A stretch of 63,502 nt of DNA, counting the filler, from Hausera hauseri (Eukaryota): the NCBI GenBank assembly GCA_046269625.1. It is 11 parts of 11 records of this genome, joined end to end, with 100 filler letters (N's around TTAATTAATTAA, not from the genome) between each part and the next. Parts side by side here need not be neighbours in the genome. Positions count along the whole stretch, not along the records: positions 1 to 4,759 come from JBJURY010447246.1; 10 more parts are not named here. One strand, given 5' to 3'. How positions within the stretch are numbered: the stretch's first letter is position 1; every line of letters begins with the position of its first letter. This document shows, in pieces, positions 1 through 63,502 of the stretch. Below the pieces are notes generated by a model. The model was not told the origin of the DNA, searched no databases, and saw nothing but the letters and a program-made list of their open reading frames with translations. A program made the translations under genes and the position numbers.

Positions 1-1689
1 TTCGCAACCGTTGATATCGGAGGGTTGCTCTCCGGGGGAGCTTCTCCACCATTAAACATGTATCTGTAAACAAACATGCAGATTTTAGCAGACATACTAT
101 CTCCAACGGCACTCATAAAAACTGAAAACCAACAAAAACCCAAAATATTATTCATACAACATTTTGATACCTGAATAAGTCTTATACCACTGGCTTTCAC
201 ATAATAATCACTTGGGACCGTCACAGGGGTCAGCCATGTTCCCTTAGAATCTACTTCGTCACTGTAAGACCCTTTATTAATGCACAATAATCCGAGACTG
301 TTCATTTGTCTTGTTACGGATTCAACATCATATCTTTCAACATCAGGATACTGGCCAGAACCAGCTAATATCACAACTAATTTGTTAAGTGTCAGTATAA
401 CAACAGCTACATTCAGTTCGTATAACCTTCCACGAACATGAAGGCCTTCCAATAAGTTTTGTGCTACTTCACGCCATCCGTTATTTTCTCTATACAGATA
501 GCCAACTATACAATATAAGGATGTCAAATCGAATTCTTTATTGCCTTTATTCGTTCGACTTTGATTTGTAAACTTTTTAACCAGTGTCAATAGACTTTTA
601 AATTGTTTGGGAAATTCCGTATCGTCTCCATCGTGGTTTCCTTTTAATTTATGGAATTCATTTGTTGTTTTGAATGTTTTTTCATCGGTTGGTTTTAATC
701 TTTCTGTGAAATTGTCCAATTCATTTTGCGACCAACAAATCCTTTTTATCAGTTGTCTTGTTTGCGATTTGGATCGTGCGATCTCACCAAAGAGTTGTAG
801 GATCACTTTTCTAGATTGCAAATTCATTATTTGCAAATTAACCAAAGGATCCAAATGTTTGATTTTGAATTTCATAAATTCAATTCTAAATTCAATTATC
901 TTTTCTATAGCATTGAAAAACAATGCATTGGATTATATAGGAAATTTGCTGTTAATTTATTACTTGAATTTTATGAGATATGCCTCATAATGGCTAATCT
1001 CATTTTTGTGGCTAATTTAATCATGTTTTCTTTCTTTTAAAAGCTGCAACATATAAAAACTCTAATTGCGTTATTTTTATACACTTCAAATATTATATCT
1101 ATCTTTTGCTCTTATCCATCCACATTTTTTGCTATTAAAATATCTTCAGCAATATTTTGATGACTTTTATACAAACATAAAAGAGGATTTAATTTCACGA
1201 ATTCGTCTGTTGGGAAATTCATACGATACTTAAACATAATGTAAATAATCTCAATAACTTTCGAATTCAAATTTTTGTTTTCTTATTCATTTATCCTCTT
1301 AGGTATTTCAGTTGCAATTTCATTTCTATTTTTCGTTCTTTTAAGTACGAATGAGATTAGTCGTTCTCCTTGAGTGGATAAAATTTTCGTCGCAATTTCC
1401 AAGTAAATATACAAATATAAACAATAGCCTTCTACGATTGTTCCCGGTTTCCCAGTTCTCAGAATTCCGCTGGAGATCACTCAACTATTATTTTTCACAT
1501 ACATTCAACCATTTCAACTTTGACAACCCTTAATTTTAACAAACATAGTGCACAGCACAATCAACATGAACACACATACATTCATATATACATTATATAT
1601 ATTTCATACATATATACACCCTATAATTTTCCCGTTCACCCTTAGTTAGTCGTTTAATGTCGATCGGATTGCCCAATCAAACAATTAGG

Positions 1690-2110
1690 TTCCGACAATG
1701 CGCGTGAAAATGACTGGTCCGGTAGTGATTCCAAAGGGCATAACATTAAATTCGTATATACCGTCATGTGTCTTAAATGCTATTTTAACGATCTTCGTCT
1801 TCTATCTCTACCTGCCAATATTCATATTGTAAGTCGAGCGTGGTGAACTATTTAGCTCCAAAACGTCTGTCCAAAGTTTCCTTTACCGATGGTAACGGCG
1901 AAAAATCCTTCATCATAAGTGTATTTAATTCTTGATAGTCGATACAAAATCGGTGCTTACTGGTACCTTTTGTCTTAACCATGAGTATAGGTAAATTCCA
2001 AGATCTGTAGCTTGGTCTAATTATGTCCGCCTTTAACATTTGTTCAACATCTTTGGTTATCTCTGGTCTTAATGAGTGTGGAGGAGGATACCATTTCGGC
2101 ATATTTTGAT
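1690..2110 (-). pseudogene. Gypsy reverse transcriptase N-terminal fragment
   Basis: ORF 1848-2102 plus read-through to FTTLDL..YWQV and YEFNVMPFG. Confidence 0.85.
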
Positions 2111-2506
2111 CATTTAAGTCTATTTCGTCGTTAGAAGCAGGCTTCTTTTTAGGCGGAATCGTAAGCCTTAAGGTTTTGGCTCGGCCAATATCTTATTCAT
2201 CTATCGCGATAATCGAACTATAGCGACAAAGTAGTTCGTAAAATCGACAATATGATTCTGGTGAAAATTTAGTCTCAACGTGGGGTGGAAATTCGGCACC
2301 CTTATATGATTTCTCCTCAATAGTGATTGATGATACTCTACACGTGTGTCCCAAAGTGGTATTATCGAACAGTTTAATCGGAGTTGGTGCGTTATTGGCT
2401 ATCCTATTGGCACGCGGCCTGTTGATACTCTTGTCAAAACATTGCTGAGCACGAGGTTTGGATCGAGCAACTCCCTTGGTTCGAAATATATTGGCTAATC
2501 GTCATT

Positions 2507-2947
2507 CTAACGTATCTGAGCATATATAAGAATTTCTATTTCGATTGCTATATTGGGTAATTGTCTCAGTAAGTCATATCCTAACACTATATCATCTGTT
2601 AATTGCTCCATTACTGAGAATTCATGACGAAAAGATTGTCCCATTATGTGAATTACCGGTTTCCATCGGAATTTACTTTTCGAATATTGTCTGAAAGCTC
2701 CAATGCTTCCTGGGTCTGTCGTAGGAGGTGGACATAATTGTTTCCGTAAGAAGTGTGGCATCGAATCATATTTTATCAGTGATATTTCAGATCCCGTATT
2801 TATCAGTACATAAACCTCCCAATCTTCCAATTGAATCTTTGCAAAGGACCTGCCTTTTCTTACTGTACCGTAATAGCTTGGCGCTATCTTAAGTTGTCGA
2901 ATCGTTTGACACTTTGTAGCCGTTGATGGTAACTTCCGTGGTTCCAA
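2507..2947 (-). pseudogene. Retroelement aspartic protease (catalytic D mutated, NTGS)
   Basis: VYVLINTGSEISLI ... HEFSVMEQLTDDIVLGYDLL. Confidence 0.8.
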
Positions 2948-3429
2948 CTGGTTGATCGATTAATTGTCTTAGCTCTCCGATAGGGTAGGGTTCGTTATTC
3001 GTACCATTAGTGTTTTTTACTTCTTGGCTTTTAACTGGCGGCTGAACATCTTGGTTTCGGAGATTGCGTGTCTCACAGATTCTGGTAAATAGTGACTGCG
3101 TTTCATTTGGTCTAGGTAATTTAAGTGAATATATTATACCGTGATCGTCGACTGCTGAGCGACGATGTGGAATAAACGTTCTCTGTGTTTCGTACATCTT
3201 GCGTAATATTCTGTAGCGTTTTGTTCCTTCGTAGAGGTCCTCTATGTTAAATGGCTTCCGATATACGTCTGTCTGACACGAGCTCATAGATTGTTTCTCG
3301 CAATCTTCATATATAGGTGCTGTTGGTGGCAATATTGGTAATGGTAATTTCATAACAGAGTAGTTTTTGTTCCTACCTTGCCTGGTGATGATGTCTCCTC
3401 ACTTAGGCTTCTCTTTATCTGAATTATTT

Positions 3430-4759
3430 CTTTATGTCTTAGCATTTATGAATTTTTGCCTGTAGTCGAATATACCTCTTTTCCGTTTTCGATTATGGTA
3501 GCCAACATATCGTTCTGCATTTGTTTTCCATTTACTCTCTTCATAAGCCTTTAAGAATTGGCCAAAGGGAGTAATAATAGCCGTTAAAATTTTGCATGAA
3601 AATCCTGTCAATGTAAATATCTCGTATCCATTTATGATGGCTTGAATTATAGCTTTTACCAGTTGAATGAAGAAGTATATAGCTAGAAGTCCTGATGCGG
3701 CTTGTCCGAATATCAGGAATCGTCCCCATATTTTGTATAATATTTCAGTGGTTACCTTCTTGTAATAGCCAACACCAAGTTAAGACTCCTATTTTGCTTG
3801 GTAACGCGAGTCCTTTAATACTGTATACATTGCTCTGTTTAATTCACGTGTACGTTGGCAAGGAAAAGCAAGAAATTGTATGAGCGCCTCTACTTCTTTT
3901 GGTCGATAAATAATCTTTGCGGCTGTATCTTGAAATTTGCCATCGGTTATTCCTTTTTTTAGGTTTGTCCCTGTCAATTTGGTAGGTGGTGCGATAATAC
4001 CACCGTTCGTTAGACTTACCCAGTCGGTCTCGCTATGTTTGAACATTGGCTCTCCTAAGCTGGTTTTACAGTCTCTTAAAATCATCGGTTGAGTGGCATT
4101 TGCCAACAACACTCTGGTAATTGGTGTTACTAATCTCGGTATATCCTGGTATATCACTGGGAGTTCTTGTATACACCTCTTCCCTTCCACATTAAACGGA
4201 ACGTCTTTGTTCTTGCACTGATACGTCAATAAGACCTCTCCGGTTACTCACCCAAAAACACCTTCCTTTATCGGAATTATTGGTGATGCCAACTCGGGAT
4301 TTGCGTATATTAGAGCTAGTTTAGTTCTCATGATATCCAAATCAAATTTGCCGTCGTTTGTTATCATGTTGTGGTATAATTTGGCTATTCTGGCTTGTCC
4401 TTTATAGAAGAAGTAGTCGTCTCTGTTCTTCAAGTAATCTTCAATCCGGATATCTCGAGTCTCGAGTTTGAATGTTCTGACGTTTATTTCTGTCTCGGCT
4501 ACGAAAAATGCCTCATAATTGGTGGCATACATTACGACGTCTCATCTGGTGATCATAGCTTTCTTTACAATTTTTAATCCATGAGTATTGGAAATCAGTA
4601 TAGTAGGTGTGGACTGTTTGGCTACATCTTGTCGTGTTTTAGAGTTAGTTTCTGTACCACTTATGTATCGTTTTCCTGTCGTCTCGTTAAATTTAAGTTC
4701 TTTAATTTTCATAAAGTTCAGTAGGGAAAAAATGGGAATTCGGGCACAGACCTTCCGGG
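3430..4759 (-). pseudogene. Chuvirus-like / herpesvirus gB-like class III fusion glycoprotein (env), C-terminal part, with in-frame stops
   Basis: A single frame read through stops gives DVVMYATNYEAFF ... RTKLALIYANPELAS ... GVFG*VTGEVLLTYQC ... RCIQELPVIY ... VTPITRVL ... IYRPKEVEALIQFLAFP ... IWGRFLIFGQAASGLLAIYFFIQLVKAIIQAIINGYEIFTLTGFSCKILTAI. This matches the motif order of chuviral glycoproteins (GEV..C, CY.ELPV, IY....L..FP, membrane-proximal WG.F..FG..SG plus TM). Confidence 0.85.
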
Positions 4760-4859
4760 NNNNNNNNNNNNNNNNNNNNNNNNNNNNNNNNNNNNNNNNN
4801 NNNTTAATTAATTAANNNNNNNNNNNNNNNNNNNNNNNNNNNNNNNNNNNNNNNNNNNN
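4760..4859. other. Artificial contig spacer (44N-TTAATTAATTAA-44N); also at 11728-11827, 16099-16198, 20173-20272, 24590-24689, 31485-31584, 35635-35734, 43002-43101, 50981-51080, 56730-56829
   Basis: The identical 100-bp cassette with stops in all six frames occurs ten times. Confidence 0.99.
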
Positions 4860-6063
4860 GAACCCGACTTATTTAAATAAATTTGTACATTCAAAATAAA
4901 AAAGAATATTTTTTTCAAATTTGAAAATGTCTTATTCTCAAGATGCTCCAAAACCGGCGTACAATATCAAAAATAACGGAGTCGTGGAGTTAGTGCATGA
5001 TAGTCTGATTCACCCGACCTTATTATTATTTTTTTATTTTGTTGTTTTGATATTCAAAATAAACTCGCTTTTTTACTTTGTATCAGTACGACATATTTTT
5101 TACGTTATTACAATTTCCGACATTCCTTCACTTTCGAATGTGTCATGCAGAAAAATCAACCTATACATTTTATTCTTACAATTACGGGAGTCTGGAAACT
5201 ATTGTCGATGGTAAGTTGGAGCTCCCAAACATTCCTGAACGATCGTCCCCGATAAATTCGTATACGATAAATGGTGTCAGATATCTCAGAAATCTCAGCC
5301 ACATTCCTGTGTGCAGCCATTCCGATTTTGTGGATCCAGAAACCGACCGACGATCCAAAGGTTCATTTTCGGCGGGCTGCGCATGACGCGGCCAACATGC
5401 AGATCACAGGTTGGTGAAATTGATTGCATGTATAATACCATCCGGTGACTCCATTTTTTGTAATATAATGAAAAAGCCAGCGATATTAAAGTACATGATA
5501 ATTTGCAATTAGGAAATACCACCAACGAAATTAAATTAATTGAGACAAGTACTGATCAGAATAAAATTATTCCCTTATTTTCAGATGACAATTTAAATAC
5601 GTCAGTTGGACTTTTACAGATCGATCATGAACCAGTTAAAATAAACTCCGCCGATTGTAGAAACGACATAATTAAAAATACAAAAACCAATGACTATTCT
5701 GAAAATTCAATGAAATCAATTTTAATACCAAGTGACGAAATCAAACGCATAAATGAAAACAAAAAACAGAACCAAACCGATCATGATTTTGAATTAAATG
5801 ATTTAACGTGTGTCACATCGCGAAATTCTTATGATATTATTGATACAGATTTAAATTTACTTTATCCAAAATGTAGTAATAATTACAAAATAACAATGAG
5901 TAGTAATTCCTCGCGTAATTTGTATGTTTATGAATTATATAGTAGTCCGTTTCAAATATTCAATGAAAACGTGTAAAATATTTTTCATGAGTGTGTAAAT
6001 CAGAACGATGTAGATAATGATTACAAGGTACCACCCAATACAGCAACGAGAAATACTACCTCT

Positions 6064-7218
6064 ATGGATCGCTTCGATAATGTCGTAAAACAGAGTAATT
6101 TGCCCATAGATTCTGATCACCACCAAACTGGAAAACGCAATGACACAAATGGTTATTTATTTGTAACCGTACCATCCGATATTTGTGTTGCTTCAAAACA
6201 CTTTAAAAGAGATTTTACATCGGATAATAATGTAACAATTTCTGACAGTGAATTATTAGACAAACTGGAATTTCATGAAACGCATGCGAACCCATTTCTC
6301 ATATTAAATCCAATATTATGTATGTCGATTAAAAACATCAATAAACAAACAAATAATACTCCATATCAAATTGAAGAAGAGCTGATCGATAAAATTATGC
6401 ATAAAAAACATCGTCAAAACTCTTCAGGACAATTATTGGTTGATACGAACACCACTCTGAATCGCAATTTGGCAATCATTTGTGATTTGGATATTCCATC
6501 CGATGCCCATTCTTATACTCGTACGATTATACCCGATGATTTTTACGATTTCATATCAAACCATGAGATGACAACGAGCCATACCGTTGACTCATTCTAC
6601 GTATCGGGACTTTCCAACGAGAAACAAACACTTTCCGAAGATGAGACCAGTTTGGTTGCCGATGACTACTGTAACACGTTACCAAATTCCATATTTCGAA
6701 AAATATCACCGTCACCAGCACCGACGCATTCACGACCGAATACTTATTTTTCATTACCTATACTGCCACAATCCGGAATGAAACGATTATCGAATTTGGA
6801 TGGAGTTTACGATCTGTTAAAAAAGACGGATTCGGAATCGGAGAAAATTCAAAAAGACGCCTTTATGATTATTGATAATGACGATCTCTATTCGGATTCA
6901 GTGGCACCGTTTGAAGCGGAAAACCATTTACGAATTGGCGATAGTTGTGACGATATTCCTTTTATTGATGATAATGCATGTTATACCAATTCTTTCTACG
7001 GTTATTCGAATTATAAGGTGTGGTTAATTAAACATCCACGACTGTCTAAACTTATTGACATATACGGAGCACATGAACAGTCTGCGATGAACACTAACCA
7101 TCAGGAATCGGTTGTGGCGCCTACTCTTTCGGCTATGAGGCTTAAACATCATTTGGTCGGAAACCTTGGCGAGTCCGTGATCCGTGCGCCACAACATGCC
7201 TCTGGCATCACTCTTTAA
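6064..7218 (+). CDS. 384-aa low-complexity ORF of unknown function, in frame with the downstream Ubl-Gag
   Basis: Open 1.15-kb frame. Its stop (7216-7218) falls within a segment that aligns with the open Gag leader of the copy at 17717 (HASGITL*PLSFFVFKNNTHI vs HSPGIVSLQLSFLIFNNNQHI). Confidence 0.4.
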   Translation: MDRFDNVVKQSNLPIDSDHHQTGKRNDTNGYLFVTVPSDICVASKHFKRDFTSDNNVTISDSELLDKLEFHETHANPFLILNPILCMSIKNINKQTNNTPYQIEEELIDKIMHKKHRQNSSGQLLVDTNTTLNRNLAIICDLDIPSDAHSYTRTIIPDDFYDFISNHEMTTSHTVDSFYVSGLSNEKQTLSEDETSLVADDYCNTLPNSIFRKISPSPAPTHSRPNTYFSLPILPQSGMKRLSNLDGVYDLLKKTDSESEKIQKDAFMIIDNDDLYSDSVAPFEAENHLRIGDSCDDIPFIDDNACYTNSFYGYSNYKVWLIKHPRLSKLIDIYGAHEQSAMNTNHQESVVAPTLSAMRLKHHLVGNLGESVIRAPQHASGITL

Positions 7219-10200
7219 CCCCTTTCTTTTTTTGTTTTTAAAAATAACACACATATTTCTACTATACACACTAGTAACACGGACATTGCTTACGCCCTCT
7301 ATATGTCTCTATCCTCTTTCCTACATACTTCTGGCTTTTATTTGACGCACCATGGTTCTGTGCTACACCCGTCTGACTCACTTTCTTCCTTCACTTCTCC
7401 GATCATTCATCTCACCCTTCACTTCCACCTTTGAGGCGGTTCGGACCCTGATCCTTCTACTAAAAATTCCTCCAAAACAAGATCTGGTCGTCGCCCTGCT
7501 GACTCTGAACAATCTGTTTTTCCTAATCTTCCTTGAACAGAGTTCTTCCTCGATAAAACTAATTTAAATCGCACTTGGCTACAATTTCATTTACACTGGC
7601 TTAAAGCAAATCAAATTACCCATTCTTTCTTGCGCGCCAACAGCCTGTTACTTATTCTTCCAGCACATATCAAGCATCAAATCAATGATAGTACTGATAT
7701 CTTTACTTCGCCAAAACCACATGACATGCTTTATAAGTCTGTTCTTCATATTACCAATCCATCGATTGATAATATAATACAAAAGTACTTTAACAAACAT
7801 GCTATAGGCAGTCAAAAGCTTTCTGACTTTCTGCAGACCTCTATTTTACACCTAAGTGCTCTTGGCGTTACTCCCACCAACATATCGGACTTGATTCGTC
7901 ATTATTTTCTCTCCTCTTTACCCACTTCCATCAGAGCTCTCCTTACTGTCGTTGACGACTCGACTGCGACTGAAAAACTTGCCCTATTGGATGATAAAAG
8001 TTTCGAAATCATGGAAACTAACAACTCACAACCCGTAGCTGCAGCAACCACGCATACCTCGTCTCACGTAGACACGACTGCTTTCGCACAGCAACTACAA
8101 TTAATGCAGCAACAATACGATATTTTGCAGCATTCATTTTCCGCCATCACAGCCCAATTAAGTAATCTGTCTATGTCTCGGCGAGGTGAGACTCGTGCAT
8201 CGCGTGAGCGTAGCCTCTCTAGGCACTCATTTTGTTCTAAATTTCCTGGCGGTAGAATGATTTTTTTTATCACAAAAAATTTAGTAGAAACGCAGAAAAA
8301 TGTCTTTTAAGCTGTATATTTTATGACGAGCGTTTTGCGGTGGACAGCCCTAAATGTATTTATCACACAAAATTCCTCTCTCTAGCCAGATCGTGTATTC
8401 CGGGATGTAAATATTACAAAAACAACTTCAATTTTTTTTAGTATTCTTTTCCTCCTCCTTCTTCTTATCAGTCATCTTCTTTTCCTCCACAATCTTCAAA
8501 AAAACTAAAAAGGACTCCAGATGTTACGGCACATTCTGGCATAGGCAATACTGCTCAGTCTTCTGGCCGTCTTAACACCGCCTCCGCAGTTTTTCTGTTA
8601 AAAGCTACACTGTTCTCTAGCAATGCTCAACATATCAATTTTCTCATCGATTCAGGAGCTGCCTTTTCACTCCTCAATTTGTCGTTCGTCCCTACATAAA
8701 CGGTAGTTTCTACTCCTCCGCTTTTCACCGCCAGCGGTCAATTTTTGGAAATAGCATGTATCACGGAACTGGTTTTTACATTTTCAAACTTACCAGGCAA
8801 GTTTGTCTGGAAATTCCACATGGCCAATATTAAATCGCTATTAATGGGCTCGGATTTTTTGGCCGCACACGACCTGCTAGTTGACTGCAAGTATGGCTGT
8901 TTGCTACGTAAAGACTCCGTCGTGAGGGTTAGCAATTGTCTAACAGACAACTCAACAGGCCAATCGTCTGCGAAGTCACATGTGAATTAGGCAAATTGCT
9001 CGTCGGTTGATAACGATACATCTAGTAGTTTATCTATTTTCTCGATTAAACCTCAAATATCAAAGTCAATTTTAAAACAATCGGTTAAACCGAATGTTGA
9101 CGGCGGCGATGTCGTTCGTTCTTCGCCAATCCTCTGATTATCACTAGATTCCAATCTCAAATCCTGCATCATTTCTTCTTGTTCTCGCATACTCAAAAAG
9201 GACTATAGTTTTAAGCCCTTTTAACAACTTATCAACACATTGTCACCCAACTTCAAAGATATATCAGACAAAAGGTAAGATTATTATCGCCTCGTAAACG
9301 AAAAGCCGTAGAATTAGAGTTTAACGAACTCAAAAAATCTGGTATCATTCGGAGGTCCAAATCAACATGGGCTTCACCATTACATTTAGTAACAAAAAAG
9401 AACTGTACTTCTCGACCATGTGACGACTACCGTCTAGTAAACAATTTAACCATCATGAATGCTTACCCATTGCCGCTCATAAAAGACATCCTGCACAGTC
9501 TTAACAACACATATACCTATTCCATAATAGATCTATACAAAGCCTACCATCAAATTCTCGTTGCACCCGATGACATTCAAAGTCTGCTGTCATCACTCTA
9601 TTTGGCCTTTGCGAACACATGTTTATGCCATTCGGTTTACGTAACGCAGCCCAAACTTTTCAACGCCACATCGACACAGTTCTCTTAGGACTTGATTTTG
9701 CTTATCTGTACATCGATGACATATTAGTTGCCTCCAAATCCGTGAAACAACACCATGAACATCTCTGAATTATTTTTCACAGACTACATCATAACAACTT
9801 ACAAGTTAATTTCTCCAAGTGCAACTTCTTTCAGAAACGTGTCAATTTCTTAGGCCACATCATCACTCCTCACGGCCACTCTCCACAACCTGATCGACTA
9901 CAGCAATTGAAAAATGTAATACTACCAACGACCACTACAGATATGAGAAGTTTTCTTGGCACACTACATTTTGTCCATAAATACATACCGCATTGATCTG
10001 AGCTTACAGCACCTTTTACACACCTCTCATCTGGAAGGAAAAGACAGTTAATCCAATGGACTCCCGATTCAGTCACCAAATTCGATCACTTAAGTGAAGG
10101 CCCAAAAACCGTCGAAATACTGGCATATCCAAAACCCGACGCGGAGCTAATACTTACCACCGACGCCTCTGCCACAGCTACTGGTGCAATACTACACCAA

Positions 10201-11727
10201 ATTTCCAACGGCGTCGAGGAACCTTTGGAATTTTACTCTCGAAAACTCACACAACCAGAAAGCTGATATTCTACATTTGATCGTGAGCTACTAACCATAG
10301 TTCTGGCAGTAAAACATTTCAAGCATTTCCTCCTCTCCCGTCCATTTATCATCCAAACGCATCACAAGCCTCTACTGCACATCATGTCACTAAAATAGCC
10401 ATCACCGAGGCAGGAACGACAAATATGGTATCTGTCTACATTTAGTTTTGTCATAAAGTATATTTCAGGTACTGAGAATTTGGTCGCGGATTTCCTGTCA
10501 CGGTCGATCGGCTAAATTACGGTTAAATCAATATTTTCTACCGAAATTCTAAAGCTCAGTCAGCCGTCTGCCGATATTCTTAGCTCTTTCAAATCCTTCG
10601 AAATCATTAATGGCATTGCATACGACACATCTAACCAAGGTAATAAAAAAATCATTCTCGCTCCTTCTTTGCAGAAACCAGCTTTTCTTCACACGCATTC
10701 ACTTCATCATCCAGGCTCGAAAGCCACATTTCGCTTGCTCCAACGTCATATAGTTTGGCCATCAATGCGCACAGATGTACAGATTTGGGTTAAGGAATGC
10801 GTCGTCTGTCAAAAATACAAAGTCAACAAACATCTTAAACCGCCGCTTTATTATTTTCCATGTACATCACGTTTTCATACCGTCCATCTTAATCTCGTTG
10901 GACCCTTACCTTCTGATAACGGGTATCAACATATTCTCACTATGATGGATCGTACTTCTCGCTGGCCTGAAGCCGTTCCTTTCCGTTCAACAAACACTGA
11001 TTCAGTAGCAGATGCTTTTATTAAAATCTGGATCAGTCGTTTTGGACCCCCACGGCACATCATAACGGACCCAGGACCGCAGTTCGAATCGAAACTTTTT
11101 AAATCGCTTGTTAAACGCTTGGGGATATCACATTTCCATACAACATCGTACCATCCACAAGCAAATGGCCTTCTTGAAACGTTCCATCAAACTATGAAAA
11201 TTTCTTTAAAAATCTTAGAAGACAATCATCGCAATTGGATGTCCATCCTACCATTTGTTCTACTCGGCTGGCGCAACACTCCGTCTACCACCATTAGTTA
11301 TGCTCCAGCCGAGGCACTTTTTGGGACTCCAATACGGGCTCTGTTCGAACTTTCCAACCTTGACGATAATCCGACAGAGGAAAACATTTGCGCGGCACAG
11401 TCTCACTTTGTTGAGGTCAGGTCAGATTCGTTCTGTCGCCTATTTAACAATAACAACTCGTACATTCCGAAGGATTTATACTCAGCCACATTTGTGTGGC
11501 TGAAGGATCAATCACCTTCGGGTTTTCGACCTCAGTATGTTGGCCCATACAAACTGCTTCATCTCTCATCTTATACAGCTACCATCTTACGCCAAGACAA
11601 ACCCTACAACGTCCACATTTCGAATTTTAAGCCCGCTTTCTTCGTTGATTACAATCCGGATGCCGATTCTACTTCCAACCCTAACTCAACTCCCACTCCT
11701 TCCATTCCTTCCTCAAACTTTCTCCAC
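7219..11727 (+). mobile_element. CsRN1-like Ty3/gypsy element, copy A (Ubl-gag, PR, RT, RH, IN), decayed
   Basis: Gag with CHCC knuckles; protease FLIDSGAAFSLL; RT WASPLHLV and YIDDILVAS; RH LTTDAS and HHKPL; integrase ORF 10669-11727 with GPQFES, YHPQANG and GPY; many stops and frameshifts. Confidence 0.93.
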
Positions 11728-12626
11728 NNNNNNNNNNNNNNNNNNNNNNNNNNNNNNNNNNNNNNNNNNNNTTAATTAATTAANNNNNNNNNNNNNNNNN
11801 NNNNNNNNNNNNNNNNNNNNNNNNNNNTGACAGGATCAAGCTCCCTCCGGGGTTGCCGAATCGGTCGGTCACATGATGTGACGAGAAAGTGTGATGTTTT
11901 CACCTCTTTCTGTGTTGGTTGTGCTGAGTGTTTCAACAGGTTAGGGTATTGCGCTTGCAGCAATGGAGTGATGTCACTGGGATTTGTAATTTTGATATCC
12001 GTGACAGCGTTTATGGTTAGAGTGAATGCGGGTGGAGGTAGTGGATTGCTCACCGCTGGTTAGTTGTTGATTTCGGCAATCAACTGTGAGATCGTAGTGA
12101 TCTAGGTCGTCAGAACCAAGGATTGGTTGCATGACATCGGCCAATATGAATGACTAAGCATATGGTCGGCCTTGTATGTGAAATTGTAGGTATAGTGTAT
12201 CTGTGGTTTCTATGCGCGTGCCATTGGCAGCTTTGAGTGATGCATGCAAGACCAGCGTAGGTCTAGCGTATGCGCTAGGTATCAGCGATAGAGCTACACC
12301 TGTGTCGATTAAAAAATCTAGCTGTTTCGAAATGTCGGAGTGTAGTGGCTCCTCCTCGAGGGTGAAAATAGCACGACAATGCGTTTGCTATTTGCATACG
12401 GCAGTTGTGGTGATTGGGTTTCCAGTCGACGTGCCGTTGGTCAACTGGGCCATTTAGTTTTTGATGGCTTGTGAAATTTGCAGCCGGGTCGACAGACTTT
12501 TGCGTCTGGATCGAAATGGTTGTGATAAATGCAAGTGTCTTGCATTTTTATGTTTGCCGATGGCTTGTTGAATTGACAACCATGGTAACATTTGTAGGCG
12601 GATTCGCCAAATCGAGTGTGGAAATG

Positions 12627-13781
12627 TCAAATTTTTGAAAATTTGCCTTTCTTTCTCTTGGGAGATTGGTGCCGAGATGACGGTGTGTCCTTGGCTGGCA
12701 GATTCTTGTGGGTTACAAGTGCCTGCAATGCGCCAATGAGAGTGTCCAGCTGATTTTTCTGGGTCGTTGTGACGGAATGGATATTTTCCGTCAGTGCGGA
12801 TTCTACGGTGCCTTCAGTGCACTTGTATATTTTGTCGGCTTTTGATGCCATATCGTCTAAAGTGGTATCGGGTGGTAATAGCACCAATGCCACTTGAATT
12901 TGATTTGGCAAACTACTTAAGAAGTAGCGCCGTAGTATGTGCTGGTTGGTGTGGAGGTCCAACTCAGCATTGCTCAGGTGTAAGCGTAATTTGTGAAGCA
13001 GGGCAAACGGTTTCATATTCCCTGTCTGTCGCTTGGTGAAGATCAAGTTGAAATAGTCCTGTTGGGATGGCAGATATGCTTTGCATATGGCTGCTTTGAT
13101 TTTGTCGGACGGTTTTTCATCTGACAGTAGCGTGTCCAGATCCGTTATGGCTGCGAGTGTTGTTGGCTGCAGATATTGGATTAGTGTTAAAGCCTTGTTT
13201 AGTTGGCCAGTGATTCTGCATTGAGTAGCCCATGTTTCAAACACATGGAACCACTTCAATGACGTTCCGTCCGAATCTATGAAGAAGGTGGGACATGCTA
13301 ATTTGGGTGGTTTGGCATGTGTTTCAGAAGCAGTTTCTGCTTTTTTGTCAGGCATGTGTTCGTCAACGCCTCCTTTTAGTTTCGGAGTCGCCAGTATGGT
13401 GGTATTGTCAACCAAAATTGTATTAATTGAGCAATTATTCTTGCGAAATAATTTTCCATTATAGGAAAGTGTATGCTTGGGATACTGTTGGTTTAAAACT
13501 TCCGGCATTCCCGACATAGTTAGGGTCGATGGGAAGCGATGAGCTTTCGTCTGAGGCCAGTTATGTACAATGAGTTGTACTTCGTTTGGCGTACAATCGG
13601 TCGATGTTGTTTCACCATGGTAAATTTTGTTGTCTATATTAATCGACTGACGATTGGGTGAATTGTTAAGTAGCGAATTTTCGCTTGGTGTGAGTGGTAT
13701 TTTCGCAAGGTTCGTATAATTGGGTTTGAATTCCGATTTGACAGTGTTGATGTGTGTGTTAGTGCTAGAATATATTGGCAC
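12627..13781 (-). CDS. Gag with N-terminal ubiquitin-like domain (ends LKGG at 13368-13379)
   Basis: Residues 68-138 are VQLIVHNW...LSYNGKLF...TTILATPKLKGG, followed by a CsRN1-type capsid region. Confidence 0.8.
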   Translation of the reverse strand: MPIYSSTNTHINTVKSEFKPNYTNLAKIPLTPSENSLLNNSPNRQSINIDNKIYHGETTSTDCTPNEVQLIVHNWPQTKAHRFPSTLTMSGMPEVLNQQYPKHTLSYNGKLFRKNNCSINTILVDNTTILATPKLKGGVDEHMPDKKAETASETHAKPPKLACPTFFIDSDGTSLKWFHVFETWATQCRITGQLNKALTLIQYLQPTTLAAITDLDTLLSDEKPSDKIKAAICKAYLPSQQDYFNLIFTKRQTGNMKPFALLHKLRLHLSNAELDLHTNQHILRRYFLSSLPNQIQVALVLLPPDTTLDDMASKADKIYKCTEGTVESALTENIHSVTTTQKNQLDTLIGALQALVTHKNLPAKDTPSSRHQSPKRKKGKFSKI

Positions 13782-14239
13782 TTGTTCGATATCACGCGTT
13801 GTAATTTTCTTGTTGCAGTTGCTTTTGGTGATACAACTGTCAGTGGGTATTACGTTATCATGTTTGGTGATGCACGAATGTGTGACCGGATTAATTTCGA
13901 CGGCACTTGTGTGAATTTGAGCCTGATTGCTATCAATGGCTGTGTGAAGTGTTGAGCCGGATTTATTTCAACGGCTGTGTTTGTGTTACAGGGCGTGAAT
14001 GCGGTAACCGCTGCCAACATTTTATAGGTTTCCAATTTACGGATTGATTCCAAAAAATAAAACGGACATTAACTTATTAACGCAGTCGAATAAAACGACT
14101 GAAATACGAACCGCAAGGAAAACAAACAAATAAAAAAAATAATTTTTATTAGTATTTCTACTGCGTCCGCTGAGGCGTACGATTCGTCCGTACTGGATAG
14201 GAACGGTTCCGTTCTGATGAGTCGACGGGGTGGAGCCGG

Positions 14240-14797
14240 CTAATCGTCAGAGACAAAGCTGTACGCCCTGATTCCCCGTGATTCGGAGATTCTTTTGTTC
14301 GGAATCAGCTGGCTCTCGGAAGGAACCAGTGATTCGAACTTCCGGTCGGCCGCCGCCATCAGTCTTATAAAGATTGGTACAAATGCGGAAGAGTCGAACA
14401 GCCGTCGGCTGTCTCCGTCGGCATAGAATCTTCGGAGATGTCCGTGAGGGAGGCAATATGGATCGCCCTCAAACAACCCGGTGAGGTGCCGTACAAAGCG
14501 GCTTCGTTGTGAGAGCTCTCGCACCGTCATATAATCGGAATAAGAACGGTACGGAGCTTGGCGGCTTCTCTGACGATTGGCTCGCCGTGTGGTACGGCTC
14601 CGGTCTTCCGACCGGGTTTGTTTCGTCGAGGCGACGCAGCGGTCGTTGGTATTTTTTCGTTCGTTGAGTGTCGGTTTGGGTACCTTGGCGGCCTCGCGGG
14701 TGATTAAATCGCCGAGTTTAATGGTATCCTGGTCTCGTATCGTCGTCGGATTTGGTTTGGTTCGCTTAGGGATCCGGTAGTTTTGGGCGAGCTGCAT
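14240..14797 (-). CDS. 185-aa Arg-rich, GC-rich ORF of unknown function in the leader/LTR region of gypsy copy B
   Basis: Open frame, same strand as gag, no recognisable motif. Confidence 0.3.
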   Translation of the reverse strand: MQLAQNYRIPKRTKPNPTTIRDQDTIKLGDLITREAAKVPKPTLNERKNTNDRCVASTKQTRSEDRSRTTRRANRQRSRQAPYRSYSDYMTVRELSQRSRFVRHLTGLFEGDPYCLPHGHLRRFYADGDSRRLFDSSAFVPIFIRLMAAADRKFESLVPSESQLIPNKRISESRGIRAYSFVSDD

Positions 14798-14863
14798 ATT
14801 CCTTTCGGAGACGGCGACGTCAGTTGGTGTTGCCTTCGCAGCTTTCGTTTCGCAGCTGTAACT

Positions 14864-15197
14864 GGGAAATTTAAAGACGAGAGCAAGGGCTGCGTTCAGT
14901 ATTAAGAGGGGATTTTCCTACTGCCGAAATCCTATGCTCTCAAAACCCAAACCAAATCAGTCCTCAAATGCAAAGGCATAAATCTCAAACAGACAGACTT
15001 GCAGTTCAGTAACTACCTACAGGCTTATGAAACCTGTTGCGGAACCATGGTAGACCAGGAGCGAATTGGGACTAAAAACCACCAACTTATGACAATCAGT
15101 TCAAAAAAGAAAGCGTTGGATCGGTTCGACGACAAACGCAAATTGATCTTTTAAGAATAAAAGTGTAGCATATGGATATTATTGCACAAACGTGTGA
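14864..15197 (+). pseudogene. C-terminal fragment of Polinton/Maverick (adintovirus-like) protein-primed DNA polymerase B
   Basis: GKFKDESKG...EGIFLLPKSYALK...LKCKGI...FSNYL...IGTKNHQLMTISSKKKALDRFDDKR...VAYGYY follows the pPolB C-terminal motif series (GKFKDE, K.YA, KAKG, KAL..FDDKR, xGHY). It is not in the ORF track. Confidence 0.85.
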
Positions 15198-15796
15198 TTA
15201 TATTTGATGTCAATAAATATTTCATTCTTCACTGTGTTTGGTAATAAGGTTTCTTAATCATTGTAAATACGTTTTGGTATTGTGAACATTTATACTCTTT
15301 GGTGAACATTTATAACACAAAAAGGATAAATACATTTATTAACGAACAAATTTTGATAAAAATATTAAAACTGCACCAGTAAGACTACTACATACAAGTA
15401 AAACATTTCTTTATCTTTTTCTAAATTCGTCTCTAATGTTTGCCATCAATATAGATCGAACAACAAGTTCTACATAGTCTTCTTTTGACAAAAAGTATTC
15501 ATTCGGCAGTTCATTTAGAAATTGGACACAGTCTATTTTCCCACTGCATATTTCATTTGTGAGCTGTTTAATTTCAGCGTCTAAATCTATTTTGTAATTC
15601 TAAGTATATAAATTATTTCGGATAACAAATTTAAAATCACAGCATTTGTCGTACTATTTCTTGAAACAACACCATGCTATTTCCAGGGCCTATATTTATA
15701 CCCGACCACCAAAATTAAAACAAAAGGGGTGGGAATAGTGAAACCCAATCCGCGGCAGAAATCCCTTTGTTCATAACCAAATTTAAACAAATTTTT

Positions 15797-15962
15797 ACGC
15801 GCGAAATTCAAACTTTTACACGTACCTAAATACCGTGCAGGACGCATGATTGTGTGTATCCACTTTGTGACTGTGTGTCTTCCATCTCCGCCCTATTAAC
15901 TGTGTATGTTTATATCGCTTTTTCTATCCCATGACTCATCCGCAAACCACATATTTTCTCCT
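15797..15962 (+). repeat. Dispersed ~170-bp repeat, copy 1
   Basis: Shares GTGTATC(C)ACTT..CCATCT(A/C)CGCCCTATTAA..CATGACTCAT..AACCACAT with 63063-63240 and 30700-30830. Confidence 0.75.
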
Positions 15963-16198
15963 TCCCTGGAGGGGGAGGGGTTTGGCGCAGTGTCCTCACA
16001 TCCTACTATTGTCCTTCTAGATTTTTTCCTCTTCTTCGTCTGGTATAACTACAACTGTATTGCCATACAGTTGTAACTAGTCACCTTTCGCCGGCAAANN
16101 NNNNNNNNNNNNNNNNNNNNNNNNNNNNNNNNNNNNNNNNNNTTAATTAATTAANNNNNNNNNNNNNNNNNNNNNNNNNNNNNNNNNNNNNNNNNNNN

Positions 16199-17200
16199 AC
16201 GCAAAATACCGTGCAATCTAATAGCACTATAGTATTAAATGGTTACAAAACATCGAAAAATATCCATTGTGTTGCAATGCTAGGAAGCCTCCATGTAACA
16301 TTTCAATCCCGTCGAGTGATGTTTGGTAACATTCCGATCAATTTGATCACAACCAGCACAGCTATTCTAATCAACACTGGATCTCATCATGCTTTCTTTA
16401 GAGTTGTGACTGATTTGGTACACGAACAGTTTCCGGGAATGTTGATTTCGCCCTTCAAAGGTTCGGTCCCAGTTGACGGACAAACGGAATTAACGGTCAA
16501 GTACCATCCGAAAACATTAACGAAATTAGACTTTTAGGTTTGAAGGAAATCGAATTGAAAATTAACGGAACTGTTATTATATCCCAAATTGGGATTCCTC
16601 AGAAGCAAATTGAATGCGGTGGGGTTGCTGTCGGTTCAGAGAAAATTGTTTGCTTCGAATTAGTAAATAAATCACCATGTTGAGCTCAAATTGAGTTTGA
16701 TTTTTACAAATTCAAAGATTTTGCTATCTTTCCGAAATGTTTTAAGCAGACTGATCGGAACGAGATGAATTTATATTTGTTTACATTGAAATCATTGGAA
16801 ACTGTTGAATGTCAGTTGGTTTTTACACCTACCGAGGTTGATCTTACGACTTTCCACTTTTGGTCAGCATAAACCAAATAGAAATGACATGTCAAACTCC
16901 AGTTCGAACAGCTAGGAATAATTTCGGCTCTGTCCCCAAAGATTCGTTTAAAACCGCAGTTTCTTTAACATCTGAAAGAAGTACTTCAGAAGATAACAAA
17001 AGCCTAGCTCTTATTGAAACAAATTTAATTCGTCATGTTACCGCTACTGCAACTCGGCAGCTCATCAGTATTTCTAACAGTTTTTTCTCATTCCATTACT
17101 TTGCAATGTCGGAATCAACAATGAATGTGAAGAAACTGCTTATTTTCAACACTATGGAAACGCCAATTAAAGCTAACGTCCGCCATTTGGAAATATGGCA
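16199..17200 (+). pseudogene. CFAP47: Intronless CFAP47-like fragment with stops/frameshifts
   Basis: RRVMFGNIPINL...AILINTGSHHAFF...PGMLISPFKGSVPVDG...FELVNKSPC*AQIEFD...VECQLVFTPTEV..YDFPLLVSIN...RHVTATA follows the CFAP47 motif order as I recall it. Confidence 0.7.
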
Positions 17201-17264
17201 CTGATAAGGACAATTTAAAGAAAATTCCTAAATCTAAATTGGGATCCTTCTATTCGTTAGTCGA

Positions 17265-17360
17265 AAATGAAGAACTCGTTAACAGGAATGCCATGATCGA
17301 ACACCGCAATATATCCGATTACACTCCGTTAAGTTTGGTAGCATCCGGCGGTTACTTTGC
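17265..17360 (+). pseudogene. Short ANKHD1/ANKRD17 (Mask) ankyrin-repeat fragment
   Basis: NAMIEHRNISDYTPLSLVASGGY vs family motif ANKEHRNVSDYTPLSLAASGGY. Confidence 0.8.
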
Positions 17361-17716
17361 TGTCAGTATTCTGCATTTCTTGAGTAGCCAGAATCAGTCG
17401 ACGAGTTCAAAATTCATTACAATTCTTCACAATATTCTCTTAAAGTCTCAGCAACAATCCATTTACCAAAAGAAAGAATCAACATTCGAGAGGCGTCGAC
17501 GAGACCGACATCCACTTGATCAACAAGGATGATCCACTGGGGAAAACACTTCAGATGTGGCCAAATTCGACATCCAGGACTCAGATATTTAAACACAGGT
17601 AAGTAAAGTTCTTTTTACAGATTGATGCCTACCTGTGCGGCTATGTTTTTCCCATCTACGAATTCCTCATAGCTCCCACCATTTTTCACTTTCAAAGGTT
17701 TTTTAGCTTACTATCT

Positions 17717-20172
17717 TTGGACACTCCTTTACTCCAATCGTCACTTGCCACCGCCATGCCGACTGCACGCCCATATATTTTGTTAACACGGAAGCAAACC
17801 GCACAAGCTCCTTTTGCATTTTACCATTCTCCTGGAATTGTTTCGCTGCAACTCTCCTTCCTTATCTTCAATAACAATCAACACATAACGACCATTAAGG
17901 CTACACTCAATTCCACGGCGCAGCTACTATACACCTCTCTATCCTCCTCACTTGACACTGCCAATTTATATTTCACAGATCGAGGTATCACTGTACATCC
18001 CGTCGACTCACTCTTGTCTTTCGTATGCCATGAACATCCAGTCATCCACCTTATGCTTCATTTCTGCCTTCTGGGTGAATCGGATCTAAATCCATCCTGC
18101 TCGGATGACAAATCCACAAATACAGGAAACGTCTGTTGTTTGCTACACTCCCAACAGTCACGAGGTTCGTTAAATTTATCTGGTGTTGAATTCTTCCTCG
18201 ACAAAAACAACTACAGCAAACCATGGCTCCAATTCCACCAACAGTGTCTAAAATCGAACAACATCACAGATTCTTTTGTGCGAGCCAATAGCCTTTTAAT
18301 TCTTCTGCCTGCAAACGTCAAGCAGCAGATTAATAATATCTCCGAGCTGCTATAATCCTCGACACCTTACGAGACACTTTGTGAAGCAGTACTGAATGTC
18401 ACGGATCCTTCGATTGACAACACAATACAAAAGTATTTTAATGACCAGGCAATAGGAAACCAAAAGCCATCCGACTTTCTTTAAACGGCCATTCTGCAGC
18501 TCAGTGCTCTAGGAGTGACCCCTACGAATAACGCGGATTTAATTAGCCGTTATTTCTTATCGTCTTTGCCCACCTCAATCAGAGCCTTACTAACAGTTGT
18601 CGACGAATCCACTGCTATCGAAAAACTGGCAATAATGGCTGACAAATCCTCTGAGATTCTTCATACTAACAGTTCTCTCCCTGTTGCTGCTGCAACCACA
18701 TGTGCTCCAACTACATATACAACATTCTTTACTCAACAATTGCAAATGATGCAGCAACAGTTTGACATGCTACGACAATCGATTTTGGCCACTACTACCC
18801 AACTAAATAATCTTAATGGGCCTCGACGAAGTGAAACCAGACGTTCACGGGAGCGAAGCACTTTAATGCATTCTTCCAGGTCCATTTCACCTGGCGGACG
18901 CATGATTTGTTTCTACCACACACGTTTTCAAAAGGAAGCAAGGAAATGTTTCTTAGGCTGTTGATTCTTTAGTGAGCGATACGCTGTAAATAACCCTATT
19001 TGTATATACCACAACAAATATTTGTCACAGGCCAGATCATGTGTGCCTGGTTGTAGACATTACAACAAAAAATCTCTTAGCTTTTATTCCTCTTCTTCCT
19101 TTCCTCCAAATCCTCCAAAAAACTCATAACGCCGCCAGATTTTACGGCACCTTCTGGCGCAGGCAACATCGCTCAATCTTCTGGCCATTTCAACGCCTCC
19201 TCTGCAGTCTTTCTGTTGAAGGCTGCAATTTTATGCAGTGATATTTCACATATCGACTTCCTTATAGACTCGGGAGCTGCCTTTCCACTCCTTCCGTTGT
19301 CTTTCACCCCTACATCCACTATAACTTCGTGTCCTCCACTTTTCACTGCCAGTGGACAACCGTTGCACGTTGCAGGAACCACGGAATTGACTTTCACATT
19401 TGCCAACTTGCCAAATAGGTTTGTCTGGAAGTTCCACGTGGCCAACATTAAATCTCCCATAATAGGTTCAGATTTTCTTGCCTCACATGATTTATTGGTA
19501 GATTGCAAATACAGCTGTCTTTTCAGCAGAAACTCGACTTCAACTTCAAACATGTGTCTCGCAGATAATCTAGGAAGCAATTTATTGCACTCATCTGGAA
19601 ACATGTTGAACGTTTCGTCATCTATTAAAAACTTCCGATAAAGTCGGTACACCTTCAATTATGAATCACAATCCTATATCTATTCTGAAACATGAATCCA
19701 AATTAAGTGTCGACAGTAGCGATGCTAGTTTCTTTTCGTCAATCACTGGAGCTGTTGTCTCTAATGACATGCCTCAATCATTCTTATCTTTAGATTCCGA
19801 TCTTAGATCATATATCACAACATCATGCTTTCGAATAGTTAAAAGAGACATCAACTACAAGTTCTCGTCCTCAACTTATCATCACATAGTAACAGAGCAT
19901 CAGAGGCCTATCAAACAGAAGTTCAGACCTTTGTCGCCACGCAGATGTAAAGCTGTGGAACAGGAATTTAATGAACTGGAAAAGTCTGGCATCGTTCGGA
20001 GATCGAATTCTCCATGGGTCTCTCCTCTTTATATTGTGATAAAGAAAGATGGAACCTATAGGCCATGTGGCGACTATCGACAATTAAACAATTTAACTAT
20101 TACAGATGCCTATCCACTACCACTCATTAAGGATATTCTTCATAGCCTCAGCAACACCAATACTTATTCTAC
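17717..20172 (+). mobile_element. CsRN1-like Ty3/gypsy element, copy C (Ubl-gag, PR, RT start)
   Basis: Gag 17717-19129 with stops, two CHCC knuckles, protease FLIDSGAAFPLL, RT SNSPWVSPL...YRPCGDYRQLN; close relative of copy A. Confidence 0.92.
19117..19188 (+). promoter_or_regulatory. -1 ribosomal frameshift signal (A AAA AAC plus stem-loop/pseudoknot) at the gag-pol junction; homologues at 8499-8570, 40225-40313 and 12398-12463 (-)
   Basis: The heptamer is in the gag frame just before TAA; the -1 frame is open into the protease; stem CGCCAGA/TCTGGCG with loop ACGGCA. Confidence 0.8.
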
Positions 20173-20312
20173 NNNNNNNNNNNNNNNNNNNNNNNNNNNN
20201 NNNNNNNNNNNNNNNNTTAATTAATTAANNNNNNNNNNNNNNNNNNNNNNNNNNNNNNNNNNNNNNNNNNNNTAATAATATTATCTCTATTGTTATCATC
20301 CACACATTGAAA

Positions 20313-21066
20313 TTAGGATAAAATACACTCAATTTCAGTCGCTTTCTGTGTAACTGCAGCTGCTAAAATCTGAGTATCAGAGGACATATACTGCTTTTGA
20401 CACCTCAAACAGTGCCATTTTAGTTTAACTGATGGGACTGTTATGTTTGCATTCTCCTTGGACACAAATGGAACAAAAGTTGCTCCACTATTAACGATAT
20501 TATTATCGAGATCGATATTATGCCCGAGGCTCTTCATACTTCGTATCCCAAGAATTATACCAGGGCTCAGACCATCTACAAGTAAGAAGTTTCAGGTTTC
20601 CAACGTAGCACCTAATTCAACCATCAGGAACACTTCCGCTCGTACGGTCACTGTAAATCAATCATCGCACTTGATTTTTCTGGATGACTGCCGGGTTTTC
20701 ACCGTTGTCCGAACCTTTCAATTTTTTCATCATGTCTTTGCTGATAGTGTTTTCTTAGGCTCCTGTGTCTAATAAGAATTTTTTGTTGATTCCGTTAATC
20801 CGCTCTTAGCAAACTGGTTTGTTTCGGTTTTTACAGTGTTGGTGCTCTTTTTCTTCACTGGAATTAGATTTTCTTGGTTTCCTGTCGTTACATTCCCTTT
20901 CACTACTTTGGTGCACGACATTTTGGCATTTTAAATGACAAATGCTCGGTTCTACGGTACTTATTCCCGTATCTGTTTCACTTTCATTACTTGATATACT
21001 AGCAGACTCAATCACGTGGGCTGATGTACGTTTTTTTTGACAAAATTTTTCAGTATGCCCAGTCAT
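20313..21066 (-). mobile_element. Decayed gypsy-like gag/protease fragment
   Basis: GHTEKFC (end of Zn knuckle) and the protease C-terminal signature WNFLLVDGLSPGIILGIRSMKSLG; catalytic motif not found. Confidence 0.55.
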
Positions 21067-21164
21067 GGCTCAAAAATAAATAATAATTAAAATTATTATT
21101 TTTAATAAACCGAAAATTTGTTTGAAAATTTGAAATTAATAAATTATATTTTAACTTTTGACAA

Positions 21165-24100
21165 AATGTGCGATAATATGTCAAGTGATACTCCGGATTT
21201 CTATCCTCTGATCTTGCCGGACAAGCCGACCGTAACCGGTGATCAAGCCAGGACCATGGGACCGGGCAATAATAGTTCTCCGGACTATAACGAAAATTCC
21301 CGTAAATACTACGATGCCTCAATTTGGCAATTGTATGGTTCATTTACGGATTAAACAAAACTGTGGCTGGAAGATATGATACACGCTAACAAATTTTTTC
21401 GACGGCCATTTGCGGAGCTATGTGAATTCTTGTTAATGGAACAAACCAGAATTATGTAGACTAGTTTTAAACAAAAAGGGAACCAACCGTCATACAAAGA
21501 GGTCATAATATGGTTTAAAACTACGTTTATGAGGAAGGTGAATCCTTTAGATGAGGTAGTCGAATTGGCCAACATGTTTTAAAAAGAAGGAGAAAAGTTT
21601 TTGACATTTGAGATCAAGGTGCGCCAAGCGATCGGTAAAATTTTTGAGTTAAACAAAGAAGAATTTGTTCAAGAAGTTCTGAGAAAGCGGATCAACTCAA
21701 AGGTGCTAAGAGAGCGGTTTGTTTTAAAACGAAAAATGACCGAAGAAGAAATGAAGGAGGAGGCCAAAATTTTGCAAGATAGCCAAACGGCAGAGGAGTA
21801 CAGAGAAATGGCTCGAGTGAAGGAATCCTTCCGGGATGCGGCAAAGGCTCCCAACAGAAATTTAGCAAAGACACCGTATTTGAAGCCCATGGTATATGAC
21901 AGAACATCGGTCATACACAACAGTGGAACAGAATATCCGAGAAATAAAAGGTTCAAAAAGAGGTCAATGAACAATTTTGCTCAGGAAAAGAAACCACATT
22001 TCAGTTTGATCACAGGTAGGAGAAGACAGGCTCCGACGGACTCTTCGTATCATGAAGCCAGAAAGCTCTACTGCTGCGTGAAAGTTACCAGCGCCGAAAG
22101 AGGAAGTACTATTTAAGTGTGATTGTTTTTGCTGTGGAAAACATGAACACATTAGAAGAAACTGCCCTTTAAACAACTTATGTTTGATATGTGGGAAAAG
22201 TGATCACGGATTTAGAAACTGTTTCAAATTACTACAGGTAAATCCGGTGTATGTGGAAGAGATGTATGAAGACCATGGGAATGAAATTGTGTCCTATGAA
22301 GACGACGGACAGGAAACGTTAAACGCCAGAAACTCTTTTGTGAGCATTTCGTCATTGAAGTTGGCGCGAAAATTTACAAAATAGAGATGCAGCAATGGTA
22401 GTGGGGAAAGACTGATGGTGGTGGAGTAAACTGAAGTTGAACAAGTGTGGAATAGAAATGTTGTTGGATAGTGGATCCACAGTATCAGTTATCAGTGAAA
22501 AGATATGGAAAGCGACAGGACAAACTAGGCTAACTAGGTGCGCTTTAATATTGAGTGGAGCCTTTTCGAAAAGTGATAGATGTTTGGAGGTGGTAGAAGT
22601 CAATGTGGAGCGGGATGCCGAAGTACATGAGATTGAATTAATAGTAGTAAAAGCAATCAGACCGGAAGTTATTGGGGGAATAGATATTTTAAAGGCATTT
22701 GGTGTGAAATTAATGAAAACCGGCGTTAGTGGATCTCGAACGAGAGAGGTAGTAGTGGAGACAACCATGGGAAAACCGGAAATCACGGAGGGTCAATTAT
22801 TGGAAGTTGTAAAACGCTATGATGAGGTGTTTATGAAACATGACTACGATTTAGCGTTTACAGATCTGGTAAAACATAGAATAGAAACTGAGGATAAATA
22901 ATTTTTTTGAATCTTAGAGGTAAAATTGAAGAATTTTTGAAAGACTTGGAGAAAGTGGATATTATTCGGAAATGCAAAGGTGCATGGAATTTGCCTTTAG
23001 TTGTCGCTCAAAAGAAAGTTGGGGGAATTCGAATTTGTTTGGATTTTAGGAAGCTAAATGAAATGTCCAAGAAAATTTCTTTTTCAATGCCGGAAAGTCA
23101 AACCTTATTTGATTTGTCAGGTGGTTCAATACTTTTCTCAAGTACAGACCTTGGTGAAACATATCAAGTCGCGTTGGACGAAGATTCCCAAGAGAAAACA
23201 GCCTTTTGCACGAAATCCCAACAATATTGCTTCAACCGAGTACCATTTCGTCTCTTAACGACCCATAGAACTTTTCAGAGACTGATGAATACACTGTTCG
23301 AAGACTTACTGTTTGCGGATGTTGTCATATTCTTGGATGATGTGCTGATTTACTCGAAGACGATTAGGGAACATTGCAAACTACTAGAAGAGGTGATGAA
23401 AAATTGAAAAATGCAAATCTAAAAGTGAATCCTCAAAAATGTAGATTTGGTGTTTCGGAGTTGATATTTCTCGGATATACCATTAATAATCATGGAATGT
23501 CAACAAATCAACTAAAAGTAAAAGAGATCCAGAATTTTCTAGTACGAAAGTGTACGTGGTCGTTGAGGACCTTTTTAGGTCTGGCCAACTATGCGTCTAA
23601 TGCGGTGCCGTTGCATCAGGCTTGCAAGAGTATTTATGGAGTTGTGGTCAAAAGAATGTGAGGAAACTGTGAAACTGAAGTTGTGTGAAGTGCCAGTATT
23701 ATCTTTCATGGATCCAACGGAGGATTTAATGTTGGATACAGACTCATCGTTTGGTACAATCAGAGCAGTACTCAGCAAGCAAATAGGAAAAAAACAAGAA
23801 CACTTATCTTTTGAGAAAGGCTACTGCGTTGCAAGAAAGGAATTGTTGGCGTTGCAAGAGTTTGTTACATTTTAAACTGTATCTGCATGGTAAGCGCTTT
23901 ACGGCTAGAACTGATCATAAGGTATTGGTCTATATGAAGACTGCTGCCGAACCAGTAACACCACAATTCCAGACGTGGATAGAAAATATAGTAGATTTTA
24001 ATTTTACACCAGAATATAGGAAGGGCGAACAGCATGGAAAAGCAGATGGATTGTCGCGGCTCTATGAGGATATGTGTTCTCAGTGTCAAACAAGACATGC

Positions 24101-24589
24101 TGATCCGAAACATAAAAAAGCATGTGTAAAACATATTAATTTATTATTAGTCAGGTCAACCTTGTAATGGGTAAAAGACGAGCAGGAAAAATGTACAGAA
24201 ATACAACAGGTAAAGTGTCGATTAGACAGCTCAACGGTGGGAAAATACAACTCTTGAAAGAAATACTCAATATGATCGATAAATTGGAATTGACAGACAG
24301 TTTCGTAGTATATAAAGATCAGAACTACAGACTACCAATAATTCCAAAAAATACGCGGAAAGATTTCGTCCGGAAGATACATGTGGATCTGTCATCTAGG
24401 TATGAAAAAGACAAAACGATATATTCAGTATCATTTCGCAGTTCCGGGTCTATCAAAAGAAGTATAAGATATTATTGGAAATGTGAAGAATGCTTACATC
24501 GGAAAACCCTAACAAAAAAGACAAAAGGAAAGTTCATTCCTATTAAGAGTGATAATTTTCTGGACCAATTGGTAATGGATATTGCGTAT
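21165..24589 (+). mobile_element. Decayed Ty3/gypsy element (different lineage): gag, PR, RT, RH, IN start
   Basis: CCHC knuckles (CGKHEHIRRNC, CGKSDHGFRNC), MLLDSGSTVSVIS, IRICLDFRKLN, IFLDDVLIYS, LDTDSS, RTDHK, HGKADGLSR, and the integrase C..C motif. Confidence 0.92.
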
Positions 24590-24690
24590 NNNNNNNNNNN
24601 NNNNNNNNNNNNNNNNNNNNNNNNNNNNNNNNNTTAATTAATTAANNNNNNNNNNNNNNNNNNNNNNNNNNNNNNNNNNNNNNNNNNNNA

Positions 24691-27600
24691 TGTAATCCCA
24701 TCGATTTCAGATTTTGTAAAAACAAAGATGGCAATCCATTTTGCGTCCTAACGGTCAGTCAAGACGATCAAATTAAATGTGCAGAAGATTTGATTAATCT
24801 CATCACAGGAAAGATAGTTGGTGGTGTAACGTTGCGTCCACGCATTCTGGTCGATAAAGTGGTTGGCAATTCAAATTATATCGTTTTTCCTGAATCTGAA
24901 ACTGTCGATGATATGGTCAACACAACTCATTTCGAAAAGGGGTTTTATTTCGTTCAATTGTACACGGAACGTGGTTTGAACAATAACGTGGTGTTGTTTC
25001 TCAGAGATTTGTATCGGAATTATGAATTGAAACGGTTACCATCGCTGAATTTTGGTGAAATCGGGACGATCAATTGTTTGCCACGTTTTATTTCGATGAA
25101 GATCAGTTTCATCGTGTTCGGGTTTTGGATAAATCGGACTCATATCGGGTAAAGTTGATTGTTGCATTTTTATATCTTGGCTTTCTTTTAATGGATTAAT
25201 TTTTTTGCTTAATATTAAAGTGTATAGTTTATTTCAATTTTTGAAAATCAGGCAGTAAGTTTCTCTCAATATTACCTTTTCTTTTTCGTTTTGGAATAGT
25301 AATTTTCAAAATTGGGTAATTCTATTTTTAAAATCCCACAGGTCAAAGTCATGTTCATCGACTACGGTAACGAAGAATGGGTCACCGTTGATGATATCTA
25401 TCCAATCAGCAATAAACTCCGGGAAATACCTCCACTGGCTCACAAATGCACCATTGATGGTGTCGTTATCGTCGATCCGGAGCGTCACCAAATTGCGGCA
25501 GCAGACGTTCTCCACAAAAACATGAAAGCCAGTCTGGTAAAGGTATACGATTCGCAGCTGAAATCCGATCGTGTTGTGGCATTGGATTACACAGATTTCG
25601 CGTCGATTAGCTATCGGAGATATCTCGTCGGCGAAGGAATTGCCGAGCCGGTTCGATGCGAGAAAGTGACGAATAGCGTGGCTGTTGAACAAATTTCGAC
25701 ATTTGCCGATGAACTCGTCAATGGGCATTCGTCGCGTCAATGCACAGCAGTAATTACGCACATGGATAGTCTGACCGAATTCTATTTGCAACCGGATTTT
25801 GTTAGTAATAAGGCGAATTTGGATAAGGTATGTCAGTTGATTGATTCGGTAATGGAACATGATAGGTTGGTTGTAATGTTATTTATTGAATAAATTTGCT
25901 AAATACTCCAGAATCGATTTGGAATATTCCCGTGCAGATATTCGTTATTTAAGTCAATTCAGCGAAGATTGCAATTGGTATCGTTGCGAGGTTGTCAAGG
26001 ACAGATTTAGAAATGGTTACTGCATTGTGCGGTACATCGATTACGGGAATAGTGAACAAAAGACTGAGTTGTCTAGCCTGAAACCGCTGGTAAATAGAGT
26101 TAATGTTAATCAATGGTAATTCTGATGTTGTTCAGACAAAGGAATGGAATGCGGATGCTGATGCATTGGGGAAAATTGCGCCGTGTGCTGTCAGATGTAA
26201 ATTTGATGATGGGATGATGAGCCAGTTGAATGAACGTGGTGTGACGACTGCGGCATTTACTGAGATAATTAGTCAGACGAAAATGGTCAATGTGACTTAT
26301 ACAGAAGATGACGAATGGCAGGTTGGTGATGAATTTTTATCATGTAGAATTTGATGATGTCGGTGTAGGGATGGGTTATTCACGGAATGACGGTCGATGG
26401 GACTGATTTGTGGGGTGAGGTTGAGAAAACTGCTGCATCTGATGGAGGAATTGAGGAGTCTATACAGTACCGACTGACAAATATCGAGTCACCAGAACAA
26501 CTCTGGTTCCGTCTGGTAGACACACCGGATGAATCACGGAAATTGCAGCTGACTGCCATTGCCGAATGGATTGAACACGGTAGTCACGGTGAAGGGCACG
26601 TTCTGGCATTGGCGAAAGATGAATTGTACGGTGCTACGTTGGTAGATGGTAAACTGCACATGCGGTGTCGTATGATTTGCCGCAATATGAACAGAGTTGT
26701 CGTGCAAGATGTCGACACCGGTGTCTATCATATTGTCCCGCTGAAATCCCTTTTTTATCTGCCTGACGACATTTTGAAAATCGCTCCATTGGCATTGCAC
26801 GTGAGATTGGTACTAAAGAACATCCGTGTGCCGGAGGTGAGTCATATCCAATGATAATCGATAATCCAATGTAGAGAGAGGCCGAATTGAAAATGGAGAA
26901 GTTGCTGTCAATGAAAGACGTCCGTCTATTGTGGTGCGGTGAGGGGGAAATTAGTGACGTTATCGTGCGGGATTGTGGCAGTCTTGTCGACTATCTGACA
27001 AAATGCCGATGTATTCGTAACAGTACTCTCGATGATGATTGTCTCAATGATCTGCCGGAATGGCTGTTGCCTGTTGGCGAGGTCAGTGAAGTCGATTTCA
27101 ATTTACCCAGTATTGAACAATTGGCCGAATTACCAACGGAAATCAGTTATTTGAACGCTAAAGTGAAATTTGCCAGGAAAATGTTAAATAAACAAGGCCA
27201 ATGTGCGCTAGACGAATTGTGGTGTGTTGTCGACAATTGTGAATCAATTCGGGATTTGTGCATGAGTTGTGACAATGTCGAAACACTCTGTGACGATGTC
27301 GATAATTTATCAGACAAATTTGTCGATGCAGTTCGATCACCTAAAACGAAACCCAAAGATCTGGATTCGTTGATTAGCGGCAGGAAAATTCTCTGTGAAC
27401 AAATCATGTCACAACATCAGATCGTTGAGTCGTTGTTGTTGACATTTCCATACGAATCCGTTGTCCAGTTACGAGACGGCATCCATCGGATGAACACGTG
27501 CATCACCGGCATGCTCACCGTGTTCAACGGCACTACCGACGGATGTTTCCCTGCAGAAATTGACATTCGTACAGTCCAGTCGCAGGTCAATGCATACCGG

Positions 27601-29209
27601 GACAGTGATGAGTACGATCACCTGTGCAGCGAATTAGTGCCGTTGCGCCAGGCAACGGATTCGATGATGGCGACGTATCGCGGTGTTGTTGACCAAATGT
27701 GCCGTGACTACGATATCGGTGATCCATTTCCAGATAGAACTGACAGTACACCACTCATTGATGCAACATTCAAATTACAATCGATGCTATCGACTGAGAT
27801 GCAGAAGGTGCTCGACGTCATGGCACAACAGAATGTCGTTGCCAAATACAACATCGTCAATGTGCTGCTTAACGCCCATTGTTATCTGATGAGGCAGACA
27901 ACTATCGTTGATAGGCTGCTCACTGATTTGGGCAAATTGAAGAATCTCCGGCAGTTCTGTGAACTTCTGTTGCAGACGGACAATGATCTGATAAACAAGA
28001 TTGACGAGAATAACAAGGCAATCCTCGGACATCGATCTGTATTGCGGCATGCCGTGCCGGATCTAGAGGATGCTGAGGAATTGGACCTGCGTGATCGAAT
28101 GAAAGAACTGACGGAAAAGATCAATAAAGCACGGTTGCATATTCATAAATGTCTGCAGATGTCCAGTGAACTCATCGGTGGGTATTTTCCATTTTCTATC
28201 TTTATCATGCGCATATCCAGATGATGATGCTCGACAAGTGATGCTGCGTAAACCGGAATTGCAATTGAAGAATCAATCGGTGTTCTATGCCGATAACGGA
28301 TCACCGATATTCACATGGGATGCGATTTATTTTGATTTGTCTCAATTTGAGGTGCCATCTCAGCCATTCCCATCATCATTCGGTGGGAATGATGTTGTCA
28401 TTAGGAAAATTCAAGTGGCTGTCGACAATTTCAGGTCGGTCTTATCAAATGTTAGTGTTTATTGTCAACTGTTCAACGAGCGCAATGACAGCAGCCGCGT
28501 GAGTCCTTTGCGGATCTTCTACGCTTTCTTGTCTCGCACTGAGAACAACACAATTTACCTCATTCTACCGCCATGTGCCCATCTCCAGCAACTGCCACGT
28601 GACTTATTCAAATCATTGTCTCTTGTCGTCCATTTCTTCGAACGAGCCATCGAGTTAGTGACAGTTATGTGGCATCATGGATTTATTTATTGCCAAACGG
28701 ACATCGATGACGGCATCGTACTCCATATGCAGCACCAGTTTCCAGCATCGATGGCGTTACCGTTGCCATTGACATCGCTTGTCTATCGGGAACAGTTGAA
28801 ATGCGAGACGATCAATGTTTGTCTTTCTCATCTCGGGAAATTGTTCTTGGATGCTCTGGACAATGTTGAGGGGTTGATCGATCGGGATGGGGAAGTTAGA
28901 GAGTTGGCCAAATCGATTGCTACTTGTCAGGACGTGGAACAGGCTGAGTATTTCGTTGAGCGGCTGAAATTATGCGGCAGTTTTCTCGCAGTGCCCGATA
29001 ATAGGGATTGTTCGGGTAATGAGAATGAATCATCGATTGAACAGGTTAAGGAGGATGAGGTGGTGGAGAATGTTGAAAATGGGTTGAGTGGGGATACGGG
29101 AGATGAGTCGGGTGGGGGTGCCGTTATTTGCGGTGTAGATGCCAAAAATTATAGTGAGTCGTTACCAGTCACCAATGACGATGACGACGAATCATCAGAG
29201 TTAGAGTGA
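24691..29209 (+). CDS. STK31/TDRD8-like protein (RRM-like, multiple Tudor domains, coiled region, pseudokinase), 5'-partial, spliced
   Basis: Exons 24691-25148, 25342-25865, 25912-26089, 26136-26321, 26369-26836, 26875-28177 and 28221-29209 join in frame across GT-AG introns of 193, 46, 46, 47, 38 and 43 nt. Tudor motifs VKVMFIDYGN, WYRCEV..VRYIDYGNSE, VQDVDTG. The C-terminus resembles the STK31 kinase-like domain (PLRIFYAFLSR..IYLILP). One frameshift at ~25061. Confidence 0.8.
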
Positions 29210-30104
29210 AATATTTGTATTATACTGCAGCTGCATTTAATGTTTTGATGTTCACATTTTCGAAGAATAAACCGTAGACTTTTTAATTGGGTTGCGCATA
29301 ACCTTATGGTATGCTTTTATAATTTTCCATAAAATTAATTCAACTAATGAACATCTGTCACTTAAAAATTCGATAGATTTCAGATGTAGGAATAGAAATG
29401 ATGAATCAATTGCAAATATGAAATGCTTTTTGACAGTTGACAAATTTATAATATTCAGGAAGTACAGAGGAATTACGAATACTAAAACTGAATTAAACCA
29501 CTCATTTATCGTCATTTGATGGATAAGGGAAGGTCGATGGCAATACATATGCTGAAAATGCGATGCAGATTTTTCTGTAATCATCATTGCTAGCTACACT
29601 TGTGGCTTGAATAGATTGCGTAATAACATCTGAAGGATATTCGGTTGTTACCACCGTTTTGCCAATGTTGATGTAGTCGACTACAGTTTTGGGTAATTTG
29701 GCGTATTAAAGGCATGGTATAAGCGGTAAAAATATACATTTCATTATCTACCAACAGTCGAACAACATTCAATCACCTATACAATGGTGGCAATATCATC
29801 AACAGACAATACAAAACCAGCACATTAGAAGGCATTAGTAATCATTGTGGACATGTTTGTTAAAATAAAAACGATGCTGAATATTTCATAACCGGCCTAG
29901 ACTGTATGGAGAACAAAAGTAATTTTAATAACAGGATGTAAAAGTTTTGCCGTCCTATGCTATTGTGAGCAGATATTCAGTTGAATGTGTTGCATTTTTG
30001 AAATACATCAGTGGATAAATGCTGATTCCGCCTCAGCCCTTAGGGAGGGGGGCTAAGGCATAACGGGCATTTCATTCAAGGTGGTTTGATAAAGACACAA
30101 TGTG

Positions 30105-30830
30105 GCTGTTCTCATATTCTTCCCTTCCACTATTTCATAGTCTAGCTTCTATCTTCATGTTGCCGACGCATCCATATCATACAGTACGCATGCTTGTGTG
30201 TATCACTAAAAAGTCAATATTTCCTATTTTTACCTATTAATCATACCAACAACACATAAATGAACCGCGTTTATTTTAGTCATTAAGAATCGATATTCTC
30301 ACGATCTGCATCTTCTCATATCCTTCCTTCTGACATGTCCAACACTTTAATCCATTTATTTCGTCGTATACTTGGCTTCATGTTGTCAGCGCATCCGCAC
30401 AATGCAATACACCTGATTGTATGCATCACTTTTGAAAGTCAATATTTCATATTTCCACCTATTAATCATGAATGTGTGTATTGTTTTAGTTCACCGGAAA
30501 CCCATCTATGAACCACATAGTCAGTAAGAGGAAAATGCAAGGAAATGCAGTATTTACTCCAATCAAATTTCGTAAGATATTTAATCTAAACAAATTTGAC
30601 GAGTGTAACCGAATGGGTATTTCCTCCGATAATTGTTCCTAAGAATTGTAAACAAAGTTGGTGTAAAATTTGAAATTTTAAAACTCTTAAACTCATTTGA
30701 ATCCATGTAGTCTCGTGCGTGTGAGTATCACTTTGATAACTGTGTGACTCCTATCTACGCCTAATTAAACATGCGTGTGTGTATCGTTCTAGCTTGCCTA
30801 CATTCCATCTATGAACCACATCGATTTGAG
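30105..30830 (+). repeat. Cluster of the dispersed repeat: two tandem subunits (30105-30245, 30310-30470) and copy 2 (30700-30830)
   Basis: TTCTCATAT...CTTCATGTTG..GCATCC...ATCACT..AAAGTCAATATTTC..ACCTATTAATCAT occurs twice; the last segment matches 15797 and 63063. Confidence 0.7.
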
Positions 30831-30944
30831 TCAGTAGGGGAAAAATGGCGATTCTGCCCCACCATCGTGGGTGTCCGCCTCGATAAATCGATAATGCACA
30901 TGTGCTAATCTATAATGCACGGGGTAGTATGCCTGTGGACGGTC

Positions 30945-31430
30945 ATTAGATTCTTCGAATAATGCATGCTTTACCGAATATTCGAGTTCGAACAGCTAAT
31001 TATTCAAATTGTGAGCTCGAATTCGAATATCTANNNNNNNNNNCCGATTCGACGTACATGACTTCCTCTCCCGCCACGCTTATAGATTTATTGATTTCCG
31101 CTTTACCGGGCTTTAAATTCACATTTTGTTTAATAATAAATATTGATTTTGTATCTATATAGTACATTTTCATAGAATAATTTTTATGCATAGGGGATTT
31201 TCGAATATGAGGAATCGATTCCCGCTGTTAGATTTTTCGAATAGTTCGAACTTCGATATTTCGGCTCGAAAATATTCGAATATTTGATTCGAGATTGCCA
31301 CGCTAATTATAATATCGAATTTTTTTCCTTTTGGACCTAAAAAACTTATGGGTAACTGTCCCAGTTGCATTTATCGATTAGTTTTCGAAGAATATCGATC
31401 CAAAATACAACTGGGACAGATACCCATGAA
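30945..31430. repeat. TTCGAA-rich repeat, probably a non-autonomous DNA transposon remnant, with a 25-bp inverted repeat
   Basis: Many TTCGAA/ATTCGA motifs; arms 31348-31372 and 31403-31427 match at 23/25. Confidence 0.55.
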
Positions 31431-32592
31431 TAAATTCAAAATTAACTGTTTGTCAAATTTATATTTTCTTTAATTACCAATTCCNNNNNNNNNNNNNNNN
31501 NNNNNNNNNNNNNNNNNNNNNNNNNNNNTTAATTAATTAANNNNNNNNNNNNNNNNNNNNNNNNNNNNNNNNNNNNNNNNNNNNCTGACTACAAAAACAG
31601 CTTTACTTTGACGACATACTTCTGGGAAAATGAAAATATAGCACATGCCGGATGACGAATATATTCGGGATGAACGCTTAAGTGGTTAAAGGAGCGCATT
31701 TGTTTAATAGTCAGCAAATACGTGTAAAAGTAAAAAAATGAAGATAAGATTTACAGAATCCACAGAATCCTCCCTCTGATGCAGCCAACCAAAATGGTTT
31801 ATGGCTGTTAATGCGTCAGAAGGACCAGTGGGAATTTATTGAAAATTCCAGAGTGTTACAGAATGTCAATCAAGTGTCGATTGAGTACAGATGTGCTACT
31901 AAGGTGTTGAGAACATTTCAGTAATAGTTACAAGGATTGCTTGGATATAACAAATACAATGAGAGACATAGGATATTTACAATAGAGACAAAGACTGTTG
32001 AATATGATAAACTGTCGTGTAAGTCAGCTCAATTTAACCCAAGAATGAAACACGCTATCAAAAAGCTTGTCAGAAAGTTCACTATGAAAATAGTTAAGCA
32101 ACAGAAGGAGCTGTAGGTAGTCATTATTTTAAGGTAAAATAAAGAAATAATAATAATAATAAAAACAGAAATACAGAAACCTCCAACATGGGCTGCCAAC
32201 CTGAAGGATTGTAGCACAGTGTGCCCATGCTGGCCTATGTATTTCCACTACTCCGCTCCGCCACAGCCAAGGTAGGGGAAAGACGGAATCAGTGGAATTA
32301 TTTTGAAGCTATAAAAGTTTTACAAATTATATATATACAGACAATTATAATAAGACAAGTGTGAAGGTTGAACAGAGATATGATGAGGTATTATGATTAG
32401 TACAATGGTGGAAGAACTTGAGTAACTATATAGAAGATTGTCACATAATATGAAAAATACAATAGATAAGATTATATACAACTACTCAAGGGTAGTATCG
32501 GAGGTCAACCCAAGTCACAATGAAACAAGTCTAAAAACTGTCACTTTGAAGAGAGTTAAACTTTCAGTTAACTTTGATCGACTTTTAAAACA

Positions 32593-35500
32593 TCAGTCAT
32601 CCTCGTCAGACACCGGTGGGTCAATTGAAAGTGAAGAGATGGATTGAAAATTTTCCTGAAATCTTTCTATATGACTTATACAAGTAATTATTTTTTGTTG
32701 TAGTAAGGCTGTGGAACATATTAAAGAGGCCCAGGCACTGTCCGCCACTGCAGAAGATTTCCTAATATGATAAAAGGTTGTAAAGGGACATGTTAAGTAG
32801 TGAAGGGAATCTCCGTAATCACCACAGGAGCAGGCCGAACATGGGGCACGGTTGAATTTGGATAGATAAGACGGGAACGGGCCGTGGTTGGAAAAAAATA
32901 TATAGAGATTTCTGTGGAAAAGTAGACGATCTTTGGAGACTGTTGGAAAAAAGCGATATGTGTAACGACCTGGAGATGTAGGATCTTCCCAACGTTCTTG
33001 CCAGGATGTTAAAAGTTTTTGATTGAGTTTCTTCTTTAAGGCCGATGGGGGAAGTGGAAGTAGGATGTCTGGCGAGGAGGAGAGATTGGAGGCTGCTGTT
33101 TTTGCCAAAGAGTCGGCCAGTTCATTTCCTCGTATCTCTGCATGTGCCTTCACCCAGTGAAAACCAATTTGTTTGGTGGTGGAGTTTATAAGCGTTAGAA
33201 TTTCAATAGCTAAAGGATTGCAATTTTGTAAGTTTTGGAGGATGAAGATACTAGAGAGGCTGTCCGTAAGAAGAATTACCGAAGAGTATTGCGAATTGAG
33301 AAACCAAATGAGGGAATGAAGTATTGCTGCCAATTCGGCCTGAAAGATTGAATTCTCCGATTTAAGAGCGAAACTATTTGTAAAAATTAGATCGTTGTTG
33401 TAAAAGACACAGAAGGCAGAGCCTGTGCCCGTAAGTAGGTGAGAGCCATCTGTATAAATTTGAAGGGGATATGAAGCAAAATCAGAATCTATTGTTATGA
33501 GTCGGGAAGAGGGATGCAGTGAATAACGTGAGGGTTTTGGGGCATATTCATTAGCTGTTATGGAGAGGTTTTGAAAACTATAGTTTTGGCGAAATCTGTA
33601 AGGAAGGGCAAAACCTATTTCTTTGTTAATTGTTAAATCAAGTGGAGGGATTCCTGTCATGACCTGTAGCGCTAATGTTGAGGTTTTCCTGTAGGCCCGT
33701 GAAACCAATAGAAGAGATTGGCGTTGTATGGTGAGTAGTAGTTGATGACCAGGATGTTGGGGTAATGTCGGGAACCAGACGGTCACTGCATAGACTATTA
33801 TCCTCTCTATAGCTGCGGTGTACCATGTTTTTAATATTGTTGGGGAAACTCCTCCATTGATTGAGGCGAATTTGTATAGGTTTTGTATCAAGTTATGCGT
33901 TTGTAATCGTTTTGAAGTAAGGTGGGGAATCCATGAAAGTGATTGATGCAGCGTGACTCCTAGATAAAGTAATTGAGTTTCTATTTTTATGGAGTGACCA
34001 TTTATTTTAAGAGTCGGGGGGCGATGTAAATAAGTATTGGTTGTAATAGGATGATGTCTTTGGCGTCTACGTGAGTTAATGGGTGGTTTACCATGACGGG
34101 GGAAAATTATCGCTTTAGTTTTATCATATGAAATTGAAATCTTAGTATTGATTGCCCAAAGAGAAATTTGCTGAAGAGCTGCATTCGTATTGGTCTCAGG
34201 GGCCTGTCTGGTCGCACCCCAGGAGATCAAAAGAAGATCATCCGCGTATGCTATTAGAGTGGAATTTAAGGAAGAGAAAGTTTTCAGTAAAGAATTTAAA
34301 TATATTTTCCATAAGAAAGGGCCAAGACAGGAACCCTGTGGACAGCCTTTATTAAAGTGAATCAATTCATCTGGGTGAAGCCAATCAAATATTGCAGAAC
34401 GGTTCGAGAGAAAAGACGAAACCACATTGAGGAGTTCCTGGGGAAGATTTAATGTATACAAAAGTAATTTTGTATGAGACCAAGGAAGGTTGTCAAAAGC
34501 GTTCTTAAAATCAATAGAGACCGCTGAGGAGTATTGGAAATTTTGTTTTGCTTTGTTAATAAACTTAAGTGCCGTATGAATTGCTTGATCATATGAATTT
34601 TTAACTGTAAAGCCAAATTGAGAGGGGTGAATTTGATCCGAGGTGAGAAGATGATGTTCTATGCGGTTTAATATTAATTTTTCATAAATTTTGCCGAAGA
34701 TTGGGAGGAGGGTGATTGGCCGATAGGAACTCTCTAATGTGGGATCCTTTCCTTGTTTTTTAAATAGCACGATCTCGCCTTTCTTCCATTGAGAAGGAAA
34801 ATAATTAAGTTGAAAAAGGGCATTATAAAGATGGGTAAAAAAATGCTGATTATATTGAAAGAGTGCTCGAATTATGTGGTTATCTATTTCATCTGGTCCC
34901 GGAGCTTTATTCTTGCGGAAGGAAAATATAGCTTGTTTTATTTCTGTGTTCGTGAATAATTGGGTCGGTGGGGAAAAATTAAATTGAAGTGGGAGAGGTT
35001 CTTCAGGGTTGTTACCAAATATGGACTGGAGAATAAATTTTTGCGTTGATGAGGGGGAAATTACTTCGTCTATGGGTAGGTTAGTAAGGGTTTGTTGGTC
35101 ATGAGTAACGCATTTTTGAAAGGCTAGCTTCTGTAATGGGCCAAAGGCCGAGACCGTGCGGGAACAAAAGGTGTGCCAGGACCTGCACTTTGCCTGAAGG
35201 ATCGCTTTTTTATATAGAGCTCGGTATTTAGTATAATTTAATTTTGATTGGGGTGACTGCAGGCGTTTATATGTGCGATATAAGGCTTTGAGTCTGTTTC
35301 TCTGTGCATGTAACTCTGTTGTCCACCAGGTGATTTTAGGGGTGTGATATGCATTTCTCTTTTTAAGAAATTTAGTTCAGTTCTTTATTAAAATATTTTG
35401 AAATTGCGAAAGTTGGTGTTCTATTGCCGAGGGAGAATCACAGGCGGTTAAAGGTAAAGGAATGTAAATCTTTGGATAAGGAGTGCAATAGGTTTGTCAT

Positions 35501-35634
35501 CGGTACATTTTTAGATCTAAAACGACGACGCGGTAGTGGGACAATAGGGGAGGTAATGTTAATAGTAATCAGTCGGTGGTCGGCAAAGGTCAGGTCACTA
35601 TCAACTATCCAAGATGAGGCACGAGGAAATAGAT
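32593..35634 (-). mobile_element. R1-like non-LTR retrotransposon ORF2 (end of APE endonuclease, RT, RNase H, CCHC), near intact
   Basis: ADHRLI, KAPGPD, YRPITLLP, DFKNAFD, GCPQGSCLGPFLW, AYADD, YLGV, AYRKTSTLALQVMTGIPPLDL, IYTDGS, FQAELAAI, HWVKAH, CSCG...H...CP. The 725-aa ORF is open and the frame extends upstream. Confidence 0.93.
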
Positions 35635-35749
35635 NNNNNNNNNNNNNNNNNNNNNNNNNNNNNNNNNNNNNNNNNNNNTTAATTAATTAANNNNNNNNNN
35701 NNNNNNNNNNNNNNNNNNNNNNNNNNNNNNNNNNCTAGACGATCAACTC

Positions 35750-35990
35750 AGAAGAAAGTTATTATTAGTTTGCTCAAACCGACAAAATACGAACGAATAG
35801 TCAAACAGTTAGAGGCTTTCGTTGTTGACTGTGCTGATGAAGCAATACATTTTGTTACCGATCAAGTCTACTGTTCCATCAGATTCGTCTTGCTTAGAAA
35901 GATGTCTGCCGATTGTGACGTGGACCTAGCTGGATAATTCAAAGCAGCTTCGTTATTTTCAAGACAACCAAAGATACATTGTTAAAACTA
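35750..35990 (+). pseudogene. MDC1/PTIP-like BRCT domain fragment
   Basis: KKVIISL..ERIVKQLEAFVVDCADEAIHFVTDQV..IRF / CLERCLPIVTWT*LDNSKQLRYFQD..YIV, with one frameshift and one stop at the conserved W. Confidence 0.7.
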
Positions 35991-35998
35991 ACAGCAAA

Positions 35999-38802
35999 TT
36001 GAACAATGTTAACATTGAAAAGAGCATCGCAATTGCAAACCCTGTAACACAAAGCCAACCTGGGCCATATCAGTTTGTTTTAAACCCGAGTTTGATGTTC
36101 CCTATGCAGAACAGCGTTTCGAATGCGCGAACTGTTCCGGCGGTGACGAACGTTACTCAGAATACGCAACAGGAAACATCCCAAGCTGTTAATTTACCAT
36201 CATCAAATCTACCGAACTCTTCCGAAGCCACATAATCAAGCACCTATTCGTCAAGTGCAGTACATTTCAACACCGGGTCCAACAACAATTCGAAAGCAAT
36301 TCAAGCCACCAAATACGGAAAAAACAATCCGAAACCGAGAACTTCACGGAAATCAACAAAACCTTCGCAAACCGTCGTTGTAAAAGAACCATGAAGTCAG
36401 GATAGAGTAAATTTGGCATGGGATTTAGTTAATTCAATGCAGCCACAAATGGATGCTGAGCAAGACGATTCTCAATTGTTTTCGAACGATGGTCGGCTGT
36501 TTGACGAAGGATTCGACTTTAATCTGCTTGATATGACATACACACCTGCGAATTCCACTATGTCCGCCAAGATAATTTGTTCGGGCGTGGGACCGCTTAT
36601 ACAGTTATTGCCTGTTAGGGAGTTACCACTGTTAACTTACCAGCTTTGGAAAATGCTATTTCATCGATAAAATTGATACCCATTAAACCCATCATTGTTT
36701 CTCGCCAATCTGTTCCGTCTGATCCGTACTGGGTTGGTTTAACTGCAGGAAAAAGCCGTACGGTTCAGTTACTCTGTGCGCATTTAGGACGTTACCGTCA
36801 GGTCCACTGCCGCCGATACTGAAATATCTGCTACCAACTGAATCAGCTGAATCACTGTCTGTTTGTACTGAGCATAAGGATTTGAACGAAAATGACTTAT
36901 TTTGTGATATTAGCCCTGTTAAAGGAGATCCGGTACATTTAGCTCATTTGGATCGTTTGTTGGAAAGTTACCAGCCGCGCAGTGAATGTCTAAGTGGCTG
37001 TGGTAGTCCGATTGTCATGGAGCCCGTGTATGAATAAAAGATGCAGCGAATGTTACCGTTCTAAATGCTCTTATCTCAGGATCATTTGCAATTGCAGGAT
37101 TTTCTAAATACGGTTGCAAATACGTCTCGGTTGCGTAAGAGCAAACACAAAGGCAAATGGGTTAATCATGGCAGTCCTGTCAAGTATTCACGCATAATTG
37201 AAGTTCCATCTGCTATGATGGAAAGGAAAGAAAAGTCTATCCTCAAGAAGTGTACATATAAAGAAATTGGTGGTTTATTATTGAAAATTAGTAATCCGCT
37301 TAAGAGTCGAAATAAAAAGAAATGTGAAAAGATCGACAAAATTCGTGAACAAAACCATGGACAAGTATATTTGGCTACGGAATTTAGCTACCAAGAAACG
37401 ACGAAGACAGTCTGTACTCACTACGAATCAACTGCCAAGATTCTGCCGCAGTTAGAAATTGTTGAGTCTACCATCAAAAAGATCACCAAAGCCTGCTCGT
37501 CGATTGCGTCAAAAGCCACTGGCACCACCACGGCTCCAGAAACCGGAAAAATTGCCAAGGGAAACAAACTCAAAGCGCATTTTCTGTACAAGAAAAGAAG
37601 ATCGCCGTAGAAGTGCAATAGCAGTATCAACAGAAGTAAAATCAAGACGCGTTCGGCAGCTGCGGTCGCCAACTAAAAACAAGAAAGTCGGTCTATTGTT
37701 TGTGGAAAATCCTCCATTAATACTAAAGCTTTCTTCGAAACGAGCACAGTCACAAAAATTCGAGTCCCCGCCGCCGTCCAAATCGACCGGTAGCATAAAG
37801 TTACGACTGAAGCGTACTCAGGAAATATCAACTGTGACAAAGACAGAACAAGATGACAATGCATTAGAATACAGTCAGATCCCTATAACGTTAGCACCTC
37901 CGGTGCAGCCTTGACAACGCTCCTAGCACGCTGTTTTACAGTTTAGTCCGGCTCAGTCAAGTTCCGACAGTGAATCGGGTGCAGCGCACAATGAAATATG
38001 CAGTCTTTTGCAGCATTAAGAAAAGCGAGAACCCCTCGAGTCGATTTTGATTGATCAGGGCTGTTCGTTTTCTCAATTGCCCGCTCCGTATCTAGTGGGC
38101 ACTGATCCCACCGTGTTCATGGATCCTCACGAGATTGATTTGGTACTTGTCAAGAACGCCAGGTACAAAAAAGTATGCAACGCCGCAGCAGATGCTCGAA
38201 AAGCGCCAGTAGACGTCATGTCTGATAATGTCTCTGGCGAAATGTTCATGTCCGGTTGTGATGTTGATCAGGAAAAAGCCAGTTTATTTTGTCATCATTC
38301 ATGCCCATCGATGCCAGTTCTAGCTCCGCAGGAACCGCATTCTTGTACTGATAATGTGATCAAAGCAACTAGTACGTTCGGTTATGGCCAGACTGTGTCC
38401 AACCAAAATTCCCAGCCCTTCTCAGATCCACCATACCGTGTTCAACAATCGCCGCTGTGCATGGTTGCAACGTCCCAGTCGAATCAGTATACTTCCCAAT
38501 CACCGTTCTGCCAAAAACAGCAGCCACAACAGGATCAGAACTACCACTATCCGTCTAATGGAGGATACAATTACTCGTCTCAGCCCACGGGCCAAATGCA
38601 CCCTTTACCCATCTTCTCTAGCGCAGCAAGTTCCACTCAACTGCAGGACTATTCGTACTTTCAAAGTGGTGCGCAACAATCAGTGCAGTCTCATTCTTCT
38701 TCCTGCGATCCGTTTTCATTTTCAATGCCGACTGCCACCTCCATTTATCAGTCGTTCGAATCTTATGTGTCTAAATCTACCAAAAAACAAACGGTCATCT
38801 AG
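35999..38802 (+). pseudogene. Long decayed low-complexity coding region (S/Q/P-rich, basic patches) following the BRCT
   Basis: Chain of same-strand ORFs (35999, 36413, 37065, 37459, 38047) separated by stops/frameshifts; no recognisable family. Confidence 0.35.
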
Positions 38803-41699
38803 TCGCAGTAAACAGGTGAGAATTCGGTTATCCCGGAATTTGGAACCCGCCGCTGCGAGACTGAGGTCCCGGTCGCCCATCCTGCGCCAGTGGGTCAGAC
38901 GGCGCCCTTCGCGTCAGCCTTGCAACACGCCCGGGCACACTACTCCTCGCTTGTTCATCTTTTTTTTTTAACTAATAAACATACATACATAACATTGCAT
39001 TTACACACTGCAATTATTCATAAATTCATCTCCATCTTACTCCACTCCTCTGATTTCTACCTTACATACAACGGATCTCTAGTACCCCTTGCTGGAACTC
39101 TACAATATTCTTCAACGCACATCTGTCTTCATATTCATTTCCGTATCCGTGGTAGCATGGATTCGTCACCCACCATTGACACCACGGACAAACTCACTAA
39201 ACAACAAATTCCCATCATTTACTTACCCAAACACAGCGCTTCGAACATCCCTACACAATATACCCTCCTCACTCATTCACCCTGCACCGAATATTTTCTC
39301 CATAGCCAAAACTATACTCAAACGTAGTTAAAACTGCACCAATTTTGGCTCCAATCGCAAAACATCGTCGACTCTAGCCAAATCCAACAGCCTTTGTTTA
39401 CACTTACCAGCTTCCATTAAAGCTAAAATAACCAATATAATCGATATCCTTCAGCATGCTGACCCATATACCCAACTCTATAATGCCGTTCTCAAGCTTA
39501 CTACGCCTTCAATCGATTCAATCATTCCAAGGTTCTTTAACGACAACGTCATGGGCCTTCAGAAGCCTTCTGATTTTCTACGCATATCCTTGTCTCACCT
39601 CAACACCCTTGGCGTAACCTCTGAACACAGTACCGTGCTTTTTCGCCGCTACTTCTTAAATGCGTTGCCTCTTCAAATAAGAGCTTTGCTAACTGTGTTT
39701 GAAGACTCCACGACTCTTGACAAGCTAGCCGAACTGGCAGACAAGGCATACGACGTACTATACTCACATGCAGCACCAACTATCTCTGCAGCATTGACAA
39801 CAGACCAACAACAACAAAATACAATGCTGCAGCAACAAATTGCGCAATTACACGCAGAAAATGAAATATTGCAAAAAACAGTCAACAACATTAAGGAAAA
39901 ACTAAACGAATTAACGCTGCCTTGACGGGGTTTTTCTAGGCCTGCTTCTCCTAATCTATTTAATCAACGTCAAAGACGGTCGCCTTCGCCCGCGCGGTCA
40001 TTTATTTGCTATTATCATAGCAAATTCGGTAATAATGCTCAGAAATGCTGCATCGGTTGTAAATTTTATTCCTCTAATTTTAATGCAAGCAACATCGTTT
40101 GCATCTACCACTTAAAATTTGGCACAAAAGCACAAAAATGCCTACATGGCTGTGTCTGTAGCATACACAATAAGACCAGCACTAACAAATTTACACAAAA
40201 CAGTAGACCAAACTCACCAACTACAAAAAACGAATTTCGACGCTAGGACACACGGCAAGTTCTAGCGAAGGCGACAACCTGCAAAAAGATAGCCAACACA
40301 TTTCCTTTGCTGTATTCACGTTGGAAGCAGCAGTCGTCACTCCAACACAGCAAAACATTAACTTTCTTATAGACACCGGCGCAGCAATCTCTCAACTGCC
40401 ACCAACACAACACATCCAACACAATTACACTTCACAAAAGCAACTGTTCACTGTGTCCGGTGAACCTCTACAAATCTTTGGAGTCACCACATTAACATTC
40501 ACTCTCCCACACTTCACAAACACATTCACATGAAAATTTACAATAGCTAATGTACGCACACCTATATTGGATTCCGACTTTTTGTCCCACTACAATTTAC
40601 TTGTAGATTGCAAGCGATGTTCCTTAAAGAGCTAACATCTGCTAACTGCACGAACTTTCACAATACAAACGGATCATAAGCCTTTGCTTCAAATTCTCAC
40701 TATGAAATCGTCTTCTTCACGTCAGGAGAGGCAAATACTTATTTGTCAACGTTCAATTTTGTAATTAAACATCTAAACGGAGTGAACAATTTAGTAGCTG
40801 AGTTTTTGTCCCGATTGGTCAGCTTGATTGATTTTACGCCAATTTTTTCTCAATCCAAACTTCAGCAAAACCAGCCATCTCCTGACATCCTTAAATCTTT
40901 TCAATGTTGCAAAACCATCGACTGTGCAACCTTTGACACCTCCAAACCTAATAATCCCAAAATCATTTTTTCTGAGTCGCTTCAAAAGGAAGCGTTCCGC
41001 AACGTTCCACGTTTTCATCCGCACTTGGATCAGCAGGTTTAGATCACCTCGCCACATCATTTCGGACCAAGGTCCACAGTTCGAATTCAACCTGTTTAAA
41101 GCTCTTGACAATCGACTGGAATTAACCACATTCACACGTCACCATATCAAACTCAATCGAATGGCTTTCTCAAACGCTTTCGCCGAACAATGAAAACGTC
41201 TCTTAAAATCCTTGCTGAGTCCAATCGCAATTGGACCACACTTCTTCCATACATTCTGCTCGGCTGACGGAACACACCATCTACTTCCACGGGCTGTTCA
41301 CCTGCAGAAGCATTATTTGGCACTTTCATCAAATTATTATTCGAGCTGAGTGAGCTAGGCAATACTCCTACAGACGAAACTATACAAGCGGCACAGAGAT
41401 ACTTCATTGAGATCAGCAAAGACTCATTTTGCAGACTCTTACAAGCAAATAAACCTTACATACCCGACGATTTATATACTGCCAAGTTGGTTTAGCTCAA
41501 GAATCAGACGAATTGTGGTTTTCAACCACAGTATTTTGGCCCTTACAAAGTAATTCGCTTACACTCCCACAATACCATCATCCTCAAAGACGACAAAGAA
41601 ATAACCGTTCACATCAATACTGCTAAACCGGTTTTCTTCATCGACTATACGTCGCCCATCGAAGTCACTTCTCCGCCAACATCTACAAATGACGCGCAG

Positions 41700-42310
41700 C
41701 AATCCAACAATTCACCTTCCATCTTTGTTCAATTTCTTAATCCACTCTCCCCCACGTTTTCTCTCAAAACTTCCGCTTCAATTTCTTCTCACAATTTAGC
41801 CTCTTTCTTCCCATCCGATTTTGCACCTTCAAGCCTTTTACCACCTCCATCATCCTTTCACAACTACCTGCTTTTTCCTTTTACAGCACTTCCTCCATCA
41901 AACTCCATTTCGACTTCACCAATCTCTCCATCTACACCCTTCATCATTCCAAACTCTTGCACACCACCTTCCAACTACTTTCCTTTACCTTCTCCATTTT
42001 TTCGCTCTCTTTCGCCTTGTACCTCTTCGCCGTTTTCTCTTTCTCTTTGTCCCTCTCTTTCCACACCTTCCTCATCTTCGGCGCTTTTTCCCCCTTTCTC
42101 CTCACACATCATCTTTTACTCCTTTCACTTCCGCTTCACAACTTCCTCCTCTCTTTACCTCCTTCCCTGTCCCTTTTCCTCTCTCTACTACTACTTCTGT
42201 TTCATCTTCTACTTCCGCTATCTCACACAATTCAATTCCAAACTCTACTTCAACTTCTCTTTCTCTTCCTTTATCCGCCACTACGCCTTTAATCATTTCT
42301 TCTTTTTGAC
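41700..42310 (+). repeat. Pyrimidine-rich low-complexity tract downstream of integrase
   Basis: Strongly C/T-biased sequence; a similar tract begins at the end of copy A (11660-11727). Confidence 0.8.
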
Positions 42311-42540
42311 TCGTCTTGGCATAACACAACACTAACAACAAAATCTGACCATTTTCCCCCAACTTCAAACTCTGCACACAAACACACAGCATAAAAACAA
42401 AACACGCAGAGTCACATTCAGCAAGTATAGCAGGGAAAATAGCTAGAAGGCAGCCAACGTCTTGTTCACACTAAGACCGACACTTTTTCGTTTTTTGGTT
42501 TTTTCTCTTCTTTTACCCTTCATAGTTTTCACTTTGCCAC

Positions 42541-42554
42541 GGGGAGGGGAGTGC
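42541..42554 (+). promoter_or_regulatory. Polypurine tract preceding the 3' LTR (LTR starts TGT at 42555)
   Basis: GGGGAGGGGAGTGC-TGTGGTG downstream of integrase. Confidence 0.7.
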
Positions 42555-43559
42555 TGTGGTGCACACAGCGGCCGGCGCCCTCTAGCCCATTCGGTTGGAC
42601 ACGGCCGGGTTTCCGCCGCCGCTGCGTCGTGCTCATAGCGGGCCCCGATCTCCCGCCTCAAAAGAAATTACGACAACATTAACAAATTCATATGTGTTTC
42701 AATACGCTATCGTTCCATCCGAATTACAGAACGTACACATATCAAACTACTTAAAGTTGCCCATTCCTCCATCTCATTCACCACCGTCAGTCAATATCAG
42801 CTAAAATGTTTTGCAGTTAAAAACATCAAATGTCGTCACCAACGGATTCTCCAATCTTTCTCCATCCCCAATTCAGATTCCCGTTCAGATTCAGTCATCA
42901 ATGACTCCTCAACGTTTCATCATCAATTCTCAGCCGGTGCTCTTCATTAATCGATCTCTCCAGCCGTCGAACCCATCCTTCATTACACCTCCACCACCTA
43001 ANNNNNNNNNNNNNNNNNNNNNNNNNNNNNNNNNNNNNNNNNNNNTTAATTAATTAANNNNNNNNNNNNNNNNNNNNNNNNNNNNNNNNNNNNNNNNNNN
43101 NAATCTGTTCTACGAAATACAATTAACATTTATATATTTAAAAATAGTCAAATTGCATCTGGATCAAATTTGAAACGATATCGAAAGCGTCAGAATTTTG
43201 TTCAGAATCTGGTGTTATTTCATAATGAGTTATTCATGATGTTTTAATTTAAATTTATTAGGAATTTAGTCTTGGAATTCGTGTTTTCAGAAATTAATTG
43301 TGTATTTGACGTATGTAAAGTTCTTCGAAATGTTAACTACTACAAAAAATGTCAAATTCTCCGTGAATTTAATGATCTGAACGGTTACGACAAAGAAACT
43401 ATTTCATTTCAGGCCTCGTTTAATGTAAGTTTAGAAAATGTTAAGACGATCAATCAATATATTCAATGCAAAGCTAATTGTATTATTTGGGAATTATTAG
43501 TACACTATGAAGTAGATAATGTTATGGATTACAAGACAAAAGATCGTCAGTTGCGAATA

Positions 43560-44680
43560 TTTGTGCAGAATGTGAAGAATGGAAAAAACTAAATGAAATA
43601 ATAGTAATCTTTTCTAAAAAACGTAGCCATTTAAAACAGGCTGTAACAAAAATGGTTCAAAAGGTCTGTGAATATGTTGAAAAAAATCCAAATGAAGGAA
43701 CTATGCTTGAATTAATAAACTGTCTGCGAACCATAACTGAAGGAAAGATTTACGTCGAAGTCGAACGGGCACGAATTAGCAAACGGTTAGCCGAAATGAA
43801 AGAGTAAAAAGGTGATATTGAATTGGCTGCTTCCATTTTACAAGGACTCCAAGTGGAAACGTCTGGCAGTATGGGGAAAAAAGAGAAAATCGAATTTATT
43901 CTTGAACAAATGAGATCTTGTTTGGCGAAAAAAGATACTGTACGAACTCAAATTACCAGCAAGATATCATCTCGATCATTTTTGGACGAGAGCCTAAAAC
44001 TATTGAAATTGAAATATTTTCGATTAATGATTGAATTGGATTTAGGGGAGAACAAACATCCGAATGGCAGTAAGCATTTTTATCAATTATATCAGACAAA
44101 AACTATAAATGCTGTCGATGCTAACCGTTTGGATAGTTTGAAAAATGTTATTATATATTTGTTATTATCTCCGTACGATAATGAATAGAACATTTTACTC
44201 TATTAATGTAAGCAAACATGCTCAAAAGATTTGGAGAAATTGCCAATGATGGAGGAAATTATTGATGCATTCTGCACAAAGGAAGTTATGTTATGGAGAC
44301 ATTTCTGCTCAAAATTCGAGAGCCAACTAAAAGTTGATTCTGTTTTCACAGGTGAAGATGGAAACAAACGATGGCAAGAACTCAACCATCGAGGAATCGA
44401 ACATAACATTCGAATTATGGCATCGTACTACACGCAAATTCGAATAAGCAACATAGCGAAAATGATGGATATTGATGAGAAAACCCTTGACAAATTTGTC
44501 TCGGAATTGGTAGTTTACAAGTCAATTGAAGCAAAAATCGATCGGCTTCCTGGAATCATGCGTTTCATTCAGTCGAAAGATGCTACCGACATGCTTAACG
44601 AATGGTCATACAATATCAACCAGTTACTTGGGTTGATGAAGAAAATCAAATGTATGCTATATGTTACCAAGTCTAAGTGA
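43560..44680 (+). pseudogene. PSMD12: Intronless 26S proteasome subunit Rpn5/PSMD12 pseudogene fragment
   Basis: SKKRSHLKQAVTKMVQ, LRTITEGKIYVEVERAR, LQVETSGSMGKKEKIEFILEQMR, EHNIRIMASYYT, AKIDRL; in-frame stops. Confidence 0.93.
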
Positions 44681-45294
44681 GATAAATCTAAAGATCGCGT
44701 GCATTTTAAACGAGGAATGCGATCTGACCACCGAAGTCACCGAAATAAACAAAATAGTCATGTATCTCCAAGTCCGAAGTAAGATGGAACAAGATTTATT
44801 CAAATGGAAAAGAACGAGAATAACAAGAATGTTAATGGTGATGAAAACGCGTGCGATCTCGTAACATTTTCCGACAATGAGAATTTTGTCGATTCAATAA
44901 GTAATGAGCAGATTCAAGATTGGATTAAAAAGTTTGATTCGGCTTCGGAAAACAGTAATGAGATTTGGATGTATACTTTGAAAGTCGTGAGACCGCTTGA
45001 CGATTATCGAATGAAGTTTCTTGAGAATTTTGAGTTTCTCTATAGTGATGAATCGGATAATTTTTCACTGGAAGACATTTTCAGTTATGACGGTGATCGA
45101 GAATTAACAATACAAAGATGCGATGAACTAAAAGAGTACCTTGACAGTTTGCCATGTAAAGGCCTAGAGCGACTGAGTAATTGTCATAAAATCATACGTA
45201 GTTCATTAATCGAAACATTGGAAGCTATTGTTGATAATTTACATCAAAAAATGGATAATAATCGAACTACGAATGAAGTTGAAGTAGAATTTAA

Positions 45295-45567
45295 GAAACT
45301 CTACGTGCCTCACTTTACCGTGCGATCTGTAAAGCCAGGTCGAACTACCGAGTTTCGTTTGTTAGACAGAGTAGTTTTCGTTGTCGAATGCCATTGCGTT
45401 CCGATTGGCCTTAGAGGTATAGTCATCGGCATCGAACCAAAGGCCAATGTTGATAATTGGATTGAAGCTTTCTTTGATAAAGAGTTCCCTGATGGTACTG
45501 AAATTCGTAGAAGTCAAAATCGATGCAACAGAATAGAACCTTACACGTTAATTGATGTTTCTCATGG
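45295..45567 (+). pseudogene. XRN1: XRN1 SH3-like domain fragment
   Basis: EFRLLDRVV..VPIGLRGIVIGI..FDKEFPDG..LIDVSHG. Confidence 0.88.
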
Positions 45568-45569
45568 AA

Positions 45570-45852
45570 TGAGTGCGCTTGTAGTGTATATTGAAAAAAA
45601 ATGGTTCCGACTTTAAACAAAGGAAGAATTTATGCGTCTGGACGGATATTTTCGAGTAAAGTACAAACTGGGTAGAAAGTTAGAATCAAGGGTCCGAATT
45701 ATGTTGTTGGTAAGAAAGAATACCCTTGTGCGAAAAGTATACAAAGAACAAACTTGATGGTGGGAAGGCATGTGGAGGCCATCGAAGATGTGCCGTGTGG
45801 TAATAATCGCAATCTTGTTGACACTGATCAATTCTTGGTTAAAACTGAGACA
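45570..45852 (+). pseudogene. EEF2: Elongation factor 2 domain II fragment
   Basis: [60 protein letters not shown]; frameshifts and a stop. Confidence 0.92.
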
Positions 45853-45869
45853 AACCTATATCTTAACGT

Positions 45870-46115
45870 TTTCAAAAAGATCGGAAAACCTTTGTTTTCA
45901 TCTTTATTGAAAATCGACCAGTTTGGCAATAACTATTACGTGAATATTCGAAATGTTAACGAACATCTTTCTGACCATTATGTAATAGAAGCATTGAACA
46001 AAGTTGGAAAAGATTCATGTTTTGTTACATTACTGGTTTCTGATATACCGTCAGCTACAAAAGGACCGTTATCTGTAACACAAACAGCACCATGTACTGT
46101 TCAACCTTTGTGGAA
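45870..46115 (+). pseudogene. Titin/twitchin-like Ig-Fn3 junction fragment
   Basis: [36 protein letters not shown]. Confidence 0.6.
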
Positions 46116-47794
46116 TTCTGTGGATGTGACAAAAGAATTGGGAATGTTAACGGCTCTCTTTAGAGCCACAATTATTGATTGTGATGGGGTTCCAAATCTT
46201 CTTAAAAAATTCGCTATATTCACTATTTCAGCCGAGCCTAACAGAAGTTACGAAAATAAAATCAAAATCCATCTTATTGATCAGGTGGAAACTCCACTTC
46301 AGATCGGAGGGATTACTGGACGTGCGATGTACGAGATCAACGATATCGAATTCAAAAGTCGAACCAGAAAAGACGAGATCGAGGAGATAACAAAACCAAG
46401 CAAAAAAGGTCAGTCATTCTGCATTGTTGTATATATCATCGATTGTCTCCGCTTCCCACTTTAGGTTTCCCTCTGATAAACATTGCGTTAAAACTCATTG
46501 GGAACGGTTGCAAAATAATCACGTTATCATCTTAAGTTATGTAAACGTAAATATAGCATCAAATGATATAAAAATAAGTCCAGTCCTTTCTAAAATCTTT
46601 ACAAATACTTTGTTATATTTATATTGCGCCAGACCCGAAATAACATTACAACAGATAGTTGTGGGAATTAAAAATATAAAAAGTAACAAACTATCTGTTG
46701 AAAGGTATCGCTCAATAAATAAATATATAAATAAAAGGTTCAAACATAAGTTAGTTTTATCAGATAAGATGTTAAATCATGAGAATCCTTCATTAGATCG
46801 TGACATGCCATACTGCGTTGGAAGAGTTGATTGGATAAGGAAATTGTATTTATATTTAAAAACAATGTGAACAAGTTTGTTATGTCATCACCAGATGTCT
46901 TTACCATTCATTATGGTAGAAACATAAATATTTATAATAACACAATTGAAATGATTGTTTATTATGAAATTACGGTCATTTATACTTGGGAAAAACCCAC
47001 TGTTAATACATTAGTTAGACTGAAAACGTTAAATTTTGTTCTAACAAAAGACCACTTATACAGAGAATGTATACCTAATTTAGAACAGGAAATTTTGAGT
47101 CTTTTTCGAAAAATAAGTTGTTTGGATAGATTGAAGTGTATGTTGACGACTTTACCAAGAGAAATATATAGCAAAAATGAATTCGCTAAAATACATGAAA
47201 AAATTGAATTTTTTTCCACGAACATAAACGGATAATGCCGTTTGTTCCAACAGAATATAAAAAAATCATATTATCATTAACGACAAAGTTGTATAAAAAA
47301 TTGCCAAAGGTCTAAGAATCTATGATTAGTGTAGCCTTGAAGTTGAAGCGTATGTTGAAGAGCTTTTGAATATAATGTACAGAACTGAATTGATATCATA
47401 CATGACATTTAATATTCGTTACTTCAGGATCAATGACACGTTGAATCTGAATTCTAACGTAAAATTATTTGCCAGACTAGAAAATGGAGAACCGTGGGAA
47501 ATAAATGGCTTTCTTGAATCTACCATTGATAAGTGTTTGAAAGGTTCTCAATCAATACACTAATTAAGTTTAAACATATATGAATCTTTGAATGACCACC
47601 TGAACGTTTTATTAGAAAAATTTGGCAAGTTTGTTAATGATAATGACATGCAACATTTGGATATGAAAAAAAATATGAAAGACAGCAAAAATAGAATTAA
47701 TACACAGAGTACAATTCCCCGACCCGATATTGCTTTAACTTCCACTGAGAAGCACGTTATTAGAATGAACAATGCTAGCCAAGATCCTCTAAAG

Positions 47795-48055
47795 TTAATG
47801 GATCAAAAAACTGTTGGTGCTGTTGTAAGGTCTGTTAGAAACGTTACTGACTGCATGTGGAACTATTTGGCGTGTAAAGATGCAACACATGCCATTAAGA
47901 ATCTTTCATTTAGGTAAATTGTTAAAGCTGATAAAGTGAAACCAAATCCATTGGTAAAGTGTTTTGCGAGAATTATGGGGAACAAGTTAGGCATTGAGCC
48001 ATCAATGGATGAAATTCAAGCCAATATTCAAAAAATTGTTACAACAATTAAAACT
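47795..48055 (+). pseudogene. Possible axonemal dynein heavy chain tail fragment
   Basis: QKTVGAVVRSVRNVTD...GIEPSMDEIQANIQKIV resembles the PSL.EIQ segment of DNAH tails; weak. Confidence 0.4.
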
Positions 48056-48578
48056 AGTATGAAAAGGGCTACAAAATGGCCAGAGAAAAGAACATGGAAA
48101 ACAAAGACGTAAAAACTGAGATACAAAAAATTACAAGTATCATAATAAAGGATCTGAACGACAATATGAACAGTGATGATAAATTGAGTGAGAAAAAACT
48201 AACAAAAAGAATTCCATAATAATTTCAACCAATGCTCAGAGTGAAGCAGAATCTCAAAGTAGCCAGTTGATAGATAAAACTAAGCCGAAGACATTTATTC
48301 TTGCAGAAGGAAATGTCGAATTTATGGAGAATAAATCATCTATGTATAAGTTCCAGAGTAAAATTAAAGAATTTGACGCATACGAGAACAATTAAAAAAT
48401 GAACTTCCTTACTATCTAGTGGGACCACCTTTAATTGATACCAGTAAATTTAAATTATCTGAAGAACCACAATTAAGACAGGTCATTGTAAAAATAAACC
48501 AAGACCCACCAATCGTTGTTGATGTTAGCGGAATAGAGACCCTTACTATGTTGAAAAAAGATATCTGAAAAATGCCAC

Positions 48579-50980
48579 ATGAGAATAGACAACGCTGTAA
48601 TCATTTATAAGAACAAAATGTGGAATAGTGGCGAAGCAATACAAAGAATTCCACATGGGACAATAACAAATATCAATTGTGGACTGAAAGGAGGAAGTGT
48701 TAATGAAAACGAAGATTTCGAGAGTCGATTATTGGCCAAAGATGTATTAAGATACGAGTTAATAGTCCAAAGAAAATGGCTAACGATTGGTAGATTAACA
48801 GAATATGGATTTTAATGCCAAAACAATAAATACGATAAAACCTTCAAGAAGTTATCTATGGAGATCAGCGCATTGAAATTACTCGCCAGAAAACTAAAGA
48901 AAAAACAAGAATTAGCGGAATTGATCGATGAGTCAAAAAACATCGAAGTACAAAATGAGAAAGTAATAAAGATGATCCAAATGAAAAATCTTATGACGTT
49001 AAAAGACAAATCAGACGTGAAAATTCGAAATGAATATCTAGCACCAAAGTTAAAACGTATTGAGCTTCCGAAATTCGGTGGGAACGTTGCAGAATTTGAG
49101 AAATGGCGACAAATATTCAAAACGTGCGTAGACAAAACATCACTTTCTAGCATAGATAAGCAGATCCAATTAGAAAATTGTTTATATGGAGAAGCGAAAC
49201 GTTTAGTTCAAAGTTATGATTTCTCAGAAGATTCCTACAAAGCAGCAGTCGAAAAATTGGAACAATATTATGGAGGAAATCAGAGGAACTATGCTTCCCT
49301 CATGTCCGAAATTATGGAATTCCAGAAAATAAGTGTGCATAATATCAAAGAACTGGATTCCTTTGCTACGTTGTTGGATTCGGTCATCGTAAGGTTGAAA
49401 CATTTAGACCGTGAAATAGAGTTGGAAGGCGGTCTATTGTATCAAAATTTAATCCAAAAATTACCCGAAATTATGGTATTAACATGGGAGCGATATCGTG
49501 AAGATAAAGACAAAAAACGAAACGTACAAGACTTGAAAGTATGGATAGAGAAAGAAGCAGAGTTGAAACGTATTGCTGCGGAAGGAGTACATGGAATAAA
49601 TGTTTTGATGCCGAACAAAAATAGATAACTTGAGCGATCAGTAAAGAATTCGTTTTTTACTAATAAAAAGGAAGAAAAAGGAAAGTTATCGGACAAGATT
49701 GGGTTTGGTAATAAAGGAAAAGAAATGAAAGAAATGATAATTGTTGGAAAAATAAAGGGGTCCAACAGAGACCTTGCAAATATTTTTTAACTGGTAAATG
49801 CCAATTCGGTGAGTTATGTAGGTTTCAACATGAAAAGAGAGATCAGAATAGTTATAAGAATATAAATCAGAAACTCTATATATTTTCAAAGTGGAAATTG
49901 CAGATACGGTGGGGACTGTCGGTTCAAACATGGAGATTCTTCAAATACTTTGAAACGAGAAATCAATTACTCAAAGAATCTTGTTAGAGAATTAGATAAA
50001 ATTGAGAAATCTAAAAACCCTCGTTGACATTGACAGAACAAAATCACGATTGAACGAGAATTCTTGCCAAACAAATGAAGGTGATTATTCAGACAGGCGA
50101 TCTTACATGACAAAAATGGAGGAAGAAAAGTCTGAAGCACTAGATAAGATAGCTTTGAGGACTGTGTCAGTTTACTTAATTAACGAAAACAAGAAGATAG
50201 AAGTGAATATGTTATTGGATGACGCCAGCACTGACAGTTTCCTTGAAAAAGACATTGTACGACAATTAAAACTCAGTGGGAAAGAGAAAAACGTTACTGT
50301 AGCAGTAGTTGGAGGCATGCAACAAAACAGAAGATGACTAGAGTCCATATTATCTTACAAAGCTTGGATAACAGTATTCGTGAACAATTCAACGAGCTAT
50401 CCATGAGACAACCAACAGGAAAATGAATGTTGTCAACTGAACAATAGAGAAAAAACGATGGCTACATTTACGAAACATTAAATTTATAAAAATGGGGAAA
50501 GGAGAACATGTAGATGAAATTATAAGTGCCAATTATAGACACCTCCATAGATCCATAAAAGAAATATCGGGAAAACCAGGAGAATCACTAGCCCGATTGA
50601 CTCCTTTTGGTTGGACATGTGTAGGAATTCTGTATAAACGGAAAAGTAATATAATACGAAATAACTTAGTGCGGACGTACTGGACCAGGGTAGGCGAAGT
50701 GAACGATAATAACAAGATTGTAGGAAATTGAAAATTCGATTGAAGAAAAAGAAACCTAGTCGAAATTAGATAAAGAAATTCTCCAAATCACGAAGGATAA
50801 CATGAAGAAAACCGAAGATGAAAGGTAAGAAATCTTTCTACCATGGAAAAATAAAACATAAGAGATACCAAAATCTAGACAAATGGCAAAAAAGAGACTC
50901 GAATATCTAGAGAAGGAATTAAACTCAAATAATTCTGTGAGAACTCCTTACAAACAAGTTATCGACGATCATATCAAAAA
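48579..50980 (+). mobile_element. Decayed BEL/Pao LTR retrotransposon (gag DUF1759-type, protease, RT start)
   Basis: KLKRIELPKFGGN..FEKWRQIF..LYGEAKRLV..YKAAVEKLEQYYG; LLDDASTDSFL; ARLTPFGWTCVG; LPWK. Confidence 0.92.
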
Positions 50981-51080
50981 NNNNNNNNNNNNNNNNNNNN
51001 NNNNNNNNNNNNNNNNNNNNNNNNTTAATTAATTAANNNNNNNNNNNNNNNNNNNNNNNNNNNNNNNNNNNNNNNNNNNN

Positions 51081-54000
51081 GCGTAGTAGACCCGTTGGAG
51101 AATACAATTATCCGATGGTTAACCAGATAATTCCTTACTTCAGGATAGTAAATACTCTAAGAACAAATTTAAGCAGCCTCCCATTGGACCGAGAGGAATT
51201 AGATCAAGTATTGCATAGTTTGGTATATCAACTACTACACCACTTCATTGTCAATTCCTTACAAATATGCCCCCGGGATCAAGCTATCCCAAGGACTATA
51301 AAGAAGCTACACATTGTAGCAAATAGGACCGAACAATGGCTAGACCATATCGAATCAAATAAGGATCACCCTAGCGCCACACTTTGTATATTCAGAGAGA
51401 CTCCTCGCGAATGGATCAAGGATAGCATTAATTGTTTATTGTTATGTGGTAGTGTAGATCAATTACCAAACGAGGATAGAAAAGATTTCACGAAATTATA
51501 CATTATCTTATACGGATCATATTTTGATCGACTAAAACAAGAAATCGGAATAAATTTTAAGGAATCAGATTATAAATACCAATTACTTCTGAAAGTTAGC
51601 ATCTTATATACCTCTTATACAATCCCAATTAATAGTTTACTATCCTGCCCAGTGAGTGACTTTAAAGCCGAAGTATACTACGAAGGTTTTTACCTATTTT
51701 GACAAATTCTAATAGAAATACCCATACAAACTATATGGCTACAACCTACTAATATTATGATAGTAATTTGGAAAGGTGCGATGGGGATACCAAGCAATGA
51801 ACTTATATGTTCAAAACATAAAGTACAATTAAAAGTCCGACTTCAAACCCATTCTATATTACAGATAATACGCTGAATTCAGTCGCTTGACCCACTGATA
51901 AGAAAATACCGGATAACTTACGAAGAAACTATAGTACACGGAGATGAAGACAAATATCAATCTTTATTCGTCGGAAGTCACAGAGAACATGTGATAATCA
52001 CTCGTTTCTTACGAGGAAAAATATTGCCATTTCCTGTAGCAGACATAATCAGTCTTCTACAGAGAATCTCCCCAGAATTAGTAGAAAATTAGCCTCCGAG
52101 AAGAATTGCTAAATTGGCCAATAGGTGTCTAGGATTATTCAAGTATTATGGCGAAGAGCTAACAAATAAAACTCAAGCAGATTCCTTTATAAACAATTGT
52201 TGGATGGTATGCACACTAATGGCAATAAAAGATGATCTTATCCAGGAAGAGATAGATGCCTATGAAGAAGAGGCGCAAATAGTATGGAATAATTATCTGA
52301 ATAGGAATATAAATACACCATTAACCCCGTTGGATTACGAAGATAGAGACACATTTGATATGATAAACGCAAGTGTATTTTCAGATAAATTAAATGCATT
52401 ACCGTACCATGTAATATTCTGCGATTTAAATGGCAGTCAAGAAATAGTTAAGTTATTCAAAACGGAACATGAAAGGTTAATAAATACCCGTCGACTAAGA
52501 TCAAGTAATAAAGAAAAAGTGACAACAGATATAACAAAGATTATACGACGATTAAATGCCTTCGAGAAACGAGTCCAGCTTATCCAAAATGGAAAAGCGA
52601 CGATGACTACGATGAGACGGAAGGAAATGAAGGAAATGAGGCACAACACGAAACATTTCACTCCAGCATCAATAAAGACCAAACAGTGGCGAGTAATAAC
52701 ATTAATCCAGATGAACCCATACCTATTAAGATAACTGAGCACAGTACAGAATGAAATTACGAATTCTGGCATCCATAAGGAAAATGATACCGAAACATAG
52801 CCGATATCGGGGAAAATGAGTTTAGCAACGGATTCACTTACTGAACACTAATGTTACCTGCTGTACTATTCATATTATTCGGAACAGCCGAAGTTACTCC
52901 TCCGACAACAAGTATTAATCATGAAATGTCATCTATATGGTTATTATGATTAATCTTAGTCAACTTAATGTTTCGCATGAAGAAATCTGAACAATCAAAC
53001 AGCGACGAAGAGATTACTCCAACTGAAAGACACACGGTAACTGAAGGAATTCCAACTCTTAAACCAAGACATATGAAACGTCGAACATTAGCAAGAATGA
53101 AGGAAATACAAATTAATAAGTCCTTGTTACCCGATAGTGATAAGGAAAATATTGATTCTACGGGCGAATACTGCTACAGACAAACAAAGTCGAATGAATC
53201 CCGAAACTCATCTCTATGATTATCTTGACAAGGAGAACGTTATGAAAGAAAAATGCTACAAGAAGATAAGCGAGAAAACCAAATCTTTATTAAGAATTTT
53301 GATCAAACAACATAATGATTAAATTTAGACGGCTCAGTACAATTAAACCTAGAAACTTAGGCTAAAAATCCAAAGCTGAATCGCCATTATCTACAGACAG
53401 TAGGACAGAAAGAAGAAATTATCAGTAATAAAAAGGAGGAAATTTATTCGCCATTCGACATAATTTCAGAGGAAACGCAAATAATAATAGCTCTAATAGC
53501 AAAAGGAGTAGAATTAATAGCGAAACACCCCTATTTAACTACTAACAAAATAATTCCAATAATTTGTGATATAAACAAGTTTTGTGAGAACCGTCATGAA
53601 TTGTCAACCGAAGAATATGAACTCTATAGCGGCCAACCGTTTGGTCCAATTACCATTAGAAAACAGAAGCCCCGTAACAATAATCGAATAAAGCCCGGAT
53701 AAACGGATGAGGATTAAAGACCTCAGACAAGCCTATGTAACTCATCTACAATGGAAAAAGGAAATTAGACAATTGGATTTGGCGGGAAAAAATGCACTAT
53801 TAATGTACCAGAACGGAATACAACTATGTCGAAGAAGTAACACGGACGTCTACCAAATATTCAATACGCAAAATCGCTTATGAGAAACACCTGACAATAT
53901 CAGAAAAGAACTTATATCCTTCTACCTCGACATGTACAAGAAATATTTCGAGCAATATCAGAAGGAATCAAGATACAATCCTAACACTCATCTCGTGAGA

Positions 54001-56729
54001 GATAACTTAATACTAATCACCAGATTTCAATACCTACTTTCTAAGGAAGCACTGCACGATGGCAGATCCTTTAGAGAACGTTATGAAAACGAACGAGCAA
54101 ACTATAATTCACGATTGTGAATATTTAACGAAATCATGAATGTATCTGGTTTAAAGCTTTCTTGGTACAACCCTATGCATGAATAAGCTAAAGCTTGGAA
54201 TTATAGATGTGGAATAAAATCCATTCACTTTAAAAATCGGAAACACGAGCTAATAATTATGCACGAATTACAACTATCAACTATACCACAACTGATAGAA
54301 AAAATACGATCAGTCGACTTATTTAACATAATACATGATTTCAATGCGGATGAAAAGCTCGTAATCAGATCCAGCATGGATTACGAAGCCTTATTTATTC
54401 GTAGAAAAGCCGAACGAAATTTCCTGACTAAAGTTCTCCGAGGTGATAGAGCTTCCTTACCAGTTAATCATATTAGAAAACAAATTGAAAACGAATTAAC
54501 TGGTATAAATAATTATGTTGATGATCATGACATGTACAGTGTAAGTAATTACTATCTAACCTTGTATGAATGGTTTGGACTGGAATTGAGGCCACAGGGT
54601 AATTGTGACATTTATGACCCATGAATCACAGCTTACACAATTATAGCATTAAAATGTAAGCTCGATGAAGAAGCGTCACAAGCAATAGAAGAAAAGAAAA
54701 TTAAAATTCTATGGAATAAATATTTGAAACGAAACTTCAATCAAGAACTCTCTGAACAAGATTACCAAGATATATACTCATTTGTAATGTAAACGCAGAA
54801 GGATTATCTGGTCGAACAACTGCTATCCGATACCGCTTAATATTTTGTTCACTATCAATACCAAATAAAAAAGCCGAAAATTTTAAATTAAAACGAGAAA
54901 GAATAATAACAAAAAGAAAGTCAATCGGTTGAGCCAAAATCAATGATTGGATAAATTTTGTGATTAAACCCTTAAGTCCAGTAGCACCAATGCTTATACC
55001 ATCATTTTTAATTAAGAAAGGTAACGCAGAAATAACTACCAACATTACGGTACCAGCAAACGAATCAAAATTCCCTCCAATATCCACACAAGAATATACT
55101 ATTTTTGCAGTAATATTGACACCCTTAGTTAGTCACATAATAGGAGCAGTGATATTCTTCAACAAGAGAGTTAACCGATATAAGCAATTCAACTCCATTA
55201 AACAAGATATATTACCAACAACCAGCGTATATATAATTGGAAGCAACCTAATACCCATGGTTAAAGCCAAAACATGCAACAAAGGAGCATATGCGTACAT
55301 TCAAACAATGGGCATAATAACACTAATGTTACTAATATCATTCGTTTTTGCATTAGCCAGTTACGCTGCAGTACTAATCTAAAGGTTTTATGAAATACGA
55401 AGAGCGGTAAGATGAAGAGTACAATTAATGTTAGACCTGGAAACAGCCAATGGGGAACCACCCCGAAAGTACGACGATGTTTCAGGCAAGTCTCCACGAA
55501 TTTACAAACGAATAGCAATACCTGTTGCTTTGTTAGCACTCAACGTAACCTCAACCGAAGCAAGTCAATATAAATACGCCCTCGTACCTACCTTACCAGT
55601 TGTGGATGTTAAATCATTTTTGTTGCTAATGTTTCTAATCAGTCTAGCCAGTAGCACTATAGTCGAACTAATAGTAATAGCATTTTATAAATGTTGCCGA
55701 GTAGCCAGATACTATCAAAAGGCAACTAAACAATCATCTTCTCCTAATTACCAGGAAAACCAAGGAAACTATGGTAGACCAAACTCAATTCTTCTATCTA
55801 CCCTGGTAATATTCTGTTTAATCTGAAATTGCACTGCTCAATCAGTCAGCTCAAGTAAACAAGGATATTCGAAATATGTAAAATTTTGTCGTACGTTTTA
55901 TGAATATAGGTGGTCGAACAATTAACAGAACTAATTCGATTCACAAGACTACAATGAGACAAGAAAAACGAGCAAGTAGGGAAGAATTTTTAGGTAAAAC
56001 TCCTACCATGCTGGTCCCAAAAATCATTCCAAACCACATGATAACTAAAGTAGAAACGACCGAAAATTCATGGTCAAAAGATCTTCATATACAACGACAA
56101 CTAAAGGAATCGTCAGCCGTTTTAACAAAAGGAATTTTTAAGAGTCATACATGGTCGAGAGTTGAATTGGAAGATATACCTGGATGGGTGATAAAGAAGT
56201 ACAAATGGAACTGAATAGAATAGCGATAGATCAATATATCATTTCAGAGAAGAACACATTCAAACCAGTTACAGATACCATATTATTGGAATTTGGTAAA
56301 ACCAACAAGGAAATGTCAGCAGAAGATAAACTTTTGTTGTTAGAATCGTGTGATGCGACAGGAAATTGTGAGATAACAAAAGGCAACACCAGGGACAGCT
56401 CAAAATACAGAAATATAGCATCAGTAAAAGAAAGATTCAAACTTTACATGAAAAATAATATCGACCGATCAATCGAAGTACATGACATAGCACATTTATT
56501 GCGAATGTTAAACAAGCCACTCAATCAAGATTTAGACATAGAATGTGAAATTACTAATTTGAAGAAACAACACCCACAACAGAATCTAAATGAAATCATA
56601 CACACCCTCCACCAACAATATTTGCGAAATCAAAAAACTGACAGCATTGAAATAGAACCAACTAGAGATATAACGAGAGAATCAGATGTTGAAACAACCC
56701 ATAAACAAACCTGGCTGCGTATATTTTTA
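51081..56729 (+). pseudogene. Decayed A-rich polyprotein-like region with a duplicated unknown domain and several transmembrane segments; probably viral/retroelement-derived
   Basis: Long frames continue through stops; protein-level internal duplication; no introns evident; no recognisable family. Confidence 0.55.
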
Positions 56730-56829
56730 NNNNNNNNNNNNNNNNNNNNNNNNNNNNNNNNNNNNNNNNNNNNTTAATTAATTAANNNNNNNNNNNNNNN
56801 NNNNNNNNNNNNNNNNNNNNNNNNNNNNN

Positions 56830-56990
56830 CCAAGAAATCGGAGCCTATTATGGGCGATCTGATGTTGGCTATGTGAAAATTCCAGGAAAATTTCCCTGGT
56901 AGGTTGAAGAATGTGAAGGTCAATTTTGTGGTACCTACAATATTCAAAGGTGGACCACAGGCAGTAAACAGTGGAGATAAATGCACCACG
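56830..56990 (-). mobile_element. Protease fragment of the CsRN1-like gypsy family
   Basis: PLFTACGPPL..FSWNFHIANIRSPIIGSDFL, nearly the same as copy C. Confidence 0.9.
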
Positions 56991-57798
56991 TATTCTTGAT
57001 TAGGATGTTTTCATACGCACTGCTCTAATCTCACTGTCGGAAACTACAATAAGCATTTCTGAGAGACGTATTTGTATATTGAATTTCTATCAATAATATT
57101 CCTGTATTCGGTAATTTTTTGGTGAGTCGTATCATTACATTATTTGTCATGTACCTGCATTCGTCGATATATATTCCAGTACATTGGAATTTCACCTTTG
57201 ATAAAATTTGTTCAATTGACAGGGTAATGTTCACTATTTCTGTATAATTTGCAAAATTGGTTTTGTTCACCTTGTTGGGATGTTTACCCATTCGTTGGGG
57301 TTTAGATAATCCATCATACCAACAGAGTAATAGCAAAATTTTTTTGGAAATGATGTTCAATTCCTCGCTGAGGTCGGAATTCCAGCGGTTTGGTGATTGA
57401 AGTCAGACTGCGCCTTAAGCCTTTCCGTTTAGCAGTAAGGTATCGCGAAGTACAGATTCTATATTTCAATTTCAAATGAATTTTATTCATCTTGAGAATG
57501 TTGCTGTTTACGCTCTTTCAATTATGGATGTTGGGCCTGATGACTCGATGAGAATATCTAACCCGGGTAAAGTTTAAATACATGCATGTGTTCTCATATT
57601 CCTTTTGTTATTGCGTTTATTGCCATTTACTTACTATCCGTCTACTTATTGTTTGTTCGTAATATCCTCTCTCCTATGCATCGCCCGACATCGTTAATCT
57701 TCTTCCAAAGGTAATCCATCCACATCTTAAAGTCCTAATGCTACCTCCTCAAAAGTCATTCCCACTCTCAATTAATAGAGCATCAATAATATTATTAT

Positions 57799-59017
57799 TG
57801 TTATGGAATTTCACAATATTCAGAATTTAGAGGACAATTAACAATTAACATTACTTCCTTCATTTGATAACCATTCAACTCAGGAATTCGAATAACCCTT
57901 AAAACAGAATCAACACAACTTAAGATGTATAAACTACTGTAATTGTCAATTGGGTAACACCAGTGTTCCTCTGTACTCCTTTTCACATAATTTCGATAAG
58001 TCTGATCAATGTAGTATCTTTCCTCCAGTTTTATAATAATAGGTTGCTAAAATTTATTGAACAGATTCTGTACCAAATCACCGATTGGATGCTGCCTAAC
58101 GATTGTGCACTTCGATCACCACCACTCTGTAACTGTTCTGTCTGCTTACTCCAGCTGAACGAAACGAATCGACGGTTTTGTGACTTCATAAATCAACGTT
58201 GGTCATCAATTAATGATCGAGATTATATCATCAGGACTCGTATTCACCAGTGTGTAGAGTTCTTGCTGGTTATCACTGAACGTGTTGTGAATGACTGCCA
58301 TGTGAATTACTGCCAATAAGAGTGGTAACATATTCTCTCGTTAATGAAATGACATATGGTGGAGGTAATAAAAAGAGAGAATTACTGTAAATATATATCA
58401 ATAATGAATTCATCAACTGTAAATAATAACCATTTAATAGGAACTTTTGTTGATAGTTAATGGCCAGAAATTAGTAATAAATTGTATACGTATATCAATA
58501 AATCTCTGAAAATGAAATAAAAAAGGAATTAAATCTAGTAGCGAGTGGTGTAGAAAGACTAAATATTCGAGAAGAATCAGACAAGATCAGAACTAAGTAT
58601 AGAGACAGAGTGATTTCCGACACATCGAAAGTGATTCAATTAAGACTTTTTCTATTGATCTTGCTGATAAGACTTCATTGTGCTACGATTTGTATTGTAC
58701 TCATCAATATTGGTAATTTTTCTTGTTAATAAAGTATTGTTGTATCTCTAAATTTTGTTAATAATTTCCATCGCTTCTTAAAAGCGATTTGACTTCCCTA
58801 AGGTTAAACTCTTTACTTAAACTACATAGTTAAGAGGAAGAATCGATTAACGTGACGCAAGCACCTACATTCAGTACACGCAGTACAGTTCTAATAGAAG
58901 CTAACTATAAGTAAGGTACAAACAGTCTATTCAAGAACGATAGACCGTACCTGCATATAATTCGACTAAATTTGTTATATAGTGGGCGTTGTATAAAGGC
59001 CACCCCAATATATAACA
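57799..59017 (+). repeat. Probable 5' LTR (TGTTAT...ATAACA); left boundary uncertain
   Basis: Ends ATAACA two bases before a PBS; complementary TGTTAT at 57799; no second LTR available to confirm. Confidence 0.5.
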
Positions 59018-59019
59018 TT

Positions 59020-59037
59020 TGGCGACCCTAGCAGGAC
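59020..59037 (+). promoter_or_regulatory. Primer binding site, probably tRNA-Arg
   Basis: 18-nt TGGCGACCCTAGCAGGAC directly after ...TATAACA-TT and upstream of gag. Confidence 0.8.
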
Positions 59038-59399
59038 AGTTTGTACCTCGCTAGACTTTTGAGAGTTAAATAAATACATACTGGCGAACAGCGCCACTTA
59101 CACCGAATAACTTTGATACAGTTGGAATTCAAAATTAAAATTGAATATATAGGTTATTAAACGGGGATAAATAACGTTAAGTTCGAAAACAAATATTGAT
59201 AAGTCAAATATAAATCTTGTTCTAAAAGAAAACCCGCCTATACGCCATACGCGTAGAAACGTATATAGAAGTACTAAAAACTCGGATAAGCGTTCTTTTC
59301 TGAAAGTAGAGCTAATACAGATTTAACCGCTGTTGAGCGAACTGACAAGTTTAAAATTCCTCTTACGAAACTTAAGGTTAATAAAACGAAATTTGAGAC

Positions 59400-61765
59400 T
59401 AATCACGTAAATAAAATAGCAGCAGATAACCCACCTGTAGCGCAGAAGTTAAACATCTTCACTTTTGATTCTCTGAATCTGCCGGCATATGATAGTGACC
59501 CCGACGGGTTAAATGAATTCCTGAGAACTTATAAATTGCACGCAGGTGCTAGCCTTCCTCCGGAAGTGATGATTAAACACTTGTCACTATATCTGAAAAA
59601 TTTATCCGCTGACGCTTATAGTGAGCTTACAATTGATAAAAAGAAATCTTGGTCCTCCCTGGTAGAAGCATTAAACCGTAAATCATTGCCGACCGTACCG
59701 CCGCAACAAAAACTTATGGCCTTTCAAAATAGAATGAAACAAAAGGATGAATCGGTAACCCAGTTTGCATTCGCATTGAAAAAACTTGCTAACAGTTATA
59801 TAAACACACTGAGGATAGCCAATGTGGCTAGAGCCAAAACGGATGCGGAACGCGATGCCGCAGAAAAAGCAACACCGCCAGACCTAGATGTTATGATGAC
59901 GACTCAATTAATCCATGGTATTTGGTCCTGAGATTTAGTTAAACAATTGATTTTGGCTAGACTTAAGAATTTTGAAGGAACTTTACAATTAGCACAAGAC
60001 TTCGAGATGGCTCTTGATAGATACGCCAAGCACGGTGAAAGAAATGACAATAATGATCGTAGTGATAGGAATCGAGTTGATAATCGATGAAGGGACGACA
60101 GACGATATGGGCAATATAAATTATGGGAACATAAATAATAATAACAGTTACAGGAATGTCCGAAGCAATAACTATACTAATGAACAAAATACGAATAGAT
60201 CGGATTTTAGCTGGGATAGGAATAGAAGGAACTACAGAGGTTAGTTAAATCACAATGATGATAATCGAAATAATGATAACCGAAGAAATGCAGATAATGC
60301 TCAAAGTTCAAATAGATCTAAGTCACCTGTGAACGAAGACGGTCGACAGAGTCGGCAGAAATGGAAATTTAATTTGTTTCACTTGCGGAAAAGGAAATAT
60401 TTCAAGGTCATGTCCAAACCCACGTAGCGTTTCATTTGCAGAGCCAAACAAGACTAGTATGATTAGAGTTAATGAAAATTTAGACGCAAAGTACGGTGTT
60501 CGCGGAGACGCAGGTACTATCATCGATATACAAGACTTACGAAGATTTCTGGATGCTCAATCTGAGACTATTAATCCACAGATTCTGATGGCCAGAAAAG
60601 AATATGGAGACAAGCTGAGACTATTAGAAGTATATCATAGTTTAGTGGAACCCGAAACTGAATATGAGAATGCAATAGCACCCACACGGACTGATATGAC
60701 GCGAAAGAAGTGTTCCGACGAGTAATAAAATATCTGATATACCAGGAACCTCGACAGAGGTCGACTTAGATGCAGACCCTGAGTTCACGGTCGAAAAAGT
60801 GGATAAGTCTACTGATGACGATACAGCCGAGAAAGAATTTATGTAGCCACTAATACTCAAAATTACGAAAAATAGAGGCCGTAGCCCTTCCTTAAAAACG
60901 AACCGTAGAAGTTGTTCACGCTCCAAAGTATCTAGAGAGAAAATCGAAGCAGCGAGAGATACAAACATCGCTGTAGAAAGCGACAGAACATAGTTTAAAC
61001 AAACCAGAAATCAGTCCATTCACACCTGTAGAGGCAAAGGAACCTACAGAGTCATTTAATGAAATCAACGAGATTTGCCCAGTTCCCACTAGTGAGGAAG
61101 AAACGGTAAATATTGATGATTTTGATCCAAGAAAGTGGAAGGTCCGACGTTCATGGAAAAACGCTGATGAGTTAAAGAAAATGAGAATTAGATGCCACGA
61201 TCCAGAAATACTACAGCGTAATTTAAAAAAGCTTAAGCTTATGGACGAACAAGTAGATATATCCGGAAAGGAACAACAGTATGCTGAGAGGTTACATAAA
61301 AGTTCAAAATTATGCAGTAAAGGAAAACTCGATAAAGCAATCGACTTAAGACAACCTGAGGAGGTACCGCCTGAAACGTTGTTTAAACGGAAGCATGAAT
61401 TAGAATCATGGAGTAAATGTGCAGTCGAATTTCCGGAAGGATGGAGCAAAAACGAAGAGTGTCGACGTAAAAGCCGCTAAAACTCAAACGTTATTATCTA
61501 CCTTAGAAACAACCCAAAACTGGAGAGTGGTCCGTAATTTAGAACGTATGATGGATAAAATTCGCCGTGCAGTGATTAATCGGCTGAGAGAAAAAGCGGT
61601 TGGCCATCGAAGCAATATCGATTTAGAAATATTGGGTAGATATTTCTCCCTTAATGGAGATGATAAAAATCGCATTTGCTGTACCTAAACAATACACGAA
61701 CCTAGAGAATCGAATCAAAATAGAAAATGAGACGCAAGAACAGATTTATAACTTGAGAAAACGAA
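59400..61765 (+). mobile_element. Decayed gypsy-type gag (capsid, N/R-rich linker, CCHC) followed by a non-protease extension
   Basis: LPAYDSDP, RMKQKDESVTQFAFALKKLA, CFTCGK-GNISRSC; ~1.3 kb of further coding-like sequence with no D(S/T)G motif found. Confidence 0.75.
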
Positions 61766-63062
61766 TTGTCCCCAAACCACGAGGAGAATCAATACGTAGT
61801 AAAGGCTTTTATCGTAGAATTGGACGAATATAAGGACGAGTTTAATTATTTCGGCTGGATAATGAATTTCCTAAAAGGGCCGGACGGTGAGTTAAAAGAT
61901 GCATATAAGATGTTAGATAGGGCAAGAAATAAATCCTTTTTTTGCAAAATGGAATACAAATCGTGCTGTCTTCAATTAGATGTTGACGACAACGGTAAAG
62001 TCGTAATTGTCGACAAAAATGAGAGTTGCTGAACAATTTAATGAAAACAGTGACAAAATAACCGATGAAACTGTTGTGTATGAACAATTTATTTATACTA
62101 CTGACAAAATAGCCCATGAAACTGATATGGATAAACCTGTTGTAGAGGAAATAGCTGTAGAACAATTTGAAGACATTGATGTGCATGAAAACAGTTACAA
62201 TTTTGCTGATTATGCAAATGAAGAAGAATGTCATGAGAAAAAGTCCTCTCATAAGCGTATAATTTATTTTCAATATATACTCTAATTATTTTAATAGGAT
62301 TATGAAAGTACAGATGAGCAATCGTATGATGATTATGTAGATCAACTATCAACATTGTCAGATTGTTAAAAGCAAACAGGATGTCGATATTACCCATCTC
62401 ATTGACCAAATAACTGATATTGAAAGTGATGAACTTAACGAAACTACAATTATACATGTGGCCAAATTTCCAACTACTCTACGCGAACATATTCAATTAT
62501 TTGCTCGGTGTATGATGATTTATGACAATATAATGAAAATTAATAAAAGAAAAAATTTATTAACAATCATCTTTGTTTTATTAATAAACTGTGCTTATTA
62601 ATAAAACTGTGCTGTTTAATAAATTTTTGTGTCCTTAATTTGATAGTTTTTATCGTGCATAAAAAACAAATAACTGAATGCAAAATTTAATATCATATTA
62701 CAATACATTCATTGTCTATTAAACTCAACAATCATATTGTTCAATTCATTCTGACTGTTTTCTAATTCTTTTACCATTCAGATTATCTTATCCGTCATCG
62801 AGTAACTAATCAATCTGCTTCGTATTACCTCCAACAGAACCTCGGGTGCTACATACACAAGATCATGACGTAGTAAACAAGTTCTGCACTTCATATAATC
62901 CTTGATGAATTTCTTGTTTCAATTTAATCACTGCTGAAGACAGTCATTTTTGATTGAAATGAAGCCAAGATATTTGAACTAATTGGTTGAGACATTTTCA
63001 TAAGTGACACTTTAGCATGGGTATTTAAAAAAGCTTTCTGAAATTTAAACAAAAATTTTTAC

Positions 63063-63240
63063 CGCGAAATTTAAACATTTTTTTAGCGCCAAATTCAAAT
63101 TTTTGAACACTACCGAATACATACAGTACGCTTGCATGTGTATCACTTCGTTACCTGTCTCCCATCTACGCCCTATTAAACGTGTGTAACGCTTTTCCTA
63201 CCCTATGACTCATTCCCGAACCACATCTATTCTCCTTCAG
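63063..63240 (+). repeat. Dispersed ~170-bp repeat, copy 3
   Basis: Aligns with 15797-15962, including the leading CGC(G/C)AAATTCAAA. Confidence 0.75.
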
Positions 63241-63502
63241 CAAGGGTGAGGTCTTGGTATCAGGCGCTCACTTATACCTATTTATTTAGTTGGTCAATTT
63301 TCTTTTTTAGACAATTTTTTCAAGATTGTATATTGTGAATAAACTAAAATTGATATTAACTTGTTCATGATCATTTTTACTCAATAACTAATATGGTAAC
63401 AAACTTATTTGATAAATCTATAGGGAAAAGGGTAACTTTTACAAGAGATATTTGAGGTAGTATTTTATGCAATTATGTAATGTTACGAAATCGAGTAGAC
63501 TG

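What the first reader, a model, noticed from the sequence alone, without database searches (positions are those of the whole stretch)
1690..4759. Chuvirus/gB-like envelope glycoprotein placed upstream of pol in a gypsy element
Seen: a class III glycoprotein ectodomain plus TM, whose cytoplasmic tail continues in the same frame (through stops) into ORF 3353-2889 and is then one frameshift from the protease and RT. Established: env normally follows pol; gB-like or chuviral glycoproteins are known in some invertebrate LTR elements (e.g. the BEL/Pao elements Tas and Anakin). Inference: this is a retrovirus-like gypsy lineage with env before pol, possibly translated as an Env-linker-Pol polyprotein in which the glycoprotein tail tethers Pol to the budding membrane.
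Basis: partly seen in the sequence, partly recalled or inferred. Interest (0 to 1): 0.8.

Follow-up and report, generated by a model that had tools for sequence, protein, structure and literature searches.

The report
Decayed envelope-before-pol gypsy retroelement
This is a broken, cut-off copy of a jumping gene that carries a herpesvirus-type membrane-fusion protein in front of its enzymes, a layout already published; its intact relatives put everything into one long protein whose fusion-protein tail would likely call in the cell's budding machinery.

Summary
The minus strand holds the C-terminal part of a class III (gB/chuvirus-like) glycoprotein (Pfam E 2.7e-35; best fold matches are chuvirus G and herpes gB). 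A TM, a ~200-aa tail, a protease and half an RT follow. The copy is dead: at least 8 stops, 3 frame switches, no YxDD, and the contig ends inside Env. Env and RT both group with relatives that are single Env-PR-RT-RNaseH(-IN) ORFs (10 proteins, 5 with Gag markers), and related contigs tile across the linker. So it is one element, not a nested chimera, and the frame switches are probably lesions. The layout is published: in-frame env between gag and pol in planarian Burro (2019), and GAG-ENV-POL gB-type errantiviruses (eLife 2026). The scan noted it before on other DNA. Two details were not found in my searches. Late-domain-type motifs lie in the Env tail (PTAP here; 10 of 14 relatives against 4 of 50 env-less controls). 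A second signal-to-TM segment follows integrase in 9 of 9 complete relatives, with a tandem FN3 fold in the one modelled. Verdict: new member of a known kind.

The parts
3723..4757 (-). C-terminal part of a class III (gB/chuvirus-like) fusion-protein ectodomain; cut by the contig end at 4759; 4 in-frame stops
   Evidence: Pfam PF24664 E 2.7e-35; model and fold searches; stops
3657..3713 (-). Env transmembrane segment (residues 349-367 of the read-through), followed by a predicted helix to about 3510
   Evidence: hydropathy; model; same segment in relatives
2905..3512 (-).
   Evidence: related contigs tile across it
3315..3326 (-). PTAP motif (TSG101-type late-domain consensus)
   Evidence: 0.26% of 20,000 shuffles of the linker hold P[TS]AP
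2970..2987 (-). YPxxxL motif (ALIX-type late-domain or YxxPhi-like sorting signal); weak on its own
   Evidence: about 10% of shuffles hold it
2531..2845 (-). Aspartic protease, degenerate (catalytic motif not intact), in a different frame from Env
   Evidence: profile of relatives iE 2.2e-9; Pfam RVP E 0.024, below cut-off
2316..2542 (-). Protease-to-RT spacer homologous to that of relatives (the position where Burro has a dUTPase-like motif); frame switch near 2405
   Evidence: profile iE 4e-4 and 0.074; PR-to-RT distance 235 codons against 254-286 in 10 relatives
1676..2315 (-). N-terminal half of a Ty3/gypsy RT; stops and a frame switch near 1785; ends before YxDD
   Evidence: profile iE 2e-41 and 2.8e-10; tblastn; tree

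Best explanation
This is a decayed, truncated copy of a Ty3/gypsy element whose gB-like env lies upstream of protease and RT, and whose active form likely made one membrane-threaded Gag-Env-Pol polyprotein, as its relatives' single ORFs would. Shown: the order Env-TM-tail-PR-spacer-RT in this copy, and single ORFs with an internal hydrophobic signal-like segment before Env in relatives. Inferred, in order: Gag is made in the cytosol. The internal signal sends the gB ectodomain into the ER lumen, and signal peptidase cuts in front of it. The TM stops transfer, so tail, PR, RT/RNase H and integrase stay cytosolic and hang on Env. Env trimers concentrate Pol under the membrane. Late-domain-type motifs in the tail recruit ESCRT for budding. 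The protease then frees the enzymes, and gB fuses the particle with a neighbouring or germ-line cell.
For: Nine of the 10 best Env hits continue in frame into protease(s); the tenth ends just after the TM. Ten proteins hold Env-PR-RT in one ORF (P0002, 4, 8, 17, 19, 152, 155, 245, 250, 267), five of them with a Gag or CCHC marker in front. An RT-only search from P0002 listed 120 proteins: the three others with PF24664 are 64-71% identical to it; env-less ones are 41-53%, except P0277 at 62%. The window's spacer+RT piece scores the Env-Pol proteins at ranks 1-7 of 126 and groups with all 11 in a 51-row tree (92/71). Its Env is sister to P0002 (SH-aLRT 96) in a 19-row clade with 14 Env-PR proteins. 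In run X1, two listed contigs bridge the tail/protease frame switch with one gap each, and others overlap from protease through tail into the TM. A signal-like segment precedes Env in 9 of 9 printed. Late-domain consensus motifs lie within 120 aa before the first PR in 10 of 14 relatives (shuffle mean 1.4, max 7) against 4 of 50 env-less gypsy proteins. The layout is published.
Against: No gag, signal peptide or 5' LTR can be seen (contig end), and no single read or contig spans Env to RT (one run, kind unknown). The RT placement is unstarred and on a very long branch (2.41). With the RT part alone, Env-Pol proteins take ranks 1-4 but the other seven fall to 17-103, and the comparison set was seeded from P0002. 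P0277 was labelled Env-Pol only because its contig length equals that of P0007. The tail has no sequence homologue among held proteins and is longer (about 200 aa) than in most relatives. The 14 relatives are not independent. YPxL also fits a YxxPhi endocytosis signal. Four of 14 have no motif.
Confidence: 0.8

Rival explanations
1. The element is one unit, but Pol is reached by a programmed frameshift or read-through after the Env tail, so that Gag-Env is abundant and Pol rare.
For: This copy does switch frame between tail and protease. A 1:1:1 Gag:Env:Pol ratio is an odd demand for a particle (own reasoning). P0007 ends just after the TM.
Against: Ten relatives run through without a break. 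Contigs of related copies that bridge the switch align with a gap, so they differ in length from this copy there. The copy has many other lesions.
Confidence: 0.1
2. Env and pol come from two different elements, joined by nesting or recombination in the 2950-3450 region.
For: The linker has no homologue. Summed contig depth is lower and uneven across it. The RT tree support is moderate.
Against: Env and RT point to the same set of relatives. Overlapping related contigs cross both linker borders. No direct repeat of 14 nt or more brackets the linker (a 4-6-nt TSD would not be seen).
Confidence: 0.06
3. Assembly artefact: a mosaic contig collapsed from many diverged repeats.
For: High-copy family (8,068 contigs laid), and the contig is short.
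Against: The order and spacing match independent single-ORF relatives, so a mosaic would still reflect the family's layout.
Confidence: 0.04

Closest known systems
GAG-ENV-POL 'ancient errantiviruses' with HSV/gB-type ENV, especially Platyhelminthes C1a (Chary & Hayashi, eLife 2026, PMC13524379; abstract, sections 5 part 1, 6, 9 part 1, 14, 22, passages, and rows of supplements 1 and 2 read)
   Same: Ty3/gypsy pol, gB-type env placed before pol. By eye, the window's first ~90 residues resemble the Schmidtea rows of supplement 2 far more than the nematode rows shown; not computed.
   Different: This copy is defective and partial. The main text has 0 occurrences of polyprotein, frameshift, late domain, ESCRT, budding or fibronectin; figures were not seen.
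Burro / GYPSM1 giant gypsy elements of planarians (Arkhipova & Yushenova 2019, PMC6431247; section 7 and passages read)
   Same: env in frame between gag and pol in one polyprotein, with hits to mononegavirus fusion proteins, and a long PR-RT spacer. Relatives found here also carry Bcl-2-like (P0007) and ankyrin (P0152, 4,844 aa) domains.
   Different: Accessory domains and giant size cannot be seen in this 3-kb fragment. The nearest relative, P0002, is a compact 2,627-aa ORF. No direct comparison with Burro sequences was made.
Nematode NERVs (Sacco et al. 2022, J Gen Virol; not held; only its citation in PMC13524379 was seen)
   Same: Flipped env/pol order (as cited). I recall a continuous gag-env-pro-pol ORF; this is recalled, not read.
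   Different: Nematode hosts; relation to this element not tested.
BEL/Pao elements with gB/chuviral glycoproteins (Tas recalled; the mosquito elements of Dezordi 2020 seen only in a search listing and as cited in PMC13524379)
   Same: Same glycoprotein class.
   Different: env lies 3' of pol there. The one BEL-type hit (P0066, DUF5641 then Env) sits in the other Env clade.

Membership tests
GAG-ENV-POL gB-type Ty3/gypsy (errantivirus) lineage | Ty3/gypsy-type pol | tested here: met
   PR then RT, colinear with PR-RT-RH-IN relatives; nests among gypsy RTs; no BEL or copia RTs were in the tree
GAG-ENV-POL gB-type Ty3/gypsy (errantivirus) lineage | HSV/gB-type (class III) ENV with TM | tested here: met
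GAG-ENV-POL gB-type Ty3/gypsy (errantivirus) lineage | ENV upstream of POL within 2 kb, same element | tested here: met
   about 0.8 kb from TM to PR
GAG-ENV-POL gB-type Ty3/gypsy (errantivirus) lineage | GAG upstream of ENV | not testable with these tools
   contig ends at 4759, no genome held; Gag or CCHC markers present in relatives
GAG-ENV-POL gB-type Ty3/gypsy (errantivirus) lineage | LTR pair and tRNA primer-binding site | tested here: inconclusive
   only one end is on the contig; no long direct repeat; a possible 3' LTR start near 1618 is by eye only
Intact errantivirus (catalogue criterion of PMC13524379) | Full-length RT and integrase in continuous ORFs | tested here: not met
   stops, three frame switches, no YxDD, RNase H or IN; not filed as intact
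Burro/GYPSM1 | env in frame with pol | tested here: inconclusive
   broken in this copy; in frame in 10 relatives
Burro/GYPSM1 | dUTPase-like motif between PR and RT | tested here: inconclusive
   spacer homologous to relatives; dUTPase identity itself not tested
Burro/GYPSM1 | Giant size and BIR/BCL2/MATH/ankyrin accessory domains | not testable with these tools
   outside the contig; not filed as Burro
BEL/Pao with gB-like env (Tas, Anakin type) | env 3' of integrase | tested here: not met
   env is 5' of the protease

The most novel reading that the evidence does not exclude
This lineage builds its particle like a flavivirus-style membrane polyprotein rather than like a retrovirus. Budding signals sit in the Env tail instead of Gag (PTAP and YPxnL motifs between TM and protease). 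The polyprotein ends, behind integrase, in a second type I membrane protein with fibronectin-III domains that serves as the receptor-binding partner of the gB-type fusogen, the role that gD/gH/gL play for herpes gB.
Probability: 0.3. Interest if true: 0.65.

Novelty: new member of a known kind. Interest (0 to 1): 0.27.

Why it matters
As found, it adds one dead copy to a published layout. The value lies in the family. PMC13524379 (discussion) states that the entry mechanism of gB-carrying errantiviruses is unknown, since herpes gB needs partner glycoproteins. The relatives collected here offer two concrete, testable candidates: late-domain motifs in the Env tail for release, and a post-integrase FN3 membrane protein for attachment. 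The second lies outside the window and rests on relatives only.

Tried and rejected
No whole genome was held. Word-index protein searches found nothing for the Env read-through or the RT piece. The PDB sequence search found only chance hits. A metagenome scan with P0002 gave no locus, so no DNA context of relatives was seen. No RNA holder was listed. The ESM Atlas gave no answer for the linker or for P0154. A second, degenerate protease at the end of the linker was suspected by eye and not supported by a profile of 33 protease copies. The upstream-reading ORF 932-3 matches no held protein and no Pfam family above cut-off, so it is not counted as part of the element. No CpG depletion was seen in the element. 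In one search the linker of P0003 was mislocated; the counts quoted are from the corrected. The pattern 'hYP' was chosen after seeing the data and is not used. Sacco 2022 and Grohme 2018 are not held. Literature searches behind 'not found': late domain + retrotransposon + ESCRT + envelope + gypsy, 0 papers; chuvirus/tail/late domain/ALIX, no chuvirus paper among 10 listed; fibronectin type III + LTR retrotransposon + gypsy + integrase + transmembrane, 1 unrelated paper; gag-env-pol, 1 work. One search returned only unrelated papers. Subscription papers, figures and bioRxiv supplements were not seen and may describe these features.

Full report
Setting. The window is a string of short contigs joined by N-linkers. 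The finding lies on the first (1-4759) and is cut by its end. No whole genome is held. The host is not shown; earlier unchecked notes on this genome suggest a flatworm.

Observation. On the minus strand one frame runs from 4757 to 2889 with six internal stops. Residues 72-412 match Pfam PF24664 (E 2.7e-35, profile positions 271-608 of 653), so the N-terminal part of the ectodomain is missing. A TM lies at 349-367. An AlphaFold model on a 72-row alignment is confident over most of 50-410 and disordered after 420. Its best viral matches are chuvirus-like glycoproteins (E 6.7e-19; 48 at E<=0.001). In the PDB the first ten rows are all herpesvirus gB, though none reaches E 0.001. VIA-align ranks HSV-1 gB first (Z 6.8, 250 aligned), tied with unrelated helices. 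Profiles built from relatives place a protease at 2845-2531, a spacer, and RT from about 2300 to 1676. There are three frame switches (near 2905, 2405, 1785) and two more stops in the RT frame. RT ends before YxDD, and no RNase H or integrase follows. The copy cannot be active.

One element or two? The exhaustive search gave 358 hits. Nine of the best ten continue in frame from Env into protease. Ten proteins hold Env-PR-RT in a single ORF, five with Gag or zinc-knuckle markers in front. Coming from the RT side, a search with the RT of P0002 listed 120 of 3,116 hits. The three other proteins with the fusion domain are 64-71% identical to it; env-less ones are 41-53%, except P0277 (62%), which I link to Env-bearing P0007 only by equal contig length. 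The window's own spacer+RT piece ranks Env-Pol proteins 1-7 of 126; with RT alone they take ranks 1-4 and the rest scatter to 103. In a 51-row tree (125 rows thinned to 47, plus four window pieces) it groups with all 11, at 92/71 on a long branch: suggestive, not firm. In a 39-row Env tree (39 of 134 rows chosen) it is sister to P0002 (96) within a clade of 14 Env-PR proteins and four proteins that end early. The counter-arrangements among the hits (IN-Env in P0079, BEL-type in P0066) sit in the other clade. In the one public run that holds the family, 8,068 contigs lie on the contig. Of the few pieces listed, two bridge the tail/protease switch with one gap each, and others overlap through the tail into the TM. 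None spans the whole. No repeat of 14 nt or more brackets the linker. A nested insertion is therefore unlikely, and the frame switches are most simply lesions.

The linker. It has no homologue among held proteins. It carries PTAP (0.26% of shuffles) and YPxxxL (10%). The three late-domain consensus types and their partners TSG101, Nedd4 and ALIX are from PMC1635732 (passages). Within 120 aa before the first protease, 10 of 14 relatives have such a motif (shuffle mean 1.4), against 4 of 50 env-less gypsy proteins; YPxL 7 of 14 against 0 of 50. The same motifs are enriched in tails of stand-alone glycoprotein hits (33 of 81), so the linker is best seen as the glycoprotein's cytoplasmic tail. That an ESCRT-recruiting tail can by itself drive budding is shown for an engineered spike (PMC10121106, abstract only). 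Caveats: the sequences are related, and YPxL also fits an endocytosis signal.

How it likely worked. Shown: gene order here; single ORFs and a signal-like segment before Env in 9 of 9 relatives printed. Inferred: co-translational threading (Gag cytosolic, Env lumenal, Pol cytosolic on the Env tail), signal-peptidase and protease processing, ESCRT-driven release, gB-mediated fusion. Confidence: about 0.8 for one element with a polyprotein, about 0.4 for the late-domain function. Open: how a workable Gag:Pol ratio is reached.

What is known. [quoted passage not shown] Relatives here show Bcl-2-like and ankyrin matches. PMC13524379 reports GAG-ENV-POL elements with gB-type ENV in Nematoda, Bryozoa and Platyhelminthes, with nine flatworm entries. 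By eye the window's Env start resembles the Schmidtea rows. Sacco 2022 could not be read. The scan has noted this layout before on other genomes. The element works like these and is filed as a decayed member of the GAG-ENV-POL gB-type lineage; it is not filed as Burro proper or as an intact errantivirus.

Beyond the window. Nine of nine complete relatives end in a second signal-ectodomain-TM unit after integrase, with a tandem FN3 fold in the one modelled. My searches did not find this or the tail motifs in print, but figures, subscription papers and some supplements were not seen. Whether this copy's family has the second protein is unknown.

Verdict. Observation partly confirmed; interpretation right in biology, not new. 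New member of a known kind; interest 0.27. The novel case has probability 0.3 and interest 0.65 if true.

Noticed in passing
relatives P0002, P0004, P0017, P0152, P0155, P0245, P0250, P0267, P0277 (not in the window): Behind integrase, 9 of 9 proteins with a complete C-terminus have two or more hydrophobic segments (signal-like, then TM) around a putative ectodomain. The P0155 ectodomain, folded on 3 sequences (pLDDT 80.7), matches tandem fibronectin-III domains (E 1e-6; Z 9.2). P0245 and P0250 have a short Cys-rich one instead.
   Followed up: partly
relatives P0003, P0004, P0005, P0009, P0011, P0152, P0155, P0250, P0267: Several protease-like copies per polyprotein, between Env and RT and also after integrase; P0152 has seven motif matches. 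Role unknown.
   Followed up: partly
stand-alone 600-760-aa glycoprotein hits: Their last 80 residues hold late-domain consensus motifs in 33 of 81 (shuffle mean 5.5, max 14; YPxL 17, P[TS]AP 11). The motifs may have come with the glycoprotein. That chuviruses lack a matrix protein is recalled, not checked; the proteins are unnamed and related.
   Followed up: partly
window 1430-1645 (-): Purine-rich stretch followed by TG at 1618, and high summed depth in run X1 down to about 1430: possibly the 3' LTR, which would make this an internally deleted copy.
   Followed up: no
window 3-932 (-): 310-codon open frame with no family match above cut-off.
   Followed up: partly
P0002 (HBK71150.1): The closest relative is filed under a Flavobacteriaceae MAG, most likely eukaryotic contamination of that bin.
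   Followed up: no
window 25303-29209 (+): Long frames with two Tudor-domain matches, on their own contig.
   Followed up: no
window 44207-45616 (+): Adjacent fragments of RPN5/PSMD12 (PCI, RPN5_C) and XRN1, resembling the host-gene patchworks of earlier notes on this genome (unchecked).
   Followed up: no
window 32593-35376 (-): 927-aa RT + RNase H frame, probably a non-LTR element; other gypsy pieces at about 7.5-11.7 kb and 18-24 kb, and a DUF1759 (BEL/Pao-type gag) frame at 48816-49628.
   Followed up: no

Follow-up and report, generated by a model that had tools for sequence, protein, structure and literature searches.

A 5.6-kb piece of Hausera hauseri DNA carries two copies of a protein domain of about 550 residues, which descend from a real and old duplication and have been kept at the protein level, and the piece belongs to a dispersed, high-copy, decayed repeat family. 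Based on these findings, we favour, with moderate confidence, the reading that this many-copy stretch is the accessory part of a large, Burro-like LTR retrotransposon polyprotein, in which both domain copies are cytosolic, tethered to the membrane by hydrophobic hairpins and likely released from each other by signal peptidase. The earlier note had missed how long the unit really is, that it comes with membrane hairpins and at high copy number, and that the window, namely the whole 63,502-nt stretch analysed, is a chain of separate pieces, of which the target piece is one (Table 1).

Table 1. Features of the target piece and its borders (positions along the window).
Feature	Position	Strand	Remarks
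Whole piece	51081..56729	+	Coding end to end; in high-copy diverged repeat family; both ends cut by spacers
Spacers flanking the piece	50981-51080 and 56730-56829		Artificial
Copy A	51091..52750	+	Core 51289-52434; in-frame stops 51700, 51874, 52090; 5′ part cut by piece edge
Two-helix hydrophobic hairpin between copies	52833..52980	+	By hydropathy; basic residues after; putative signal-like first helix and stop-transfer-like second
Charged linker	52980..53540	+	Holds several stops; shares its frame with copy B in P0004
Copy B	53540..55150 (about)	+	Core 53707-54860; stops 53881, 54118, 54184, 54622
Run of 5-6 hydrophobic segments after copy B	55098..55830	+	Two segments, then putative signal-peptidase-type small-residue sites
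Further coding sequence of unknown kind	55882..56729	+	ORFs of 110 and 203 codons; cut by 3′ edge of piece

Two copies of one domain, conserved as protein

Copies A and B share a frame on the + strand, and 74 of 300 residues (24.7%) are identical in a local alignment, whose score of 222 exceeds both that of the reversed sequence (49) and those of 1000 shuffles (37.7 ± 5.2, maximum 63); tblastn matched the two with E = 1.2e-18. The in-register duplication claimed by the earlier note is thereby borne out against shuffled sequence. Stops are strongly depleted in the shared frame (3 in 549 codons versus 40.6 expected, and 4 in 358 versus 27.2 expected), identity between the copies at the three codon positions, over 294 codons, is 0.42/0.55/0.37 compared with 0.27/0.29/0.30 expected, and different codons encode 32 of the 72 identical residues, while a blastn comparison of the window with itself gave no match between A and B among the 8 matches listed. 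Together, these observations indicate that the copies parted long ago and were maintained as protein, and the age of the duplication, previously proposed from the low identity, is thus upheld.

The unit had been put at about 380 residues, which is too short. Its 3′ part extends the similarity from the cores through 52363-52728 and 54789-55160 (score 89 versus 26.7 ± 4.6, reached by 0 of 2000 shuffles), crossing a frame change of copy B, and copy A reaches 5′ to the piece edge, where 51094-51882 aligns to residues 352-618 of P0004, the relative described below (E = 8e-9). Copy B changes frame near 53700 and near 54760-54790, and the motif YRLIFCSL, formerly listed for this copy, stands in a frame that differs from the rest of it. 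The motif pair IKKL..TEQW / IKDL..HLQW was not significant alone, as 1237 of 2000 shuffles reached its score, but it falls in register in the three-way alignment. The residues common to both copies are mostly L, Y, E and I, none of 19 hallmark motif patterns was present in both, no hydrophobic segment was found inside either core, and 12 comparisons revealed no third copy in the piece.

A single relative with one open frame

A HMMER search of 1.84 billion proteins returned one match, P0004, an unnamed singleton of 622 aa. In this relative the membrane hairpin that separates the copies, the linker and half of copy B share one open frame, which is collinear with 52815-54309 (E = 1.7e-74); its residues 137-387 align to 52815-53624 at 29% identity, and its residues 410-622 share 90 of 199 residues with copy B. 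This single frame supports a polyprotein. Therefore, the decayed polyprotein assumed by the earlier note is sustained for the linker with copy B, which P0004 holds in one frame, but not for the passage from copy A into the linker, since P0004 1-140 did not match the sequence where copy A ends (its score was reached by 202 of 1000 shuffles). We also considered copy B as a separate gene, since an ATG at 53707 comes 4 nt after a stop, and dropped this reading because P0004 reads through the 53707 region. A match of P0004 to the start of a BEL gag (E = 0.004, without composition correction) was treated as a charged-coil artefact.

No family was found at cut-off for the piece or the domain in Pfam, PHROGs or NCBIfam, and the PDB, searched by sequence or profile, gave nothing under E = 0.04, so that the domain still lacks a known family across the libraries searched, as had been stated. 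No related locus appeared in 2.9 million viral contigs (close-range scans), metagenome contigs or phage records. Word-index homolog searches with copy A at near lengths, and with the two-copy alignment at longer and shorter lengths, were empty; because they missed P0004 too, these blanks carry little weight. The mostly alpha-helical character formerly suggested comes only from low-confidence predicted folds, which at pLDDT 34 and 41 are failed models, and Foldseek with these models, which is uninformative at such confidence, found nothing at E ≤ 0.001 in either the viral library or the PDB. Among the titles and abstracts listed in literature searches, none dealt with the domain or with a transposon-borne Ninjurin, an unnamed sequence being invisible to text search.

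A high-copy, intronless piece among LTR-element remnants

In one sequencing run, which may be of the source sample, 5799 diverged contigs match the piece and cover 30 of 30 bins, and 3189 of them are less than 90% alike. The summed depth over the piece, which is not a copy number, was 9.6-258x that of a single-copy control (median 53), the ratio of transitions to transversions was 1039/357, and the longest contig among the matches listed was 739 nt. The piece thus shows the multi-copy, dispersed membership that is a feature of LTR retrotransposons.

High copy number and orphan status would fit a cargo or structural gene of an amplified DNA-based element (Maverick/Polinton, Helitron or endogenous large DNA virus), a kind of element with many unassigned genes. 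We regard this origin as unlikely, given that neither motifs nor families of Rep, polymerase, ATPase or capsid occur in the piece, that the close-range scans of viral contigs gave no relative, and that a long single-strand polyprotein with internal hairpins is untypical of such elements.

The piece has stop-poor frames throughout, codes on the + strand alone and is free of introns. Gag, protease, RT, RNase H, integrase, env and LTR were all absent from its 5.6 kb, which are cut by spacers at both ends; its start, where the C-terminus of a BEL integrase before an extra ORF was looked for, had no Pfam match, and neither had 55882..56729 at the family's cut-off, where the last ORF also gave no usable atlas match. 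The BEL gag-protease piece next door (48816-50980) is on the same strand and of similar composition, but a spacer separates the two, so this BEL/Pao gag need not belong with the target piece. None of the other 10 pieces resembles it: in 360 comparisons the best scores, 62 and 61, were compositional on inspection. Most of these pieces are LTR-element remnants. One of them, at 1-4759, encodes a fusion glycoprotein of Monjiviricetes type (PF24664, E = 1e-35) and, downstream of it, an RT (weak, E = 0.009), with a protease-like motif seen by eye between them, which indicates that a gag-env-pol layout exists in this genome.

Third codon positions are A-rich in 5 of 5 target segments (0.39-0.49), comparable with the BEL gag (0.43) and the env of piece 1-4759 (0.39); since a decayed PSMD12 copy shows this richness too (0.37) and another LTR integrase lacks it (0.24), it is weak evidence. 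The host Tudor gene, at 0.21, differs in codon style, and its short GT..AG skips contrast with 5.6 kb of intronless sequence, both of which argue against an expanded, lineage-specific host gene family encoding a membrane-anchored, two-domain protein and now largely pseudogenised. Such a family would be in keeping with the decayed intronless copies of host genes, PSMD12 and XRN1, seen in this genome; with no named relative found, we consider it very improbable.

Hydrophobic hairpins and a proposed topology

The hairpin between the copies is homologous to P0004 141-195 (score 84 versus 29.4 ± 5.0, 0 of 1000 shuffles). In P0004 a simple script picked a small-residue site, TEA|TP, and three basic residues follow the second helix; three basic residues also follow in the window hairpin, where the script did not pick a site matching that of P0004. 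After copy B, the same script gave TEA|SQ and CTA|QS, small-residue sites being common by chance. The hydrophobic run after copy B had no Pfam match, and its alignment with the hairpin that follows copy A was not significant (475 of 1000 shuffles), their sole link being a 14-nt exact repeat at a spacing of 2475. Within this run, the ORF at 55416-55823 had Ninjurins (PF04923) as its three best atlas clusters, at scores of 0.78-0.79 that are at chance level, as 0.8 is reached by a third of shuffled proteins, and at a recognition of 2040, below 2300. The ORF gave no Ninjurin match at the Pfam cut-off and none in PDB scans, and the likeness concerns this hairpin region alone, not the duplicated domain.

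The order of a signal-like helix, a short loop, a second helix and a basic tail would place copy A, before the hairpin, and copy B, after it, in the cytosol. Cleavage in the hairpin loop by the host signal peptidase would then separate the two, each keeping an anchor, C-terminal in copy A and N-terminal in copy B.

Polyprotein processing by signal peptidase is a typical trait of enveloped RNA viruses, and the hairpin modules would fit a polyprotein from an unknown RNA virus that was endogenised and passively amplified by retrotransposition or segmental duplication. However, the piece has no polymerase, helicase or glycoprotein motif, each copy has only 4-10 cysteines with no ectodomain pattern, the sole match in the protein search is an unnamed singleton, and the even pile-up across the whole piece better suits an autonomous element; we therefore think a viral origin quite improbable.

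Discussion

The accessory region of a giant LTR retroelement is the reading that we favour, and its carrier, with no gag, pol, env or LTR linked to the piece, is inferred; it would most likely be a Burro-like element of gag-accessory-env-pol order. Burro (GYPSM1), a planarian giant Ty3/gypsy element, is described in the available part of its report as encoding a polyprotein of ~4,900 aa, half of it annotated, with accessory domains between gag and env (PMC6431247), and shares with the target high copy number and decaying copies, as well as, putatively, a very long single polyprotein with large unannotated parts. Its env-before-pol layout is found on piece 1-4759, which showed no link to the target piece. 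The Burro accessory domains (MATH, BIR, BCL2-like, ankyrin, ubiquitin-like) had no Pfam match in our piece, which may cover the unannotated part only, and, the two being compared by description, the same available text describes no duplicated ~550-aa domain with hairpin anchors (PMC6431247). Errantiviruses of GAG-ENV-POL order with a gB-type env are reported from Nematoda, Bryozoa and Platyhelminthes in the accessible sections of PMC13524379; piece 1-4759 shares their layout, whereas the target piece has no Pfam match to gB-type or F-type env in a scan that does detect PF24664 in another part of the window.

The accessory ORFs of Terminons, giant Penelope elements, include coiled coils and transmembrane domains, as far as the available text of PMC6431247 goes, which lends some plausibility to the piece being structural ORFs of a Terminon-like element. 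This origin seems to us the least probable of all, as the piece, which lacks element ends, contains no Rfam match (0 in total, e.g., no hammerhead ribozyme) and no tandem or telomeric repeat, and no Penelope RT is linked to it.

Other LTR elements encode accessory transmembrane proteins that lack homology to any known env, reported, in the available portions of the sources, as the non-env ORF3 of bdelloid LTR elements (PMC5408684) and sORF2 of the MDG1 group (PMC11952523). However, these are short separate ORFs of about 220 aa or less, whereas the hydrophobic segments of the target surround two large soluble domains within a probable polyprotein, and no GDSL or DEDDy match was found in its piece. 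For the function, given the inferred carrier, we see about an even chance that the domain is a non-enzymatic, membrane-tethered scaffold or a host-modulating accessory protein, and a clearly smaller one that it is an enzyme of unrecognised fold. CERV of the C. elegans element Cer1 sets a precedent for a novel LTR-element accessory protein with an essential non-enzymatic role; it is likened here by description as given in the accessible part of PMC10309623, and differs in being nuclear and made from spliced mRNA. A far more speculative idea, which we hold to be improbable, is a giant env-carrying retroelement lineage with a virus-style polyprotein cut by signal peptidase, in which a new fold, present in two diverged copies, and a Ninjurin-like hairpin with a potential to rupture or remodel membranes would form an undescribed machinery for exit or cell-to-cell spread.

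With neither a fold nor a linked pol, the domain is still an orphan among the many repeats of this genome, and its present value is limited accordingly. Nevertheless, an anciently duplicated, protein-constrained domain that occurs at tens or hundreds of genomic places, with one other record in the proteins searched, is a handle on the content of giant LTR elements. Should signal peptidase cut the hairpins, a retroelement would process accessory proteins other than envelopes by the logic that enveloped RNA viruses apply.

Results

An old duplication of a unit of about 550 residues

An old duplication of a ~380-aa domain had been claimed in the earlier note, and the alignment of copies A and B upholds the duplication itself, with 74 of 300 positions identical and a score of 222 against 37.7 +/- 5.2 for 1000 shuffles (tblastn between the copies, E = 1.2e-18); the note's first motif pair, tested alone, was not significant. 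The age is likewise borne out, as blastn of the window against itself listed no match between the copies among its 8 rows and their identity was maximal at codon position 2 (0.55) and minimal at position 3 (0.37). Gapless scans revealed nothing beyond a faint diagonal near 2427 nt, and stops in the copies' frame numbered 3 in 549 codons (40.6 expected) and 4 in 358 (27.2 expected). The duplication is genuine and old, with conservation at the protein level until the present copy decayed. The proposed limits did not stand: the unit extends further 3′ (score 89, reached by 0 of 2000 shuffles) and 5′ to the piece edge (9 of 2000 shuffles in direct comparison; E = 8e-9 via the relative P0004), and spans ~550 aa. 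No third copy was found within the target piece.

A single relative defines part of the reading frame

A HMMER search of 1,835,955,588 proteins with a two-copy profile returned one match, P0004 (622 aa, E = 2.4e-39), a singleton encoded on a 2053-nt contig; a Pfam scan of the protein found no family reaching the cut-off. From residue 137 to residue 618 it aligns collinearly with 52815-54309 (29% and 43%, E = 1.7e-74); residues 352-618 additionally match copy A at 22%. In P0004, therefore, a single open frame runs through the hairpin and the linker and covers copy B as far as its middle, and a separate gene for copy B, at which a stop and nearby ATG at 53700-53707 had hinted, was rejected. The decayed polyprotein proposed earlier is supported for the linker and copy B. 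P0004 residues 1-140 showed no significant likeness to the 3′ end of copy A (score equalled by 202 of 1000 shuffles), so the join from copy A to the linker is not demonstrated.

The domain matches no family in Pfam, PHROGs, NCBIfam or PDB, in keeping with the earlier note, which could not assign it, and no title or abstract listed in the literature searches describes it; transposon libraries and eukaryotic assemblies, outside the search, may hold it unannotated. None of 19 hallmark motif patterns was present in both copies. AlphaFold models were of low confidence (pLDDT 34 and 41), so that the suggested helical nature is weakly supported and the blank Foldseek results are meaningless. In a three-sequence alignment 26 columns are invariant; Trp accounts for three of them and Tyr for four, and they also include a G-I-x-S...H stretch. 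The one residue of evident catalytic type among these columns is His.

Hydrophobic segments between the copies and 3′ of copy B

Neither copy has a hydrophobic segment in its core; the copies carry 4-10 cysteines and balanced charge. The two-helix hairpin between them is kept in P0004 (score reached by 0 of 1000 shuffles), where a TEA|TP small-residue site follows the first helix and three basic residues follow the second. Five to six further hydrophobic segments, with TEA|SQ and CTA|QS sites, lie 3′ of copy B; their alignment with the hairpin was not significant, the sole tie being an identical 14-nt stretch that recurs at a spacing of 2475. For one ORF there, the three best atlas clusters were all Ninjurin, at scores of 0.78-0.79, which is chance level, and neither Pfam nor PDB backed this lead.

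The -3/-1 and positive-inside rules are established guides to signal-peptidase sites and topology. As applied here, by a simple script without chance control, they predict that both copies would be cytosolic and that signal peptidase could cut in the hairpin loop, separating copy A from copy B.

The target belongs to a dispersed repeat

In one public run, possibly of the source sample, 5799 contigs align to the target piece and fill 30 of 30 bins: 264 at >=99% likeness, 545 at 95-99%, 1801 at 90-95% and 3189 below 90%. As a control, 3071 nt of a host gene lay under a single contig with zero differences at depth 11.5; the summed depth of target bins was 9.6-258 times this control (median 53). 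Over these target bins, substitutions comprised 1039 transitions and 357 transversions. The target is part of a dispersed repeat whose diverged copies, on the simplest reading, number tens to hundreds, although summed depth is not itself copy number. Some other copies carry small indels close to two of the frame changes, so some, if not all, of the breakage is copy-specific.

Summed depth over the copy B region (53727-55238) was ~6 times that over the copy A region (51270-52781), with medians of 177x and 30x baseline; copy B may have more detectable relatives, or copy A may be absent from some members.

Other pieces of the window

The window's 11 pieces of 4-8 kb are joined by 10 identical 100-nt artificial spacers carrying stops in all frames, and adjoining pieces need not be genomic neighbours. 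A spacer separates the BEL/Pao gag-protease from the target, so their continuity is not established. BEL/Pao gag, the Tudor gene and PSMD12 mark the window as eukaryotic, in all likelihood from an animal.

Features of the target piece and the remainder of the window
Feature	Position	Strand	Evidence
Decayed element, PF24664 Monjiviricetes-type fusion glycoprotein	1-4759	-	E = 1e-35
Tudor-domain gene, region of skipped stretches	25749-26874		
Short repeat of very high copy number, next to the Tudor gene	29990-31033		summed depth up to 139,000
Decayed, apparently intronless PSMD12 copy	within 43550-45900	+	Pfam E = 1e-64
Decayed, apparently intronless XRN1 copy, in row with PSMD12	within 43550-45900	+	E = 7e-14
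BEL/Pao gag-protease	48816-50980		
Target piece	51081-56729	+	
Copy A	~51091-52750	+	
Two-helix hairpin	52833-52980	+	
Linker	52980-53540	+	
Copy B	~53540-55150	+	
ORF 3′ of copy B	55416-55823	+	
Gag-like ORF with CCHC-like knuckle, then long decayed coding sequence	59290-62500	+	no Pfam match

The PSMD12/XRN1 row, possibly captured or retrocopied host genes, is followed by an EF2-like fragment (by eye, without Pfam match) and lies upstream of a BEL/Pao gag. In the Tudor gene some contigs of the run skip 40-46-nt stretches, two of them GT..AG; these are introns of very small size, and the run contains RNA or copies that lack them. The gag-like ORF with its decayed coding sequence is possibly another gag-accessory element.

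Discussion

We lean slightly towards the target being accessory coding sequence from a large LTR element, since it is a long, intron-free, single-strand, A-rich polyprotein whose decaying copies number tens to hundreds, and since most of the window consists of LTR-element remnants; the codon-style argument for such a carrier is weak. However, the target piece has no retroelement hallmark linked to it and no Burro accessory domain was found in it, both of which count against this reading. Cargo of a DNA element is unlikely, an amplified RNA-virus insert is improbable, a host gene family is very improbable, and a Terminon-like (giant Penelope-type) element is the least probable reading. The target is not placed as a member of any family.

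On the minus-strand piece of the window, a protease-like motif (by eye) and a weak RT lie downstream of the fusion glycoprotein, a gag-env-pol layout reported for Nematoda, Bryozoa and Platyhelminthes (PMC13524379). This layout is the same as that of GAG-ENV-POL errantiviruses (PMC13524379) and of Burro, the giant Ty3/gypsy elements of planarians, whose polyprotein of ~4,900 aa is annotated for half only (PMC6431247).

As the domain has no family or shared hallmark motif and His is its sole obvious catalytic-type invariant residue, we favour, at about even odds given an LTR carrier, a scaffold or modulator of the host that is tethered to the membrane and has no enzymatic role. Accessory ORFs without known function, some of them transmembrane, are already a known feature of LTR elements (PMC5408684, PMC11952523, PMC10309623, PMC6338049).
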